Positions 1 to 63,349 of a stretch of 63,349 nt of DNA are shown piece by piece. Under the pieces are notes generated by a model. It had not been told where the DNA came from, ran no database searches, and was given only the letters and a program-made list of their open reading frames with translations. Source of the DNA: a virus (Duplodnaviria > Caudoviricetes); IMG/VR virus record IMGVR_UViG_3300011115_000278, positions 1 through 63,349 of that record; one strand, 5' to 3'. The first letter of the stretch is position 1, and each line of letters opens with the position of its first letter. Both the position numbers and the translations under genes were made by a program.

Positions 1-412
1 TATAGGGCTGTGTGTTGCTGATACGGACTTAGACTGTCCTGAGGGGTACGAGCCAAACGAAGCCGGAACTGAGTGTATTCCGGTAGTAGTAATTGATGAC
101 AAGAAATGTCCAACCGGTCAGGTTTACAACGAAGACCTAAAAAAATGCGTGCCTATCAAATCTGATGAGTGCGCTGCGGGATTCCATAAGAATGATATAG
201 GGCTGTGTGTTGCTGATACGGACTTAGACTGTCCTGAGGGGTACGAGCCAAACGAAGCCGGAACTGAGTGTATTCCGGTAGTAGTAATTGATGACAAGAA
301 ATGTCCAACCGGTCAGGTTTACGACGAAGAACTAAAAAAATGCGTGCCTATCAAAACTGAAGAGTGCGCTGCCGGTTTCCATAAGAATGATATAGGGCTG
401 TGTGTTGCTGAT
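1..412 (+). repeat. 195-nt (65-aa) tandem repeat encoding Cys-paired units
   Basis: TATAGGGCTGTGTGTTGCTGAT recurs at 1, 196 and 391. Confidence 0.95.
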
Positions 413-943
413 GATGACGAAGAATGCAAAACTGGGTATGAAAAAGTTGACGGCAAATGCGTGCCGGTCTGCAAAGAAGGGTATATACGTAACTTAGCAA
501 CAAACGTGTGCGAAAAAGAAGACAAAGCATGCCCAGCCGGACAAGTAAAAGATGCAAGCGGCAAATGCGTACCAATTGTAAAACCCCCAGTAACCTGCCA
601 ACCCGGGTTTGAAAAAGTTGACGGTGTGTGCGTGCCTGTGTGCCAAACTGGGTACAAACGCGTCAATGGCGTGTGCAAGAAAATTGCAACCGGTACCACC
701 ACACCTACCCCCTCAACAAGTGGGCTTAACGCAGAAACTGAAACAACCTCCCCGATCTATGCGGGCGCTATGGATGACTTTGATCTGTTTGCAACTTTGG
801 AAGAACTGTTAAAAGAAAATCCAGACAAGAAAAAAGATACCAAGAAATCCAAGGAAAAGACTAAAATGGCTACCGGTGGGCACCTTGATGACCTGCTGGC
901 GGAGCCGATGACAGTGGACGATCTGCTAAAACTACTACGCTAA
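2..943 (+). CDS. C-terminal part of a Cys-rich repeat protein (5' truncated; probably continues the ORF starting at 61555)
   Basis: The frame is open from position 2 (IGLCVADTDLDCPEGYEPNEAGTECIP...). It carries the same repeat as the ORF running off the right end and ends KMATGGHL...LLKLLR. Confidence 0.85.
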   Translation: MGLCVADTDLDCPEGYEPNEAGTECIPVVVIDDKKCPTGQVYNEDLKKCVPIKSDECAAGFHKNDIGLCVADTDLDCPEGYEPNEAGTECIPVVVIDDKKCPTGQVYDEELKKCVPIKTEECAAGFHKNDIGLCVADDDEECKTGYEKVDGKCVPVCKEGYIRNLATNVCEKEDKACPAGQVKDASGKCVPIVKPPVTCQPGFEKVDGVCVPVCQTGYKRVNGVCKKIATGTTTPTPSTSGLNAETETTSPIYAGAMDDFDLFATLEELLKENPDKKKDTKKSKEKTKMATGGHLDDLLAEPMTVDDLLKLLR

Positions 944-952
944 GGACTCAAG

Positions 953-3049
953 ATGGCACGAATTTGTGAAGACGTTATTGTTGGTTACGATCCAGACGAT
1001 GGGTCTGCTATTGTTGAAGAACAATGTTACGACGACGGTAGCGTTGATACCATAAGTGAATCTCCAGATCACGATCTAACTGCATCCGAAGCCCTTGCCG
1101 GGCAAGGTTTTTTGCAAGACGAAGTTGGCAACGTCTACAAACTTGACGACTCTGGCAATTTAACTTTTAAAGACAGCAAAGGCACTGACTTTACGTACAA
1201 CACAGAGAAGGGTGGGTTCACAGACAAGGACGGAAACTTTGCTGGTGGCGACACCCCCCTGCTTAACTATATAAAAAAATACGGCTCAAAAGCAATTGAT
1301 TTACTTAAAACAAACGGCAAATTTGACCCAGCCAAATTGTTAACTCTTGGCATTGGCGCGTATAAGCTTGCAACCGACAAAGATGAGGGTGGCTACAACG
1401 TCCCTATCCCTAAACTGGATGCAGTTACACAACAGATTGAATATAACGATCCCAACCGCAGACCCGGTTCTATGGGACGCCAGTATACGACTGACCCGCG
1501 TTATGTAAAACAAGGCGATACTGCAAATTTAGCCAAAGCGCAAGCCATCTCGGACGCACAGAAAGCCGGTATCTTAGCCGCATACAAACCTGCAGCCGCC
1601 CCTCCTGCGGTTAACCCATACGCAGGTCAAATGGCTATGAAATACAACAACCCGCCCACGGCTACGGGTACAACTACAGGTACTACAACCGCTGCAGCAA
1701 CAACCCCCGCAGCTACCGGCATTGCCGCCGCTCTGCCAGTTATGCCAACTCAACAACAGCTTATGGACCCCAACTACAAAATCAACTCAATTGGTATGGC
1801 TGATGGCGGTATTGCAATGGCTAAAGGTCGCTACCTACAAGGCCAAACAGACGGCATGGCAGACAAGATTCCTTCTAAGATTGATGGCAACCAAGAGGCA
1901 GCACTAAGCCATGGTGAGTTTGTAATTCCTGCCGATGTGGTATCCCACTTAGGTAATGGCAATTCAGATGCTGGTGCCCAAAAGCTTTACCAAATGATGG
2001 ATCGTATCCGTGAAGCGCGTACTGGCACCAAACAACAAGGCAAGAAAATCAACCCCGACAAGTTCATGCCCGGTGGTTTGGCTGCGTCTAAGTATGCCGG
2101 TGGTGGCTCTGTGCAGAAGTTTGATGAGGGAGGTGTGCCGCTTGATACGTCTAAGACATCTACCCTGTCCCCATGGGCTGGTGACTACGTTACCAATATG
2201 TTGGGTAAAACCGAAGCTTTAACTAACGCCCCCATGCAGAATTACGGTGGTCCATTAACGGCTGGCGCGTCTAACTTGCAGCAGCAAGGCTTTGCGGGAA
2301 TTGGCGAGGTTGCCAAGGGTGGATTTAACCCAACTGCATTTACCAGTCAATATAAAGCTCCCACAGCGTACAGCCCTACAACTTCGTCTTTTAATACAGC
2401 GGCGGCTAGTCAGTACATGAACCCATACCTGTCGGCATCTTTGCAGCCACAGATAGATGAAGCCCGTCGTCAGTCCCAGATTACCCAGCAAGGCAATGCC
2501 GCAAAGATGACGCAAGCTGGTGCGTTTGGTGGCTCACGCGGTGCAATTATGGACGCCGAAACACAACGCTCCTTGGGTGCTAATTTGGCAGGTATTACTG
2601 GTACAGGATATAGCAAAGCCTACGACACGGCGATGTCTCAGTTTAATGCTGACCAGCAGCGCAAGATGCAGGAAGCTCAGTACGGGTCAACGTTAGGTAT
2701 GACATCTGCACAAAACGCAGCGCAATACGGCGACGCAGCGCAAAAGGCCACTGAAGACTCACGCCGATACAGCGCAGACTTTGGACTCAAATCGCTTAGT
2801 AATCTTATGGAAGCAGGTGCTACACAACGCGGTATTGAAGCCGAAGGTATTGCCGCAGATAAAGCGCAGTTTGAACAGCAACAAGCTCGTCCTTATACTA
2901 ACTTGGAATTCCAGCGCAAGATGCTGACTGACTTGCCAATCGGTGCTTCTACAACATCAACAAACCAAGATACCTTATCTAAACTGCAAACAGACATTTC
3001 TGGCTTAGCATCGTTGTACCAAAAATTGGCTAACTTGGGCCTTAAGTAA
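953..3049 (+). CDS. Putative internal virion / DNA ejection protein
   Basis: 698 aa, Ala/Gly/Gln-rich. Contains motifs GQTDGMADKIP..LSHGEFVIPADVV, YMNPY and AGAFGGSR typical of podovirus ejection proteins. SD AAGGA; lies after the tail genes. Confidence 0.6.
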   Translation: MARICEDVIVGYDPDDGSAIVEEQCYDDGSVDTISESPDHDLTASEALAGQGFLQDEVGNVYKLDDSGNLTFKDSKGTDFTYNTEKGGFTDKDGNFAGGDTPLLNYIKKYGSKAIDLLKTNGKFDPAKLLTLGIGAYKLATDKDEGGYNVPIPKLDAVTQQIEYNDPNRRPGSMGRQYTTDPRYVKQGDTANLAKAQAISDAQKAGILAAYKPAAAPPAVNPYAGQMAMKYNNPPTATGTTTGTTTAAATTPAATGIAAALPVMPTQQQLMDPNYKINSIGMADGGIAMAKGRYLQGQTDGMADKIPSKIDGNQEAALSHGEFVIPADVVSHLGNGNSDAGAQKLYQMMDRIREARTGTKQQGKKINPDKFMPGGLAASKYAGGGSVQKFDEGGVPLDTSKTSTLSPWAGDYVTNMLGKTEALTNAPMQNYGGPLTAGASNLQQQGFAGIGEVAKGGFNPTAFTSQYKAPTAYSPTTSSFNTAAASQYMNPYLSASLQPQIDEARRQSQITQQGNAAKMTQAGAFGGSRGAIMDAETQRSLGANLAGITGTGYSKAYDTAMSQFNADQQRKMQEAQYGSTLGMTSAQNAAQYGDAAQKATEDSRRYSADFGLKSLSNLMEAGATQRGIEAEGIAADKAQFEQQQARPYTNLEFQRKMLTDLPIGASTTSTNQDTLSKLQTDISGLASLYQKLANLGLK

Positions 3050-3058
3050 AGGTAAATC

Positions 3059-5062
3059 ATGAATCTCGTTAAAGCGCAAGAATACGCACAGTCACTGCCA
3101 CTGGCGGAATTAAAAAAGTATGCAAATGGTTTGAACCCATCTATGATCCCGCCATGGTTGGCTACGGGTGAGATGGATGCTAAAACTAAACGTGCTGAGA
3201 TGGCTAACAATCTAGAAGGTGCAACGCAAGGCGAACAACCCAGCATCAAAGAACAAGTTGAGCAAAAAGCCGGATTGCTAGGTCTTCAAATGGCTCAGCA
3301 ACGAAATACGCAACAGCAAATGATGCAGCCACGCCCTATGGCTGGCCCTGTACCTACGGGAACTCCACAGCCCCAAGCACAACCTCGGCCCCCACAGATG
3401 GCTGGGCTTAACCAACTGCAGTCTAATATTAAGATGGCTGGTGGCGGTATTGTTGCGTTTGCCGCTGGGGATCAAGTTAAAGTTAGCCGTGAGTTTTTAA
3501 ACTTTTTAAAACAAATGGGTTTGGATTACGTTGAGTATTCCAACATGGCTGAATCCGCCAAAGCCCCTATTCAAGACGCATTTAAAGATGTTAAGGGCAC
3601 GATCCCTACTACCGCACCACAAGCCGCCCCTGCTGCCGCTCAAACGGTTCAAGGCAGTGCGTCTCCAAAAGCTTTTGCCGCAGGTCAGGCCATGCGTCCC
3701 GCAATGGCCGCAGCAAAAAATATAGCCAAAACTAAGCTGATCCCCGGTGCTAACGTGGGCATAGCAGCTTACGAAGGGCTGAGTGACATCAGTGGTGCGC
3801 AAGACTTCTATGACGATCCTAATGTGTCTATGGCAGATAAAGCCAAACAGTTTGCCCGTACAGGCGCTAGAACAGCATTGCCTATTGCAGGTGGTATGGC
3901 TGGAAGTTTAATACCGGCTCCTGTTGTGGGAACTGTCGGTGGCGCGCTAGCGGGTACTGGCCTTGCTGCTCTGATTGACCAAGAGGGCGATGCGCTTAAA
4001 AAATACCGTGAAACCAAAAAAGGCGATATGGCCTCTGAGAACGCCAGACTTGCTGCAAAAGCACCGGTTCCAGACATGGGTACCGAAGGCCGCCGTACAG
4101 CCCCTGTTGCTATGGGTAACGGCATTAATGTATCGCCCAACCTTATTCCGGCGTCGGCTAGACCTAAGCCACAAGGCACCGTTTCACAAAATGTTAATCC
4201 CAACGCTACTAAGGTTAACCCTAATGCGCCTCCAGCGGCACCCGCAGAGCCTGATCCAAATAGCATGGACGCGTTGTTTAGAGAAGCATTAAAAAATAAA
4301 CCACCAGAGCGCAAAGTTGAAGACCTTATTGCAGAAGACCAAGACATTAAAAAACGTTTAGGTTTAGATGAGCCAGCAGGTAAAGCCAAACTAGAACGTA
4401 TTGACGAGATGAACAAACAATATGCGGCAACGCAATTGTCTCCTATGGACGAGCTTATATCAATGCTTGGTAAGTCCGGTCAATACAAAGGTTTGTCTGG
4501 CTTGGCTCCCGCGTATACAAGCATGGCCGAGAAAAAACGTGCCGCAGATGCAGCGCATGCTAAAGGCATTAATGAACTTATGGGCGGGGTTGAAGATACC
4601 CAACGTGGTGAGAAAACTGCGTCAGCCACTGGAGTTAGAACTGCTCGTGAGAAAGACGTTGAAAACGCACGCTTGCGTGACCGTGAAGTTATGAGTTCTA
4701 CGGGTACGGCTCGTGGTCAAGACAGCACAGCAGCATCGTCTAAGTACTCGGTTGATATGCACTACAAAGCGGCCATGGCGCAAATCCGAGCTACTGCGGC
4801 TCGTGAAGGTTTAGGACAACAACGTTTATTGTTAGAAACATTTAAAACTGAATTGGCTACTATTGATAAAGAATTAATACCGCTACTCAGAGCCCCGTTT
4901 GGTCCTGCCAAAGCGCAAATTGCGGAATTGCAAGCTAGAAAAGCTGGATTAACAAAAGCACTGGACGAAGTGTCAGGAATCGGTAAAATGATGCCAGCCC
5001 CCGGCGCAGCAGCAAGCCCCGGCGGAACCAGTAAACCCGGATGGGGGATTAAACCCATCTAA
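3059..5062 (+). CDS. Putative internal virion / ejection protein
   Basis: 667 aa, helical and Ala/Gln-rich, with a hydrophobic GxxxG segment. Lies between two other putative internal proteins. Confidence 0.55.
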   Translation: MNLVKAQEYAQSLPLAELKKYANGLNPSMIPPWLATGEMDAKTKRAEMANNLEGATQGEQPSIKEQVEQKAGLLGLQMAQQRNTQQQMMQPRPMAGPVPTGTPQPQAQPRPPQMAGLNQLQSNIKMAGGGIVAFAAGDQVKVSREFLNFLKQMGLDYVEYSNMAESAKAPIQDAFKDVKGTIPTTAPQAAPAAAQTVQGSASPKAFAAGQAMRPAMAAAKNIAKTKLIPGANVGIAAYEGLSDISGAQDFYDDPNVSMADKAKQFARTGARTALPIAGGMAGSLIPAPVVGTVGGALAGTGLAALIDQEGDALKKYRETKKGDMASENARLAAKAPVPDMGTEGRRTAPVAMGNGINVSPNLIPASARPKPQGTVSQNVNPNATKVNPNAPPAAPAEPDPNSMDALFREALKNKPPERKVEDLIAEDQDIKKRLGLDEPAGKAKLERIDEMNKQYAATQLSPMDELISMLGKSGQYKGLSGLAPAYTSMAEKKRAADAAHAKGINELMGGVEDTQRGEKTASATGVRTAREKDVENARLRDREVMSSTGTARGQDSTAASSKYSVDMHYKAAMAQIRATAAREGLGQQRLLLETFKTELATIDKELIPLLRAPFGPAKAQIAELQARKAGLTKALDEVSGIGKMMPAPGAAASPGGTSKPGWGIKPI

Positions 5063-5073
5063 CAGGAGTTGAG

Positions 5074-8000
5074 ATGCCTCGCTTTGAGATAACCGCACCC
5101 GATGGTCGTAAGTTTGAAATAACTGCTCCAGAGGGGGCATCTCAGTCCGAGGTGTTAGCTTACGCGCAGGCTAACTACCAATCAATTCCCCAAGGCCCAA
5201 AAGAATCCACAATCGGTAGTGAACTGGTTCGTGGTGGTAAGCAGGTCTTGTCTTCCGCCCGTACGGGTGCGGAGAGCTTGTTTGATAAAAACAAAGCAGC
5301 TACTGAAGGTGTTGCCCGTAGCGAAGCCATTGGACAAGAAGCAGGGATCGGCCCGTCCTTAGAGGCCGTACAAAAGGCGTATCAAGATAAAGGCGTACTG
5401 TCTGCGGCAGGCGAAGCTGTATCTCAAATCCCTCGTGCGTTGGCTGGGCAGGGTGCTAACCTAGCGTCTATGTATGCCGCCGGTAAAGCCGGTGCTGCTG
5501 CAGGTGCTCCGTTTGGCGCAAGGGGTCGGCTTGTTGGCGGTGCGGCTGGTGCCGCAGGTGCGCTTCTTCCTCAATTTATGGGGTCTAACGTTGAGCGCCA
5601 AGCTTCTGAGCAAATGGATGAAGGCAAAGAAGTCGATATTAATCGCACAAAAGCTTACACGTCTGCCGCCGTACAAGCTGCATTAGAAGGTGCCGGTACT
5701 GCATTTACATTGGGTAAACGCGTTGTTAGCGGAATACTTGGGGTTACGGAAGACGCCGCCCTCAGAACTGCCAAATCGCAAGTTGAGTTAGTCAAAGCCG
5801 CTGAGCGTTCGCTGGCTGCGTCCGCAGGGCGTGGTGTTGTCCGTGGTGCGGCTGAAATACCCGTTGAGGTTGGTCAGCAAATTCTTGAGCGTTACCAAGC
5901 TGGGCTTGACTTAACATCTCCAGAAGCGTTTAAAGAATACGGTGAGTCTGCGTACCAAGCTGCTTTAATTGGTGGCCCATTGGGTGGCGCAGCAGGGGCT
6001 GTGGGGCGTGGTCAAGCTCGAAGTCAAGTAGAACAACAACGTCGCGCTGAAGAAGCTGCAAGACCAGCGCCTCCACCTCCAGAAGAAATTGTTCCCGGAG
6101 CCAAGCTGCCAGAAGAAGCCCCCGTGGGTACGCAGGGTACGTTGTTCACGCCCAAAGAAATGGGTAAGCGTGTTCCAGAACCCAAAGAAGAACCCGCTCC
6201 CGCTAAGCCTGCTGCAGTGCAGCAAGGTGAACAAGCTACTCTTGGTTTGGATTTTCAACGTGAATACACCGACTTATTTAAAGAGCGTGACCGCTTGCGT
6301 GAAGGGCCGCAGACTCCAGAAGTTAAAGCTCGGGTTGCCGAACTAACAGGGCAACTAACGTCATACGATGAAGCTGACATTGGTCGTCGCCAAGCTGAAA
6401 AAATTATCAGGGAAGAACGCATTGCAAAAGAAGCAGAACAAAAAGCTGCCGACGAAGCCGGTGCGCAACGGTTTCCCGGTTTGGCTGGTGTAACACCAAC
6501 GCCCACAACACCAACCGGTATTACCCAAGCCGACATTGATGCTGTTGGGTTACCTCTAAAAACATCCAAGCAATGGATAACCGACAATGTGCTTGGTAAG
6601 ACTGTTGAAGAAATTAAAGCGCTGGTTCAGCGTGACCCCAAACTTATTAGTGGTACCGGTGCGCGTGCTGGGGTATTGAAAGCGCTGATAGCGCCACAAC
6701 CTGCAGCTTTTGAGGAGAAACCAAATGAACCGACCATTACCAAAACGGATAAGCCTCAAGGAGAACTTGACCTCGGAGGAGGTGAGTCAGGCGTGGGAGT
6801 ATCTGGTAAGCCTACCGGAACCGACGTGGTACAACCCGGAACCGGAGTTCCCGCCACCACCGGAACATCTGCAACACCTAACGGACTCGGACTGGCACCT
6901 GCTGGACAACCTGCTGGCACGGGAACTACACCTGAAGGAACGCAGCCCACTGCAGTAACGCTATCGCCAGAAGCGCAAGCCGCTAAAGGTTTATTGGATG
7001 CAATAGATAAAGGTGGTGTTCCGTTAAATCCAAGCAAAATTAATGCAATTGCTAGAGGTCTTGGTCTTGATGTTAAAAAATCTGCAAAACCCCAAGAAAC
7101 AATTGCGCGACTACGTGAGGCTGTAGCCCGTGAAACTCAATCAGCAACTACTTCTCCTGTTACTGGTGCTGCTGCCACTACCACGACTACTACGAGACCC
7201 AAGACAACTACTGGGGCAGCTACTAAAACTGCCACTACCAAAGAGACTCAAGCACCGGCTACTACTGGCGCTCCTAAAGTTGTAAATCCGTTTGCTGCAT
7301 TGGTAAAAGATACAGGCACCGCCGAAACAACGGTTGAGGAAGAAGCGCCTAAGCCCGCAAAAACTAAATCCCCGTTTGACATTAGTGGCCCATCCACAAT
7401 TGGTAAAAAATTACAAACTGAAACCGAAGAAACTAAAGCAGGTCAAGCTGCGGCTAGAGCCGCCAGAGCCGCTGAAGAAGCTGAGAAAGCTGCTGCAGAA
7501 GCTAAGAAAACCGCCGATAAAATTACTAAAGCCGACGAAGCTCGTAAGGCTGAAGAAGCTAAGAAAGCTGAAGAAACGCGTAAAGCTGAAGAAGCTAAGA
7601 AAGCTGAAGAAGCGCGTAAAGCTGAAGAAGCGCGTAAAGCTGAAGAAGCGCGTAAAGCTAAAGAAGCTAAGAAAGCTGAAGAGGCGCGTAAAGCTGAAGA
7701 GGCGCGTAAGGCTGAAGAAGCTAAGAAAGCTGCCGTAGCCAAACAATTCTACGACCAACTTGTTGTTCAGCCTACATGGTCAAAAATTTTTGGAACGCCA
7801 CGCACACCAATTGTTTACGAAGACGCTAATTTTGCTTTGGTTCGTCAGTTAAACAAACTTAAACAAGTACGATACTATGCAATTAACCGCCAAGGAGAAG
7901 AGTCAAGGTACCCTATTCAAATGCGGGCCAACCAACCTAGTTGGTTACTTGCGGGGGACTACGAAGTATTGCGCGACGCTGGACAAGCGTTGGAATTAAA

Positions 8001-11000
8001 AGAAACAGAATTAGCTAGAAACAATCCCAACGGGCCGTTTTCTACAGGTAAAAACATTGTTGCCGCAAACTCTCTCGACCCCGCCATTGCGGGGTACACC
8101 AAAAATTTATTAAATTCTTTGGGGTTAGGTCACCTTCGGGTATTTATACATAGCAAACCAGATACATTTGATAGCAGTTACATAGACACCTACAAACTGT
8201 ATGGCCCATTTGCTAGACTAGCTGAAATACGAGAACCTACCGTAAACGGTTCTGCAACAAATCTTGGTATAGACGGCAGAACTTATGGCATTTATTTGAG
8301 GTCCGGTTTGACCGATGGTCAGCGGTTAGAAGTTCTTGCCCACGAAATTGGTCACATTGTGCAAGCTCAGTTGTACGATACCGCCAGTAGCGCCGAACAA
8401 AAGGCTATTACCAACGAATACTTGGCATGGCGCGCAAAGGCTAAAGTAGCAACAAAACGTGACCTTATGTACATGTTGCGCAATCGCGAAGACGCTGAAG
8501 CCAATATTAAAAGGTCTGAAGCGTATAACGATGCAGATACCCTTGCATCCACAATGCAAGAGTTTGATTCCTATTGGATTTCATTTGCCGAGTGGTTTGC
8601 AGACAATGTGTCCCGTTGGGCTACAACTAACGAAAAGCCATTGAGTATTGCAGATAAGTTTTTCTCTAGAGTTGCTCAGATGATGCGCGACTTGGTGGCG
8701 ATTGTCACCAGCCGTAAGTATCCACCTGCCAAATCCGTTGCAGACTTCTTAAACAAAGCAGGCCCTGCAAACTTTGTAGTGCAGTCAAACATTTCTTTGG
8801 AATCAAACTCGGAGATAAAAGAACAGTTCTCTATATCGTTTAGCGACGAACAGCTAATTGACTCTATGGGGCCGCTAAATCGTGACGACAAATCCGGGTT
8901 AAAGAAACTGCTTGTGGGTGTCAAAGCCAATCCTGACATCGGTTACGTCACTAAGTTCCGTACGCAAGTAACGGACATTGCTGCCACTATTGAAAAACGT
9001 CTGAGGGAAAAGTTTGATGGTGCTGTGCGTAACTCACTGGGTGAACTTAATCCTATGGGTCTATACCGTCAGGCGCAAGACTACACCAAGATGCTGCTTG
9101 AGTATTTCCAAACCGGTACGTTGTACAAAGATAAAACAACCGGTCTGTGGAAGTCCGGCATGGGTGAAGGCGTACGCCCACCCGCAGAAGTCTATGCGTT
9201 AATTGACAAGTATGGAGAGAAGAACGGATACAGCCGCGAACGCGCTACACAAATTGCCAGCCGTGTGTTGGAAGGTGTGCGTTTGAATGAGATGCGCAGG
9301 TCTAATGCGCAAGACGGCACGACGTTCCTGATTCACTTAAAAGACAACGAAATTGACCAGTTAGTAAAAGCATACAACGCCGACCCAGACTTGCAGGAAA
9401 TGAGCAAGCTCATGGACGAAGCCCGTAAAGCAATGGTTGACAACTTGGTTGCGGTAGGTAGGTTGTCTGCCGAAGAAGGTAAGTTGTGGCGTGAGGTTGT
9501 AGGCTACGTGCCGTTTGACCGTGAAACAATTGATTCTGTAGCTGCCAACTTTAACAAAGCTAAAAAAATTAGCGGCAAAGGTTTGGCACAGCTTGGCAAA
9601 CTACCTGAGTTGGTTGGTTCGCTTGAACGTCCTGTGGGCAATGTGTTCGATAACTACCTAAACACGCTCGGTTGGATGGTTGGGCAAACACTTAAAGCCG
9701 ACGCTACTCTAATAACTTTGCGCAGCTTAGAAGACATTGGGCATGCCAAATACTTGGGGCGCACTAACCAAGGTAAACCAAACGTTGTGGGCGCGTATGT
9801 TAACGGTGAGATGATGTATTGGTCAGTGCCTAGCAAGTACGACGTCATGGCATTTAAAGACTTGAACCCACCTAAGGCGGGTTGGATTCGGGCTATGGGT
9901 GCGTTCTCAAATATCCTACGCAAAACAGTTACAGTCCTGCCACCATTTGCTTTGAAACAGGTAATGGACGACGTGCAACGTGCCATCATGACGTCTGGTG
10001 TAAAGAACCCCGGCGCTTTAGTTTGGATGTCTTTGACTAACTTCCCCAAGTTGGCATTGGCAGAACTGCGTGGCATTCAGCATCCAATAGTCAAGGAATA
10101 CGGACGCCTTGGTCTGACAGGTGAGTATGACTTTGAAGCCGGTAAGCCTGCTGCTTCTTTGCTAAAAGACTTAGGCTACAAAAAGCGCGGCGTGTTTGAG
10201 ACATTGATTCACAGATTAGATGGTATTACCCGTGCATCTGACTTGGCGGTTCGTAAAGCAATCTACGATCAAACCATGAATGAAAGTAAGGGCGATGAGT
10301 TGTTGGCACAAACCCGTGCCCGTGAGTTTATTAACTTCCGTCGCCGTGGTGCAAACCAATTTGTGACTGACATGATTACGGTCATACCGTTCTTTAACGC
10401 TTACATCCAAGGTATGGATGTGCTGTACCGCGCAGCGTCAGGCAAAGACTCAAGCGCTTCTGTTGATCGTGCGCAAGCTCGGCAAATGTTTTATAGCCGT
10501 GCAATTACCGTTACGATGCTGAGTTCTCTGTATGCGTTGGGTAAGGACGAGGACGACGAAGACTACAAAGAAATGGACTTGCGCACACGGGATAGCAACT
10601 GGATTCTCGGTGGCGGGTACAAGATTGGAGTTCCGGGCGAATTAGGCGCTATCTTTAAAGTCGTACCCGAACGTATTGTGGAGTACATGAAGCGCCAAGG
10701 TACGCCAGAAGAGCAAACGGCATTTGACGCAATGCGCACTACGTTAAGCTACATGTTTGAACAGTACTTAGGCCGTGCAATGCCAATACCACAGGCTATC
10801 AAACCAGTGATCGAAGCATGGGCTAACAAATCATTCTTAACCGGCAAAGACTTGGAAGGCTATCACCATAGGGCAATGGACCCAAGCATGCGTATGACTG
10901 AGCAAACATCAGAACTTGCTAAAGCTATTGCCGTATTTAGTCGTGATGAAATTGGCGTTGAAGTTTCCCCAATCATGATTGACAACGCACTGCGTGGTTA

Positions 11001-11454
11001 CTTTGGCTCAACCGCCGCAATGACTACTATGATAACGGACAGCTTGTTAAACCCAACGCGAGTTGATCGCCCACTGCACAAGTACGCATTGTTCAGTAAT
11101 TACTTGTATGACCCAGTTGGTACACGCCGCATGACTGAGTTCTACGAGGAACGTGAAAAAGTTGGCAAGGCTAACACCACGCTAAACGAGTTGATGAAAA
11201 CTGACTTAACCCGTGCTGAAAAATACGCAAATGAGCATTCCGATGAACTTATACTTGAAGGTATGGTTAACTCTACGCTTGAGCAACTGGAACGCACTCG
11301 GGCGTATCGCAAGTATCTAAACAGTCCTGACGGCGCTACAGAAATGAGTAAGGAAGACCGCGAGAGTTCACTCAAAGAAATTAAACAGATGGAACTTCAA
11401 TACGTTAACTGGGTTCGTGAAGCTAAAACTGAGCTACGTAACGTTCAACGCTAA
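5074..11454 (+). CDS. Large polyvalent virion protein (zincin-like metallopeptidase plus LPD38-like C-terminus)
   Basis: 2126 aa. HEIGH at 8341-8355 is followed by a downstream E (FAEWFAD). The C-terminal PFFNAYIQG..W..PGELG..P.IE..NK.F.TG pattern resembles LPD38. N-terminus is ejection-protein-like. Confidence 0.7.
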   Translation: MPRFEITAPDGRKFEITAPEGASQSEVLAYAQANYQSIPQGPKESTIGSELVRGGKQVLSSARTGAESLFDKNKAATEGVARSEAIGQEAGIGPSLEAVQKAYQDKGVLSAAGEAVSQIPRALAGQGANLASMYAAGKAGAAAGAPFGARGRLVGGAAGAAGALLPQFMGSNVERQASEQMDEGKEVDINRTKAYTSAAVQAALEGAGTAFTLGKRVVSGILGVTEDAALRTAKSQVELVKAAERSLAASAGRGVVRGAAEIPVEVGQQILERYQAGLDLTSPEAFKEYGESAYQAALIGGPLGGAAGAVGRGQARSQVEQQRRAEEAARPAPPPPEEIVPGAKLPEEAPVGTQGTLFTPKEMGKRVPEPKEEPAPAKPAAVQQGEQATLGLDFQREYTDLFKERDRLREGPQTPEVKARVAELTGQLTSYDEADIGRRQAEKIIREERIAKEAEQKAADEAGAQRFPGLAGVTPTPTTPTGITQADIDAVGLPLKTSKQWITDNVLGKTVEEIKALVQRDPKLISGTGARAGVLKALIAPQPAAFEEKPNEPTITKTDKPQGELDLGGGESGVGVSGKPTGTDVVQPGTGVPATTGTSATPNGLGLAPAGQPAGTGTTPEGTQPTAVTLSPEAQAAKGLLDAIDKGGVPLNPSKINAIARGLGLDVKKSAKPQETIARLREAVARETQSATTSPVTGAAATTTTTTRPKTTTGAATKTATTKETQAPATTGAPKVVNPFAALVKDTGTAETTVEEEAPKPAKTKSPFDISGPSTIGKKLQTETEETKAGQAAARAARAAEEAEKAAAEAKKTADKITKADEARKAEEAKKAEETRKAEEAKKAEEARKAEEARKAEEARKAKEAKKAEEARKAEEARKAEEAKKAAVAKQFYDQLVVQPTWSKIFGTPRTPIVYEDANFALVRQLNKLKQVRYYAINRQGEESRYPIQMRANQPSWLLAGDYEVLRDAGQALELKETELARNNPNGPFSTGKNIVAANSLDPAIAGYTKNLLNSLGLGHLRVFIHSKPDTFDSSYIDTYKLYGPFARLAEIREPTVNGSATNLGIDGRTYGIYLRSGLTDGQRLEVLAHEIGHIVQAQLYDTASSAEQKAITNEYLAWRAKAKVATKRDLMYMLRNREDAEANIKRSEAYNDADTLASTMQEFDSYWISFAEWFADNVSRWATTNEKPLSIADKFFSRVAQMMRDLVAIVTSRKYPPAKSVADFLNKAGPANFVVQSNISLESNSEIKEQFSISFSDEQLIDSMGPLNRDDKSGLKKLLVGVKANPDIGYVTKFRTQVTDIAATIEKRLREKFDGAVRNSLGELNPMGLYRQAQDYTKMLLEYFQTGTLYKDKTTGLWKSGMGEGVRPPAEVYALIDKYGEKNGYSRERATQIASRVLEGVRLNEMRRSNAQDGTTFLIHLKDNEIDQLVKAYNADPDLQEMSKLMDEARKAMVDNLVAVGRLSAEEGKLWREVVGYVPFDRETIDSVAANFNKAKKISGKGLAQLGKLPELVGSLERPVGNVFDNYLNTLGWMVGQTLKADATLITLRSLEDIGHAKYLGRTNQGKPNVVGAYVNGEMMYWSVPSKYDVMAFKDLNPPKAGWIRAMGAFSNILRKTVTVLPPFALKQVMDDVQRAIMTSGVKNPGALVWMSLTNFPKLALAELRGIQHPIVKEYGRLGLTGEYDFEAGKPAASLLKDLGYKKRGVFETLIHRLDGITRASDLAVRKAIYDQTMNESKGDELLAQTRAREFINFRRRGANQFVTDMITVIPFFNAYIQGMDVLYRAASGKDSSASVDRAQARQMFYSRAITVTMLSSLYALGKDEDDEDYKEMDLRTRDSNWILGGGYKIGVPGELGAIFKVVPERIVEYMKRQGTPEEQTAFDAMRTTLSYMFEQYLGRAMPIPQAIKPVIEAWANKSFLTGKDLEGYHHRAMDPSMRMTEQTSELAKAIAVFSRDEIGVEVSPIMIDNALRGYFGSTAAMTTMITDSLLNPTRVDRPLHKYALFSNYLYDPVGTRRMTEFYEEREKVGKANTTLNELMKTDLTRAEKYANEHSDELILEGMVNSTLEQLERTRAYRKYLNSPDGATEMSKEDRESSLKEIKQMELQYVNWVREAKTELRNVQR
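6725..6958 (+). CDS. Candidate overprinted 77-aa ORF in the +1 frame of the polyvalent gene
   Basis: GAGGAG at 6712-6717 lies 7 nt before ATG 6725. The product looks amphipathic, while the host frame here is low-complexity G/T/P. Confidence 0.45.
   Translation: MNRPLPKRISLKENLTSEEVSQAWEYLVSLPEPTWYNPEPEFPPPPEHLQHLTDSDWHLLDNLLARELHLKERSPLQ
7534..7731 (+). repeat. 18-nt tandem repeats encoding (KAEEAR/KAEEAK)n charged helix
   Basis: Repeated GAAGAAGC(G/T)(CGT/AAG)AAAGCT units. Confidence 0.9.
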
Positions 11455-11753
11455 TAGACTCGCCAGACTCGCGCACCGTACCTCCCGTATTCACAGCGGG
11501 AGCGTACTTCTATTTTGATTTTAAGAAATTTAGTAGCCGGTAGGAGTGCGTTTCGCACTTGCACGGGTGTTGCAGTGGTAGGCAAGAAGAACGAGCTACC
11601 AATAACAAACCGCTCCCAATGAAGAAAATACTCAACCCCAAACAGGGTGAGTACTCTCGTGTTGTCCGACAGCTTTGGCTTGGGCTTGGGGGCCTTTGGG
11701 GTCTTAAATGTCGGAAGCTTCCGCTTGCGCAAACGCCGTTTCGTCGATGCCAA
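11451..11753 (-). CDS. Hypothetical small protein (start uncertain)
   Basis: Last ORF of the leftward arm; it overlaps the convergent polyvalent gene by 4 nt. Confidence 0.55.
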   Translation of the reverse strand: MASTKRRLRKRKLPTFKTPKAPKPKPKLSDNTRVLTLFGVEYFLHWERFVIGSSFFLPTTATPVQVRNALLPATKFLKIKIEVRSRCEYGRYGARVWRVY

Positions 11754-14553
11754 TTACGTCTCCATCAAAGATGTAGCAGCGTACTGCAATACCGCTAAGC
11801 CCCCCTACGGCTCCCGCACCAATCCGAGTGGGATGGGACTTGCCACCGTGCTTCAGATACCCCGCAGTGGTTAGCCGTGTCAAACTATCTCTAACGTCCA
11901 CCTGCCTGCTAGTAAAGTATTTGCGTAGCTCAGCCACAGGTATGGCAAGCGTCTTGGTGTCAGGGTCGTACCGCATCACCAGTTTGCCTTTGGGGGTCAT
12001 TGCGGGTCTCTCAGGCATGCCACCCTTGGGGGTATATGCAGCTACCATTGCGTTATTGACATTCTCGTTAATAAACGCGCCCAGTGTCTCTTGTGCCACA
12101 GTCATTGGATTGCCAACGCTAGACAAGTTAGACGCAATCGACTCCCGCACAACTCCCAACGCAAACTGATATATACGTGTAATGTCAATGTTAATCAGCC
12201 CAAGCTTGGTTGCAATCAACGCACCGACAAAAGCACACGTCAACAAGCAAGAATAAAAACGGTCGGTCTGGTCTAGGTTCAGCGCCTTGTCCACCTTGGC
12301 TTGCATATCGGCAAGTAGCTTCATTACATGGTCGTGGTTGTCAATAATGTACTGAACGTAGATTGGACCTGCCAAGCCGTAATTAGAATTAAGCTTGCCA
12401 AACGTCTCATCAATCTCAGCTTTAGGTGAACCTGTGTATGCGTGAAACGCAATCTCAAGCACTCGACGAAGCTCACCATCTGCCGTACTCTTAAGATTCT
12501 GCAGGGCATCCACAACAGAAGCGTTGCCTGACGACAAAGTAAAGTTACACCATGTTGTATTGTTTACACGTAGTTTATTACTCTGCGCTTCCATACGGTG
12601 CTTGCCTCGCCCTGAGGTAAACCCATAAGCGTAGTCAGACAAAAGCTCTGGTTTCTCATTGGTGATCTCATCTATGGTGAACGCAATGCTGTTCATCATG
12701 CCAAGCAAGTGCATCTTGGAAGCGTACGTGTCGTCTTGTTTCAGCAGTAGGGTATCAGGGTTGCCAAAGATAGAGTTGACCACCATTTGCGCCGTTGATT
12801 TGCCAGAACCCGACCCGTTATGTTTAAGGTGAACTAAAGCGCCTTTTACGTTTTGCTTGGGGCCAATGAACTTTAGCAAGGGTGAACCAAAGCCCAAGAA
12901 CAACGCCAGTGCATGCGTCTCAAGTCCGGGCCGGTTGTAGAAGTTAGCGATCTTGCTCCACTCTTCCAACGTGCCGGTTGGTTTAAACTGCTCGGCCAGT
13001 TCCCGTGTGCCGCTTGAGGGCGGTGCTAGTTTAGTACCGGCTGCGGTGTATTCCAACTCACCTACGACAAAGCCTAGCCCGTCAGGTGTCCACCCCATTT
13101 GACTGCGTGTTTTGTTCGCAGCGTACTGCGACTGCAGTTTGCGTAGTGTCGAAGCAAAGTAAGCCATGATTGCATCCAAGTGTTTTCCGTAAGCGACTAC
13201 ACCGTTTTTAATCAGCAAGTCGCGCATTTTATCTTTGGTGAACAACGTAGTTACCGGAGCGTAGAACCTACGGATACCGTCTTGCTTCATGTGCAAGTTC
13301 AGACCCACCATCTCGCCTTCACCATTACCGTACTTGTCCGAGTCAAAGAATCTCTCTGTTAGGTATAGGTCGTATGGGTAGATTTCAACGTCCTTCTCCT
13401 CGCCATCGGGCGTACGTTCTTTCTTGTACACGCCGCCGTTAGCGCCCCGAAAGTATGGATAGGGGTACGCCGGTATCGACATGGTAAGTGCCGGTGCCGT
13501 CTCGTCCTTGGGTGTCTCGATGATGTACTGGTCATCCTCAACAACTGCTTGTTCTACAAACTTACCCAACAGAATTGGCGTAGAAATCTTCTGCGGGCAA
13601 CCCTCGCACAAAGATGGGTTATTGTCACGATACCACTCGCATGTATACGGACCTTTGGTCTCAGCGGCTTTAGCTTCGGTAGCCTCTGCCGAGTACTCGG
13701 GATGCCGTTTGGACAGCGTGTGGATAGCCGTAGGGCCATCCTCGCAACGCACAGCGATAGACAACGCACCCCGCCACAACGGTTCTTCTAGCGTATCTGC
13801 GTTCTCAATGGCGTGTTTAATCTGCGCACAGCCGTTACTGTTAATACTACGGATAGCTATACGCTTAAACGAACACTTGGGGTAGTCGCCACCACCGCCA
13901 ATATCTTTTGAGGTCTCGTCCATGCCAAATTGTTTGGCAGCACTCAAGTCCATCGCAGGGGCGGGTAACGGTTCAATAAACTCAGCAAGGGACACAGGCG
14001 TACCCATTGCAATAATCTGTACAGGTCTCGATGTTTCGTTTTTAAAGTTATGGGTGCCGGGTATGCGTAAGATGCGAGCCGCATCCGCAGTCACCGCAGG
14101 GTCAGCAAATAGTTTCTTTTGAGCGCACAAACGCTTCAGTGATTTTGCGTGTCGTACCCACTCGGATACAGGCACGTCTTCGGTCAAAGGCCAATAGACA
14201 TGGAGACCACCACCTGAGTTAACAAGCGTCGGACTCGGGAGCTTTGTGTCAGCAACAAATATGGATAGTGCTTGGGCAGCAGCAGCTTGGTCAGCGTATG
14301 GCTTACCTGTACCGCAGTCTAAATCTAAAAAGAACGACCGTAGAAAGATGGCATTGTCCACCTTACGACCTGAGTCATCTTCAAATGTGGCAAGCGCAAA
14401 ATACGCATCCACGCCTTGAGAATCCATACCTGAGCCGACTGCCTCCACGTCTTCAATCGTCGCTTGGAACGATTGCTTGACAGCGTTTGACCGAATACCA
14501 ACAGTGCAATACATGCCCTGCCTAGGTAATACGGAGTTGAGAAAGTCAGTCAC
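11704..14553 (-). CDS. Primase-helicase fusion (AEP/RepB-like primase, Cys cluster, DUF927-type helicase)
   Basis: FLDLD and SGGGLHVYW primase motifs; C..C..CEWY..CEGC cluster; Walker A GSGSGKST and Walker B FTIDE. Confidence 0.8.
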   Translation of the reverse strand: MTDFLNSVLPRQGMYCTVGIRSNAVKQSFQATIEDVEAVGSGMDSQGVDAYFALATFEDDSGRKVDNAIFLRSFFLDLDCGTGKPYADQAAAAQALSIFVADTKLPSPTLVNSGGGLHVYWPLTEDVPVSEWVRHAKSLKRLCAQKKLFADPAVTADAARILRIPGTHNFKNETSRPVQIIAMGTPVSLAEFIEPLPAPAMDLSAAKQFGMDETSKDIGGGGDYPKCSFKRIAIRSINSNGCAQIKHAIENADTLEEPLWRGALSIAVRCEDGPTAIHTLSKRHPEYSAEATEAKAAETKGPYTCEWYRDNNPSLCEGCPQKISTPILLGKFVEQAVVEDDQYIIETPKDETAPALTMSIPAYPYPYFRGANGGVYKKERTPDGEEKDVEIYPYDLYLTERFFDSDKYGNGEGEMVGLNLHMKQDGIRRFYAPVTTLFTKDKMRDLLIKNGVVAYGKHLDAIMAYFASTLRKLQSQYAANKTRSQMGWTPDGLGFVVGELEYTAAGTKLAPPSSGTRELAEQFKPTGTLEEWSKIANFYNRPGLETHALALFLGFGSPLLKFIGPKQNVKGALVHLKHNGSGSGKSTAQMVVNSIFGNPDTLLLKQDDTYASKMHLLGMMNSIAFTIDEITNEKPELLSDYAYGFTSGRGKHRMEAQSNKLRVNNTTWCNFTLSSGNASVVDALQNLKSTADGELRRVLEIAFHAYTGSPKAEIDETFGKLNSNYGLAGPIYVQYIIDNHDHVMKLLADMQAKVDKALNLDQTDRFYSCLLTCAFVGALIATKLGLINIDITRIYQFALGVVRESIASNLSSVGNPMTVAQETLGAFINENVNNAMVAAYTPKGGMPERPAMTPKGKLVMRYDPDTKTLAIPVAELRKYFTSRQVDVRDSLTRLTTAGYLKHGGKSHPTRIGAGAVGGLSGIAVRCYIFDGDVIGIDETAFAQAEASDI

Positions 14554-14573
14554 AGAACCTCACTGGGTTGAGG

Positions 14574-14607
14574 AAAAAATAGGGGTGACAGTACTACCTG
14601 CCACCCC
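14574..14607 (-). terminator. Intrinsic terminator directly upstream of the primase-helicase
   Basis: Minus strand reads GGGGTGGCAG-GTAGTA-CTGTCACCCC-TATTTTTT. Confidence 0.7.
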
Positions 14608-14614
14608 ACGAGGG

Positions 14615-14863
14615 TTACTTACGTTTTGAAAGACGTGCAATAACTTTAGGCATTGCTGCCTGATAACGAGCGCGTGGCACCGATCTACCAGTCAGCCAGT
14701 TGTACACACTCGCACGAGTCACGCCAAACATCAGCGCTATCTCGGTAATCGGTGTACCTTTGTTGATACAAACGTCAGCCAACTGCATAACAATCGGCCT
14801 CTGGTCTGCATCTTCAACTTTCTGAATGAAAAGGGTGTCATGCCCCCGTGGTCTATTACGCAT
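14615..14863 (-). CDS. Cro/XRE-like HTH protein
   Basis: ITEIALMFGVTRASVYNWLTG helix-turn-helix pattern. Confidence 0.75.
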   Translation of the reverse strand: MRNRPRGHDTLFIQKVEDADQRPIVMQLADVCINKGTPITEIALMFGVTRASVYNWLTGRSVPRARYQAAMPKVIARLSKRK

Positions 14864-15746
14864 CTTCGTCAGTAGCCCAGTCGCTCAAAATGTCAGATAC
14901 GTTCTTTGCTGCTGCAGGCGTCTCAGGCTTTGCTTTGGCGGGGGTACGTTTCACTGGCTCAGCCACGGCTTCCGCTTTCTCGACGGCAGCAGGGGCTTCC
15001 TTGAACGACTGTGGTAACGCAGGCATGCCTTCGGCCTTAGATGGAACCATCTTTAACTCAATAGCTTGACGAGCGTCTTCGGTTTGGCTCTGTGCTTTAC
15101 CCAGTTCCCACTCTTCTTTTGACAAGGGGCGTACAGCACGAAACTTCAACACAGGCACTGCTTCGGCTGTGTCAAAGCGAGCTTCGGTCACGATGCCTGT
15201 AATCGGAATACCGTGTCCTGACAAGAACTTACCAAACGCTTGCAGTGGCATCTTCTCGCCTTCAGCACGACCGAAGTATGACTTGGCAGGGACTGACAAA
15301 CGGTAGATGTTGCCACCAATGTCGTTCTCTAAAGCTACAGCCAAACGCTTGCTGTAACGGCAGGCACGAGCCTTACCATCGCCAGAGCCTTCGATGTTCT
15401 GAGGGCAGCTAGCGCAGGTCTTGCTTTGCGGGTTTGCTACTTCTTCATTGGGCACTACGCCTTCAGCAGACCAGCAGGCAGGTTTAATGTCCTTGCCTTC
15501 TTCGTATTTGTCTGCATAGAACGTGCGGGTCACACCCTTGCCGGATGCAATTACCACGAAGTTCATGGCGCGTTCTTCGTTCTTGGCAACTTCTTCGCCG
15601 CCTACGACCATGCGCCACACACCGCCCTTAATAGAGATTTGCTTACCGCCAGAGCTACCTGCAATGTCACGGGTAGTAGCGTCAGAAGCCTCACGTAAAT
15701 AGTCAGGGATAACGGAACCGGATTTGAAAAGTGTCATGTTACTCAT
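14856..15746 (-). CDS. Putative ssDNA-binding protein
   Basis: Lies in the replication module; beta-rich with a Cys cluster, an Ala/Pro/Lys linker and an acidic-aromatic C-terminal tail (DILSDWATDEDA). Confidence 0.5.
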   Translation of the reverse strand: MSNMTLFKSGSVIPDYLREASDATTRDIAGSSGGKQISIKGGVWRMVVGGEEVAKNEERAMNFVVIASGKGVTRTFYADKYEEGKDIKPACWSAEGVVPNEEVANPQSKTCASCPQNIEGSGDGKARACRYSKRLAVALENDIGGNIYRLSVPAKSYFGRAEGEKMPLQAFGKFLSGHGIPITGIVTEARFDTAEAVPVLKFRAVRPLSKEEWELGKAQSQTEDARQAIELKMVPSKAEGMPALPQSFKEAPAAVEKAEAVAEPVKRTPAKAKPETPAAAKNVSDILSDWATDEDA

Positions 15747-15766
15747 TTTGATTTCCTATTGGGAAG

Positions 15767-16156
15767 TTACTTGGATGAACGGCGAACCGTGATCGAGTAT
15801 TTCGACTCGATATTCACACCTGCAGGCATGCTGTCTGGATTCTCTTTGACGAACTGTGCAAAGTTACCTTGCGCAATACGACGTTCGAGTAAGTCAGGGG
15901 CATCATGCTCACGGATGAATTTGTACATACTGTCCCAGTCACTGGTCCAGTAGCGTGTTTTGACGGCTCGTGTAAACGAGCCATGTTGTGTTTTGCCACC
16001 GTCTTGTCCGGTAGTCTTGCATATTTCTAGAAGTTCATGCTCGACGGCATCAAGTTGAACATCAAGGTCAGCTATCTCAGCTTCCATCTGCCTCTTCTTT
16101 ATTTCTTTAGCGTCACGTATTTTGATATACACATTGACTAACTGGCTTGCATCCAT
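15767..16156 (-). CDS. Hypothetical replication-module protein with a coiled-coil N-terminus
   Basis: 129-aa ORF with SD AAGGA. Confidence 0.7.
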   Translation of the reverse strand: MDASQLVNVYIKIRDAKEIKKRQMEAEIADLDVQLDAVEHELLEICKTTGQDGGKTQHGSFTRAVKTRYWTSDWDSMYKFIREHDAPDLLERRIAQGNFAQFVKENPDSMPAGVNIESKYSITVRRSSK

Positions 16157-16190
16157 AGGATTCCTTTGATTTGCGTTGAACTAAATTGAA

Positions 16191-16218
16191 ATTATACACT
16201 GTCAAATTTACATGTCAA
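16191..16218 (-). promoter_or_regulatory. Sigma70-type promoter
   Basis: Minus strand TTGACA (16218-16213), 16-nt spacer, TATAAT (16196-16191), upstream of the ORF starting at 16156. Confidence 0.7.
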
Positions 16219-17761
16219 GCTCTTGTTTGTATAAATCTACTAAACTTTGATGTAAATCTATTTTATTTTGCAGCATGGTGTACACGCGCCGCTCGACAGG
16301 GCTACCTTGTAAGTGTGTAACCGTAACGTGATTTACCTGTCCTGCACGGTGCGCTCGTGAGTTAGCTTGCAAATAGATTTCTGTAGACGCTACTGGACCC
16401 CACCACACAACTTGGTCGGCACGAGTCAGCGTGATACCGTGTGCAGTGGCTTGCGGTACTAGCAGGAGTATGCGTGGGTCGTCCTCGGTTTGGAACTGTT
16501 TGATGATGTCTGCTCGGCGTGTAGAAGCAACGCCGCCATGAATTGTCTGCACTGTGTATCCTTCTTTGAGTAAAGTATTCTCAACCATCTGAAGCGTGTG
16601 CCGGTATGGGATAAACACCAATACTTTATGGTCAGTTTGCTCAATCACATTCAGTAACTCAGTCATGCGATTGGATACGTCAAACTCAACAACGCCTCCG
16701 TCATCGGTATAAACCGCACCTTGCGCAACTTGCAAAAGTTTGTTAAGCATTGCTGCCGCATTTACCGCTGTGATTTCTGAGCCTGCTGCGATAGTCATCA
16801 TTTGTTTTTTAAGTGCGTCGTAGTATTTGGTCTGCTGAGCCGTCAAGGGAACTTCACGAGTTGAATACAACAAGTCAGGCAAGTCCAAGCACTCAAGCTT
16901 TGTGTATCTAATGGCAGGTTGCAATACTTGGTGAACGATCTGTTGTGCGTCTTGTCTTGGCACCCACTTATATTGTGTAAGCTTGAGCATTACCTTGTCA
17001 CGGAACGCACCAAAGAATCTAGGCACGGCATCAGGTGCCACAAGCTTAGCCAGACCATAGGCATCTAGCGGTGACTGCGACGCAGGCGTACCTGTCATCA
17101 TCCACAGGCGTGTAGTAGGTTTAATCAAGGTTGCTAGGCACTTCCACCTATCGGTAGTCACGCTCTTAACTGCGTTAGCCTCGTCCACAATGATGAGGTC
17201 AAACTCACCGGCTTCTAACTCTTTGTTGACTACCTTCACACCATCAAAGTTAATGATTACAAATTCGTAATCCCCTTGGATAACCTTCTGTCTTTGTGTG
17301 CGTGACCCCTGTGCAATAGCCACTGTGCGGTGCATGACTGTCTTAAATAAATCAGATCGCCACGCGGTGTCCATGATGGACACTGGGCACACAACAAGCA
17401 CACGCTTAACCCTGCCCTGACTCATTAGATAATCAGCCGCCCACGCCGCCGCACTGGTCTTGCCTGTGCCTGCTTCGTTGAACACAAAGCAGCGTGGATG
17501 GAGTGTGAGGAATTCTGCAGTGGTACGCTGATGGTCAAAGGGCGTAAACATTCCGGGCCACTGATAGCGTCCCAAAATGGGACTAGGTACATCTCGTATA
17601 CCTAGATTGCGTAACAGTTGCACTTCGTCAAAACCCCAGTTAACAATAACTTGGTCAACGTCTCCGTTGTTCTCAAGCACCTTGCTTTTAGGAATGATAG
17701 AAGTGATTTGATTTGCCTTGCGTGTATTAAACACCAATGCTTTGTTGTCAATGATTTGCAT
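16208..17761 (-). CDS. SNF2-family (SF2) DNA helicase
   Basis: NEAGTGKT, IVDEA, MTGTP, HGITLT and QANSRAHRAGQ motifs. Start moved to MQIIDNK at 17761. Confidence 0.85.
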   Translation of the reverse strand: MQIIDNKALVFNTRKANQITSIIPKSKVLENNGDVDQVIVNWGFDEVQLLRNLGIRDVPSPILGRYQWPGMFTPFDHQRTTAEFLTLHPRCFVFNEAGTGKTSAAAWAADYLMSQGRVKRVLVVCPVSIMDTAWRSDLFKTVMHRTVAIAQGSRTQRQKVIQGDYEFVIINFDGVKVVNKELEAGEFDLIIVDEANAVKSVTTDRWKCLATLIKPTTRLWMMTGTPASQSPLDAYGLAKLVAPDAVPRFFGAFRDKVMLKLTQYKWVPRQDAQQIVHQVLQPAIRYTKLECLDLPDLLYSTREVPLTAQQTKYYDALKKQMMTIAAGSEITAVNAAAMLNKLLQVAQGAVYTDDGGVVEFDVSNRMTELLNVIEQTDHKVLVFIPYRHTLQMVENTLLKEGYTVQTIHGGVASTRRADIIKQFQTEDDPRILLLVPQATAHGITLTRADQVVWWGPVASTEIYLQANSRAHRAGQVNHVTVTHLQGSPVERRVYTMLQNKIDLHQSLVDLYKQELDM

Positions 17762-17783
17762 AATAAATTTAAATAGAAGTGAC

Positions 17784-17813
17784 AAAAATAGCCCAGTAGC
17801 ACTGCTACTGGGC
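17784..17813 (-). terminator. Intrinsic terminator upstream of the helicase
   Basis: Perfect 10-bp stem GCCCAGTAGC/GCTACTGGGC followed by TATTTTT on the minus strand. Confidence 0.75.
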
Positions 17814-17875
17814 AAACCCATTACGGGGAGGAGAAACCAACGAAACAACTTAGCAACTGCAGCCACTAAGTGGTT
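17784..17875 (-). ncRNA. Candidate small RNA with an anti-SD tract
   Basis: Intergenic ~90 nt containing GUUGGUUUCUCCUCCCC and ending in the terminator; possible -10 TAAGAT upstream. Confidence 0.35.
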
Positions 17876-17885
17876 TTATCTTACA

Positions 17886-18170
17886 TTACTTTTTACGCTC
17901 TCGCTTAGAAACTTGTGACTTTAGCGCACCATTTTTAGTGCGGGAGAAGCTAGTGTTTTCTGATTGCGGTGCAGCACGAAGATTGCCTAAGTTTGATTTG
18001 CCGCCTTTAGACATAGCCTTCTTGTGATCTACGTCTACATCGTCAGGCAAAGTGCCATTAGCTTTCTCGTATGCCCGTCGTGCTTTGTGCCTCTCGGACT
18101 GAGCGGCTAGTTGTTTTGGTGTGCCCTGATAGTTTTTATACTCAGCGGCATAATTGCGTTTAGTGGCCAT
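17886..18170 (-). CDS. HNH endonuclease-like protein
   Basis: DVDHKK....GG.SNLGNL......N motif; start MATKRNY. Confidence 0.7.
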   Translation of the reverse strand: MATKRNYAAEYKNYQGTPKQLAAQSERHKARRAYEKANGTLPDDVDVDHKKAMSKGGKSNLGNLRAAPQSENTSFSRTKNGALKSQVSKRERKK

Positions 18171-18825
18171 TATGATTCTCACAAGTAGTAACTGGGCAGA
18201 ACTTACACAGCGCAGAGCTTTTGGGATTCCATACCCCATGCACCACCGCCGTTTCGATTGCACTAGCCCTGCCAGCCCATTTAGACAGGATTTCAGGCAA
18301 TTGACTCCGAGTGTACTCAGACTTAATTACATCGCCAACTACAACAAACAACAGTGCCCCCTTAACGGTATTTACGTCGGGATGGTGAATCATCACCATA
18401 GCTGCCATTAGTTCTAATTGAGCGCTGTCTGCGTAACGACTTGACTTGCCGGTCTTATAGTCGGCTACCCTTGCAACGCCATTGTCGTGGTTGATTGCAA
18501 GATAGTCTGGGATGCCTCGGAACCATACGTCTTTGTCAAAGAATCCACAGGGGGTAAAATTTGCTCGGATGCCAAGTTTTTCTTCGCAACGGATGTCGCC
18601 TTTGAAGCTGGCGAGGGGTTCCACAAATGGTTTGTAATGCGCATAACTTGCCGGAAGTGGTGTTTTATCACGGATGTGTTCCTCAAATGCTTTGTGTACA
18701 GCAGTGCCGTACATGGTTGCTTCAGTGTCTTTAGATTTAAACTTTTTTAGTATCTTGACTTCGTGGTATCTGCGTGGACAACCTTCGTAGTCTTTGATGC
18801 CTGAGTATGAATGGGTTAGCGTCAT
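18160..18825 (-). CDS. PD-(D/E)XK exonuclease (RecB/Cas4-like, Cys cluster)
   Basis: CPRRY..GTAVH..E..PD..DYKTGK..QL..CKFCPVTTC; start MTLTHSYS. Confidence 0.8.
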   Translation of the reverse strand: MTLTHSYSGIKDYEGCPRRYHEVKILKKFKSKDTEATMYGTAVHKAFEEHIRDKTPLPASYAHYKPFVEPLASFKGDIRCEEKLGIRANFTPCGFFDKDVWFRGIPDYLAINHDNGVARVADYKTGKSSRYADSAQLELMAAMVMIHHPDVNTVKGALLFVVVGDVIKSEYTRSQLPEILSKWAGRASAIETAVVHGVWNPKSSALCKFCPVTTCENHNGH

Positions 18826-18866
18826 GGAAAAAACCGAGTTTGTTTTTGCAAGCCCTAGTGTACCAA

Positions 18867-20774
18867 TCAACAGTCCCCATAGGAAGCCCCTACGCCTGAT
18901 TCGCAGGCTAGCGGTAAAGTTTGTGCCCACTTTGGTCTCCATGACATACACTCCTCAACGTATTGTTTTGCTTCATCTTTTTCCTCAATTGGTGCGATAC
19001 AAGCCACGGCATCATGGACTGTCAACACCACCTTATACTTCTTGCCGATTTTGAGCATCTGCTCCGCAACGACCTGCCTTGCTACGGCTTGGCACACGTT
19101 CTCGACTACTTTCCCGCCGTAGATATACACGGGTATTCCCTTAGAAAAGTATCGCCATTGGTCTTTCTTGGTTGTCTCATCCATAACTTTGGCTAAGTCA
19201 GGATACTGGATAAACAAGCCACTAGGTAGGGTTAACCCCTTGCCCGGAACTGCTCTGATTAGCCCCTGCTCGTCTACCTGCATCCCGTTGCCAGTACGCA
19301 ACGCAATCAGCGCCTCGTCTGCCCTGCGCCACAGTTCGGGTATCTTGTAGTATGCCCTTCTGTACGAGTCAATAAAAAGCTTTGCATCGTCAAACGTTAC
19401 GTCTACACCGGCTTGTGCCTTAAGAAACAGCTTTAGCTTCTGATGCCCAACACCATACCCCGCACCAAGAATCACAACCTTGCCCACCTGCCTTTGCTGT
19501 CTGTCAATCTCACCAACAGGTATTTTGTATATCTTGCTTGCCATTAGCTTGTACACGTCTTGTGACTTTGAGAACGCTTCTATCAAGTCATGTTGACCCG
19601 CAAGCCAAGCCAAGGTACGTGCCTCAATCTGCGCTGAGTCGCAGTCAATCACAACGTAACCCTTGGGCGCTTTGATAGCCTTCTTGATCTTGCCTGCGTT
19701 GTCACCGCGTGATGGTAGGTTCTGCAAGTTTACAGAGTCTTGACCAGACCAACGACCAGAGTGTGCCCCGTAGTAACGTAGAGGTACAGGAAACCTGCCT
19801 CGATTAGACATACCAATAAAGCGCTCAGTGCGAGTCTCTTCAATTGTCGTCTTGTTTCCAAGGCGGGCAGCGACAAGGATTTGGATTCGTTCATCAGGAT
19901 GCTCCTCTAATAATTTAAACTCTTCATCGGTTTTGGCAAATGCCCACGCTACCTTACCAGTGCGCAGGCTTACCTTTGTGGGCGGTACAACACCGTAGTT
20001 CTCCAGTACCTTAGAGAACTTGTCATTAGACATTAGTAGCTTCTTGATGCCTGCCATGCCCTCACTAAAGATAGCGTGCACGTACTCGGGATCAGCGTCT
20101 TTTAGCATGAAGTCCCGCACAGATTCCATTAGCGTTTCTTTGGCATCCCTCACGGCTTCCAAGTGGTCAACCAGTAGCTTCTTGTCCAACTCAAGCACAG
20201 GCTCAATGAACATGCGCAGAGTCATGTCAATCAGTTTCAGTTCTTGCTTAGGGAAATCCATCGCCATGTACGCATTGAATAGCTTGTACGTTAACTCTAC
20301 GTCATTAACGCAGTACTCAGCGTAGCGTGCCAACTCTTGCTCCGAAAAATCAGCGTAGTGTTTGCCCTTGGCTTGTAACACCTCATCGCCCTTGGCTCCG
20401 ATACCCATGCGTTCAGCTTGCTTGGCTAAGCCATGCGCCTTCTCATGCGGAAACAAAGCCCGTGACATACCAAGCGTGTCCAACCAAGCCAGTGGCTTTA
20501 CGCCATACAGCCAGTCAAGTACCGCACCATCAAACGCAGTGTTCTGTGCAACGACCATCGCACCAGACCAGTCGAACTCTTTCAGTATCCGCTCCACTTG
20601 CGGTTTGGGATACCAAACAGTTTGCCCATCGTCCACCTTGATCGCAATGCCAATCATCTCAAACTGAGATGACCGCACATACTCCTCGGTAGGAATCTTG
20701 GTCAGGGAATACTCAGTCGAGTAGAAGCACTCAAGGTCTAGGGTTACGATTTTTGGCATAAACTTTTTCTTCAT
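18867..20774 (-). CDS. polA: Family A DNA polymerase with 3'-5' exonuclease
   Basis: ExoI LDLE, ExoII NTAFD and ExoIII YCVND; polymerase motif A DSAQIEAR, motif B RQVGKVVILGAGYG and motif C VHD. Confidence 0.92.
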   Translation of the reverse strand: MKKKFMPKIVTLDLECFYSTEYSLTKIPTEEYVRSSQFEMIGIAIKVDDGQTVWYPKPQVERILKEFDWSGAMVVAQNTAFDGAVLDWLYGVKPLAWLDTLGMSRALFPHEKAHGLAKQAERMGIGAKGDEVLQAKGKHYADFSEQELARYAEYCVNDVELTYKLFNAYMAMDFPKQELKLIDMTLRMFIEPVLELDKKLLVDHLEAVRDAKETLMESVRDFMLKDADPEYVHAIFSEGMAGIKKLLMSNDKFSKVLENYGVVPPTKVSLRTGKVAWAFAKTDEEFKLLEEHPDERIQILVAARLGNKTTIEETRTERFIGMSNRGRFPVPLRYYGAHSGRWSGQDSVNLQNLPSRGDNAGKIKKAIKAPKGYVVIDCDSAQIEARTLAWLAGQHDLIEAFSKSQDVYKLMASKIYKIPVGEIDRQQRQVGKVVILGAGYGVGHQKLKLFLKAQAGVDVTFDDAKLFIDSYRRAYYKIPELWRRADEALIALRTGNGMQVDEQGLIRAVPGKGLTLPSGLFIQYPDLAKVMDETTKKDQWRYFSKGIPVYIYGGKVVENVCQAVARQVVAEQMLKIGKKYKVVLTVHDAVACIAPIEEKDEAKQYVEECMSWRPKWAQTLPLACESGVGASYGDC

Positions 20775-21150
20775 CTTTGATTATCTGCACCTGCGCACCC
20801 ATTGCTCGTGGGTCAGACCAACCTTGCATTAATTTCCTACCATCTAAGCCGCGTCTTTCACCAGACTTAACTTCCGGTATGTCCTGCGGAGACAGCAAGT
20901 CGTGAAACACCTGAGCCTCAAACCTTGCACGTCGAGCTTCTTTGTACGCCTCAATCAACGCTGCTTTTTCTTCCGGTTCTAAGAACCACAAGCGATGTAT
21001 TTGTCCGTCTTGATTTTCTGTCAGCAGGTTGTCAAGCTTATCTAAAATGGTACTAAACCTTGGTATGCGCCCACGGCTATCAGCATCCCCAAAGAAATCC
21101 TCGGGGTTGGTCTTGAGTCGTTCAATAATTACTTGTACTGATTGCATCAT
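20731..21150 (-). CDS. Hypothetical protein
   Basis: 139-aa ORF tightly packed in the operon. Confidence 0.6.
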   Translation of the reverse strand: MMQSVQVIIERLKTNPEDFFGDADSRGRIPRFSTILDKLDNLLTENQDGQIHRLWFLEPEEKAALIEAYKEARRARFEAQVFHDLLSPQDIPEVKSGERRGLDGRKLMQGWSDPRAMGAQVQIIKDEEKVYAKNRNPRP

Positions 21151-21152
21151 TT

Positions 21153-21452
21153 TTAAATCATCCTATCTAATGTGGCTTCGAGGGTACCTCGTTTAATTTC
21201 ATCTTCATTGATGACTAACACCCTGCCCCCTGCGGTCAGGATGGCATCTAGGTTTTTGTATTGCAATGCAGTGGGCACCCCCTTGCCTGCCTTGGCTTCG
21301 ATGCCCAAGAACTCACCGCCTAAACATACTAAGAAGTCAGGCACACCACTGTTGCCGTAGCCAGTGCCAATAGGCATGGCGTAGTACGCTCCATAAGCTT
21401 TCAAGATCGCTTTGATCTTGGCTTTAACTTTAGATTCGGGTGTTGCTGCCAT
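21153..21452 (-). CDS. VRR-NUC family nuclease (putative resolvase)
   Basis: PE..V...GVPD......GIEAK......LQ pattern. Confidence 0.8.
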   Translation of the reverse strand: MAATPESKVKAKIKAILKAYGAYYAMPIGTGYGNSGVPDFLVCLGGEFLGIEAKAGKGVPTALQYKNLDAILTAGGRVLVINEDEIKRGTLEATLDRMI

Positions 21453-21918
21453 GTAGATTGGTACTCATAACTTGGTTGTAATCGAACCCCTCGTCGAGGC
21501 ATTCACTAAGTAACACATCTTCAGTCCCGTGTTTAACAACGTTGTTGTTGTATGTGTACACACTACGTGGGACACGTATCAGTCCGGCTACAAAGTCTTT
21601 GCCTAACCGCGTGGTACGCCAAATGCCTGAGAACTTGGACTTGTGTGAATCGTCCTTGCTCTTGCGCTCCACAAGGTTCCACCAGTGCAACGTAGCCAGT
21701 TGGTTAGACCGCACCAACCATTGAGGTCCAGTTATAGGAACATTTACCCAACCGTCCTCATCGCCAGTTTGATGATGCAGCCACAACAATCCTTGGGCCA
21801 TTGTTTTGTTAATGTTGCGGATGTATATCTTTCCCCATCGGTCACATACAGGGCAGTGCCCACCGTCACCGGCAATCGTGCGACCCCAAGCGTCTCGCAA
21901 TATCATGTTATTTTCCAT
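21430..21918 (-). CDS. Hypothetical protein with a CxxC motif
   Basis: 162-aa ORF containing CPVC. Confidence 0.65.
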   Translation of the reverse strand: MENNMILRDAWGRTIAGDGGHCPVCDRWGKIYIRNINKTMAQGLLWLHHQTGDEDGWVNVPITGPQWLVRSNQLATLHWWNLVERKSKDDSHKSKFSGIWRTTRLGKDFVAGLIRVPRSVYTYNNNVVKHGTEDVLLSECLDEGFDYNQVMSTNLHGSNTRI

Positions 21919-22126
21919 AGTCGGCTACCTCAATAAGTTTGGTTAAGTAATGCTGTGCTTTTTTAAGGTCGTCGATGCCGCCTTTGTCTTTCCAACGAGA
22001 CACATACTTCACCACGTTACCTTCAAGATACCCAAGGTCGTTGGCAATGATGTAGTCCCACGGTTGTACCGCTTTCTTTTTGTAGTGGTCGCCTGCAATT
22101 TGCATCTCGTTTGCTGATTCAATCAT
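21908..22126 (-). CDS. DUF3310-like protein
   Basis: GDHYK...QPWDYI......GNVVKYVSRW..KGG..DL.KA.HYL pattern. Confidence 0.8.
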   Translation of the reverse strand: MIESANEMQIAGDHYKKKAVQPWDYIIANDLGYLEGNVVKYVSRWKDKGGIDDLKKAQHYLTKLIEVADYGK

Positions 22127-22299
22127 TTAGTTTTTTCCTGTAGTAGTGCGTCATAGTACTGCTTGGGCATCGGGGCTTTCTTGTTGAGGGTACACCTCAA
22201 CCATTCGGCACCACCAAGTTGATTAAAAATAATCCACTGCCGGTCAGACATTCGTACCTGTCTTCCTATTAGTGGCTCGGGCGGTTTGAGGCGTGGCAT
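22123..22299 (-). CDS. 58-aa hypothetical protein, possibly ribbon-helix-helix-like (not in ORF track)
   Basis: MPRLKPPEPLIGRQVRMSDRQWIIFNQLGGAEWLR...; ATGA-coupled to the next gene. Confidence 0.6.
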   Translation of the reverse strand: MPRLKPPEPLIGRQVRMSDRQWIIFNQLGGAEWLRCTLNKKAPMPKQYYDALLQEKTK

Positions 22300-22552
22300 C
22301 TTTTAGTGACCTTTCGTGTTTGTTTGGTTGTCGTGCTTTTGTGTAAGTACCAAATTGTTTGTAATCTATACCCTCTATACTTTCAATTGTCCCGTTACTT
22401 TTGGCACGAAAGCGTACATCTCTCATAAAGATGCTAGGGCGATCTACTAAGCGCAACTCATCCCAAGGGTTAAGTACACGTGGGGGGTTGCCGCCCTTCA
22501 GAACAAAACATTCTCTGAGAGGGTCATAGCGAACAAGGTCAAGTACTTTCAT
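22244..22552 (-). CDS. Hypothetical protein
   Basis: 102-aa ORF, ATGA-coupled to the glutaredoxin gene. Confidence 0.55.
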   Translation of the reverse strand: MKVLDLVRYDPLRECFVLKGGNPPRVLNPWDELRLVDRPSIFMRDVRFRAKSNGTIESIEGIDYKQFGTYTKARQPNKHERSLKDATPQTARATNRKTGTNV

Positions 22553-22797
22553 TGCAGTATCCCCAACTGGCGTAGCGCAACCTTCAAACCCTCAACACCA
22601 CCAACACGTTGATCGTTAATAAAAATTTGAGGCATCTGACGAGCATCAGGAAACTCTTTGGTAAAGTTAGCCATGCGGTCACCCACCGTAATGTCAACAT
22701 CGGCATACTTTAAGTTTGCAGCTTCCAGTATGCGTTTAGCCGACACGCAGTTAGGGCAGTTATTCCTTGTGTAAATTGTGATGTGTAGGTCTTTCAT
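22549..22797 (-). CDS. Glutaredoxin
   Basis: CPNC active site and MPQIFI...VGG. Confidence 0.88.
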   Translation of the reverse strand: MKDLHITIYTRNNCPNCVSAKRILEAANLKYADVDITVGDRMANFTKEFPDARQMPQIFINDQRVGGVEGLKVALRQLGILQ

Positions 22798-22887
22798 CTC
22801 GGTGCATCCTCATGGTTGTCAGGATTGAACTTAGGGACTCGGTTACCCTTGTCCTTTGGATTTGGGAATGAGGGGAACGGCCACACA

Positions 22888-23067
22888 TTACTTTCCTCGT
22901 GTTCTGTTAACACGCCCCTTACTAGCAATGGTGTTGGTTGATTTGTGTCTCCACTTAGCATTCTTTTTACTTGACTCATCGGGTGTTGTGTCCGTGTTAA
23001 CTTTAGGTAAAGATGCCATTAGCTTAAGTAAGCTATCTACTTCTGTTTCTTTGCGTTGCGTTTTCAT
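22888..23067 (-). CDS. 59-aa basic hypothetical protein (not in ORF track)
   Basis: MKTQRKETEVDSLL...RTRGK; ATGA-coupled to the upstream gene. Confidence 0.45.
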   Translation of the reverse strand: MKTQRKETEVDSLLKLMASLPKVNTDTTPDESSKKNAKWRHKSTNTIASKGRVNRTRGK

Positions 23068-23258
23068 TCCCCAAGCTCCTCAAAGATGTCGTTGAGTACA
23101 GTTTTAATTTGGCTGACCATCTCAGCTTTTGTATAAGGTGCGGACATAACCATCTTGATACTCGCCAACGCCTTATACATAGCCTGCCCCTTCAATGCAA
23201 ACAGTAACGCATCCTCATCGTCGGGGTAGTTAAACTCCAGTATGGCTTTTGATTTCAT
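23064..23258 (-). CDS. Hypothetical protein
   Basis: 64-aa ORF, ATGA-coupled. Confidence 0.6.
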   Translation of the reverse strand: MKSKAILEFNYPDDEDALLFALKGQAMYKALASIKMVMSAPYTKAEMVSQIKTVLNDIFEELGE

Positions 23259-23812
23259 TTACCCAAGCCACCAAAGTACAAGTGCAAGCGACGATACAAC
23301 TCATGTGCATCATTAAGGCTAACGGTATCCATGATGGCGTCGATGCTTGTGCGAATGTCGGGTTGATGGTCAAACGCCTCCGCCATTGGCTCATTAACCA
23401 AAGCAGCTAAACCTTTGGCTTCTTGCTTAGAAGTTATAACCTTATAACTTTTGGCTTTCTTTACCTTAGCTTCTCGCTTAGCCATTATCTTGGCAGACTT
23501 GATGGGTGTGTACTCTTTACCATTGGGGCGTAGCAAACCGTCGCTATCCTTGTAGATATGCCCTTGGCGTAGCATCTGCCCAATCAATGAGGACACAGAT
23601 GACTTCTTATGCCCTTGCTGCACAAGGATTCGGATTGCATCGTTTCGAGCGCAACCGGAGTTGTCTCGCACAAAGTTAAATGTTGCTTGCGTTACGTTGT
23701 TTGTAGGTTTAAACACGGTTGTTTCCTTAGTTGTTTCCTTAGTTGTTTCAGTTGTTTCAGGTTGTTCCCAAGCTTGCAATATCTTTTGCATTTCTGTTTT
23801 TAAATCAGGCAT
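23255..23812 (-). CDS. Hypothetical protein, possible winged-helix; contains an internal copy of the 16-bp motif
   Basis: Likely start MPDLKTE after a GAGGA SD. The motif encodes KSYKVIT. Confidence 0.6.
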   Translation of the reverse strand: MPDLKTEMQKILQAWEQPETTETTKETTKETTVFKPTNNVTQATFNFVRDNSGCARNDAIRILVQQGHKKSSVSSLIGQMLRQGHIYKDSDGLLRPNGKEYTPIKSAKIMAKREAKVKKAKSYKVITSKQEAKGLAALVNEPMAEAFDHQPDIRTSIDAIMDTVSLNDAHELYRRLHLYFGGLGK

Positions 23813-23978
23813 TGTCATCCTCAAATAGGTTAAGTTGTTTAGGGTCAGGCATGGTGCGTGATAAATCCTCCATGTCACGCAACCGCATCTCCAACCTTTC
23901 AGATAAGACTTTGATTAAACCCGTATGCCCATCGGCATAACGGATTAGTTCCTCATCGGTCAAGTTGTCATAGTTCAT
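23805..23978 (-). CDS. 57-aa acidic protein with QLNLF near the C-terminus (not in ORF track)
   Basis: MNYDNLTDEELIRYADG...PKQLNLFEDDNA; SD GGAG; ATGA-coupled. Confidence 0.6.
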   Translation of the reverse strand: MNYDNLTDEELIRYADGHTGLIKVLSERLEMRLRDMEDLSRTMPDPKQLNLFEDDNA

Positions 23979-24337
23979 CGAAGCTCCATAAAGTTAATAA
24001 GCTTGTTGTCATCGTCGGTAGTGAACCATACGATGTTGTCGGGCGGGGGCACGTTAACCTTCTTAAGATGCCCACCTACCGTTGCGACTGCCCTGATTCT
24101 CTCTAGCCAATCAGGTAAGTCTGTCACTAGCCCACGAGACGCTTCCTCATGTCCATCACGCCACCGCTTGAGTGTGTAGTCACCTTCACGCTCTTCGTAT
24201 CTGCATTCGTACATAGGATTGTCTTTGTGGTATCCAAGTTTATGTTCTAGCATTCGAAGGGCGTCTGACTTAGCTCGCCCATGTCTGTCTGCTACTTCCA
24301 TAATCTCAGTTACCATCGCCTTCACTTTCCCCATCAT
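23975..24337 (-). CDS. Hypothetical protein
   Basis: Likely start MMGKVK after GGGGGA. Confidence 0.6.
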   Translation of the reverse strand: MMGKVKAMVTEIMEVADRHGRAKSDALRMLEHKLGYHKDNPMYECRYEEREGDYTLKRWRDGHEEASRGLVTDLPDWLERIRAVATVGGHLKKVNVPPPDNIVWFTTDDDNKLINFMELR

Positions 24338-25232
24338 GTATCCCCCAATCAAAAGCGCCAAGGATTTCATCCACCTTGATCTTGGTTAAAGCACGAGTGC
24401 TATCTTCTTCACGCAATTCTTTAGGTGTTATGCCAGACAATACCTCTTCAAGCTTACGTGAAGCTTTCGTCAACGCAGGGTCGTTAGTAATATTCATAAC
24501 TTGCAACAACTCACACAAGTCAACGGCATTGGTCACCGTTGTGTCGTGGAACGTACGCTTTTTGCCGTCCACGTCAACAGTCAAGCGATCACTCAACTTA
24601 CTGATAGCGTTATACAAACGAGTCCATGAGTCTTGGTTCGCTGCCTTCAACTTGGCATCAAGTTTCTCTTCGTATTGTGCGATCAGGTTGCGTTGTACCT
24701 CGCTCTCAATGTCTAACCTAAAGTCACCGCCAGTAGGCAAGGGAGTGAACGATGCCTCCATGCGGAAACGCTGAGCCACTTTGCCCCTGCTTGGGTACTC
24801 GCCACGGTCAAACAATGTGCCAAGTTGGAACGCTGCCCCTGCTACGAGTGTCTCGTACTTGTCTAAGAACGCATCGACCAAGCGATGGAACTCGGTGTTG
24901 TGTCTACCCATAGTCTTTTGATACTCAAGCAGTGCCGCAGTGGGCAACAGTCTTGCACCTTGGTCATTCCAAGGAAGCGTCAAGCGATAGTGCTCGGCTC
25001 GGGCACGGGCTTGAAACTTGGTGATAGCTTCTAACTCTTTGCACTCAGCGAACAAGTTCTTGTACACCGATGCCGCCTTCTTGGAGCCTGACCCTTTGGC
25101 GATGGTGACCTCGGCTTGCGTACTCTTGTCTTGCTTGCGACCCGAGTAGACTGCGATGTTTAAGTCCACCATCATGGCAGACCTAGCTACGCCTGCAATA
25201 GGCTTTTCTGTTTCAATTGTGTAGTAGTTCAT
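24306..25232 (-). CDS. DUF3150-like protein
   Basis: 308-aa helical protein with TLPW..G.RLLP and NITNDP.L; neighbour of the AAA+/VWA pair. Confidence 0.55.
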   Translation of the reverse strand: MNYYTIETEKPIAGVARSAMMVDLNIAVYSGRKQDKSTQAEVTIAKGSGSKKAASVYKNLFAECKELEAITKFQARARAEHYRLTLPWNDQGARLLPTAALLEYQKTMGRHNTEFHRLVDAFLDKYETLVAGAAFQLGTLFDRGEYPSRGKVAQRFRMEASFTPLPTGGDFRLDIESEVQRNLIAQYEEKLDAKLKAANQDSWTRLYNAISKLSDRLTVDVDGKKRTFHDTTVTNAVDLCELLQVMNITNDPALTKASRKLEEVLSGITPKELREEDSTRALTKIKVDEILGAFDWGIHDGESEGDGN

Positions 25233-25263
25233 GGTTTCTCCAAAAGTTATAAGGTTATAAGTT

Positions 25264-25536
25264 TTACCGTTTGATGATGACTGTTTCGTCTAGCTTTGCA
25301 GCCAGTTTGATTGTGTCGATGTAGTCTTGGTTCACTGGTGCCACAGTGAATAGCTCGTGTGTTACGACTGGCTTGATAGCCGGTACGTATGCGTTCTGAT
25401 ACCCTTGCGAGCCTAGGTTGTTGCCCACATGAGTCTCAGTTAGGTGTTCGGCATAAGACAAAGTATCGGTAAGGATTTCAAGTTGCCCTGCATCTAATAA
25501 AACGTGATGCCCGTTGATGGTTAGTTTAAATTTCAT
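25264..25536 (-). CDS. Hypothetical protein
   Basis: 90-aa ORF followed by a motif copy. Confidence 0.65.
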   Translation of the reverse strand: MKFKLTINGHHVLLDAGQLEILTDTLSYAEHLTETHVGNNLGSQGYQNAYVPAIKPVVTHELFTVAPVNQDYIDTIKLAAKLDETVIIKR

Positions 25537-25901
25537 AAGTTCACTTGTATGGTTCGTGATACATACATGTAGCCTTGAGCATCGCCTGTGCTATCCTCTT
25601 CAACGTCATCGTCTTCCTCGCCAAGACGAATGAACTCGTACTCATACTCAAGCTCATGCACATCCGCTAAAAACTTGGGAAACATGTCTACCTCGGGGTA
25701 CGATTCGTACCACTTGACTGAGTTAGCATTGAACACCAATATGCGATGCTTGTCGTCCCAACTAAAAGACTCGTTGCCCCATGAATCAAGCACATGTTTA
25801 AATGTGGTGTTCATTAAAAGTTTAAGCTTGTCGTACTCTATCAAGCTATGCTCACTACTCACCGGATAGATGAGCGCTTTTACATCTGATCTATATCCCA
25901 T
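25533..25901 (-). CDS. Hypothetical acidic protein (MGYRSDV...)
   Basis: SD GGAG lies directly after a motif copy. Confidence 0.7.
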   Translation of the reverse strand: MGYRSDVKALIYPVSSEHSLIEYDKLKLLMNTTFKHVLDSWGNESFSWDDKHRILVFNANSVKWYESYPEVDMFPKFLADVHELEYEYEFIRLGEEDDDVEEDSTGDAQGYMYVSRTIQVNL

Positions 25902-25934
25902 GGTTTTCTCCAAAAGTTATAAGGTTATAAGTTT

Positions 25935-27110
25935 TCAAACTTCGACACGAATCGTCGTACCAAATGGTGCAACCATATCGGTTGTGATAGCCCACAAGGT
26001 AGGCACATTGGTGTTACCCCAATCACCTACATAGCCGTCGGTAAACTGCACAATAGCTTGTGGGTTGATGTGGTTTTCACGCAAGTATTCAAACAACACA
26101 GAACCATCTGTACCACCACCGCCCTTGGGTTTCATGTCGGCTACGGCAAACTGACCATCCTCGAATGTCTGATGCCCTGCTACCTGAGTGTCCCAATAGA
26201 TAACATGCGTCTTGGTTGGCTTGACCTCTTCAATGATGGTCTTGATGTTGGAAACGAACGCAGTCATCTCATCGCCACCGAAACATGAACCCGACGTGTC
26301 GAACCCGATGACCAACTCAGTCATAGTAGTTCCCACCATAGAAGGCATGTAAACGTCGTAGCTCAAGAATCTACGATTAGGTTTACGCCATGATGACTCG
26401 TCACGACCTGCGCATGTCTCGGTGATGAAGTCACGCAAGACTTTCTTCCAGTCAATCTTGGGTTGCAACAAGTCACCGAACGCACCATCTGCATCGCCTG
26501 CACCCTTGCCCTGCATCTTGCGACGCACGATCTCGCCCTGACGAATGGCTCGTTGTATCTCATTGCCACGCTCGGCATCCTTGGCAGGGTCACCGCTTGT
26601 TGCATTAGCCCAGTCATGCTCATCGAACCCTTGCTCACCACCTTCGCCACCGCCACCACCCCCGCCTTCCTCTTGCTCTTGCTTGAGGTCTTCGAAGATT
26701 TGCTTGACCGACCATCCACGATATTTAGCATCAGGTTGCACACCTAACTCGGGCATCTTGATGAACCCCTCACCATCATCCATATCCACTAAGGATAAGT
26801 TAACGAAGTGATCTGCTGCGATGTTAGCCAACTGAGCATCCTCGTCGTGCAATGCAGACCATACTTGCAAGTGACGATACGCTTTGTGCTGACCCTCATG
26901 CAAGATGAGGAAGCGCAACTCGGGGTCGGTCTTCATGTGTTCTTCGATGAAGGCAGGGTTGTAGATAACATCCCAACCGTTAGTAGCTGCAGTAGGTACA
27001 TCGTCATTGACATGCACCTTGCCACACGCAAGGATACCGCTATACACACAGAACTTTTTGTGTTGCATGATAGCGATGTGCGCTTTCTTGATTCGATCTT
27101 GTACGTTCAT
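25935..27110 (-). CDS. DUF2201-type metallopeptidase plus VWA-domain protein
   Basis: TAATNG, HEGQH (HExxH), a Gly linker, MIDAS DTSGS, GGGGTD and FTDG. Confidence 0.85.
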   Translation of the reverse strand: MNVQDRIKKAHIAIMQHKKFCVYSGILACGKVHVNDDVPTAATNGWDVIYNPAFIEEHMKTDPELRFLILHEGQHKAYRHLQVWSALHDEDAQLANIAADHFVNLSLVDMDDGEGFIKMPELGVQPDAKYRGWSVKQIFEDLKQEQEEGGGGGGGEGGEQGFDEHDWANATSGDPAKDAERGNEIQRAIRQGEIVRRKMQGKGAGDADGAFGDLLQPKIDWKKVLRDFITETCAGRDESSWRKPNRRFLSYDVYMPSMVGTTMTELVIGFDTSGSCFGGDEMTAFVSNIKTIIEEVKPTKTHVIYWDTQVAGHQTFEDGQFAVADMKPKGGGGTDGSVLFEYLRENHINPQAIVQFTDGYVGDWGNTNVPTLWAITTDMVAPFGTTIRVEV

Positions 27111-27142
27111 GGTTTTCTCCGAAAGTTATAAGGTTATAAGTT

Positions 27143-27742
27143 TTAAAAGCTGTGAGTTAATGGGATGAGCATCTCGGTGTTCTCATCTAGTAGCGTTGCT
27201 ATGCGCTCGGCTAATGCCACCTCTTCGGGTGTTCGTTGTGTAAGGAAAGCAGTGACTAACTGTTCTCGTAGTGCTTTGTTGCGGACGACCATTGAGTAGT
27301 GCGGATTTGCGCTCATATCGTCAAGGCGTTGAATGTTTGTATCAAACCTATCATCCATGTTTTTTACAAACTCTTCGTATGTGATCTTGTAGTAATTCTT
27401 TTTCTCTTCCTCGAAGTGCATCTTAGTCAATGCGCAGTCAGCTTCAAGCAAGCCAATAATTTCAAGGCGTAGCTCGGGGTTAATACTTCGTGGTGACCGA
27501 AAAGATAGGTAGTGTCCATGCGCAGGCTCAGCGTAAATCACAGGTTCTTCACCCGCTATCTTAAAGATGAGACTGCGCACATCTTTAGTCTTGCTTGACC
27601 ACCCACCGCCGTGCCTGCCTGACGCAATGCTTCTACGCACCATGTTGCGTAGCGTCTTAGTCAAACGATTAGGGTTAAAAGTAGCCACGGTGAGGACACC
27701 GGGGGACTGCAGTTGTCTTGCTAATGCGTACATGTTGCTCAT
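27143..27742 (-). CDS. Hypothetical protein
   Basis: Likely start MSNMYA after AAGGA. Confidence 0.65.
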   Translation of the reverse strand: MSNMYALARQLQSPGVLTVATFNPNRLTKTLRNMVRRSIASGRHGGGWSSKTKDVRSLIFKIAGEEPVIYAEPAHGHYLSFRSPRSINPELRLEIIGLLEADCALTKMHFEEEKKNYYKITYEEFVKNMDDRFDTNIQRLDDMSANPHYSMVVRNKALREQLVTAFLTQRTPEEVALAERIATLLDENTEMLIPLTHSF

Positions 27743-27912
27743 GATGGTTTCCTTGGTTTGTTTAAGAGTCCTGTTTGTAAATTCCATGCGTCCTTGGACT
27801 GCACGTAGTTTTGTAGTGGGCGTTGGTATGCCTTGCTGATTCGATTGGGATGCCAATCTTTTTTAACAACGACAATGGTCTGCCCGTTAGCGGTTCGTTC
27901 TACGATAAGCAT
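27739..27912 (-). CDS. Small hypothetical protein (MLIVERTANG...)
   Basis: TAATG-coupled to the upstream micro-ORF; SD GGAG. Confidence 0.55.
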   Translation of the reverse strand: MLIVERTANGQTIVVVKKDWHPNRISKAYQRPLQNYVQSKDAWNLQTGLLNKPRKPS

Positions 27913-28001
27913 TACGGTCTCCAGTAGTAAAGGTCGAGGGCTAGCACAATGATTGCTAGGACTAAGATAAAACGCTCGAAGCGTTCCCAAGGCGTAAACA
28001 T
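27912..28001 (-). CDS. 29-aa single-pass membrane peptide (not in ORF track)
   Basis: MFTPWERFERFILVLAIIVLALDLYYWRP fills the gap exactly. Confidence 0.55.
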   Translation of the reverse strand: MFTPWERFERFILVLAIIVLALDLYYWRP

Positions 28002-28021
28002 AAAGTTATAACCTTATAGGT

Positions 28022-29089
28022 TTAGAAGAACTTACCAAGCTTTGCTGCTTGGGTTGTGAACTTACGGCTACCGCATGCCATGCCTACCTTGGCTTTGTTG
28101 GATGCCAACGAGGTAATGAATAACGCATGTGCCTCGAACGATTCGTTAGCCATACGATCTGCGTAGTCCATCACTGCGTCGATAGTCTTAGCATCGACAC
28201 GACCCGCCAACATAAAGGCGAGAATGAACAACGCACCGGCACTTGTTGGAACCTTGGCTTTGTATGGTTCTCTCACAATGTTCTCGTACAAAGGCAACTG
28301 ATCTGCCAAGTGAATGAGTGCATCCATATCCCTAGCTGCTGCTTCACCCACAGTACCCGCCAATGCAGGCAACAAGGCATCGCCCAACACATGACGCATT
28401 TTGATAATGTTAGATGCTTTCTCAAGTGAACGAGGCGAGCAGTATGCCTTCACGTTGCCCGTCAATGGGTTGAAGATGTAGGGGTTTTTAGCCTTGGGGT
28501 CGAGGTCTACATAACAGTCGAATATCTGTGGGTACTGCTTGGCAAATGCCATAACTTCGGGGGCAATGTTGTTGTCCGATGCCCACTCAAGCCACTGCTC
28601 TACAGTTGGGTTGGCTAGGTTTACCACAGTCATGCGGTTGTAGGCATGGGCAGGGATGTTGTCACCCACGCCATCTGTATCTAGGTTGGTCGTTGCAAAT
28701 ACAATCGAGCCGGTCGGTAGAAGTACATCACCTACACGATGCTCAAGGATAGTCGGCAACAACATGTTCATCACTGGTCGCAGTGACTTACCCAACTCGT
28801 CGAGCATTAGCGCAACAGGGCGGGTTTGATTTCGACCGATACCGAAACGCACATTGGGTGCATACGATGTGGTCATGTTCTCTCGGTCAATGACAGGCAT
28901 AGCCAAGTCACCGAGGTCTAGGTTTGCACAGTCGATGTAGCACATCTGATAGTCAGGTAGCTCTCTACCTAGTGTCGCTAGGATGGACGACTTGCCCACC
29001 CCCGGTTGACCACGCAGTAGGACTGTGTTTGTTGTACCCACATTACGGATAAGGGTCGTTGCTTGTTTGAGATTTAAAGACAGGTTCAT
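28022..29089 (-). CDS. AAA+ ATPase (MoxR/dynein-related type)
   Basis: Walker A GQPGVGKS, Walker B MLDE, sensor ATTN, arginine finger NRM and SPRS. Confidence 0.85.
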   Translation of the reverse strand: MNLSLNLKQATTLIRNVGTTNTVLLRGQPGVGKSSILATLGRELPDYQMCYIDCANLDLGDLAMPVIDRENMTTSYAPNVRFGIGRNQTRPVALMLDELGKSLRPVMNMLLPTILEHRVGDVLLPTGSIVFATTNLDTDGVGDNIPAHAYNRMTVVNLANPTVEQWLEWASDNNIAPEVMAFAKQYPQIFDCYVDLDPKAKNPYIFNPLTGNVKAYCSPRSLEKASNIIKMRHVLGDALLPALAGTVGEAAARDMDALIHLADQLPLYENIVREPYKAKVPTSAGALFILAFMLAGRVDAKTIDAVMDYADRMANESFEAHALFITSLASNKAKVGMACGSRKFTTQAAKLGKFF

Positions 29090-29152
29090 TTTGATTTCCT
29101 TTGATTGAAAGTTATAAGGTTATAAGTTTACTTAAGTTGGCTTACGCCACGT

Positions 29153-29911
29153 TTACAAGACAAAGGTCTCAGAGCGAGACACAATGTACATGTTCTTTTT
29201 GCATTGAGCCATGATGGTTGCCCAACATGCTTTTGCATTTGATTTCTCTACGTATGTGTACTGCGGGTATGCGTACTGACGTTCGAATTTACTGCGAGCG
29301 ATAATCACTTTCCATGTATCGGCTCGGTTGGTATCGGAGAGGGCGTCGGGTAGTCTTACGCCAAACATGCCGTAGTTATCTTTTTCCATATCATCGGGAG
29401 TAGCTACGGCATACAGTAACTTAAACGCATCGGTGAACCCTGACTCTTGCAAGTCATTGGCTAGTGCTTTGGTCGCTGCTCTATCAACCCGCTTTTGCTC
29501 GAACGCTTGAAGTGGCGTGATGACTTCGCCTTGGGCATTGAGAGTGATGCCGTCATAGTAATAATAAAGTTTAGTGCCGACACGAAGCACAGGTTGCGAA
29601 TAGCTTAAGATGCTACGCTTACTCATACCCACGCCTACACCCTCAAAGAAACCAAACGCTTCATTGAGGCGGATGATCGTGGTGTTATGTGTGTGCCATC
29701 CTCTAGTGTCAATCTTCACATCGCCATTGGGATAGGCAGTCAGTATGTCGGTACTCCACATGCGCACCCGCATTGTGTCGTCGTTACCCTTGACCACACG
29801 GAAGTGGCACATGCTACGTTGGTGCGCATTAGCAGGGGCATCGCCCTTGTTCTTGCCACGCTTATACATGTGACGTGATAAGTGCATTGAAAGTTTTGAG
29901 TACATGCTCAT
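29153..29911 (-). CDS. Hypothetical early protein
   Basis: 252-aa ORF; SD GGAG after a motif copy. Confidence 0.7.
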   Translation of the reverse strand: MSMYSKLSMHLSRHMYKRGKNKGDAPANAHQRSMCHFRVVKGNDDTMRVRMWSTDILTAYPNGDVKIDTRGWHTHNTTIIRLNEAFGFFEGVGVGMSKRSILSYSQPVLRVGTKLYYYYDGITLNAQGEVITPLQAFEQKRVDRAATKALANDLQESGFTDAFKLLYAVATPDDMEKDNYGMFGVRLPDALSDTNRADTWKVIIARSKFERQYAYPQYTYVEKSNAKACWATIMAQCKKNMYIVSRSETFVL

Positions 29912-29944
29912 TGTGTTTCTCCAAAAGTTATAAGGTTATAAGTT

Positions 29945-30163
29945 TTACCTGCCACCCTTGTGGCTAGAGTTGAGGTTGAGTAAGAGAGTGCGGTCAGTCA
30001 CTACGATGTAGTTAGACTTAGGCATTGGCACGATGGTGTGTTTAACCTTGCGTGCTTCGCTTTCACCACATGCCATACATGTGGGTCGTGTCATCTTCGC
30101 TCGTTGGGGTTCGACCCTCACGGCATAACAACAAGTGCAGATCGGTAAGTGATAGTTGGTCAT
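29945..30163 (-). CDS. Small C4 zinc-finger protein (DksA/TraR-like spacing)
   Basis: CTCC...CMAC. Confidence 0.55.
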   Translation of the reverse strand: MTNYHLPICTCCYAVRVEPQRAKMTRPTCMACGESEARKVKHTIVPMPKSNYIVVTDRTLLLNLNSSHKGGR

Positions 30164-30262
30164 GGTGTTCCCTCACAGTTTGTCTAGCGTCTATACGGCT
30201 TGCGAACCAACGGCTAAGCCGTTGACATTCGTACCCCTCCATCTCATCTTGAAGTAATCGGG

Positions 30263-30430
30263 TCATGGTGTTACCTCGGCAAAGTCGTAAAGCTCTGACT
30301 CACCTGATGTTTTGTAATACATTTCCCACGCTTTCTCATCGAGTAGCTGACGGGCTTGATCTTCGTTCTCAGCTTCTACTTCCACCTCAACGGCGAAGCT
30401 AATAACTACAGTTGCGGTATACGTTTTCAT
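30263..30430 (-). CDS. 55-aa acidic hypothetical protein (not in ORF track)
   Basis: MKTYTATVVISFAVEVEVEAENEDQA...; SD GGGAG. Confidence 0.6.
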   Translation of the reverse strand: MKTYTATVVISFAVEVEVEAENEDQARQLLDEKAWEMYYKTSGESELYDFAEVTP

Positions 30431-30432
30431 AA

Positions 30433-30666
30433 TTACTCCCACAGATGTTTCATTGCAACTACGGCATCTGCCATAGATTTCTTGGTAGTCATGATGCGCA
30501 GGACGTCATTGTCTTTAGCCATTGCAACCATGAGGTTGGTTAGTATTTCCTCGTACTTAGCGATGCGGTCGTACTGTGCCCACGCACTACACACTACGCA
30601 TCCATCCTCGTGGTCGGGGCAACGCTCACCCCAATGGTCGGTCATTGCTTGTTCGATATAGTTCAT
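30433..30666 (-). CDS. Hypothetical early protein
   Basis: 77 aa with CPD....CVVC. Confidence 0.6.
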   Translation of the reverse strand: MNYIEQAMTDHWGERCPDHEDGCVVCSAWAQYDRIAKYEEILTNLMVAMAKDNDVLRIMTTKKSMADAVVAMKHLWE

Positions 30667-30896
30667 TTGGTTGCCCTCTTGGTAAAGTCTTCCTCTTGCA
30701 ATGGAGGTAGCTTCAATGCTTCCTTCATCATCTTGAACACACGCTTAAAGGACTTCATATCCTCTGAGCCTGTGCATGGCGAGCCGTAGCCCGTTGGTTT
30801 GCCTTTCTTGTCGTAGCAAACCTCTTGTAAGCAGTACCAGTCTTCGCCTGCATTCAATGACTTGGTGTTAACGATCCGATAGTTCCACGTAAACAT
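30663..30896 (-). CDS. Hypothetical early protein (MFTWNYRIV...)
   Basis: SD GGAG after a motif copy. Confidence 0.7.
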   Translation of the reverse strand: MFTWNYRIVNTKSLNAGEDWYCLQEVCYDKKGKPTGYGSPCTGSEDMKSFKRVFKMMKEALKLPPLQEEDFTKRATK

Positions 30897-30927
30897 AAGC
30901 GTTCTCCAAAAGTTATAAGGTTATAAG

Positions 30928-31164
30928 TTACTCAATCACCACCACACGACGAACGGGTTCGGCTTCGTCATCTTCGGGTTCGTCTTCGTCATGGATTAGC
31001 CTGTCGCATCTGTGGTAGTCAGACATCTGCACCGACCCATTGAATACTTGGGACACCTTGGGGGCTAGCGTTGTGCGCCAGTAGTCACCCGACCCGTGGG
31101 CAAGATGCACATCGGCACTTTCGTCAAAGTTTTGCAATAGCTCAATTAGTTCGGACACTTTCAT
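30928..31164 (-). CDS. Hypothetical early protein (MKVSELIELL...)
   Basis: SD GGAG; 78 aa. Confidence 0.7.
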   Translation of the reverse strand: MKVSELIELLQNFDESADVHLAHGSGDYWRTTLAPKVSQVFNGSVQMSDYHRCDRLIHDEDEPEDDEAEPVRRVVVIE

Positions 31165-31190
31165 ATCATTCTCCAGTTAGGGTTAGGTGT

Positions 31191-31406
31191 TTAGATAAAG
31201 TCAATAGCGTATTCGTTACCAGCTTCGCTTAGCTGCAGTTCACACAACACGACACTCTTGAGTGCCTGCATCATGCGGTAAACATCAAGCGCTTTAAATT
31301 GATCAGCGTTCTTGATGAATAGTGTGCCGTATGCGAAGTACGCATTGTCGGCAATGTCAGAGTTAACTTCCTCGATTCGTTTTAGTACAACGGTTTCAAG
31401 TCCCAT
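31191..31406 (-). CDS. Hypothetical early protein, first CDS after the candidate ncRNA
   Basis: SD GGAG after a motif copy; start MGLETV. Confidence 0.65.
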   Translation of the reverse strand: MGLETVVLKRIEEVNSDIADNAYFAYGTLFIKNADQFKALDVYRMMQALKSVVLCELQLSEAGNEYAIDFI

Positions 31407-31439
31407 AGGTTTCTCCAAAAGTTATAAGGTTATAGGTTT

Positions 31440-32060
31440 GGTGTGGTACACACCCAAGAGGGGACAGCATCCCCTCCCAGTTGAATACAACTTGTTGACA
31501 CGGCTAATGCCGTGAGTAGTGCGTTATTTGATTTGGCTTTTTTACTACGATAGGGTTTGTCGTTCTGGCATATCCTGACCCTTGTCAGTTCCAGTTCCCA
31601 TGGTTGTCTTAGCGGTAGCATCCCGAGGTGCTACATAAACTCCACTGAGCAGTTTGTATGATTGGCATACAAATACTGCACCCATTTAGGTAGTGTGCGT
31701 ATGCTTTGCATGTTGCTATCGTTTCGTTGACACTAGCCTATTGAAACTACACCACAACATACTGGGGCTAAACCCAACGTCTATTCACCTAGGAAGAAAA
31801 GTAACTTACATCTTTGGCGGTTCAGTATCCTTACTCAACAATAGCCAACTGGCATGGCACTACCTGCCCTTGGGGACTTACAGTAAACTCTCGGAATCAG
31901 GGAAACCCAAGTGAATGGGATATGAAACACGCATAAGAGGTGCGGTGGCTATTGAGGCATCGGGATACGACCAACTCTTGTATGAACTGGACACTAATCT
32001 GTATGGCTTCTGCAATTGAAGCAGCGACGGCTCGAAGGTATGTGCATCGTATGTGGGAGG
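31440..32060 (-). ncRNA. Candidate large structured non-coding RNA / leader
   Basis: No credible ORF; many perfect hairpins, nested long-range helices and a pseudoknot. Lies downstream of a consensus promoter and boxA. Confidence 0.6.
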
Positions 32061-32111
32061 AAAGTTATAAGGTTATAACTTTATAAGATACACAAAAACC
32101 TAACTAATAAA

Positions 32112-32151
32112 TTGTTAAAGAACTAAACAAGCCGAGGCGTTACTCGACTTG
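32112..32151 (-). promoter_or_regulatory. Hairpin followed by a boxA-like antitermination site
   Basis: Minus strand CAAGTCGAG-TAACGC-CTCGGCTTG, then GTTCTTTAACAA (compare rrn boxA TGCTCTTTAACA). Confidence 0.6.
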
Positions 32152-32159
32152 ATAAATCA

Positions 32160-32188
32160 ATTATAACAGATTATAGGTATGTTGTCAA
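32160..32188 (-). promoter_or_regulatory. Perfect-consensus sigma70 early promoter
   Basis: TTGACA (32188-32183), 17-nt spacer, TATAAT (32165-32160). Confidence 0.9.
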
Positions 32189-32193
32189 GCGTT

Positions 32194-32682
32194 TTATAAT
32201 CCATCTACCTCATCCCAATCCTTCAAAATTTCCGCCTTGTGTGCCACGGCTTCGGGGTTTCGCTTGGGGTCGTTCTTCTTTCCCTGTGCGACGATCTGAT
32301 GCACTCTGATCTCTGAGATGCCGTAGTCTTGGGCGAGTTGTTTTCTTTTGACCCCGAGCATCGCTCTGCGGTATACATCTGCATCTCGTTCCGCCAAAAG
32401 TTTCTTCCTTGGTATGGTGGCTTCGACTCGTGGGGCTTTCTCGTCTAATACTTTGATGATGGCTTTTTTGATTGCAGAGTGTTGACTCATGCCATTGGCT
32501 ACTGCATAACCTTGGGCGATGTTGAGGTGTTTGGTTCCAATCTTGAGCCAGAGTTGTAGTGCTGCAACTGCAGCCCCTTCTAAGCCATCTTCGTGGGTTT
32601 GTGCCAGATCGTCTGCAACGCTGAGTGGAAGTTCAATGGTGAGGGAATGGGTTTGGAAGCTTGCGGTGGTGGAGTCAGTCAT
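32194..32682 (-). CDS. HTH transcriptional regulator with a Mor-like C-terminal HTH
   Basis: RDADVYRRAMLGVKRKQLAQDYGISEIRVHQIV. Confidence 0.65.
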   Translation of the reverse strand: MTDSTTASFQTHSLTIELPLSVADDLAQTHEDGLEGAAVAALQLWLKIGTKHLNIAQGYAVANGMSQHSAIKKAIIKVLDEKAPRVEATIPRKKLLAERDADVYRRAMLGVKRKQLAQDYGISEIRVHQIVAQGKKNDPKRNPEAVAHKAEILKDWDEVDGL

Positions 32683-32766
32683 AGTAAGTCCTTGGGGGTT
32701 AAAAGCTTGAGTGTATCAGAAAAGTTATAAGGTTATAAGTTTTTGGTTGGGTATATTATAGATGTT

Positions 32767-33178
32767 GTTACATTGTAACGAAATGGGGGGTGGTCGTTAC
32801 AGGGGGTGTGTTACCCTTAGGGAGAATTGAGAATTCAATGAAATCAACAAGTTAGGTGCGGGTTGCTTTAGGGGTTATAGGTGTTTTATAGCTTTGTTAC
32901 ACCGTAACAGGGATTGAAGAGAGCGTGAGTCAAAAACTACCACTATAAACTATAACGACCATGAAACCATGAAAACAAGAGGTTATAGCTATAGCCTGAT
33001 TTTGACCGTCACAATTCTAAAAAGACCGTTACAATGTAACAATATAATATATTATATATATATCTATCTCTCTCTCTTGGTTTTTGAAACGCTTAGTATT
33101 ACATTTGCGGGGCTATTTGCAAAAAAACAACGTTACGGGGTTTTGTAACAAATCGGGGGTGTTTTGTTACATTGTAAC
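32767..33178. other. Putative replication origin: GTTAC-N3-GTAAC palindromes around an AT-rich tract
   Basis: Copies at 32767, 32896, 33028 and 33166, plus an N8 variant at 33132; AT-only run at 33041-33063. Confidence 0.5.
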
Positions 33179-33386
33179 GCAGGGTAAAATCATAGTAGTG
33201 CCGCCCAAAAGTTATAACCTTATAACTTTTGCTGATTTTTGTCCCCTTGGTCGCCCCGAGCCTCTCTCCCTCACTCGCGCACACGCACTCGCGCGCTCGC
33301 TCTCCCGCACCGCCTAACTACTATGACGTTTTCCAAACGGACAATGCAAGCGCACGCATGATGCTCATGCTGCAAAAATTTTGGGC

Positions 33387-33411
33387 AAAAAAAAGCCACC
33401 TTGCGGTGGCT
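33387..33411 (-). terminator. Intrinsic terminator
   Basis: Minus strand AGCCACC-GCAA-GGTGGCT-TTTTTTT. Confidence 0.85.
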
Positions 33412-33429
33412 AGTGGTAAACCCTAGGGT

Positions 33430-33615
33430 TTAGAAATACATTGAAAAGAACTTGTCATTGATGTATGCGAGCGCATCTTTTTCATGACGGAATGAGCGTT
33501 TTTCCCCATCGGAAAATTCAACCTTCCATCGGTTAACCAATGGATCATTGTAGATTTTCCATGTGATAGTGTCACATTCGGGTTTTGCCTTTGAATAGTG
33601 CATGTATTTGTTCAT
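33430..33615 (-). CDS. Small hypothetical early protein (MNKYMHY...)
   Basis: ORF between the first early gene and the terminator. Confidence 0.55.
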   Translation of the reverse strand: MNKYMHYSKAKPECDTITWKIYNDPLVNRWKVEFSDGEKRSFRHEKDALAYINDKFFSMYF

Positions 33616-33661
33616 TTTTAAACCCCTAGGGTTTCCCCTAGGGTTTCCGTTGGTTAGATTT

Positions 33662-34201
33662 TTACTTAACTGATTCGGTGAAATCAGGGATAAACTCGAT
33701 AATCGCATCAAGCAAAGCGCCCTTCAGCAAGGTTTGATTTAACAGGGTGCATTGGTGTAATGCTTTTTGCAAAGTGGCAATCAAAGCGGGCATATCGGTA
33801 ACTTCTACTTTTCCAGCTTTAGCAGTAGCTTCAGCTTTAGCGTTTACTTCAGCTTTAGCTTCAGCTTTTTTGTTTGCCAAATCACGAGAAAATGGCACGT
33901 TTGTTTCGAACGCTATCCAAAAACATTGTGCATACTGTTGCGCTGAGTTTTTGCTGATATATTCCTTTGATACTAGCGTATCAAATAAGGCTTTAACTTC
34001 ACCCCTTGCTTCGTTCGTTTTTGAATTGCCCTTCAAATACTCAGCTTTCGTTGTGTTGCAAGCGATGACGTGCGCATCTACCAGTTTTTGAATTTCCTGA
34101 TTTTGCTTGCTGACACTATCAGCTTCCAGCTTTTCAGCTTTAGCTTTAGCAGTTGCGAACGCACCAATAATTGATGCATGAATTTTCGTGAATTGTGCCA
34201 T
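33662..34201 (-). CDS. Hypothetical immediate-early protein (Ala/Lys-rich)
   Basis: 179 aa with its own promoter. Confidence 0.7.
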   Translation of the reverse strand: MAQFTKIHASIIGAFATAKAKAEKLEADSVSKQNQEIQKLVDAHVIACNTTKAEYLKGNSKTNEARGEVKALFDTLVSKEYISKNSAQQYAQCFWIAFETNVPFSRDLANKKAEAKAEVNAKAEATAKAGKVEVTDMPALIATLQKALHQCTLLNQTLLKGALLDAIIEFIPDFTESVK

Positions 34202-34268
34202 TTTGGTTTTCCCTTGAATAGCGTTGATTTAAATATCGGCTAAACCGAATTGCCTAACCGATAGGTGA

Positions 34269-34297
34269 AATGTATATTAAGTTATAGGTTTTGTCAA
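34269..34297 (-). promoter_or_regulatory. Sigma70 early promoter
   Basis: TTGACA (34297-34292), 17-nt spacer, TACATT (34274-34269). Confidence 0.7.
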
Positions 34298-34566
34298 CAC
34301 TTATATAAAGATATAACCTTATTTATTTTTGACCCTGTTTTGACCCCACCGCCCCCCTATGCCCACTTGTGGTGGGTCGGAGTCCCGCCCCGCTTTACGC
34401 TGAGCGCAGCATCCTCCAGCACCACAAAATAACCATTCCTATAAAAAACTATACCGCCCACAGCGACCCACCCCCTTTCTACAGAAAAGGCCCCCCGTCA
34501 AAAATAAAACACACAAGAAAAAAATTACATATATAATCCGCAAAACTAACGGCTGCTATTCCGCCT

Positions 34567-35121
34567 ATGTACACACCTGTAATTGACTTTGATGTTCCGC
34601 TTGCGGACTACTCCCCGACATTCGAGTCGCTGGAGACCCGCGTGGCCGCAGCCATGGCTGCGTTAGTAGACACTAACAATCTGCCACCGCCAAACGAAAT
34701 ATCCGAAACGGACAAGCACAAGGCCCGCGAGGTATTCATTGGAAACGAGTTGGCGTCAGACGAGGACTTGTCCTCTCCCGGCATGGTGGTGTATCTGCAG
34801 TCCCTGCTATCTGAATACGATCAAGTGGTCATCAAGTCGGCCCAACAACTGCGAACATACGTAACTAATAAGCTGCTATCTGAAACGGCAAACCCTGATC
34901 CACGCATACGGATGAAGTCACTGGAACTGCTGGGTAAGATCAGCGACGTTGGATTGTTTACGGACAAGACAGAAATCACGATGCGCCACCGGCCTACGGA
35001 AGAGCTAGAACAACTACTGCGGGAACGCCTGACCAAGGTGCTGGAAGCCGAGGTAGTGGACAACACTAAGCCAACCAAAGTCCAAGTACAGATAGATATT
35101 AGCGACGTCGAAGCAATCTGA
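34567..35121 (+). CDS. terS: Putative terminase small subunit
   Basis: Directly upstream of terL; RMKSLELLGK..VGLF motif. Confidence 0.6.
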   Translation: MYTPVIDFDVPLADYSPTFESLETRVAAAMAALVDTNNLPPPNEISETDKHKAREVFIGNELASDEDLSSPGMVVYLQSLLSEYDQVVIKSAQQLRTYVTNKLLSETANPDPRIRMKSLELLGKISDVGLFTDKTEITMRHRPTEELEQLLRERLTKVLEAEVVDNTKPTKVQVQIDISDVEAI

Positions 35122-36644
35122 TGCACCAAACCCTGACTCCAGAAATCATTGACCGGATTTCCAAGAAGCTGCCTGCAGATGAGGCGGTGGAGTTACTTGC
35201 CATGTTTGCAGAGTTGGATGGCCGAAAGCGCCAGCAGTTAGCCCAAGACGACTTCTTATCGTTTATTGCTGCTATTGATACTAACTATAAGTTTGGCATT
35301 CACTTAAAACGGCTGGGTAGCCTGCTGATGGAGGTCGAACAGAACATCAAGAACCGGATTGCGGTGTCAATGGCACCTCGTATGGGTAAATCCCAGATGA
35401 TTTCTATCTATTATCCGGCTTGGTACTTGGGAAAACACCCCGATCACAAGGTAATTGTGGCCTCACACACTGCAGATTTGGCGGTTGTAATGGCTCGCAA
35501 GGTGCGAAATCTCATCAATACGCCCGAATACAAGGCAATTTTCCCCAATACAAGCATTGCAAGCGACGCAAAAGCGGCTGCGCAGTGGAATACGACCAAG
35601 GGTGGCGAGTATTTTGCAATTGGTGTGGGTGGTGCGCTGGCCGGACGGGGTGCTCACTTGATTATTGCCGACGATCCGCTGTCTGAGCAGGACATTAAGG
35701 GGGGAAACACGACTTCCCTTGACTCGGCGTACGAGTGGTTCAGTGCTGGTCTGCGTACTCGTCTCATGCCAGAGGGGAAAATCTGTGTTTTGCACACAAG
35801 GTGGCACCAGCGGGACCTGATTGGGCGGTTAATTAAAGACTCGGCCATGAATGAGGGCGGGGACAGCTACGAAATATTTGAATTCCCTGCCATTTTGAAC
35901 GAAGGCACGGATAACGAGAAGTCAATCTGGCCAGAGCAGTGGTCAATCGAGTCTTTGCAGCAAACCCGGGCGTCAATGCACCACATCATGTGGCAGTGGT
36001 ACGCTCAATACCAGCAAAACCCAACAGCAGCCGAGGCTGCGATCATAAAACGGGACTGGATACGCTGGTGGGAGAAAGATGACCCGCCAAAGATTGACTT
36101 TATGGTGCAAGCGTTTGATACGGCGCTTACAACCAAGGAACGGTCTGACTTTTCCGTGTGCCATACGTGGGGCGTGTGGGAGAATGACGACGATGGCACG
36201 CAGAACGTCATACTGCTGAATAAGGTTAAGGGGAAATACGAGTTTCCTGAGCTAAAAGCCATGGCGCACGAGCAGTACAAGATATGGGAGCCGGACAGTG
36301 TGATTGTTGAGGCTAAAGCCAGTGGTCAGCCGCTGATTGACGAGATGCGCAGGTCAGGTATATTTGTGCAGGACTTCAGTCCCGGCAAGGGGCAGGATAA
36401 AATTGCTAGGCTTAATGCTGTGGCAGATATGTTTGCATCAGGGCACGTTTGGTTCCCCGAGAATGCGTGGGCTGCGGCCACGGTGGAAGAGATTTTGGCG
36501 TTTCCTGCGGGCGAGCATGACGACGAGGTGGACACCATGACACTGGCGTTAATGAGAATTCGCAATGGTGGGCTATTGCGCTTGAGCAGTGACCACGAGG
36601 ATAATGACCCCTATTACGCGGCCCGTCGGCAGGCGTATTACTAA
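35121..36644 (+). CDS. terL: Terminase large subunit
   Basis: APRMGKS, IIADDP, TRWH, YQQNP and the nuclease motif HDDEVD. Confidence 0.92.
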   Translation: MHQTLTPEIIDRISKKLPADEAVELLAMFAELDGRKRQQLAQDDFLSFIAAIDTNYKFGIHLKRLGSLLMEVEQNIKNRIAVSMAPRMGKSQMISIYYPAWYLGKHPDHKVIVASHTADLAVVMARKVRNLINTPEYKAIFPNTSIASDAKAAAQWNTTKGGEYFAIGVGGALAGRGAHLIIADDPLSEQDIKGGNTTSLDSAYEWFSAGLRTRLMPEGKICVLHTRWHQRDLIGRLIKDSAMNEGGDSYEIFEFPAILNEGTDNEKSIWPEQWSIESLQQTRASMHHIMWQWYAQYQQNPTAAEAAIIKRDWIRWWEKDDPPKIDFMVQAFDTALTTKERSDFSVCHTWGVWENDDDGTQNVILLNKVKGKYEFPELKAMAHEQYKIWEPDSVIVEAKASGQPLIDEMRRSGIFVQDFSPGKGQDKIARLNAVADMFASGHVWFPENAWAAATVEEILAFPAGEHDDEVDTMTLALMRIRNGGLLRLSSDHEDNDPYYAARRQAYY

Positions 36645-36653
36645 GGACTTTAC

Positions 36654-39215
36654 ATGGCTACTAATATGTTCCCCTCTTTGAACCCAGCACCGCTTGGGTT
36701 GGATGCACTGGCCCCTGAGATGGACGAAGGCCCCGGTCTTGAGATTCAGATTGAGAACCCCGAGGGTGTGATTGTCGGCATGGACGGCATTGAGATTGAC
36801 CTGATGGAAATTGTTGCAGGCGATAAGAGCGACGACTTTGACGCTAACCTTGCCGACGAGATGGACGAGGGCGAGTTACAGAAAGTTGCCAGTGACTTAG
36901 TTGAGTTGGTGGACAGTGACATTTCTGGCCGTAAAGAGTGGGTGGAGATGTATGTCAAGGGCTTAGACGTTTTGGGGATGAAATATGAAGAACGAACGGA
37001 GCCGTGGCTTGGAGCTTGTGGCGTGTTTTCAACCGTACTCACAGAAGCGGCAGTTAGGTTTCAAAGTGAGACTATTATTGAGACATTCCCTGCTCAAGGA
37101 CCAGTCAAGACGGAAATCATTGGTGCGATTGATAGGCTTAAAGAGGAAGCTGCTGAGCGCGTCCGGGAGGACATGAATTTCCAGTTGACCGAGGTAATGT
37201 CTGAGTACCGCCCCGAGCATGAGAAGATGCTGTATTCCCTTGGTTTGGCTGGCAGTGCGTTCAAGAAAGTTTATTATGACCCCAGCTTGAGTCGCCAGAT
37301 TGCGGTGTTTATTCCCGCTGAAGACATTATTATTCCTTACGGTGCGTCGAGCTTGAAAACGTCTGATCGTGTAACTCACATCATGCGTAAGACCAAGAAC
37401 GACATGAAGAAGCTGCAGGTAGCGGGCTTTTATCGTGACGTTGAGTTGGGTGAACCACAAGTCATACATACAGACATTGAGAAGAAAAAAGCGGAAGACC
37501 AAGGCTTTACGCTCACAGATGACGACCGCTATCAGATTCTGGAAATCCACGTTGACTACGACTTACCGGGTTACGAGGATGAAGATGAGATTGCACTGCC
37601 ATACGTGGTGACAATTGATCGCGGCACTAACAAAGTGTTGGCCATCCGCCGCAACTGGAACCCAGACGACAAGCGCAAACTAAAACGCGATCACTTTGTA
37701 CAGTACACATACATACCCGGGTTTGGTGCTTACGGTCTTGGCTTGATTCACTTGATCGGCGGTTACGCACGCGCGGGTACGTCCATCATGCGTCAGTTGG
37801 TTGACGCAGGTACGTTGGCCAATTTGCCCGGTGGTTTGAAAGCTCGTGGCTTGCGCATCAAGGGCGACGATACCCCCATAAACCCCGGTGAGTTTCGTGA
37901 TGTAGATGTGCCAAGCGGCGCAGTCAAAGACAACATCATGATGTTGCCGTACAAAGAACCGTCACAAGTTCTGCTGTTGCTACTGAATCAGATCACTGAC
38001 GAGGGCAAACGCCTTGGCTCTATTGCTGATATGAACATCAGCGACATGAGTGCAAATGCTCCGGTGGGTACCACGCTTGCGCTGTTGGAGAGACAACTCA
38101 AGACAATGAGCGCGGTGCAAGCTAGGGTTCACTACTCGATGAAGCAAGAGTTTAAACTTTTGCGTGACATCATCCGCGACTACACACCAGATCAGTACGG
38201 CTTTGATCCATCAAGCGGCGACCGCATGGCAAAGCAAGAAGATTACGACATGGTGGACGTGATCCCCGTAAGCGACCCCAACAGCGCGACGATGGCGCAG
38301 CGCATCATGCAGTACCAAGCAGTGATGCAGTTGGCGCAACAAGCTCCGCAAATTTATGACTTGCCTATATTGCACCGTCAGATGATTGAGGTGCTTGGTG
38401 TGAAGAACGCTGAGAAACTTGTACCTACAGATGACGACATGACACCCCGCGATCCTGTCTCGGAAAACATGGCGTTCCTGAATGGCAAACCAACCAAAGC
38501 GTTTATTTATCAAGACCACGACGCACACATTGCTGTACATACCTCAATGATGCAAGACCCACTCATCATGGCGCAAGTTGGGCAGAACCCACAAGCCCAA
38601 AAGATGATGGCTGAGATTCAAGCTCACCTCTCAGAACATTTGGCGTTTGCTTACCGCAAGAAAGTGGAAGAACAGCTTGGCGTGCCATTGCCACCACCCG
38701 ACGAACCCCTGCCAGAAGACGCAGAAGTTATGTTGTCACGTTTGGTTGCCCAAGGCGCACAGCAAGTGCTGGCTGCGAGTAAAGGTCAGGCGGCTAATCA
38801 GCAAGCTCAGCAGATGCAGCAAGACCCCGTCATGCAGTTGCAGCAAGCCGAACTCCAGATCAAGAAACAAGAGGCTGACACTAAAGCGCTCAAGGTCAAG
38901 GGCGACCTCCAGCTTAAAGCCGAGGAGTTGTCACTCAAAGCCCGCGAAAGCGCGGCTAAAACAGGTGAAGACCCACAGATGGCTGCAATGCGTCTACAGC
39001 AAGAAATTATGCAGGCGCAAGAGTTACACGGTATGGAGATGGCCGCTAAACAGATGGAGTTGCAACAAGCTCAAGCCCAGCAACAGCAAGCTATGCAGCA
39101 GCAGCAAGCTCAGGCTCAGCAGAAGATGGCTCATGGCGGACAGGTGCATAACCAGAAGTTAGAGCATGCCGAGATGGACAGAATCGCAAAGTTATTACAA
39201 GGTAATAGGGAGTAA
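36654..39215 (+). CDS. Portal protein with a long Gln-rich C-terminal barrel
   Basis: 853 aa after terL; GSAFKKVYYD, GFGAYGLGLI and a P22-like coiled-coil tail. Confidence 0.85.
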   Translation: MATNMFPSLNPAPLGLDALAPEMDEGPGLEIQIENPEGVIVGMDGIEIDLMEIVAGDKSDDFDANLADEMDEGELQKVASDLVELVDSDISGRKEWVEMYVKGLDVLGMKYEERTEPWLGACGVFSTVLTEAAVRFQSETIIETFPAQGPVKTEIIGAIDRLKEEAAERVREDMNFQLTEVMSEYRPEHEKMLYSLGLAGSAFKKVYYDPSLSRQIAVFIPAEDIIIPYGASSLKTSDRVTHIMRKTKNDMKKLQVAGFYRDVELGEPQVIHTDIEKKKAEDQGFTLTDDDRYQILEIHVDYDLPGYEDEDEIALPYVVTIDRGTNKVLAIRRNWNPDDKRKLKRDHFVQYTYIPGFGAYGLGLIHLIGGYARAGTSIMRQLVDAGTLANLPGGLKARGLRIKGDDTPINPGEFRDVDVPSGAVKDNIMMLPYKEPSQVLLLLLNQITDEGKRLGSIADMNISDMSANAPVGTTLALLERQLKTMSAVQARVHYSMKQEFKLLRDIIRDYTPDQYGFDPSSGDRMAKQEDYDMVDVIPVSDPNSATMAQRIMQYQAVMQLAQQAPQIYDLPILHRQMIEVLGVKNAEKLVPTDDDMTPRDPVSENMAFLNGKPTKAFIYQDHDAHIAVHTSMMQDPLIMAQVGQNPQAQKMMAEIQAHLSEHLAFAYRKKVEEQLGVPLPPPDEPLPEDAEVMLSRLVAQGAQQVLAASKGQAANQQAQQMQQDPVMQLQQAELQIKKQEADTKALKVKGDLQLKAEELSLKARESAAKTGEDPQMAAMRLQQEIMQAQELHGMEMAAKQMELQQAQAQQQQAMQQQQAQAQQKMAHGGQVHNQKLEHAEMDRIAKLLQGNRE

Positions 39216-39217
39216 TC

Positions 39218-39412
39218 ATGGCCAGTCTGCTTGAGGTGTTAAACAAAAAACTTGACGAACACGTCAAGCAGTTGGTCGATGTTGTCAGTGCTGGTGGTGC
39301 GAAATCCCACGAGCACTACAAAGAATTGTGCGGGACTATCCGAGGTCTGCAAACCGCGCAGTATGAACTTGCTGACCTCGTGCGAAAAACTAAGGAATAT
39401 GAAGATGACTGA
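39218..39412 (+). CDS. Small conserved head-module protein
   Basis: 64 aa with Y..LCG.IRGL. Confidence 0.65.
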   Translation: MASLLEVLNKKLDEHVKQLVDVVSAGGAKSHEHYKELCGTIRGLQTAQYELADLVRKTKEYEDD

Positions 39413-39809
39413 TTTCGACGTTAGTGCGGTTGATCTGAGTGGGTTGCTAAACACATCCACGGAAGAAAAAGCCAAACAAGTGCCGGACCCCGCGACGTAC
39501 CATATTTTGTGTATGTTGCCAAAAGCTGAAGAAGAATTTAGTGAGACTGGGATTTTAAAGTCCACCACAGCTATGTACCACGAGGAGCTTCTATCCCCCG
39601 TGTTATTTGTCGCAAAGATTGGCCCCGATGCGTTCAAAGACCAAGCCAGATTTCCGTCTGGCCCATCATGCAAAGTTGGTGATTTTATTTTGGTTCGCCC
39701 AAACACCGGCACCCGTATGAAAATTCATGGCACCGAATGGCGTTTAATTAACGATGATTCCATACAAGCCGTTGTGCAAGACCCTCGTGGTATCCAGCGT
39801 CCCACATAA
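39405..39809 (+). CDS. groES: GroES-like co-chaperonin
   Basis: GIL....V.K.GPDA......CKVGDFIL....G......E.RLINDD.I.AVV. Confidence 0.75.
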   Translation: MTDFDVSAVDLSGLLNTSTEEKAKQVPDPATYHILCMLPKAEEEFSETGILKSTTAMYHEELLSPVLFVAKIGPDAFKDQARFPSGPSCKVGDFILVRPNTGTRMKIHGTEWRLINDDSIQAVVQDPRGIQRPT

Positions 39810-39818
39810 GGAGTAATC

Positions 39819-40775
39819 ATGGCTGAAATTGAAAAAACAGAATTTGAATTTCCCGATGAAGTTGAAGTCAACGCCCGCAAGGGTGGCAAAGTTGTAGAAC
39901 CTGAGTCTGACGAACCGGAAATTGAAGTCGTAGACGACACACCTGCCGAAGACCGTGGGCGTAAACCCATGTCTGAGCCGCCCAAAGATGTGACGGACGA
40001 CGAGTTGTCAAAGTACGACGAAAGTGTTCAAAAACGTATAAAACACTTTACAAAAGGCTACCACGACGAGCGCCGCGCTAAAGAATCGGCGGAACGTGAG
40101 CGAGAAGAAGCACTGCGGTTTGCCCGATCTTTGGCTGAAGAAAACAACAAACTTAAAGGCTCTGTTAACCAGAATCAGACAGCCTTGATTGAACAAGCCA
40201 AGAAAGTGGTGGCCAATGAGCTTGATACTGCAAAACGTCAATACAAAGAAGCCTACGAAGCGGGTGATTCTGATGCTTTGGTAAACGCTCAAGAAGCGCT
40301 TACCTCTGCCAAGATGAAAGCGGAAAAAGTAAATAATTTTCGCCCAGCCCCTTTACAGGTGGAAAAAACTGATGTACAAACTGCATATCAGCCCCAACCG
40401 GCTGCACCCGTGGACGACAAACTGCTTGCATGGCAAGACCAAAATCAGTGGTTTGGGTCCAATAAACGGATGACAGCTTATGCCCTCGGCTTGCACGAGG
40501 ACTTGGTAGGGGAAGGAATTCCGGCAGGCAGTGAAGAATACTACCGACGTATCAACACTGACATGCGCGAAAGGTTTGCCGACCACTTTGGAGCCGACGA
40601 ACCCGCTGATGCGAAACCTCAGCGAACCAAATCCAATAACGTTGCACCTGCAACGCGTAGTACAGCACCGCGCAAAATCGTGCTGACGCAGACACAGGTA
40701 AATCTCGCCAAGCGGTTGGGAGTTCCATTGGAACTGTACGCCCGTAAGGTTGCTGAAGAAATGAGGAAAACATAA
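39819..40775 (+). CDS. Putative scaffolding protein
   Basis: Acidic N-terminus and coiled coil; lies before the capsid genes. Confidence 0.65.
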   Translation: MAEIEKTEFEFPDEVEVNARKGGKVVEPESDEPEIEVVDDTPAEDRGRKPMSEPPKDVTDDELSKYDESVQKRIKHFTKGYHDERRAKESAEREREEALRFARSLAEENNKLKGSVNQNQTALIEQAKKVVANELDTAKRQYKEAYEAGDSDALVNAQEALTSAKMKAEKVNNFRPAPLQVEKTDVQTAYQPQPAAPVDDKLLAWQDQNQWFGSNKRMTAYALGLHEDLVGEGIPAGSEEYYRRINTDMRERFADHFGADEPADAKPQRTKSNNVAPATRSTAPRKIVLTQTQVNLAKRLGVPLELYARKVAEEMRKT

Positions 40776-41227
40776 TGGAAAAAACTAAACCCCTATCACG
40801 GGAACTTGATACACGCGAACAGGCGGAGCGTCCTAAACAATGGATGCCCCCCAAACTTCTACCCGATCCGAAACCGGAAGCGGGTTATGCATTTCGCTGG
40901 ATCAGGATTGCCTCGCAGGGAAAAGAGGACGCCACAAACTATTCCTCCAAGCTTGCCGAGGGTTGGGAACCCGTTAAAGCTTCAGATCATCCCGAGATTC
41001 GTCTGTTTAATTCTGCTGCGGCAAAGTTTCCAGACAGTATTGAGGTAGGTGGTCTCTTGCTTTGCAAAACACCTGTGGAGTTTACTGTGCAACGTAATGC
41101 GTACTATCGCCAACAAGCGGATGCGCAGATGCAATCAGTTGACAACACATACATGCGCGAGAATGATCCGAGGATGCCTATGTTTAAAGAACGTAAGTCC
41201 ACGGTCACTTTCGGAAAAGGTATTTAA
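40775..41227 (+). CDS. Conserved head-module hypothetical protein
   Basis: 150 aa with FRWIR, EGWEPV and GGLLLCK. Confidence 0.7.
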   Translation: MEKTKPLSRELDTREQAERPKQWMPPKLLPDPKPEAGYAFRWIRIASQGKEDATNYSSKLAEGWEPVKASDHPEIRLFNSAAAKFPDSIEVGGLLLCKTPVEFTVQRNAYYRQQADAQMQSVDNTYMRENDPRMPMFKERKSTVTFGKGI

Positions 41228-41244
41228 TTTTTTAGGAGTCTTAA

Positions 41245-41847
41245 ATGGCAACTACAGCAGCACCCTATGGGCTACGTCCCATAAATCGTATCGACGGCAT
41301 GCCTTATGCTGGCGCTACGAGTCAGTTCTTGATTGACCCAGCAGGCACTGGAACCAACTTGTTTTATGGTCAAGTTGTTCTTATCAATGCAAGTGGTTAT
41401 ATCGCTTTGTCTACCGCTAATGGCATAGACACTACTACCAATAACCTTGGTGGCAATGGTGTAGGTGCAATCGGCGTTTTCGTCGGTGCATCTTATATCA
41501 ACGCACAAGGCCAGCAAATTTACGGTCAGTATTACCCTTCCGGCACAACCGGCGTGGTGACTGCATACGTAATTACTGACCCATTTGTTACTTTCCAAGC
41601 ACAACTAAGTGGTTCTGGCGCTCAAACAGTTTTGGGCACTAACACCTTCTTTACCGCTGTACAAAGCACTAGCACGGGTTCCACTCAGACTGGTAACTCA
41701 ACTAGCTCTTTATCAGTTACTGTGCAAGCAACGGCTGCGGCTTTCCGTATTGTGGGCTTTGCGTCTACTCCCGGCGATGCATACACTGATGTGTTGGTTA
41801 AGTTCAACCCCAGTGCCCATTCATACTTGAATAACGTTGGCCTGTAA
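41245..41847 (+). CDS. Putative capsid decoration/cement protein
   Basis: 200 aa, beta-rich, directly before the major capsid gene. Confidence 0.55.
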   Translation: MATTAAPYGLRPINRIDGMPYAGATSQFLIDPAGTGTNLFYGQVVLINASGYIALSTANGIDTTTNNLGGNGVGAIGVFVGASYINAQGQQIYGQYYPSGTTGVVTAYVITDPFVTFQAQLSGSGAQTVLGTNTFFTAVQSTSTGSTQTGNSTSSLSVTVQATAAAFRIVGFASTPGDAYTDVLVKFNPSAHSYLNNVGL

Positions 41848-41857
41848 GGAGTAAATC

Positions 41858-42766
41858 ATGGCAATTTCACGCGCACAACTACTTAAAGAACTTCTTCCCG
41901 GCTTAAACGCTTTGTTTGGTCTGGAGTACGCCAAGTATGGTGAGGAACATAAAGAAATTTATGAAACCGAAACTTCTGAGCGTTCTTTTGAAGAAGAGAC
42001 AAAACTGTCTGGCTTCGGTCAAGCACCAGTCAAAAACGAGGGTTCTGCCATCGCTTATGACAATGCACAAGAAGCATGGACTGCACGTTACACCCACGAA
42101 ACCATTGCGATGGGCTTTTCCATCACAGAGGAAGCTGTGGAAGATAACTTGTATGACAGCTTGTCTTCACGCTACACCAAGGCTCTGGCCCGTGGTATGG
42201 CATACACCAAGCAAGTTAAAGCTGCTTATGTGTTGAACAATGCCTTTGCTGGCGGCCCAACATACGGCGACGGTGTGGTGCTTTGCTCCACTGCCCACCC
42301 TTTGATTTCTGGTGGTACTAACAGCAATACACCATCTACCGCTGCTGACTTGAATGAAACATCGTTGGAAAACGCTGTTATTCAGATCGCAGCTTGGACA
42401 GACGAGCGTAGCTTGCTGATTGCTGCAAAGCCTAGGAAGTTGATTGTTCCTCCTTCTTTGATGTTTGTTGCTACACGTTTGCTGGAAACCGAACTCCGTG
42501 TTTCTACTGCTGACAATGACATTAACGCATTGAAGAACAATGGTTCAATCCCTGAAGGCTATACCGTTAACCACTACCTGACAGACACCAATGCTTGGTT
42601 CCTGTGTACAGATGTGCCTAACGGCTTAAAGCACTTTGTTCGTACCCCCTTGTCTACTGGCATGGACGGTGACTTTGACACAGGTAACGTTCGTTACAAA
42701 TCCCGCGAGCGTTACAGCTTCGGTGTGTCAGACCCACTGGGTATCTTCGGGTCACCCGGAGCCTAA
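41858..42766 (+). CDS. Major capsid protein (HK97 fold, Mu gpT-like)
   Basis: MAISRAQLLKELLPGLNALFG...RERYSFG.SDP.G; strong SD; followed by a terminator. Confidence 0.88.
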   Translation: MAISRAQLLKELLPGLNALFGLEYAKYGEEHKEIYETETSERSFEEETKLSGFGQAPVKNEGSAIAYDNAQEAWTARYTHETIAMGFSITEEAVEDNLYDSLSSRYTKALARGMAYTKQVKAAYVLNNAFAGGPTYGDGVVLCSTAHPLISGGTNSNTPSTAADLNETSLENAVIQIAAWTDERSLLIAAKPRKLIVPPSLMFVATRLLETELRVSTADNDINALKNNGSIPEGYTVNHYLTDTNAWFLCTDVPNGLKHFVRTPLSTGMDGDFDTGNVRYKSRERYSFGVSDPLGIFGSPGA

Positions 42767-42786
42767 TATTTCTTTGGAAATATTTG

Positions 42787-42815
42787 AAGGGGGGCCTTGT
42801 GCCCCCTTTTCTTTT
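42787..42815 (+). terminator. Intrinsic terminator after the major capsid gene
   Basis: AAGGGGG..CCCCCTT followed by TTCTTTT. Confidence 0.75.
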
Positions 42816-42834
42816 GTTGTATATTGCATTTAAC

Positions 42835-42902
42835 CCGGGCTTATCCGGTGTTCTGACAGTCCCGGCTGACGACATGCAGACAGAACACCCCAACTTGCAT
42901 GT
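42835..42902 (+). ncRNA. Candidate pseudoknotted leader RNA
   Basis: GGTGTTCTG/CAGAACACC stem with an ACATGCA/TGCATGT pseudoknot abutting the SD. Confidence 0.4.
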
Positions 42903-42914
42903 AAGGAATACATC

Positions 42915-43457
42915 ATGGCACGCACTACGTTTCAAGGCCCAGTTCGTTCATTGGGCGGCATCTATCAACAAGGCCCAGCGGCTGTTGTTGAGATCACATC
43001 TAGCACCACATTAAACCCTACAGATCACGCTGGTCGTATCATTTCTGTTGGTGGTTCTTTGGCGGCAGCATTGACTTTGACTTTGCCAGCTATTAACGTT
43101 TCAACTAATTCCACAACATCTGGCCCCGGTCAAGACCCCAGCACAGTTAACAATGAAGGCGTTGTATACACCATCTGGGTTCCTACAACCATCTCCACTA
43201 GCTCGTTGAAGATTGGCACTAACGGTACTGACAAATACGTTGGCACAATTGTTATGAACGATGTTGATACTGACGGAGCCGCTTTGGTTGGTTTTTCAGC
43301 CGCCGCTGCTAACGATTTTATTAACTTAAATGGCACTACCACTGGCGGTGTTGCTGGTTCATGGGTGCAAATTGTTGCTATTGCCGCTAACAAATACGTG
43401 GTTACTGGCACGGTGTTGGGCACAGGCACTGTTGCTACGCCATTTGCTAACTCCTAA
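42915..43457 (+). CDS. Putative virion structural protein
   Basis: 180 aa, Thr/Gly-rich beta protein. Confidence 0.65.
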   Translation: MARTTFQGPVRSLGGIYQQGPAAVVEITSSTTLNPTDHAGRIISVGGSLAAALTLTLPAINVSTNSTTSGPGQDPSTVNNEGVVYTIWVPTTISTSSLKIGTNGTDKYVGTIVMNDVDTDGAALVGFSAAAANDFINLNGTTTGGVAGSWVQIVAIAANKYVVTGTVLGTGTVATPFANS

Positions 43458-43500
43458 TCAACCCAAGGGGCTTCGGCCCTATTTTTAAAGGAGATTGATT

Positions 43501-43779
43501 ATGATGCAAACGGACGTTTTATCTAAAGCTGCGGCTGCTGGAACAACTACCACCATTTTTGCTGGCCCAGCCCGTATTAAAGGTGTGTCTATCAGCTATC
43601 CATCAGGGGGAACGGTTGTTCTTAATGATGGAACAGGCGGCACAGGTATGTTTTCTTTTACTGCGCCAGCGGCTGCGGGTTCTATTTACATGATATTCCC
43701 CGGAGAAGGTATTAGATGTAGTACCAACATTTCAGCAGTTTGTGCCGCATCTACTACCGCCGTGGTGTTCTATGGCTAA
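43501..43779 (+). CDS. Small structural protein
   Basis: SD AAGGAG; beta-rich. Confidence 0.65.
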   Translation: MMQTDVLSKAAAAGTTTTIFAGPARIKGVSISYPSGGTVVLNDGTGGTGMFSFTAPAAAGSIYMIFPGEGIRCSTNISAVCAASTTAVVFYG

Positions 43780-44017
43780 GTCACCCGCATGGCAGAGGAA
43801 AGAGGGCAAATCCGAGAAGGGCGGCCTGAACGCCAAAGGCCGAGCCTCTGCCAAAGCGCAAGGCATGAACTTGAAACCTCCCCAGCCAGAAGGCGGCTCC
43901 CGGCGCGACTCTTTCTGTGCGAGGATGGGCGGCATGAAAAAGAAGCTAACGAGTGCAAAGACAGCCAACGATCCGAACAGTCGGATTAACAAAGCATTGA
44001 GGGCATGGAATTGTTAG
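43772..44017 (+). CDS. Small basic protein (DUF6321-like)
   Basis: MAKSPAWQRKEGK..GGLN.KGR...RRDSFCARM...W.C. Confidence 0.65.
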   Translation: MAKSPAWQRKEGKSEKGGLNAKGRASAKAQGMNLKPPQPEGGSRRDSFCARMGGMKKKLTSAKTANDPNSRINKALRAWNC

Positions 44018-44250
44018 ATTTAAATACCGTTTGGCTATCTACAATATCACTGTTAATTGCAGTGATAGCGTACATGATGAATGAAAAGTTCAGGGAATTG
44101 ACTCGTGTCACCATCTTGTTGAACAAAACACGTGAGGAGGTTGCCCGTGATAATGTTACTCAAGCAGAAATTGACCGCATTACGAACCACATTGACCAAC
44201 GCTTTAACAAACTTGAAGCAAAAATTGATCAACTTATTCAAAAAGGGTGA
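44005..44250 (+). CDS. Small membrane-anchored coiled-coil protein
   Basis: N-terminal hydrophobic helix followed by a coiled coil. Confidence 0.6.
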   Translation: MELLDLNTVWLSTISLLIAVIAYMMNEKFRELTRVTILLNKTREEVARDNVTQAEIDRITNHIDQRFNKLEAKIDQLIQKG

Positions 44251-44256
44251 GTAATC

Positions 44257-45183
44257 ATGGGCGTTGAATCACTTGTAAAAGGCGCTGTTGGCACATTGGC
44301 CAAAGATAAAGTGTCTTCGTACTTGTCGCCTAGCCAAATGGATTTTATTACGTTTGCGCTTAACCCGCAGGCATACCTTCTTGATAAAGGCGTTAACGCA
44401 GCCGCTAATGCGTTGGGATATGGCAGTCAGTATCGTGAGTTAAAAGGTGGCGCTCAAAGTGAAAAAGAAGAGTACAAACAAGTAATGCGCGACGCTATTG
44501 GTGATATGTTGCCAGACACAGTTGGCGACTTTGTACGCGCAACGCCCAGAATATCGGAAGCTGATTTGCAACCTGCTGGGACATATACAGCTTTTGACCC
44601 TAATACGCAAACTTACATGCAGCAAGGATCGTCTAACCCGATAGCACGCTCGGACTCTGCTGGGTTTGATAACTTTGTGCGTGATTTAAACTACGGAACT
44701 CAAACCCCCGGTACTGGAAACGCAGTAGGTCCATTGCCAGAAGGCAATCCTATATTTGAGAGCAACGTTAGTAATCTTCCGTACGAATTACAGTCAACGC
44801 CAGTTAGCGGCGCACCAGAGGGGTTTGATCCAGCGTTGTTAGCTGCAATCATACGCGATGCAAATCCAACCAGCACTGGCGCTACGGATGACTTGGGTGA
44901 AGTAACTGTCGTTGACCAAAAACCTTCTGGTAGCGGTGGTGATTTGTCCTACACAGAGATGCTTGATGTATTAAATTCAACGTCTACGTACGACCCCAAT
45001 CTTGGCATGAACGTACCAGTTACAGAAAGCCTAGCTCCAGAAGGATACATGTTTGATGCTGGTAGTGGTATGAACGAATACTTTGGCGGTGGCAGCGGCG
45101 GCGGTGGTCTTGGCAAATACTATGACGATTTTAGTAGCCAAGCCTACGTTAGAGGTGGTCAAATTCCACAAGGCAGACGATAA
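44257..45183 (+). CDS. Hypothetical acidic protein
   Basis: 308 aa, ending AYVRGGQIPQGRR. Confidence 0.65.
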   Translation: MGVESLVKGAVGTLAKDKVSSYLSPSQMDFITFALNPQAYLLDKGVNAAANALGYGSQYRELKGGAQSEKEEYKQVMRDAIGDMLPDTVGDFVRATPRISEADLQPAGTYTAFDPNTQTYMQQGSSNPIARSDSAGFDNFVRDLNYGTQTPGTGNAVGPLPEGNPIFESNVSNLPYELQSTPVSGAPEGFDPALLAAIIRDANPTSTGATDDLGEVTVVDQKPSGSGGDLSYTEMLDVLNSTSTYDPNLGMNVPVTESLAPEGYMFDAGSGMNEYFGGGSGGGGLGKYYDDFSSQAYVRGGQIPQGRR

Positions 45184-45608
45184 TGCCCAGCACAAGTAAG
45201 AAACAACATAATTTCATGGCGGCGGTGGCCAACAATCCATCCTTTGCTAAGAAAGCGGGAGTCCCACAGTCCGTGGGCAAGGACTTTAACCAAGCGGACA
45301 AGGGCCGCAAATTTGCTAAAGGTGGCGACATGAAACCAGTAGATATGAAAAAGAACCCCGGTGTAGCCAAGTTACCTACAGCCGTACGTAATAAGATGGG
45401 TTTTATGAACAAAGGCGGTATGGCTGAAGGTGGAAAATCAGACATGAAACAAGATAAAGCCATGATGCAAAAGGCTGTGAACAAACACGAAGGCCGTTTG
45501 CACAAGGGTTCACCCATGACTAAGTTGTCAAAAGGTGGTGGTATCGAGTCCAAGGGTAAAACCAAAGGCAAGATGGTTAAGATGAACATGGGCGGCGTGC
45601 CCTGCTAA
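45183..45608 (+). CDS. Basic Lys/Met/Gly-rich protein with repeated xxGG motifs
   Basis: MPSTSKKQHNFMAAVA; FAKGG, MNKGG, MAEGG, LSKGG and MNMGG. Confidence 0.7.
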   Translation: MPSTSKKQHNFMAAVANNPSFAKKAGVPQSVGKDFNQADKGRKFAKGGDMKPVDMKKNPGVAKLPTAVRNKMGFMNKGGMAEGGKSDMKQDKAMMQKAVNKHEGRLHKGSPMTKLSKGGGIESKGKTKGKMVKMNMGGVPC

Positions 45609-45619
45609 AAGGAGTTGAC

Positions 45620-46174
45620 ATGAAAAAACGGTACAACGGTGAAGATAACAGCTACATTACTTCCGAGGATAGTAATAGCGGTATGAAAGAAGCGTATGAC
45701 GTAGGTCAAGCTGAGACGCGTATTAACAATGCCAAAGAACGTATGCGGGCTGAGACTGAGGGCGCAAGAGACGAGGGCAAAATTACCGAGTCTGGAGACC
45801 AAGGTTTTGGTGGTGCGGGTTCTAGTAGAACTGTAAAAGCTACACCTAAACCTGCGGCTAAACCTGCGGCTAAACCTGCTGCCAAACCTGCGGCTAAAGA
45901 AACCGCTCGCGATACAGGTAGTGACGTATCACGTATGGCTAATCGCGGTAAACCCGCCGAAGCCCCTGTTGACGAAACAAAACTTTCTTTTGCCGAACGC
46001 CAAAAATTAAGTAATGCGCGTTCAAGAGCCGGTAGCGGTACCACCGATAGACGATCTGTTGGCGAGCGCTTAAAATCCGCATTTGGCATGAAGAGCGGTG
46101 GCTCTGTAGGTTCGGCTTCCCGTCGTGCTGATGGTATTGCTACCAAAGGTAAAACGCGCGGAAAGTACATCTAA
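45620..46174 (+). CDS. Basic low-complexity protein with AKPA repeats
   Basis: (KPAA)4, MKSGG and RADGIATKGKTRG. Confidence 0.7.
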   Translation: MKKRYNGEDNSYITSEDSNSGMKEAYDVGQAETRINNAKERMRAETEGARDEGKITESGDQGFGGAGSSRTVKATPKPAAKPAAKPAAKPAAKETARDTGSDVSRMANRGKPAEAPVDETKLSFAERQKLSNARSRAGSGTTDRRSVGERLKSAFGMKSGGSVGSASRRADGIATKGKTRGKYI

Positions 46175-46176
46175 TC

Positions 46177-46464
46177 ATGATGGCCTGTCGTGGTATGGGG
46201 GCTGTCATGCCCTCTAAAATGCCTAAAGGCGTGAAAAAAGCGCGCCGGGACGATACTGATTTCACGCAATACAAAGAGGGTGGTGAAGTGAAGTCTAAGG
46301 TAAATGAGGCTGGCAACTACACCAAACCAGAGCTACGCAAACGGATTTTTAACAGTGTTAAAGCCGCCGCAGTGCAGGGAACTGGCGCAGGTGAGTGGTC
46401 AGCCCGTAAAGCTCAGTTGATGGCTAAACGATATAAAGACGCTGGTGGGGGATACAGAGATTGA
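46177..46464 (+). CDS. Small basic protein
   Basis: NYTKP.LRK...WSARKAQL....YK..GGGY. Confidence 0.7.
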   Translation: MMACRGMGAVMPSKMPKGVKKARRDDTDFTQYKEGGEVKSKVNEAGNYTKPELRKRIFNSVKAAAVQGTGAGEWSARKAQLMAKRYKDAGGGYRD

Positions 46465-46694
46465 AAGCCCCGCAGCAATCCCTTAAAAACTGGGGCGACC
46501 AGAAATGGCGCACCAAGAGTGGAAAGCCGTCAAGCAAGACAGGTGAGCGGTACTTACCCGAGAAAGCTATCAAGTCATTATCATCACAAGAATATGCAGC
46601 CACAACCAAGGCCAAGCGCGCAGGCAAGGCGGCGGGCAAACAGTTTGTAGCTCAACCAAAATCCATTGCAAAGAAAACGGCAGGCTTTAGATGA
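46461..46694 (+). CDS. Small basic protein (DUF5872-like)
   Basis: QQSLKNW..QKWRTKSGK.S..TGERYLP. Confidence 0.65.
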   Translation: MKAPQQSLKNWGDQKWRTKSGKPSSKTGERYLPEKAIKSLSSQEYAATTKAKRAGKAAGKQFVAQPKSIAKKTAGFR

Positions 46695-47617
46695 CTACTA
46701 CCGGAACCACACTGTTCAACATGGACTTCACGGAGATTGCCGAGGAAGCGTGGGAGCGTGCGGGCCGTGAGATGCGTTCTGGTTACGACTTGCGTACAGC
46801 ACGTCGTTCAATGAATCTGATGACGATTGAGTGGCAGTCTAAGGGTATTAACATGTGGACAATGGAGCAGGGAATCATTAACCTGACTTCGGGGCTTAGC
46901 ACTTACGCCCTACCAACGGACACGATTGACCTGCTAGAACACGTCATTCGTACTGGGTCCAACACTGCGTCTACGCAGGCGGACTTAACCATTACACGCA
47001 TTAGCGTCTCTACTTATGCAACTATTCCAAACAAGCTTAGCCAAGCTCGCCCAATTCAAGTCTGGATTCAAAGACTCTCTGGCGAAACTAATCCAACGAC
47101 TGCGGTCTTGGATGGCGCGATTTCGTCAACAGCCACCACAATAACGCTTAGCACGGTAGTTGGCTTGGCTGGGGCTGGTTTTATTAGACTTGGTACAGAA
47201 GATATCTACTACACGTACGTCACTGGCAATGTGCTTGGTGGCGTGTTCCGTGGTCAGAATAACACTACGGCAGCGGCACAAACGGATGGCACTGCGGTGT
47301 TTGTGCCTCAACTACCTGCCGTAACAGTTTGGCCTACCCCTGATAACTCAACGCCCTACCAGTTCGTATACTGGAGACTCAGACGTGTTCAAGACGCTGG
47401 CGCTGGTGTAAGTACCGCCGACATGAATTTCCGCTTCCTGCCTTGTTTGGTGGCGGGCTTGGCGTATAACATTGCGGTCAAGGTCCCCGAATTAATGCCC
47501 CGAATAGAAATGCTCAAGATGATGTACAACGAGGCGTTTGAGATTGCCGCTGGAGAAGACAGAGAGAAAGCGGCCATTCGCCTTGTGCCTCGTCAACAGT
47601 TTATTGGTAGCACGTAA
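46691..47617 (+). CDS. Putative head-tail adaptor / tail tubular protein
   Basis: EEAWER...ARRSMNL...W...WPTPD..LVAGLAY, with an inserted beta domain. Confidence 0.6.
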   Translation: MTTTGTTLFNMDFTEIAEEAWERAGREMRSGYDLRTARRSMNLMTIEWQSKGINMWTMEQGIINLTSGLSTYALPTDTIDLLEHVIRTGSNTASTQADLTITRISVSTYATIPNKLSQARPIQVWIQRLSGETNPTTAVLDGAISSTATTITLSTVVGLAGAGFIRLGTEDIYYTYVTGNVLGGVFRGQNNTTAAAQTDGTAVFVPQLPAVTVWPTPDNSTPYQFVYWRLRRVQDAGAGVSTADMNFRFLPCLVAGLAYNIAVKVPELMPRIEMLKMMYNEAFEIAAGEDREKAAIRLVPRQQFIGST

Positions 47618-48000
47618 TGGGAAATAGGTTTGCATCCGGCAAAAAAGCGATTGCCATGTGCGACCGCTGTGGCCAGCAATACCTACTTAAAAAGCTTAAG
47701 ACTGAAGTTATTAAGCAGAGAAAGTATCAGTTGTTGGTTTGCCCTGAGTGCTGGGACCCCGACCAGCCTCAGTTAATGTTAGGCACCTTTCCTGTTGATG
47801 ATCCACAGGCTTTGCGTAATCCACGCAAGGACACAACGTATGTAACGGCAGGCATAAACAATATTGGTAGTTTGACCAGTGGTTCACGAGACATTCAGTG
47901 GGGCTGGGCACCCGTGGGCGGGTCTAGATTAAATGATGCAGGATTGACACCAAACTACTTGGTGGCAACGACAAATGTTGGTACAGTAACGATATCTTAA
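47617..48000 (+). CDS. Zn-finger-containing hypothetical protein
   Basis: CDRC...CPEC. Confidence 0.7.
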   Translation: MGNRFASGKKAIAMCDRCGQQYLLKKLKTEVIKQRKYQLLVCPECWDPDQPQLMLGTFPVDDPQALRNPRKDTTYVTAGINNIGSLTSGSRDIQWGWAPVGGSRLNDAGLTPNYLVATTNVGTVTIS

Positions 48001-48011
48001 GGAGTTTAAAC

Positions 48012-48200
48012 ATGGCATATACAAAATCAGCAGACGGCATTACTAAAAAAAGTAAGACTGATGCTCAAATCTTTTCTACTAGCGGCCCTTCTCAAAAAGA
48101 AATGATGGGCGGCAAGGGTAAAGGTAAAGGCAAAACCAACGCCGATATGCTGTCTATGGGTCGTAACTTGGCAAAAATTGCCGCACAGAAACGAGGCTAA
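48012..48200 (+). CDS. Small basic protein
   Basis: 62 aa; SD AAGGAG. Confidence 0.65.
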   Translation: MAYTKSADGITKKSKTDAQIFSTSGPSQKEMMGGKGKGKGKTNADMLSMGRNLAKIAAQKRG

Positions 48201-48202
48201 TC

Positions 48203-48466
48203 ATGGCTACATTTAGCAAAAAAATAATGGGTAAAGAAGTTGGCGATGCTGCGGTCTACGCTACACCCCATACTATGACTGGTAAAGTTGTTACGGCTTC
48301 CGATAACCCCGGTTCTGGCCCAAATCACAATGATGCAAACACAGTCAATATGTCTGTGGGCAACATTAATCGTCGTGCACAGCCAGCAGCTAAAACAACT
48401 GGCATCAAAATGCGCGGTACTGGCGCGGCCACCAAAGGTTTGATGTCTCGCGGCCCAATGGCTTAA
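48203..48466 (+). CDS. Small basic protein
   Basis: Ends MRGTGAATKGLMSRGPMA. Confidence 0.65.
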   Translation: MATFSKKIMGKEVGDAAVYATPHTMTGKVVTASDNPGSGPNHNDANTVNMSVGNINRRAQPAAKTTGIKMRGTGAATKGLMSRGPMA

Positions 48467-48469
48467 ATT

Positions 48470-49321
48470 ATGACAATGACATACGCTCAACTTGTAGCTG
48501 CGGTAACTGATTACACGCAGAACACGTTTGACACGACTACGATTAATACGTTAATCCAGCAGGCGGAGCAGCGCATCTATAACACGGTGCAGATTGCTAA
48601 CTTGCGGAAGAATGTCACGGGCGTATTAACAAGCGGCAATAAGTACTTGGCTTGTCCTAATGATTTTTTATCAACGTACAGCCTTGCTGTTTACCCGTAT
48701 AACGCTACAACGGCTACTGGAACATCTGGGGCTAAAACAATTGTTGTAGCAAGTACAACTGGTATCGCTGTAGGTCAACAGGTCACTGGGACTAACATTG
48801 GTACAAACGCATTTGTTAGAAGCATTGCCAGCACAACAATTACCTTGACTGTGGCTAACAGCGGTACGGTAAACGGCGCTGTTGTGTTCCAAGGTGACTA
48901 TCTGTACTTGTTAAACAAAGATGTTAATTTCATACGTGATGCGTATCCATTTACCTCAATGGTATCTGAGCCTAAACACTACGCCATCTTTGGCCCGCAG
49001 TCAGCCAATGTGAATGAGTTGTCGTTTATTCTTGGCCCTACGCCGGATGCTAACTACTACGCAGAACTGCACTATTATTACTATCCAGAGTCTATTGTTA
49101 CTGCCTTAACCACATGGTTGGGTGATAACTTTGACTCTGCATTGCTGTATGGAACTCTGTGCGAAGCTGGTGTTTACATGAAAAGCGCACCTGAAGACGG
49201 TATGTACAAGACGTACCAAGAACGGTACGTTCAGGCTATTGCTCTTCTCAAGAACTTGGGTGACGGCAAACAAAGAATGGATGCGTACAGAGATGGTCAA
49301 GTTAGGGTGGCAGTATCGTGA
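48470..49321 (+). CDS. Putative tail adaptor/tubular protein
   Basis: I.QAEQRI...GPTPD..Y...LLYG.L.EA pattern. Confidence 0.6.
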   Translation: MTMTYAQLVAAVTDYTQNTFDTTTINTLIQQAEQRIYNTVQIANLRKNVTGVLTSGNKYLACPNDFLSTYSLAVYPYNATTATGTSGAKTIVVASTTGIAVGQQVTGTNIGTNAFVRSIASTTITLTVANSGTVNGAVVFQGDYLYLLNKDVNFIRDAYPFTSMVSEPKHYAIFGPQSANVNELSFILGPTPDANYYAELHYYYYPESIVTALTTWLGDNFDSALLYGTLCEAGVYMKSAPEDGMYKTYQERYVQAIALLKNLGDGKQRMDAYRDGQVRVAVS

Positions 49322-49731
49322 GTATTCTTCAAACTCAAACGACCAGCTTTAAGACAGAGCTATACACAGGCGTTCATAACCTATCTACCAATACGTTAAA
49401 GATTGCCCTGTATACGGCTGCGGCTGATTTAAACGAAGCTACCACTGTGTACAGTGCAACCAATGAAGTCACCGGAACTGGATACGTTGCAGGCGGGGTG
49501 GCCTTGACGGGCGTAACCATTAGCTCATCTGGGTATACGGCTTATGTAGATTTTTCTGATGTAGTGTTTGGCGCATCGGTGACGGCTCGTTGTGCGTTGA
49601 TTTATAACGTCACGCAGGGTAACAAATCCATAGCTGTGTTGGACTTTGGGTCTGACAAAACATCTACCAATTTCACCATCACAATGCCTGCTAACTCAGC
49701 AACGGCGGCATTGATTCGTTCTTCTAACTAA
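49318..49731 (+). CDS. Tail structural protein
   Basis: SFK.EL..G.H....KIALY..NEV.GTGY.AGG..ALIYN..AVLDFG. Confidence 0.65.
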   Translation: MSILQTQTTSFKTELYTGVHNLSTNTLKIALYTAAADLNEATTVYSATNEVTGTGYVAGGVALTGVTISSSGYTAYVDFSDVVFGASVTARCALIYNVTQGNKSIAVLDFGSDKTSTNFTITMPANSATAALIRSSN

Positions 49732-49740
49732 GGAGTCACC

Positions 49741-50304
49741 ATGACTATCGACAAAATTACCGCTACCGATAAAGTGGAAGCGATGACCAAATACAACGCA
49801 ATGCCTGAAGACACTATGTCTATTCACGGTACTTACCACGCTGTTTGCTACAGCCAAGATGGTTTTATCAAGTGGGAAGATGAGATTAAAAACTTGGTCA
49901 CTACAGTGGGTAAGAACTTTACACTAGATACAACTCTGGGTAACGTAGCTGGCGGTGCAGTTGTGATGGGTCTTAAAGGCACAGGAACGGCAGTTGTAGC
50001 TGATACTCAAGCTTCTCACGCAAGCTGGTTAGAGGTGGGTGGTACTAATGCTCCCGCATATTCAGGCAACCGTCCTACACCATCATTTAGCGCGGCTTCT
50101 TCTGGTAGTAAGGCTACATCTTCTGCTGTGTCGTTCTCTATTACCAGCACCGGAAACGTCTTTGGATGCTTCATTAACATTGGCGGTAGCGCAACCAAAG
50201 ATTCAACCACTGGCACATTGTTCTCCGCTGGTGACTTTTCTAGTTCTAAATCTGTGATTAACGGCGACACAATTGCTGTTACTTACACTGCTACATTGAC
50301 CTAA
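49741..50304 (+). CDS. Tail/fibre-base structural protein
   Basis: NLVTTVGKN...GDTI.VTY. Confidence 0.6.
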   Translation: MTIDKITATDKVEAMTKYNAMPEDTMSIHGTYHAVCYSQDGFIKWEDEIKNLVTTVGKNFTLDTTLGNVAGGAVVMGLKGTGTAVVADTQASHASWLEVGGTNAPAYSGNRPTPSFSAASSGSKATSSAVSFSITSTGNVFGCFINIGGSATKDSTTGTLFSAGDFSSSKSVINGDTIAVTYTATLT

Positions 50305-50306
50305 AA

Positions 50307-51323
50307 ATGGCTGGAGCCGCTTGGGGTGATAATGCTTGGGGCGACTTGGGTTGGGGTGGAGTTACCACCTATCAAGAGAGCGTTACTGAGTATTTAACCC
50401 CAGCTACGGCTTGGGGGGCTAACACTTGGGGAGATAATCCTTGGGGCGGTACAGTCCCCATGTTTGATACTCAAGAGGCTACGGTAGCGTTTAACGATTC
50501 AGTATCAGAAACAGCGGCTATAACGGAAAGCCAGACGGTAACTACAGCATTTAATGGGTCAGTTACAGAAACTGCGGCTATCACGGATTCCAATACGGCT
50601 ATAACAGCTTATGGAGAGTCAGTCACTGAAACAGCGGTAACTTCAACCACAGAATCAGTTACAACAGTTTTTATTGCATCTATAACGGAAACGGCGGCTA
50701 CATCTACAACTGAAGAAGTAGCGGCAACATTTGCCGTATCCAGAACTGAAGTTGCGGTGACATCTACAGCCGAAGTCGTAGCGGCTACGTTTGCCGGAGA
50801 TGTTACGGAAACTGCGGCTCTAACAGACGCTAACACAGCCATTACGTCATACAACGAATCAGTTGCAGAAACCGTAGTTACAAGCACAACCGAATCAGCT
50901 ACAGCTATTTTCTCTGAGTCAGTTACAGAAACTGCTGGTATTGCCACGGTTGAAGAGGCTGTAGCCACGTTCCTTGAAAATGTTACTGATTCCATTGCAA
51001 TAGCAGAGGTGGCTCTTGCTACCTTAATTGTGACCATTACGGAAACGATGGCTACGTCTGACTCAACAACAGTTGGAACGTATTACACAGAATTTATTGC
51101 AGAGCTTGCGGCTATCACAGATAATCCTGTAGCGGCAACAACGTATTCTGCAAGCAGGTCTGAAACGGCGGCAATTACAGAAACAAATGGTGGACGATTC
51201 TTGTGGGAAATTATTAATGACACACAGGGCGTTACATGGCAAAATATCAGCAATCCACAAACACCGGGCTGGGCTGATGTGAATAATACTGAAGTTCCCG
51301 GTTGGACAGTAATTTCTACTTAG
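50307..51323 (+). CDS. Thr/Ala/Glu-rich protein with about twelve 20-aa repeats
   Basis: Two WG-rich N-terminal repeats, then (F/Y)xxSVTETAAxTxxxxxxTx units. Confidence 0.7.
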   Translation: MAGAAWGDNAWGDLGWGGVTTYQESVTEYLTPATAWGANTWGDNPWGGTVPMFDTQEATVAFNDSVSETAAITESQTVTTAFNGSVTETAAITDSNTAITAYGESVTETAVTSTTESVTTVFIASITETAATSTTEEVAATFAVSRTEVAVTSTAEVVAATFAGDVTETAALTDANTAITSYNESVAETVVTSTTESATAIFSESVTETAGIATVEEAVATFLENVTDSIAIAEVALATLIVTITETMATSDSTTVGTYYTEFIAELAAITDNPVAATTYSASRSETAAITETNGGRFLWEIINDTQGVTWQNISNPQTPGWADVNNTEVPGWTVIST

Positions 51324-51335
51324 TAGGAGCAATAG

Positions 51336-52151
51336 ATGGCAAATACATCCCTAATCGGTTTAACCCTTCCAGTTACGGGCACTCAGTCCGGGCAATGGGG
51401 CGACACAGTTAACAACGCCATCTCACAGATTATTGACGTTGCGGTGGCGGGTACACAGACTATCTCTGCTGATGCAGACATTACGCTGACCTTAACTACT
51501 GGTACATACGCAAGTACAGGTCTAACGGCTAATAGTTCACAGTACGCAGTTCTTCTGTGGACGGCGGCTGGCACGGTCACTCGCACAATTACAGTCCCTG
51601 CCCAGTCTAAAACCTACGTGGTGATTAACAAAAGTAGCACCCAATCAATCATTGTCATAGGTACAACCGGAACGGGTGTTACTGTGGTCGCGGGTACGCG
51701 GGCTATCGTGGCTTGGGATGGTACTAACTTTGTTAATGTGGGCGGTGGCTCTGCGGCTGGCTCTAACACGCAGGTTCAGTTTAATAGTTCTGGTGCTTTT
51801 GGCGCTTCTTCTAGCCTGACATGGAACGGCACAACGCTGACATCCACAGGTTTTGGTGGCCCCATTAACGGTACTGTAGGTGCAACCACTCCAGCAACTG
51901 GTGCGTTTACAACGGTTACAACCACATCAGCTATCGCTTATAACTACGGCGGTACAGGCCAGTCAAGTTTGTTTAATCAGTGGGGCGTAACTTACGCATC
52001 TACTACGGGCGTATTAGCTACCACGGCGGCTGGTACAACTGGTCAAGTTTTAACGGCTACTACAGGTGGCGCTCCCACTTGGGCAACTGCGGCGGCTACT
52101 GGCGCTACTCGCGGTCAAGCAGTGGCAATGGCTCTCGTCTTTGGTCTATAA
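51336..52151 (+). CDS. Tail fibre protein
   Basis: G.WG.TVN, GSNTQVQFNSSGAFG, GATTP.TG.FT and GQVLT motifs. Confidence 0.7.
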   Translation: MANTSLIGLTLPVTGTQSGQWGDTVNNAISQIIDVAVAGTQTISADADITLTLTTGTYASTGLTANSSQYAVLLWTAAGTVTRTITVPAQSKTYVVINKSSTQSIIVIGTTGTGVTVVAGTRAIVAWDGTNFVNVGGGSAAGSNTQVQFNSSGAFGASSSLTWNGTTLTSTGFGGPINGTVGATTPATGAFTTVTTTSAIAYNYGGTGQSSLFNQWGVTYASTTGVLATTAAGTTGQVLTATTGGAPTWATAAATGATRGQAVAMALVFGL

Positions 52152-52160
52152 GGAAACATC

Positions 52161-52538
52161 ATGGCAAATCCCAATCTTGCTGGCACATCAACCACAATCT
52201 ACGGCGTAACAACCTATTTAACACCCGGCACAACGGCGGCTACGGTTTTGTTATCTAATGCGGCTTCTAGCAGCACGGTAATGAAAATCAACCAGATTGT
52301 TGCGTCTAATGTAACTGGTTCTGCGGCAGTCAATGTCACAGTAGCTATTAACAACTTAGCGGCTGGCGCTGGTACGGCTTTCCCAGTTGCATCAATAGTT
52401 TCAGTGCCGCAAGCCGCTTCATTGATTGTTGTAGATAAAACAACGGCTATTTATTTGATGGAAAACTCTTCTATCACTGTTACATCTGGCACAGCCAGCG
52501 GCATTACTTACAGCATCAGCTATGAGTTGATAGCATAA
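52161..52538 (+). CDS. Tail fibre-associated beta-sandwich protein
   Basis: MANPN...SYE.I; 125 aa. Confidence 0.6.
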   Translation: MANPNLAGTSTTIYGVTTYLTPGTTAATVLLSNAASSSTVMKINQIVASNVTGSAAVNVTVAINNLAAGAGTAFPVASIVSVPQAASLIVVDKTTAIYLMENSSITVTSGTASGITYSISYELIA

Positions 52539-52549
52539 TTGGAGGTCTT

Positions 52550-53467
52550 ATGGGACTCCGATACACGGGAAACATTGTCTCTGCTGGGCGTAACGGCATT
52601 AACTTCCCTGTCACATCGGTGGAATACTTATGTGTGGCTGGCGGGGGTGGTGGTGCGGGTGGAAATAATAGTGGTGGTACTGGTGGAGGCGGTGCGGGTG
52701 GCTTATTAACCGCTACTGGATATTCTGTCACTATTGGCTCTGCCATCACAATTACCATTGGTGCTGGTGGTGCTGGTGGTGCAACTGCTAGCTATCCTAG
52801 TTCTTTTAATGCTGGAGCATCTGGCACAGACTCTACAATTGTTGGTGGCACAACTATTACAGCCGTAGGTGGTGGTAGAGGTGGATTTACTTCATCACCA
52901 TTGCCAACAACAGGCGGTTCTGGTGGAGGTTATGGTAGTGATTCCACAACTGCAACGGCTATTGCTGGCACATCAGGTCAAGGATTTGCAGGAGGTGCAA
53001 TAGTTTCAACATCACCAGCATCATCTTCTGGCTCTGGTGGTGGCGGTAGCGGTTCAGTTGGAAATCCAAATAGTAGTACAGGGTTTTCTGGTGGTGGCGG
53101 TGCGGGTACTGTTTCATCTATTTCAGGCTTACAAATTCAATATGCTGGAGGCGGTGGTGGTGGCGCATACGGCATTTTGTCTAATACAGCACCCGGTTTA
53201 GGTGGCGGTGGTGGTGGGGGTAATGGTGGAGTTACTACAACTAATCCTACCTCTGGGTTGTCTAATACAGGCGGTGGTGGAGGCGGTGGTGGTTCGGGTG
53301 CTACAGGAAGTCAATCTAATGGAGGTTCAGGCGGCTCTGGCATCGTAATCCTACGCTACCCATCTTACTTAGCCCCTGCTACATCTACGACAGGCAATCC
53401 TGAAACTTATGTGACTGGCCCTTGGCGTGTTTATCGCTTTGTAGCATCAGGCACGATTACATTCTGA
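52550..53467 (+). CDS. Glycine-rich domain protein 1 (putative receptor-binding protein)
   Basis: VEYLCVAGGG...GGSGIVILRYP..SGTITF. Confidence 0.7.
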   Translation: MGLRYTGNIVSAGRNGINFPVTSVEYLCVAGGGGGAGGNNSGGTGGGGAGGLLTATGYSVTIGSAITITIGAGGAGGATASYPSSFNAGASGTDSTIVGGTTITAVGGGRGGFTSSPLPTTGGSGGGYGSDSTTATAIAGTSGQGFAGGAIVSTSPASSSGSGGGGSGSVGNPNSSTGFSGGGGAGTVSSISGLQIQYAGGGGGGAYGILSNTAPGLGGGGGGGNGGVTTTNPTSGLSNTGGGGGGGGSGATGSQSNGGSGGSGIVILRYPSYLAPATSTTGNPETYVTGPWRVYRFVASGTITF

Positions 53468-53473
53468 GGATAT

Positions 53474-55192
53474 ATGGCACAAGGTCTTTTTACACTCAGA
53501 CAAGTTAACCAAGCCATTCGTCAAGGCGCATGGTCAGCATTTAATCCACCTCAGTGGGTTGAGTACCTTTGCGTTGCTGGTGGTGGTGCGGGGGGTTGTG
53601 GAAACGCTTCTGGCGGCGGCGCTGGCGGTCTTTTAACAGGCATGGTTCCCGTTACTGCGGGTACTTCTTATACGGTAACTGTTGGCGCTGGTGGCCCTCA
53701 ACAAAATACACAAACGACAGGAGCCTCACCTTCTGGCAATAATTCAGTATTTTCAACTATTACAACAGTAGGTGGAGGCGGAGGTGGCGGTGCGTCATTT
53801 GCAGGAGGTAACGGTGGTTCTGGCGGCGGCGCTGGAGGTTATATTGGCCCATTAGTATATGGACTTGGGATTATTGGGCAAGGTAATGATGGCGGAAGAA
53901 ATTCTACTAGCGGAACAGACCGTTCTGGTAGTGGCGGCGGAGGCGCTGGAACCGTAGGATTATCTGAGGCTGAATTTGATAAAGCTAGACAAGGCGGCGC
54001 AGGGATTGCTTCTGCTATATCTGGAACTGTAACAACATACGCTGGCGGTGGCGGTGGAGGTTCTAGGACTGGTGGTGGTGCTTCAGGCGGTGTCGGAGGT
54101 GGCGGTGCGGGTGGCACTAATTACGGTGACAACGGCACAGCAGGAACAGCCAATACAGGTGGCGGCGGTGGTGGAGGTGCGGCGGCTGGCCCTTCTTATG
54201 GCGGTGCAGGCGGTTCAGGCATCGTAATAGTCAGATACCCCGGCTCTGTGCAGTTTTACACTGGTGGAACTGTTACTTTAAGCGGCATTAGCCCTAATGG
54301 GTATTTTGTTGTTCATACGTTTACCTCTGGCGGTACGTTGGCCCCAACAACGCCTACAAACTTAGCCCCTTCATTACCCGCAAACACAACGGTTTTCTAT
54401 ACATCAGGTGTATGGGTTGCTCCTGTCGGTGCTACGCAAGTTGAATATCTTGTAGTTGCTGGTGGCGGTGCTGGTGGTTCTGATTATGGCGGCGGAGGCG
54501 GTGCTGGTGGATTTTTAACTGGTACTGGATTAGCCGTTACCGCTGGAAATTCTTATGCAGTAACAGTAGGTGCTGGTGGAAATGCTGGCGCACCAAGGCC
54601 CACTGGTGGTAGCGGCGGTTCTATTGGTAATGGTACTGCTGGTAATAATTCTATTTTGGTTGGTCAATCAAGCACTATTACCGCAACTGGTGGCGGGTTT
54701 GGCACTGCGGTTAATACAAGTGGTGGTGGTGCTGGCGGTTCTGGTGGAGGCACTGGTGGTAATAGCGGCTCTACATTAGCAGGAGGTACGGCAACAGCCA
54801 GCCCAGCGCAAGGAAATAACGGTGGCGCAAATAATCTTAATAGTCCATACCCATCTGGCGGCGGAGGAGGCGCTTCCGCAGTTGGTGGCACTGGCACGGG
54901 TAGCACAAGCGGTAGCGGTGGGGCGGGAACGGCATCCACTTTAATTGGCGCTTCTGTAACTTATGCGGGCGGCGGTGGCGGCGGTTCTGGCGCTCAAGGC
55001 GGAACTCCGGGTACAGGCGGTGCTGGCGGCGGTGGAAATGCTGGAACAAATTCACCAACAGCGTTTACAGGAGTTAGCGGCACTGTTAACACTGGCGGAG
55101 GCGGAGGCGGAGGCGGATATTCCACTGCTCTTGATGCCTACGGTAGTGGCGGTAACGGCGGCTCTGGCATTGTGATTATTAAATGGAGTTGA
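53474..55192 (+). CDS. Glycine-rich domain protein 2 (two domains)
   Basis: Two VEYLxVAGGG...GGSGIVI units. Confidence 0.7.
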   Translation: MAQGLFTLRQVNQAIRQGAWSAFNPPQWVEYLCVAGGGAGGCGNASGGGAGGLLTGMVPVTAGTSYTVTVGAGGPQQNTQTTGASPSGNNSVFSTITTVGGGGGGGASFAGGNGGSGGGAGGYIGPLVYGLGIIGQGNDGGRNSTSGTDRSGSGGGGAGTVGLSEAEFDKARQGGAGIASAISGTVTTYAGGGGGGSRTGGGASGGVGGGGAGGTNYGDNGTAGTANTGGGGGGGAAAGPSYGGAGGSGIVIVRYPGSVQFYTGGTVTLSGISPNGYFVVHTFTSGGTLAPTTPTNLAPSLPANTTVFYTSGVWVAPVGATQVEYLVVAGGGAGGSDYGGGGGAGGFLTGTGLAVTAGNSYAVTVGAGGNAGAPRPTGGSGGSIGNGTAGNNSILVGQSSTITATGGGFGTAVNTSGGGAGGSGGGTGGNSGSTLAGGTATASPAQGNNGGANNLNSPYPSGGGGGASAVGGTGTGSTSGSGGAGTASTLIGASVTYAGGGGGGSGAQGGTPGTGGAGGGGNAGTNSPTAFTGVSGTVNTGGGGGGGGYSTALDAYGSGGNGGSGIVIIKWS

Positions 55193-55193
55193 A

Positions 55194-56042
55194 ATGAGTC
55201 AAACTTTATTAGGTGGATTCCTTTCCGCAACTTTTAACCCTTTGAGTGGCGCACCTACTGCTGTTGAATACCTTGTGGTCGCTGGTGGTGGTGGTGCGGG
55301 TTATTCAGCAGGGGCTGGTGGCGGTGCTGGTGGTCTTTTGACTGCGGCTGGATTTGCGGTTGCGGCTGGCTCTGCTTTGACCATTACTGTTGGTGCTGGC
55401 GGCACTGCTGGCTCTGGTTCTGGAACTGCTACAAATGGTGTTGATTCTGTATTTTCATCAATAACAGCTACAGGTGGCGGTAAAGGTGCAGAAGGTTCTA
55501 ATGCAAGTTCCTCTGGCGGTTCTGGCGGTGGTGGTGCTGGTGGTACTTCAAATGCGGGGGGCGCTGGAACTTCTGGTCAAGGTTTTGCGGGAGGTGCAGG
55601 GCAAGCATCTTCACCTTATGGTGCTGGTGGTGGTGGCGGTGCTGGTTCTGTAGGATTACAAGGTGTCAGTACAGGCGGCAATGGTGGCACTGGCATTTGC
55701 TCTACTATCACAGGCACAAGAGTGTTTTACGCTGGCGGTGGTGGCGGTGGTATTGGTTCAAATAACATTACTGGTTTAGGCGGTGGTGGCGGTGGTGGCA
55801 ATGGTGGCACAGGCGCAGATATTGGCGGTTCAGCAGGGACAGCAAACACAGGCGGTGGTGGTGGTGGCGGCAGAAACTCTACAGTTGCAACTGCTGGCGG
55901 TGCTGGCGGTTCTGGCATCGTAATTCTTAGATACCCTGCATCACAAAGCCCACCAACTGCAACAACTGGCTCACCACAGATAAACTTTGCTGATGGGTAT
56001 CAGATATATACATTCACATCTAGCGGCACTATTACTTTTTAA
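55194..56042 (+). CDS. Glycine-rich domain protein 3
   Basis: Same architecture as protein 1. Confidence 0.7.
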   Translation: MSQTLLGGFLSATFNPLSGAPTAVEYLVVAGGGGAGYSAGAGGGAGGLLTAAGFAVAAGSALTITVGAGGTAGSGSGTATNGVDSVFSSITATGGGKGAEGSNASSSGGSGGGGAGGTSNAGGAGTSGQGFAGGAGQASSPYGAGGGGGAGSVGLQGVSTGGNGGTGICSTITGTRVFYAGGGGGGIGSNNITGLGGGGGGGNGGTGADIGGSAGTANTGGGGGGGRNSTVATAGGAGGSGIVILRYPASQSPPTATTGSPQINFADGYQIYTFTSSGTITF

Positions 56043-56053
56043 CGGAGAAAATC

Positions 56054-56419
56054 ATGGCACATTTTGCTAAAGTCATCAACGGCGTGGTCACAGAAGTTAA
56101 TGTGGTCGATTGGGAAACGCTGAACATTGAAGGCCATCCTTGGGGTGACCCATCACTCTGGATTCAAACTTCATATAACACCTCGGGCGGCGTACATCGT
56201 CTAGGCGGTACACCACTGCGTAAGAACTACGCTGGTATTGGGTACACATACGATGCAGGTCGTGATGCGTTTATCCCTCCCAAACCATTTGCGTCTTGGG
56301 TACTAGATGAAAGCACTTGTTTGTGGGGCGCACCTACAGCTATGCCTGTAGTTGAAGGAAAACGTTTTAATTGGGATGAGCCTACATTGTCATGGGTTGA
56401 AGTAACTCAAGGGGCTTGA
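56054..56419 (+). CDS. Conserved tail-associated protein (MAHFAK...)
   Basis: W.QTSYN..RKNYAGIGYTYD..DAFI.PKP..SW. Confidence 0.65.
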   Translation: MAHFAKVINGVVTEVNVVDWETLNIEGHPWGDPSLWIQTSYNTSGGVHRLGGTPLRKNYAGIGYTYDAGRDAFIPPKPFASWVLDESTCLWGAPTAMPVVEGKRFNWDEPTLSWVEVTQGA

Positions 56420-56420
56420 T

Positions 56421-57308
56421 ATGGGCCAATACTCTGGGATGTGGACGCTAAGTCAAGCGTCCCAAGCAATCAAAGATAATAATTGGTCTGGACTGCCTCC
56501 ACAGAATGTGGAGTATTTGGTCGTTGCTGGTGGTGGTTCAGGCGGTGGTGCTTATTATGGTGGTGGCGGCGGTGCGGGCGGGTTGCTTGCGGGTTTTTCT
56601 GGTGTTTCTGCTGGCACTCAATTATGGATAACTGTTGGCGCTGGTGGGGCGCAAGTAAGCGGTGGAATATACGGCAACATTGGAAATAACTCTGTATTGC
56701 TTGCAACATCTTCTGGAGCTACAACGGGAAACATAGTTGCTTTTGGTGGCGGCTACGGTGGTGGTGGCGGTCAAGTAAATAGTGCCTATAGGCAAGGCGG
56801 TGCAGGCGGCTCTGGTGGCGGTGGCGGTGAATATGCTGGCGGTCTTTTTGGCGGTGCTGGAACATCAGGTCAAGGCAATGCTGGCGGTAGTATTTATGGT
56901 GGCGGTGGCGGTGCAGGGACTGCTGGTATAAGTCTTTTTGGCGGTAATGGTGGCGCAGGTATTGCGTCTGCCATTTCTGGAACGGTTACAACCTATGCTG
57001 GTGGTGGCGGTATGGGAGTTAACACAACGGCTATCAGTGCGGGCGGTGTTGGCGGTGGTGGTTCAGGTGGTGGTACTAGCAGTATTGCATCTGTTGCAGG
57101 CACAGCAAACACAGGTGGCGGTGGTGGTGGTGGTTCACAAACTGGAGACCCTTCTCAATATGGTTCTGCTGGCGGTAGCGGCATCGTAATTCTCCGCTAT
57201 CCAGACACATTCATAGCCGCTACAAGCACAACAGGTTCACCAACAATCACTGTGGCTGGAGGCTTTAGGGTCTACCAATTCACAGCCAATGGTTCTATCA
57301 CGTTCTAA
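56421..57308 (+). CDS. Glycine-rich domain protein 4
   Basis: Same architecture as protein 1. Confidence 0.7.
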   Translation: MGQYSGMWTLSQASQAIKDNNWSGLPPQNVEYLVVAGGGSGGGAYYGGGGGAGGLLAGFSGVSAGTQLWITVGAGGAQVSGGIYGNIGNNSVLLATSSGATTGNIVAFGGGYGGGGGQVNSAYRQGGAGGSGGGGGEYAGGLFGGAGTSGQGNAGGSIYGGGGGAGTAGISLFGGNGGAGIASAISGTVTTYAGGGGMGVNTTAISAGGVGGGGSGGGTSSIASVAGTANTGGGGGGGSQTGDPSQYGSAGGSGIVILRYPDTFIAATSTTGSPTITVAGGFRVYQFTANGSITF

Positions 57309-57313
57309 AATGA

Positions 57314-57601
57314 ATGCGCTGGCTCATCCTGTTACTGCTGTTGGGGCTAGTTGGAGCCGTAGCCAAGAATGGCTGTCATGTGCGCGAGTTCTATGGGATA
57401 GGCTACACAGTCCACGACCCAACCCTGCGTCACAGAGAGATGATGGCGTGGCTAGACAAAAACGCCCAGTATTGCAAGTCAACAGATTACACAGTCATTT
57501 GGAACAATTTGGCAGAATGGGCTGGCGCGGCGGATTCCACATGGCTTAGAGCCAAAGTTGTACATGGATACAAAGACGCACTTGATCGAGAAAAGAAATG
57601 A
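57314..57601 (+). CDS. Secreted/membrane hypothetical protein of the lysis region
   Basis: Signal-peptide-like N-terminus. Confidence 0.6.
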   Translation: MRWLILLLLLGLVGAVAKNGCHVREFYGIGYTVHDPTLRHREMMAWLDKNAQYCKSTDYTVIWNNLAEWAGAADSTWLRAKVVHGYKDALDREKK

Positions 57602-57876
57602 CCAAGAAGCCAATACGCCAACCACGGAAACCGCAAATAGAGACAAAAGAAAAGTTGACGCTGTGGGTCACGCTCATGGTCAGCACCACCCTGTGCATCT
57701 CTGTCTTGGCTATGGTCATCAGCTTTATGCTTGGCCTTTGGGCCAAAGAGGTGGACAACGCAGAGATCTTCAAGATGATTTCACCCGCTTTTTCTACACT
57801 TATCGGCGGCATGATTGGGTTCCTGAGTGGTATTAAACTGATGCAAAATGAAGATAAAAAGGATCACAAATGTTAG
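57598..57876 (+). CDS. Two-TM membrane protein (holin-like)
   Basis: Two hydrophobic helices; near the lysozyme gene. Confidence 0.55.
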   Translation: MTKKPIRQPRKPQIETKEKLTLWVTLMVSTTLCISVLAMVISFMLGLWAKEVDNAEIFKMISPAFSTLIGGMIGFLSGIKLMQNEDKKDHKC

Positions 57877-58364
57877 ACATTCTTTCTGGGGGCTTGCTAG
57901 GCTCCATTTTTGGTGGCTTGTTCCGTATGGCCCCCGAGGTGCTCAAGTTCTTTGATAAGGCCAATGAGCGTAAACACGAACTCCTAATGTTTGCCCGTCA
58001 GTGCGAACTAGAGCAACTGCGCGGTCAGCAAAAGCTGGCTGAGATAGGCGCACAACGGGAAGCTGCCGTAGATGTGGGCGTTATGGATGCGTTTAACAAC
58101 GCCATCACCCAGCAGGCCGAGATGGTCAAAGCCGCAGGCGGTTGGGTGGCTAGTCTGTCAGCTTCTGTGCGTCCAGTCGTAACGTATTGGGTGCTGTTTG
58201 TTTGGTCATTTATCCATGTTTGGTTTGCATGGAACGCATGGGTTGCGGGTGCTCCTGCTGTAGAAGTGTTTAAAACCATGATGACACCTGACTTCTCAGC
58301 CCTGTTATCTGGGACAATTAACTATTGGTTTCTTGACCGCACCTTGAAGCAACGCGGAATATGA
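57870..58364 (+). CDS. Holin-like membrane protein
   Basis: VRPVVTY, transmembrane helices and WF..R; directly before the lysozyme gene. Confidence 0.6.
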   Translation: MLDILSGGLLGSIFGGLFRMAPEVLKFFDKANERKHELLMFARQCELEQLRGQQKLAEIGAQREAAVDVGVMDAFNNAITQQAEMVKAAGGWVASLSASVRPVVTYWVLFVWSFIHVWFAWNAWVAGAPAVEVFKTMMTPDFSALLSGTINYWFLDRTLKQRGI

Positions 58365-58804
58365 ACCTAGAACTAGCCGCAGAACTGTGCCGCCGGTATG
58401 AGGGGTATCGGGCCAAGCCCTACCTTTGTCCGGCTGGCGTGGCTACGATTGGCTATGGTTCTACATACTACGCAGACAAACGCAAGGTAACTTTAGAAGA
58501 CGCTCCAATGGACGAACCTACGGCACGGGCGCTTTTGATGATTGAGCTTGAGCATACGTATCTACCGGGTGTTTTGCGTAACTGCCCCGGCTTGATTACA
58601 GACGTTCGCAAGTGCAACGCCATTGTAGATTTTTGTTATAACTTAGGCACAGGACGCTTGCAGACTTCCACGTTAAAGAGGAAAATCAATGCCAATGATT
58701 GGGAAGGGGCAAAAGAACAACTGATGCTCTGGACTAAAGGTGGCGGTAAGGTACTGCCGGGACTACTTAAACGCCGCACGGCTGAGTGCGCTTTGTTGGA
58801 TTAA
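58361..58804 (+). CDS. Endolysin, GH24 lysozyme
   Basis: YEG....PY.CPAGV.TIGYG; FCYNLG; W...GG.VL.GL..RR.AE. Confidence 0.9.
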   Translation: MNLELAAELCRRYEGYRAKPYLCPAGVATIGYGSTYYADKRKVTLEDAPMDEPTARALLMIELEHTYLPGVLRNCPGLITDVRKCNAIVDFCYNLGTGRLQTSTLKRKINANDWEGAKEQLMLWTKGGGKVLPGLLKRRTAECALLD

Positions 58805-58807
58805 GCG

Positions 58808-60895
58808 ATGGCACTTAAAAAACTTGTACTGAAACCGGGAGTTAACCGGGAGAACACCCGGTACACCAACGAAGGTGGCTGGTTTGAGTCCGACAAAGTA
58901 CGGTTTCGCCAAGGCACACCTGAGAAGATTGGTGGCTGGTCACGTATTTCTGTGTCCTATTTTGTGGGTGTATGCCGTTCTTTGTGGAACTGGATTACCC
59001 TTGAAAATTTTAACCTGCTTGGCGTAGGTACAAACCTTAAGTTTTACCTTGAGAATGGCGGTCAGTACAACAATATTACGCCTATTCGGGCGGCGGCTAT
59101 CCTGAGTAATCCGTTTGCAACGGTTAATGCAAGTACCACTGTAACCGTAACCAATACAGCCCACGGTGCAATTACCAACGATTTTGTAACGTTTAGTAAC
59201 GTAGCCACTGTAGGCGGTTTAGATTTAAACGGTGAGTATCAGATTACTTACATTGATGCTAATACCTTTACAATTGTGTCTGCTACGGCGGCTACCTCAA
59301 CTGTGGCGGCTGGCGGCGGTACAACTGTTAATGCGGTCTATCAAATTAACGTAGGTGACTCATACCAAATTCCTCTGACCGGCTGGGGCGCAGGCAACTG
59401 GGGGTCTGGCTCTTGGGGCTTTGGCGGTACATCATCATCTGCTTTGCGTCTGTGGAGCCAGAATAACTTTGGTGAAGATTTAGTCTATGGTTTTCGTGGT
59501 GGCCCAATCTATTACTGGGATGCTTCGTTTGGCTTAAACCCATCTCCTTTTACGATCACAATTGCTTCTCCGGGGGTGGTGACAAGCGTTCTGAGCTTGT
59601 CTAATGGCACTGCCGTTATTCTTACAAATGGTGGGTATCCATCGGCGCTTCCTACGGGGCTATCTCCCGGAACTATTTACTACGTAGTCAATGCGTCTGG
59701 GTTTACATTTAACTTAGCGTTAACGGTTGGCGGAACACCTATTAACACTTCAGGAACTCAGTCTGGGACTCACTACATCATGCCTAATGGCATTAACATT
59801 GTTAGTCTGGCTAGTGCTTCTGATGCTCCAATTATCCAGAACTTTGTCTTTGTATCTGACATCAGCCGTTTTGTGTTTGCCTTTGGCTGTAATGACTACA
59901 GTTCTTCCGTTCAAAATCCTATGCTGATACGCTGGTCGGATCAGGAGTCTGTGGTCAACTGGACACCTTCTGCAACCAATCAGGCCGGTAGCGTCACTTT
60001 GTCTCACGGCTCCAGTATTGTGACTTCCATCCAAACCCGTCAAGAAATTTTGGTGTGGACTGACTCAGCCATCTATTCGCTCCAGTACCTTGGCCCGCCA
60101 GTGGTTTGGTCAAGTCAATTGATGGGAGATAACATTTCTATCCTTGGTCAGAACGCGGCGGCACAGGCTTCTGGTGTGGTGTACTGGATGGGCGTAGACA
60201 AGTTCTATTCTTACGATGGACGTTTACAAACACTAAACTGCGACCTGCGTAGATTTGTCTATCAAGACATTAACCTTGACCAAGACCAACAAGTGTTTGC
60301 TGGTACAAACGAAGGCTTTAACGAGGTTTGGTGGTTCTATTGCTCTTCAAGTAGCTTAACAGTTGACCGCTATGTGATATACAACTACGTAGAGAAAGTC
60401 TGGTACTACGGCACGATGGCACGAACAGCATGGATAGATTCTGGGCTACTGGACTACCCTGTTGCCGCTACGTACACTTATAACTTGGTTAATCAAGAAT
60501 ACGGCTTAGACAACAACGAGACAGGTACGCCCGCAGGTATTGAAGCTTATATCTCATCTTCTGAGTTTGACATTGATGACGGAGACAGGTTTGGCTTTGT
60601 TTGGAGAATGCTCCCAGATTTAACATTCTCAGGATCAGATGCCTCTCCAACTCCGCAAGTTACGTACACTTTGTATCCTATGCAAAACTCAGGCTCTGGT
60701 ACAGGCACAGCGGTAAATAAGGATGTAGACAAGTTAACCGGCGCTCAGTACACAGTGACTGAAGGTTTTACAGGGCAGATCAACACCCGTGTGCGGGGCA
60801 GACAGTTAATATTAAAAGTTAGTTCGGACAACCTTGGAACAGCTTGGCAGTTGGGTTCTACCCGTATAGACATTAGACCGGACGGCAGAAGATGA
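58808..60895 (+). CDS. Putative tail nozzle / tubular protein B
   Basis: 695 aa, beta-rich; VRFR.G.PEKIGGW, IRWSDQE, PDGRR. Confidence 0.6.
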   Translation: MALKKLVLKPGVNRENTRYTNEGGWFESDKVRFRQGTPEKIGGWSRISVSYFVGVCRSLWNWITLENFNLLGVGTNLKFYLENGGQYNNITPIRAAAILSNPFATVNASTTVTVTNTAHGAITNDFVTFSNVATVGGLDLNGEYQITYIDANTFTIVSATAATSTVAAGGGTTVNAVYQINVGDSYQIPLTGWGAGNWGSGSWGFGGTSSSALRLWSQNNFGEDLVYGFRGGPIYYWDASFGLNPSPFTITIASPGVVTSVLSLSNGTAVILTNGGYPSALPTGLSPGTIYYVVNASGFTFNLALTVGGTPINTSGTQSGTHYIMPNGINIVSLASASDAPIIQNFVFVSDISRFVFAFGCNDYSSSVQNPMLIRWSDQESVVNWTPSATNQAGSVTLSHGSSIVTSIQTRQEILVWTDSAIYSLQYLGPPVVWSSQLMGDNISILGQNAAAQASGVVYWMGVDKFYSYDGRLQTLNCDLRRFVYQDINLDQDQQVFAGTNEGFNEVWWFYCSSSSLTVDRYVIYNYVEKVWYYGTMARTAWIDSGLLDYPVAATYTYNLVNQEYGLDNNETGTPAGIEAYISSSEFDIDDGDRFGFVWRMLPDLTFSGSDASPTPQVTYTLYPMQNSGSGTGTAVNKDVDKLTGAQYTVTEGFTGQINTRVRGRQLILKVSSDNLGTAWQLGSTRIDIRPDGRR

Positions 60896-61548
60896 CTTTT
60901 ATTGTTACTACCAACTTTGAACTAAATAAGATAGCCGCGCCTAACTTACCCCTGCCTCCAGAGGAATATAACGTCCAGTATTTTGACCAGATGTTAAACA
61001 TCTTGCGTCTGTACTTTAACAGGCTTGATTCATTAACCACCCAGTTTATGACTTCATCAGGCGGAGCAGGGATACGCTTACCGTATGGAGCTTTTTCAGA
61101 CTTTACTAGTCAGACCGCAACAGCTAATACAGCCACGCTGATGGCGTTAAACACCACAGATTTTTCTAACACGGTAACTCTAGTAACTGGGTCAAAGATG
61201 ACTGTTGCTAACGCCGGTATATACAACTTGCAGTTCAGCGCACAGCTTCAGAACTTGGACAATGCCCCGCAGGATGTATTTATCTGGCTGAAGCAAAACG
61301 GCACAGACATTGTTGGCTCTACGGGAAAAGTGGGTATGCCTGCTAGAAAAAGTGCTGGGGTTCCGTTTCACGACATCAAGGGCTGGAACTATTTTCTGTC
61401 TATGAGCGCAGGCGACTACGTTCAAATTTACTGGTCTACAACTAATGCGGCTGTAACCATAGAAACTTATGCGGCTTCAGGCACACCGACTAAGCCATCC
61501 ACAGCTTCTGTTGTGGCTACACTATCATTTGTTTCGGCTTTGCCTTAA
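60892..61548 (+). CDS. Virion protein with a C-terminal C1q/BclA-like beta domain
   Basis: LRLYFN..D; GIYNLQFSAQ; GDYVQIYW. Confidence 0.55.
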   Translation: MTFIVTTNFELNKIAAPNLPLPPEEYNVQYFDQMLNILRLYFNRLDSLTTQFMTSSGGAGIRLPYGAFSDFTSQTATANTATLMALNTTDFSNTVTLVTGSKMTVANAGIYNLQFSAQLQNLDNAPQDVFIWLKQNGTDIVGSTGKVGMPARKSAGVPFHDIKGWNYFLSMSAGDYVQIYWSTTNAAVTIETYAASGTPTKPSTASVVATLSFVSALP

Positions 61549-61554
61549 TACATC

Positions 61555-63349
61555 ATGGCCATATCACAAGAACAAGTTGACTGGTGGTTTTCCCAAAACC
61601 CAAATGCTACGGCAGATGAAGTTGCTGCGGCGGTAAAGTCCGTAGGCGGGCTAGAAGGTAACGCAGGTTTGGCGGAGATGATTGCCAACCGGTTTTCTAT
61701 TGCCGAGCCAGAAGTCACAAACTACTACAACGCATACACAGCGCCTAAAACGCCCGCCACGCTTACAACGCCAACGACTGATACGTCTACAACGCTTACA
61801 ACGCCAACGACTGATACGTCTACAGTTTTAGACAGTATTATAAATACCCCAACAACTCAAACCGACTTCCTGTCAACGCTAGCCGCCCCTGCCGACAACA
61901 TAAATTCTAATAACGGTTACGTAAAGCCTTCTACAAGACCCACCAGTGGTGGCGTAACCAACGTTATTGAGGGTGACGATGTTGACACCCAAATAGCTCA
62001 ACTAGCCACAGAGTACGCCAGTTGGGGCGGTAATACTCCCGGTTATACGGAATTAATTCGCAAATCTGATGGGGCGGTGTTAGACCGTCGTAAACTGGGC
62101 ACTCTTACCGACGAAGCTTTACTCAAAATAGGTTTGTCATTTATCCCGGGGGCAGCCCCATTTCTTGCGGCGTATAACGCCCTTGATGCTGCTAGAAGAG
62201 GCAATATAGTTGGGGCAGTTATTGGTGGCACCGGGCTGGTTCCCGGCATGGAAAACTTAAACACAGCGCTAAAAGTTGGCCAAGCAATTGACCAAAACAA
62301 CCCTTTTGGGGCAATTACAGCATTGGCTGGTAATACAGATTTACAAAATTTAACGGGTCTAAACACAGCCAATGTTGGTGGTTTTACCGCTAAAGATGTT
62401 ATGGCCGCAGGTAGCCTAGTTCAAGCTGCTAATGCAAACAATACCGCTGGTGTTCTTACAAGCCTTGGAACGTTGACTGGTAGTAGCGACACAGTGTTAG
62501 CTGGTAAAGCATTAGCTTTATATAATCGTATTCAAAATGGCGACGTTAAAGCTTTAGGGGAGGCAGTTAATTTATCTAACAACGTTTCGGGTTCTACCAC
62601 TGGGTCTACTACGGGTACCGCAACTGCAGGCACGGGCACCACTACAGTTGGAGATTTTGAAGATACAGAAGTCACCCGCCTAAGAGGATTGGGATATACC
62701 AACGACCAAATCCAAGATTATTTTAGAAATCTGGATAACATAACGGGTGTATTTGATACTGTTACTGGCGGAACTGGTAACGATACGGTAACCGGCGCTA
62801 CGGGAAATGACGTTGCTTCGTTTACTAGGTCCCTTGGCACGCTAGATCAGTTAGATACAACCCGAACCGCTGATGAGTATGCTGACTTCTTGGCGTCTAT
62901 TGGCATTACAAACACTACGCAGCTAACGGATAGCGGCCTTAGTAACCAAGACATTTTGGACCTAATCAATGCTGGCATTGACACGGTTACCGTTACTGGC
63001 GCTACGGGTAACGACACAGTTACAGGCGGTACTGGAGTTAGCACAATCACGGGTGGCGGTGGGAACGACGACACGGTTACAGTTGTAGATAACAAACCAT
63101 GCGCTGCCGGTTTCCATAAGAATGATATAGGGCTGTGTGTTGCAGATACGGACTTAAACTGTCCTGAGGGGTACGAGCCAAACGAAGCCGGAACTAAGTG
63201 TATTCCGATAGTTGAGATTGTGGATAACAAACCATGCGCTGCCGGTTTCCATAAGAATGATATAGGGCTGTGTGTTGCAGATACGGACTTAAACTGTCCT
63301 GAGGGGTACGAGCCAAACGAAGCCGGAACTAAGTGTATTCCGATAGTTG
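61555..63349 (+). CDS. N-terminal part of the Cys-rich repeat protein (runs off the window end; not in ORF track)
   Basis: ATG at 61555 (MAISQEQVDWWF...). The frame appears open to the end and contains GGxGNDxV repeats followed by Cys repeats. Confidence 0.8.
   Translation, partial: MAISQEQVDWWFSQNPNATADEVAAAVKSVGGLEGNAGLAEMIANRFSIAEPEVTNYYNAYTAPKTPATLTTPTTDTSTTLTTPTTDTSTVLDSIINTPTTQTDFLSTLAAPADNINSNNGYVKPSTRPTSGGVTNVIEGDDVDTQIAQLATEYASWGGNTPGYTELIRKSDGAVLDRRKLGTLTDEALLKIGLSFIPGAAPFLAAYNALDAARRGNIVGAVIGGTGLVPGMENLNTALKVGQAIDQNNPFGAITALAGNTDLQNLTGLNTANVGGFTAKDVMAAGSLVQAANANNTAGVLTSLGTLTGSSDTVLAGKALALYNRIQNGDVKALGEAVNLSNNVSGSTTGSTTGTATAGTGTTTVGDFEDTEVTRLRGLGYTNDQIQDYFRNLDNITGVFDTVTGGTGNDTVTGATGNDVASFTRSLGTLDQLDTTRTADEYADFLASIGITNTTQLTDSGLSNQDILDLINAGIDTVTVTGATGNDTVTGGTGVSTITGGGGNDDTVTVVDNKPCAAGFHKNDIGLCVADTDLNCPEGYEPNEAGTKCIPIVEIVDNKPCAAGFHKNDIGLCVADTDLNCPEGYEPNEAGTKCIPIV
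61759..61824 (+). repeat. 33-nt perfect tandem duplication
   Basis: ACGCTTACAACGCCAACGACTGATACGTCTACA occurs twice. Confidence 0.9.
63088..63349 (+). repeat. 135-nt (45-aa) tandem repeat of Cys units
   Basis: GATAACAAACCATGCGCTGCC starts at 63088 and 63223. Confidence 0.95.

What the first reader, a model, noticed from the sequence alone, without database searches (positions are those of the whole stretch)
31440..32060. Candidate ~620-nt highly structured, pseudoknotted non-coding RNA at the head of the early transcript
Seen: in an otherwise gene-packed arm, this stretch has no credible CDS. It follows a perfect sigma70 promoter plus boxA and is bracketed by two copies of the 16-bp motif. 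Nested long-range complements (plus-strand coordinates) are 32054-60/31473-79 (7 bp, joins the two ends), 32046-51/31546-51, 31984-91/31590-97 (8 bp), 31963-68/31825-30, 31946-54/31839-47 (9 bp) and 31906-11/31869-74. A crossing two-part pseudoknot pairs 31858-65/31688-95 (8 bp) and 31914-19/31681-86. Local hairpins lie at 31440-54, 31458-76, 31499-514, 31575-88, 31615-34, 31649-79 and 32006-22. The end-closing helix competes with the 31458-76 hairpin, hinting at a switch. Established: large phage-associated ncRNAs of unknown function exist (GOLLD, ROOL), as do RNA antiterminators (HK022 put). I could not assign this sequence to any class. Inference: it is a new large ncRNA, ribozyme or antiterminator which, with the motif array and the HTH protein, forms an early-gene control system.
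Basis: partly seen in the sequence, partly recalled or inferred. Interest (0 to 1): 0.88.

Follow-up and report, generated by a model that had tools for sequence, protein, structure and literature searches.

The report
New large structured phage RNA
A freshwater phage encodes a roughly 600-base, intricately folded non-coding RNA of a family not described before, made behind a ribosomal-RNA-style anti-termination signal; what it does is still unknown.

Summary
The stretch is real and non-coding. It is part of a structured RNA on the MINUS strand, running from about 32153 to about 31540.

- **Family:** the same element occurs in 46 further viral or metagenome loci. All come from uncultured phage contigs.
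- **Not found elsewhere:** Rfam 15 gives no match. Deposited phage genomes and one-per-species bacterial genomes give none either.
- **Covariation is strong.** For the 3' half, 97.2% of cells pair against 82.3% when shuffled, 18 pairs change on both sides, and 0 of 500 shuffles reach this. A 4-bp long-range helix that encloses a swappable peripheral domain pairs in 100% of cells, with two covarying positions.
- **Strand:** 71 G-U cells against 2 A-C cells fix the strand.
- **Leader:** all 33 distinct leaders have a consensus sigma70 promoter. Most also have an rrn-type boxB-boxA-boxC signal.
- **Expression:** in four metatranscriptomes, whole contigs lie only on this RNA.

Its long-range helices a, b and c and its 'switch' do not.

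Function is inferred: most likely a stable RNA made under rrn-style, Rho-resistant transcription.

The parts
32160..32188 (-). sigma70 promoter (TTGACA, 17 nt, TATAAT, with TG)
   Evidence: scores it 12 of 12. TTGACA-N16-18-TAYAAT is present in 33 of 33 distinct leaders.
32128..32151 (-). boxB-like hairpin at the 5' end of the transcript (9 bp, 6-nt loop)
   Evidence: One search flagged it as terminator-like. In relatives it keeps pairing through changes on both sides, and a roughly 30-nt insert often separates it from the U-run (read by eye).
32112..32123 (-). boxA (GUUCUUUAACAA)
   Evidence: It matches E. coli rrnB boxA plus spacer. 31 of 33 leaders are boxA-like. The 20-mer of relatives equals true rrn leaders.
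32089..32103 (-). boxC-like GU-rich element
   Evidence: Present in 30 of 33 leaders. Likeness to E. coli boxC is only partial.
32061..32082 (-). 5' copy of the phage-specific palindrome (perfect 22-mer here)
   Evidence: The palindrome covaries symmetrically between phages.
32010..32030 (-). Block B1: 5' strand of long-range helix H2 (CGUC, 32029..32026) and hairpin H1 (32024..32010)
   Evidence: In one search, H2 pairs in 100% of cells (GC to AU 3 times, UA to CG 12 times) and H1 in 100% of cells with compensatory changes.
31792..32004 (-).
   Evidence: Relatives carry forms of about 18, 60 or 190 nt in its place. RNAalifold on 10 long-form sequences recovers d and e. Little variation is available.
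31708..31786 (-). Block B2: GAAUAG, 3' strand of H2 (31781..31778), hairpin hp1 (31776..31763) and a long hairpin with conserved internal loops (31762..31708)
   Evidence: In one search, helices 1 and 2 have 8 of 11 pairs with changes on both sides. Model R1 scores 126.9 bits here.
31679..31700 (-). Invariant 22-nt core strand (ACGCAYACUACYUAAAUGGGUG)
   Evidence: It is the anchor shared by all members. A closing helix with 31556..31545 is proposed, but it is invariant and therefore untested (helices 3 and 4).
31545..31679 (-). Block B3: helix Pa with hairpin Pb (31679..31649), an extra hairpin (31646..31611), helices Pc/Pd with a conserved GGAUAU loop (31594..31565), and the 3' strand of the closing helix (31556..31545)
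   Evidence: In one search, helices 5 to 7 have 10 of 13 pairs with changes on both sides. In many relatives Pb is capped by GAAA.
31440..31544 (-). 3' module (type X): A-rich linker and three hairpins (31514..31499, 31476..31458, 31454..31440)
   Evidence: Close relatives carry an unrelated hairpin module (type Y) instead. The metatranscriptome contigs do not cover it.
31404..31434 (-). 3' copy of the palindrome, followed by the Shine-Dalgarno site and ATG of the next gene

Best explanation
The stretch belongs to an RNA gene on the minus strand. It is the window's copy of a previously undescribed family of phage RNAs, roughly 400 to 700 nt from promoter to core end, depending on which peripheral domain is carried.

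**Shown**
- Host sigma70 RNA polymerase would start at a consensus promoter.
- The first 90 nt of the transcript carry a hairpin, a boxA and a GU-rich element, in the order and with the sequence of an rRNA-operon leader.
- Downstream lies a conserved multi-domain fold:
  - hairpin H1;
  - a 4-bp long-range helix H2 that encloses a swappable peripheral domain;
  - a three-helix block with conserved internal loops;
  - an invariant 22-nt strand;
  - a junction of two to three further helices.
- In metatranscriptomes, whole contigs cover only this RNA.

**Inferred**
- The leader recruits the host Nus factors, as at rrn operons. Polymerase then becomes resistant to Rho while it transcribes 0.6 kb of untranslated RNA, and goes on into the roughly 20-kb operon beyond.
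- The RNA accumulates as a discrete, stable molecule from about 32153 to about 31540.
- It acts through its conserved junction and core strand, by binding a protein or nucleic acid or by catalysis. It does not regulate one particular gene.
For: **Family and novelty**
- The window plus 46 loci score >=84 bits with model R1. Most of these sequences trained the model.
- There are 41 distinct variants.
- Rfam gives no match for the window or for six relatives.
- 50,697 phage records give no match, and four cultured distant relatives give none.

**Structure**
- 32 pairs, 97.2% of cells paired against 82.3% shuffled, 18 pairs changed on both sides, 0 of 500 shuffles as high, slid controls 30-44%.
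- 98.8% against 92.0%, 0 of 500, and H2 paired in 100% of cells.
- RNAalifold independently finds 16 of 30 pairs with compensation.

**Strand:** 71 G-U cells against 2 A-C cells.

**Not coding:**

**Leader**
-.
- The same boxA 17-mer sits at the head of, or within, tRNA arrays in 6 of 32 unrelated viral loci. Phages therefore use it for untranslated RNA genes.

**Expression**
- Whole contigs of 594, 351, 279 and 271 nt lie on 31554-32144, 31791-32139, 31816-32091 and 31532-31787.
- They come from four RNA runs of four studies.
- None covers the flanking CDSs.

**Not tied to one gene:** about 13 unrelated first downstream genes follow it.

**No terminator:** no terminator-like site follows the RNA.
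Against: - The single-sequence folding z-score is modest, at -1.89.
- Contigs cannot show RNA ends, strand or level. Their breaks may reflect strain variation, and the runs were chosen because they hold this stretch.
- The core strand and its proposed closing helix never vary, so that part of the fold is untested.
- The partner of the 5' flank of B1 was not found.
- No terminator separates the RNA from the operon, so a purely cis-acting leader role remains open.
- Nus-factor recruitment rests on sequence likeness alone.
- Host and phage are uncultured.
- Supplementary tables of PMC10690425 list 8,495 IMG/VR candidate RNAs of 29-151 nt. I could not see them, and they may already list pieces of this RNA.
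Confidence: 0.55

Rival explanations
1. It is a cis-acting operon leader. The folded RNA stays with, or signals to, the transcribing polymerase or the first ribosome-binding site, in the manner of a put- or EAR-like processive antiterminator or a very large riboswitch. It sets expression of the whole downstream early/replication operon and has no life of its own.
For: - It lies directly between a strong promoter and a roughly 20-kb co-oriented operon, with no terminator after it.
- Invariant junction nucleotides flanked by variable helices are typical of ligand-binding leaders. That generalisation is recalled, not tested here.
- In short forms the 3' module abuts the Shine-Dalgarno site.
Against: - No expression platform was found: there is no terminator-like hairpin and no helix pairing with the Shine-Dalgarno site (and inspection).
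- The first downstream gene differs among about 13 unrelated families.
- The 3' module next to the gene is swapped independently of the core.
- boxA already provides antitermination.
- The metatranscriptome contigs stop at the end of the core.
Confidence: 0.25
2. It is a passive element. The structure serves only to stabilise the transcript or to block Rho or RNases, or it is a relic, with no specific molecular partner.
For: - The function is unknown.
- The modular swapping of domains shows tolerance to change.
Against: - A 22-nt invariant strand and several invariant loops persist among variants whose helices have changed on both sides.
- The architecture is conserved in all 32 distinct core sequences.
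- This degree of constraint is not expected of a spacer.
Confidence: 0.1
3. One reading: a 620-nt RNA (31440-32060) closed by helix 32054-60/31473-79, with nested helices b to f, a crossing two-part pseudoknot, and a switch between the closing helix and the 31458-76 hairpin.
For: - All the listed arms are perfectly complementary in the window.
- Helices d and e are conserved, and RNAalifold recovers them.
- Complementarity between the peripheral domain and the core exceeds shuffles in this subtype; 2 of 200 shuffles are as strong for the window.
Against: - The set shows no covariation: 86.6% paired against 86.6% shuffled, 250 of 500.
- Helices a and b break in relatives.
- Helix c conflicts with the covarying helix Pc.
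- The partner arm of helix f is deleted in L054.
- The number of such complements is at chance level.
- The long peripheral domain is absent from most family members.
- The 3' module holding one arm of helix a is replaced in close relatives.
Confidence: 0.05
4. It is a DNA-level element (replication origin, packaging site or protein-binding array) or a cluster of small protein genes, not an RNA.
For: - Palindromes flank it.
- Short ORFs exist in it.
Against: - G-U pairs are tolerated on one strand only: 71 G-U cells against 2 A-C cells.
- Whole contigs of RNA libraries lie on it.
- No ORF is conserved.
Confidence: 0.03

Closest known systems
rRNA-operon leader (boxB-boxA-boxC) that assembles the rrn antitermination complex
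   Same: - It has the same order of elements after a strong sigma70 promoter.
- boxA plus spacer is near-identical to E. coli rrnB.
- In relatives the 20-mer is identical to leaders of Pasteurellaceae, Sodalis, Shewanella and others.
- A long, untranslated, highly structured RNA follows it.
- Background on the complex comes from abstracts in search listings only (PMC10250234, PMC6614801).
   Different: - It is encoded by a phage.
- The RNA behind it is not rRNA or tRNA.
- Protein-coding genes follow in the same transcription unit.
- A phage-specific palindrome sits between boxC and the RNA.
- Nus-factor dependence has not been tested.
Phage antitermination RNAs: lambda nut sites and HK022 put (definitions recalled from memory)
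   Same: They are RNA signals at the start of phage early operons that make polymerase resistant to termination.
   Different: - nut has boxA before boxB and needs the N protein.
- put is a pair of stem-loops of about 70 nt that acts without Nus factors.
- Here the order is that of rrn operons, and the structured part is five to eight times larger and has multiple domains.
GOLLD and ROOL, large ornate phage-associated RNAs of unknown function (bioRxiv 10.1101/2024.12.08.627333; abstract in a search listing)
   Same: - It is a large (over 300 nt), multi-domain RNA.
- It is carried by phages, is known mainly from metagenomes, and has no known function.
   Different: - Their Rfam models give no match.
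- No tRNA lies in the window.
- It sits at the head of an operon, behind an rrn-type leader.
- Whether it forms multimers is unknown.
Phage tRNA arrays preceded by the same boxA 17-mer
   Same: They are untranslated RNA genes in phages placed behind a promoter and GTTCTTTAACAATTTAT. This holds for 6 of 32 unrelated viral loci.
   Different: The product here is a single large RNA of a new fold, not tRNAs. R1 finds no relative in those loci.
Candidate structured RNAs mined from IMG/VR (PMC10690425; passages read)
   Same: They come from the same source collection and were found by the same kind of covariation evidence.
   Different: - Those candidates are 29-151 nt long. This RNA runs from about 270 nt (core of the short forms) to about 610 nt (the window's whole transcript).
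- Overlap could not be checked because the supplements are closed.

Membership tests
rrn-type antitermination leader | A boxA of consensus GCUCUUUAACAA type shortly after a strong promoter | tested here: met
   - GUUCUUUAACAA lies at 32123..32112.
- Alignment with E. coli rrnB is.
- 31 of 33 leaders are boxA-like.
- The 20-mer of relatives is found in 90 stretches of gammaproteobacterial genomes; in the one locus tested it lies 168 nt upstream of 16S.
rrn-type antitermination leader | A boxB hairpin upstream of boxA and a GU-rich boxC downstream (order B-A-C) | tested here: inconclusive
   - The hairpin at 32151..32128 is conserved with compensatory changes (read by eye).
- A GU-rich element is present in 30 of 33 leaders, but it resembles E. 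coli boxC only partly.
rrn-type antitermination leader | Nus-factor-dependent resistance to Rho | not testable with these tools
   This needs transcription assays.
Any Rfam 15 family (including GOLLD, ROOL, riboswitches, ribozymes, introns) | A match to the family's covariance model | tested here: not met
   - No match at gathering score in the whole window.
- No match at E<=10 in 31000-32700.
- No match in the RNA region of six relatives at E<=1.
GOLLD / ROOL | Frequent adjacency to tRNA genes (recalled) | tested here: not met
   The window holds no tRNA.
HK022 put-type antiterminator (definition recalled) | Two stem-loops directly after the promoter that act without boxA | tested here: not met
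   The leader has one hairpin and then boxA.
Riboswitch or attenuator leader | An expression platform (terminator or SD-sequestering helix) and association with one gene class | tested here: not met
   - No terminator-like site lies between the core and the next gene.
- About 13 unrelated first downstream genes follow the RNA.
Protein-coding gene | An open reading frame conserved among homologues | tested here: not met
   - The longest sense ORFs are 22-78 aa, at inconsistent places.
- The ORF from the invariant AUG runs 5-52 aa.

The most novel reading that the evidence does not exclude
These phages carry a 'stable-RNA operon' of their own. They borrow the host's rRNA antitermination and folding machinery to make a large RNA machine, either a ribonucleoprotein scaffold, a decoy or a ribozyme.

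- Its invariant 22-nt strand would be the working surface.
- Its peripheral domain is exchanged between lineages.
- It would be tied to a phage-specific hairpin-recognising factor. That factor's sites also precede most early cistrons and, in two lineages, are grafted onto the RNA itself.

This would be a new functional class of viral RNA.
Probability: 0.3. Interest if true: 0.92.

Novelty: new variant of a known kind. Interest (0 to 1): 0.78.

Why it matters
Bacterial and phage RNAs above 300 nt with many covarying helices and invariant junctions are rare. Past examples turned out to be ribozymes, RNP cores or, recently, self-assembling cages.

This one stands out for four reasons:
- It has strong comparative support.
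- It has a defined promoter and 5' end.
- There is evidence that it accumulates in nature.
- It is linked to the rRNA antitermination signal. That suggests phages exploit the host's rRNA transcription and folding machinery for their own structured RNA.

It is directly testable. The cassette (promoter, leader, RNA) is about 0.7 kb and uses sigma70 and rrn-type signals, which should work in laboratory Gammaproteobacteria.

Tried and rejected
**Leads that gave nothing**
- **Similarity searches with no match:**
  - blastn of 31300-32300 against deposited phages;
  - blastn of the RNA against E. coli genomes;
  - the core 22-mer in one-per-species genomes.
- **Model R1** found nothing in KPP25, RHph_TM3_14A, Rollin or phiA008. 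The tool notes that an empty answer there shows little. It also found nothing in 32 other boxA-bearing viral loci.
- **All-against-all column covariation** was swamped by relatedness and was not used.
- **A partner for the 5' flank of B1** (UUCGAG / CGCAAG / ACAAA variants) was sought by eye. None was found.
- **A trans target for the core:**
  - Its complement in the window gives only a chance-level 2-mismatch site at 1944-1958; 55 of 100 shuffles do as well.
  - The longest complements to seven rrn-region loci were 8-12 nt, near expectation.
- **Ideas dropped after looking at relatives.** These rest on inspection only.
  - A hammerhead-like CUGAUGA...GAAA in some short forms is just a GAAA-capped hairpin in other members.
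  - GGA motifs as CsrA sites are not conserved in loops.
- **Recalled leads, not tested:**
  - The internal loop CUAAAU/UAUC of the proposed closing helix resembles the 11-nt GAAA-tetraloop receptor.
  - The loops of the long hairpin resemble sarcin-ricin or loop-E motifs.
- **Parts of the window without cover** in the RNA runs are not counted as evidence of silence beyond what the report says.
- **Doubtful metagenome hits:** L057 (no R1 match) and L068 (23.8 bits) are probably chance hits of the pattern. I left them out of the family count.
- **Rows dropped:**
  - Loci cut by contig ends (L041, L046, L051, L057, L065, L067) and L068 lacked one or more anchors and were left out of the block alignments.
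  - Identical rows were collapsed.
  - A5 used 27 of the 32 distinct sequences; near-duplicates L038, L040, L044, L047 and L060 were left out.
- **Literature:** searches found no description of this RNA or of an rrn-type leader ahead of a large phage ncRNA. The library does not hold most subscription papers, and supplements are closed.
Full report
**Setting.** The window is a complete 63,349-bp virus record.
- Its DNA polymerase is only 33-35% identical to those of Pseudomonas phages KPP25 and phiR18 and of Rhizobium RHph_TM phages.
- Genes from about 34.2 kb down to 11.7 kb lie on the minus strand.
- The finding sits between a Mor-like regulator gene (32682..32194; Pfam Mor E 0.0015, PHROG 'late transcriptional activator' E 2e-5) and a 75-aa gene (31418..31191).
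- Any RNA here therefore reads on the minus strand.

- No credible ORF lies in the stretch.
- A 12/12 sigma70 promoter is at 32188..32160.
- boxA is at 32123..32112.
- The 16-mer motif lies on both sides, among 13 places in 23.4-33.2 kb against 0.44 matches expected.
- All listed complementary arms are perfect.

From this one sequence alone the case is weak.
- The MFE z-score is -1.89 on the minus strand and -1.50 on the plus strand.
- The counts of 6-9-bp complements are close to those of shuffles.

**Relatives.**
- Protein-anchored searches gave 13 loci, some of them from the same contigs.
- BLAST showed the non-coding stretch is conserved at 84-93%, but with whole blocks replaced.
- An invariant 22-mer then found 22 viral stretches.
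- A gapped pattern found 26 metagenome stretches.
- None was found in 185,579 species genomes.
- With the window that makes 49 loci, with 41 distinct sequences around the core.
- 46 of the 48 fetched loci score >=84 bits with a model of one block. Most were training sequences. L057 and L068 are doubtful.
- DNA runs that hold the stretch are riverine, lake, freshwater and viral metagenomes.

**Architecture, in RNA sense** (window coordinates):
1. promoter;
2. boxB-like hairpin;
3. in many relatives, a roughly 30-nt insert;
4. boxA;
5. a GU-rich element;
6. the phage-specific palindrome;
7. a CA-rich spacer of variable length;
8. block B1, holding the 5' strand of helix H2 and hairpin H1;
9. a peripheral domain that comes in short, medium and long forms (about 18, 60 and 190-210 nt; the window has the long form, 32004..31792);
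10. block B2 (GAAUAG, the 3' strand of H2, hairpin hp1, and a long hairpin with conserved internal loops);
11. the invariant 22-nt core;
12. block B3 (Pa/Pb, an optional extra hairpin, Pc/Pd);
13. the invariant CCCUAUCGUAG;
14. one of two unrelated 3' hairpin modules;
15. the palindrome, Shine-Dalgarno site and ATG of the next gene.

**Evidence for structure.**
- RNAalifold on 32 distinct B2+B3 sequences predicts 30 pairs, 16 of them with compensatory changes.
- For 32 pairs that I specified:
  - 97.2% of 975 cells pair, against 82.3% after shuffling;
  - 18 pairs change on both sides;
  - no shuffle of 500 reaches any of the five measures;
  - sliding the partners drops pairing to 30-44%.
- In the 5' part, H2 pairs in all 29 distinct sequences across a domain of 18 to 211 nt, with GC to AU in 3 sequences and UA to CG in 12. 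H1 and hp1 also covary.
- The structures came from these same alignments, which favours them against the slid controls. The shuffles also ignore relatedness. Even so, the margin is large, and many pairs show three or four pair types.
- G-U cells number 71 and A-C cells 2, so the folded strand is the minus strand.
- No ORF is conserved.
- The closing helix I propose for the core (CUAC/GUAG and GGGU/ACCC) never varies and is therefore unproven (helices 3 and 4).

- Six of its seven local hairpins are the helices above.
- 32006-22 is a window-specific alternative to H1.
- On 10 long-form sequences its long-range set has no more pairing or covariation than shuffles.
  - Helices a and b break.
  - Helix c uses the 5' strand of Pc, whose true partner covaries with it.
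- Helices d and e are conserved, and RNAalifold recovers them.
- The two pseudoknot arms, together with helix f between them, form a split complement to the invariant core.
- Core-to-domain duplexes are stronger than shuffles in the window's subtype (1-4 of 200 shuffles as strong in four of its five variants, 11 of 200 in L039) and in the unrelated long domain of L036 (3 of 200).
- They are not stronger in L054, L060, L053 or the short and medium forms.
- This stays open. It cannot explain why the core is invariant in members that lack such a domain.

**The leader.**
- boxA plus spacer reads like E. coli rrnB.
- All 33 distinct leaders have TTGACA-N16-18-TAYAAT; 31 have a boxA-like word and 30 the GU-rich element.
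- The relatives' 20-mer occurs in 90 stretches of Pasteurellaceae, Sodalis, Shewanella, Pantoea and other genomes, several copies per genome.
- In one tested locus it lies 168 nt before 16S rRNA.
- The 17-mer also occurs in 32 viral loci outside this family. In 6 of them it heads or sits within tRNA arrays on the same strand; in others it precedes long ORF-free stretches.
- From abstracts seen in search listings: the rrn elements boxB, boxA and boxC assemble a modified polymerase (PMC10250234). That polymerase resists Rho and helps rRNA fold (PMC6614801).
- Inference: the phage uses this signal so that polymerase can cross 0.6 kb of untranslated RNA and continue.

**Expression.**
- Six RNA libraries hold part of the stretch.
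- In the four that I laid, whole contigs lie inside 31532-32144. Their 5' ends at 32144 and 32139 are just downstream of the predicted start (about 32153). Their 3' ends at 31554 and 31532 are at the end of the core.
- No contig covers the flanking genes, although 5 kb was offered.
- Contigs cannot prove ends or levels, and the runs were chosen for holding this stretch. This is a hint of a discrete, abundant RNA, not proof.

**Cis or trans.**
- No terminator-like site follows the RNA.
- The first downstream gene belongs to about 13 unrelated families.
- The 3' module is exchanged independently of the core.
- This argues against a gene-specific riboswitch. It leaves two readings: a stable RNA made at the head of the operon (preferred), or an operon-level leader.

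**The motif array.**
- The palindrome lies 4 nt before the Shine-Dalgarno site of 7 of the 12 sites shown.
- It changes symmetrically between phages. TATAA..TTATA, TCTAA..TTAGA and CTTAA..TTAAG come; TCTAATATTAGA comes.
- It is always in the RNA's leader.
- In L036 and in L053/L061 it also sits at the tip of hairpin Pd inside the RNA.
- All copies within a phage share one sequence, so a phage-encoded factor probably reads them. Whether it reads DNA or RNA is open.
- The Mor-like protein is an unlikely reader, because its recognition helix does not change with the palindrome (by eye).

**Novelty.**
- Rfam 15 has nothing.
- Searches found no description.
- PMC10690425 mined IMG/VR for RNAs of 29-151 nt (passages read). 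Its supplementary lists could not be opened, so overlap of fragments cannot be excluded.

**Verdict.** This is a real, new family of large structured phage RNA with an rrn-type leader.

Noticed in passing
window 23431-33228 (13 places; e.g. 25244-25263, 27123-27142, 29925-29944, 30910-30929): A palindrome of about 22 nt (AAACTTATAACCTTATAACTTT) lies 4 nt before the Shine-Dalgarno site of many minus-strand early genes. It covaries symmetrically between related phages, which suggests a phage-encoded factor reads it. Whether it is a promoter, a processing site or a translational site is unknown.
   Followed up: partly
L036 (copy 66 nt after the core) and L053/L061 (copy 171 nt after the core): In two divergent lineages the phage's own palindrome or hairpin is grafted onto the tip of hairpin Pd inside the structured RNA. 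In L053 the same 27-nt hairpin also sits in the leader.
   Followed up: partly
L091, L094, L099, L100, L103, L106, L079/L101 (viral contigs outside this family): The same rrn-type boxA 17-mer, often behind a promoter-like site and a hairpin, precedes ORF-free stretches of about 140-570 nt that R1 does not match. These may be further unknown phage RNAs behind rrn-style leaders.
   Followed up: no
L078, L080, L084, L088, L090, L093: These phage tRNA arrays hold up to 26 tRNAs, and L078 also has a tmRNA. The boxA 17-mer sits at their head or within them, on the same strand.
   Followed up: partly
window 33828-34188: This is the only other part of the 5-kb stretch with substantial cover in the RNA libraries. 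It lies in the 179-aa Ala/Lys/Glu-rich gene (33662-34201, minus strand), which has no family match.
   Followed up: no
window 31515-31530: The type-X 3' module holds ACGCACUACUCACGG, which resembles the invariant core ACGCACACUACCU. It may be a partial duplication.
   Followed up: no
window 33394-33411 (minus strand): A strong terminator-like hairpin with a U-run follows the first two leftward genes. The RNA cassette therefore heads a second transcription unit, not the very first early transcript.
   Followed up: no
window 5074-11454: This 2,126-aa ORF matches only PHROGs of unknown function.
   Followed up: no
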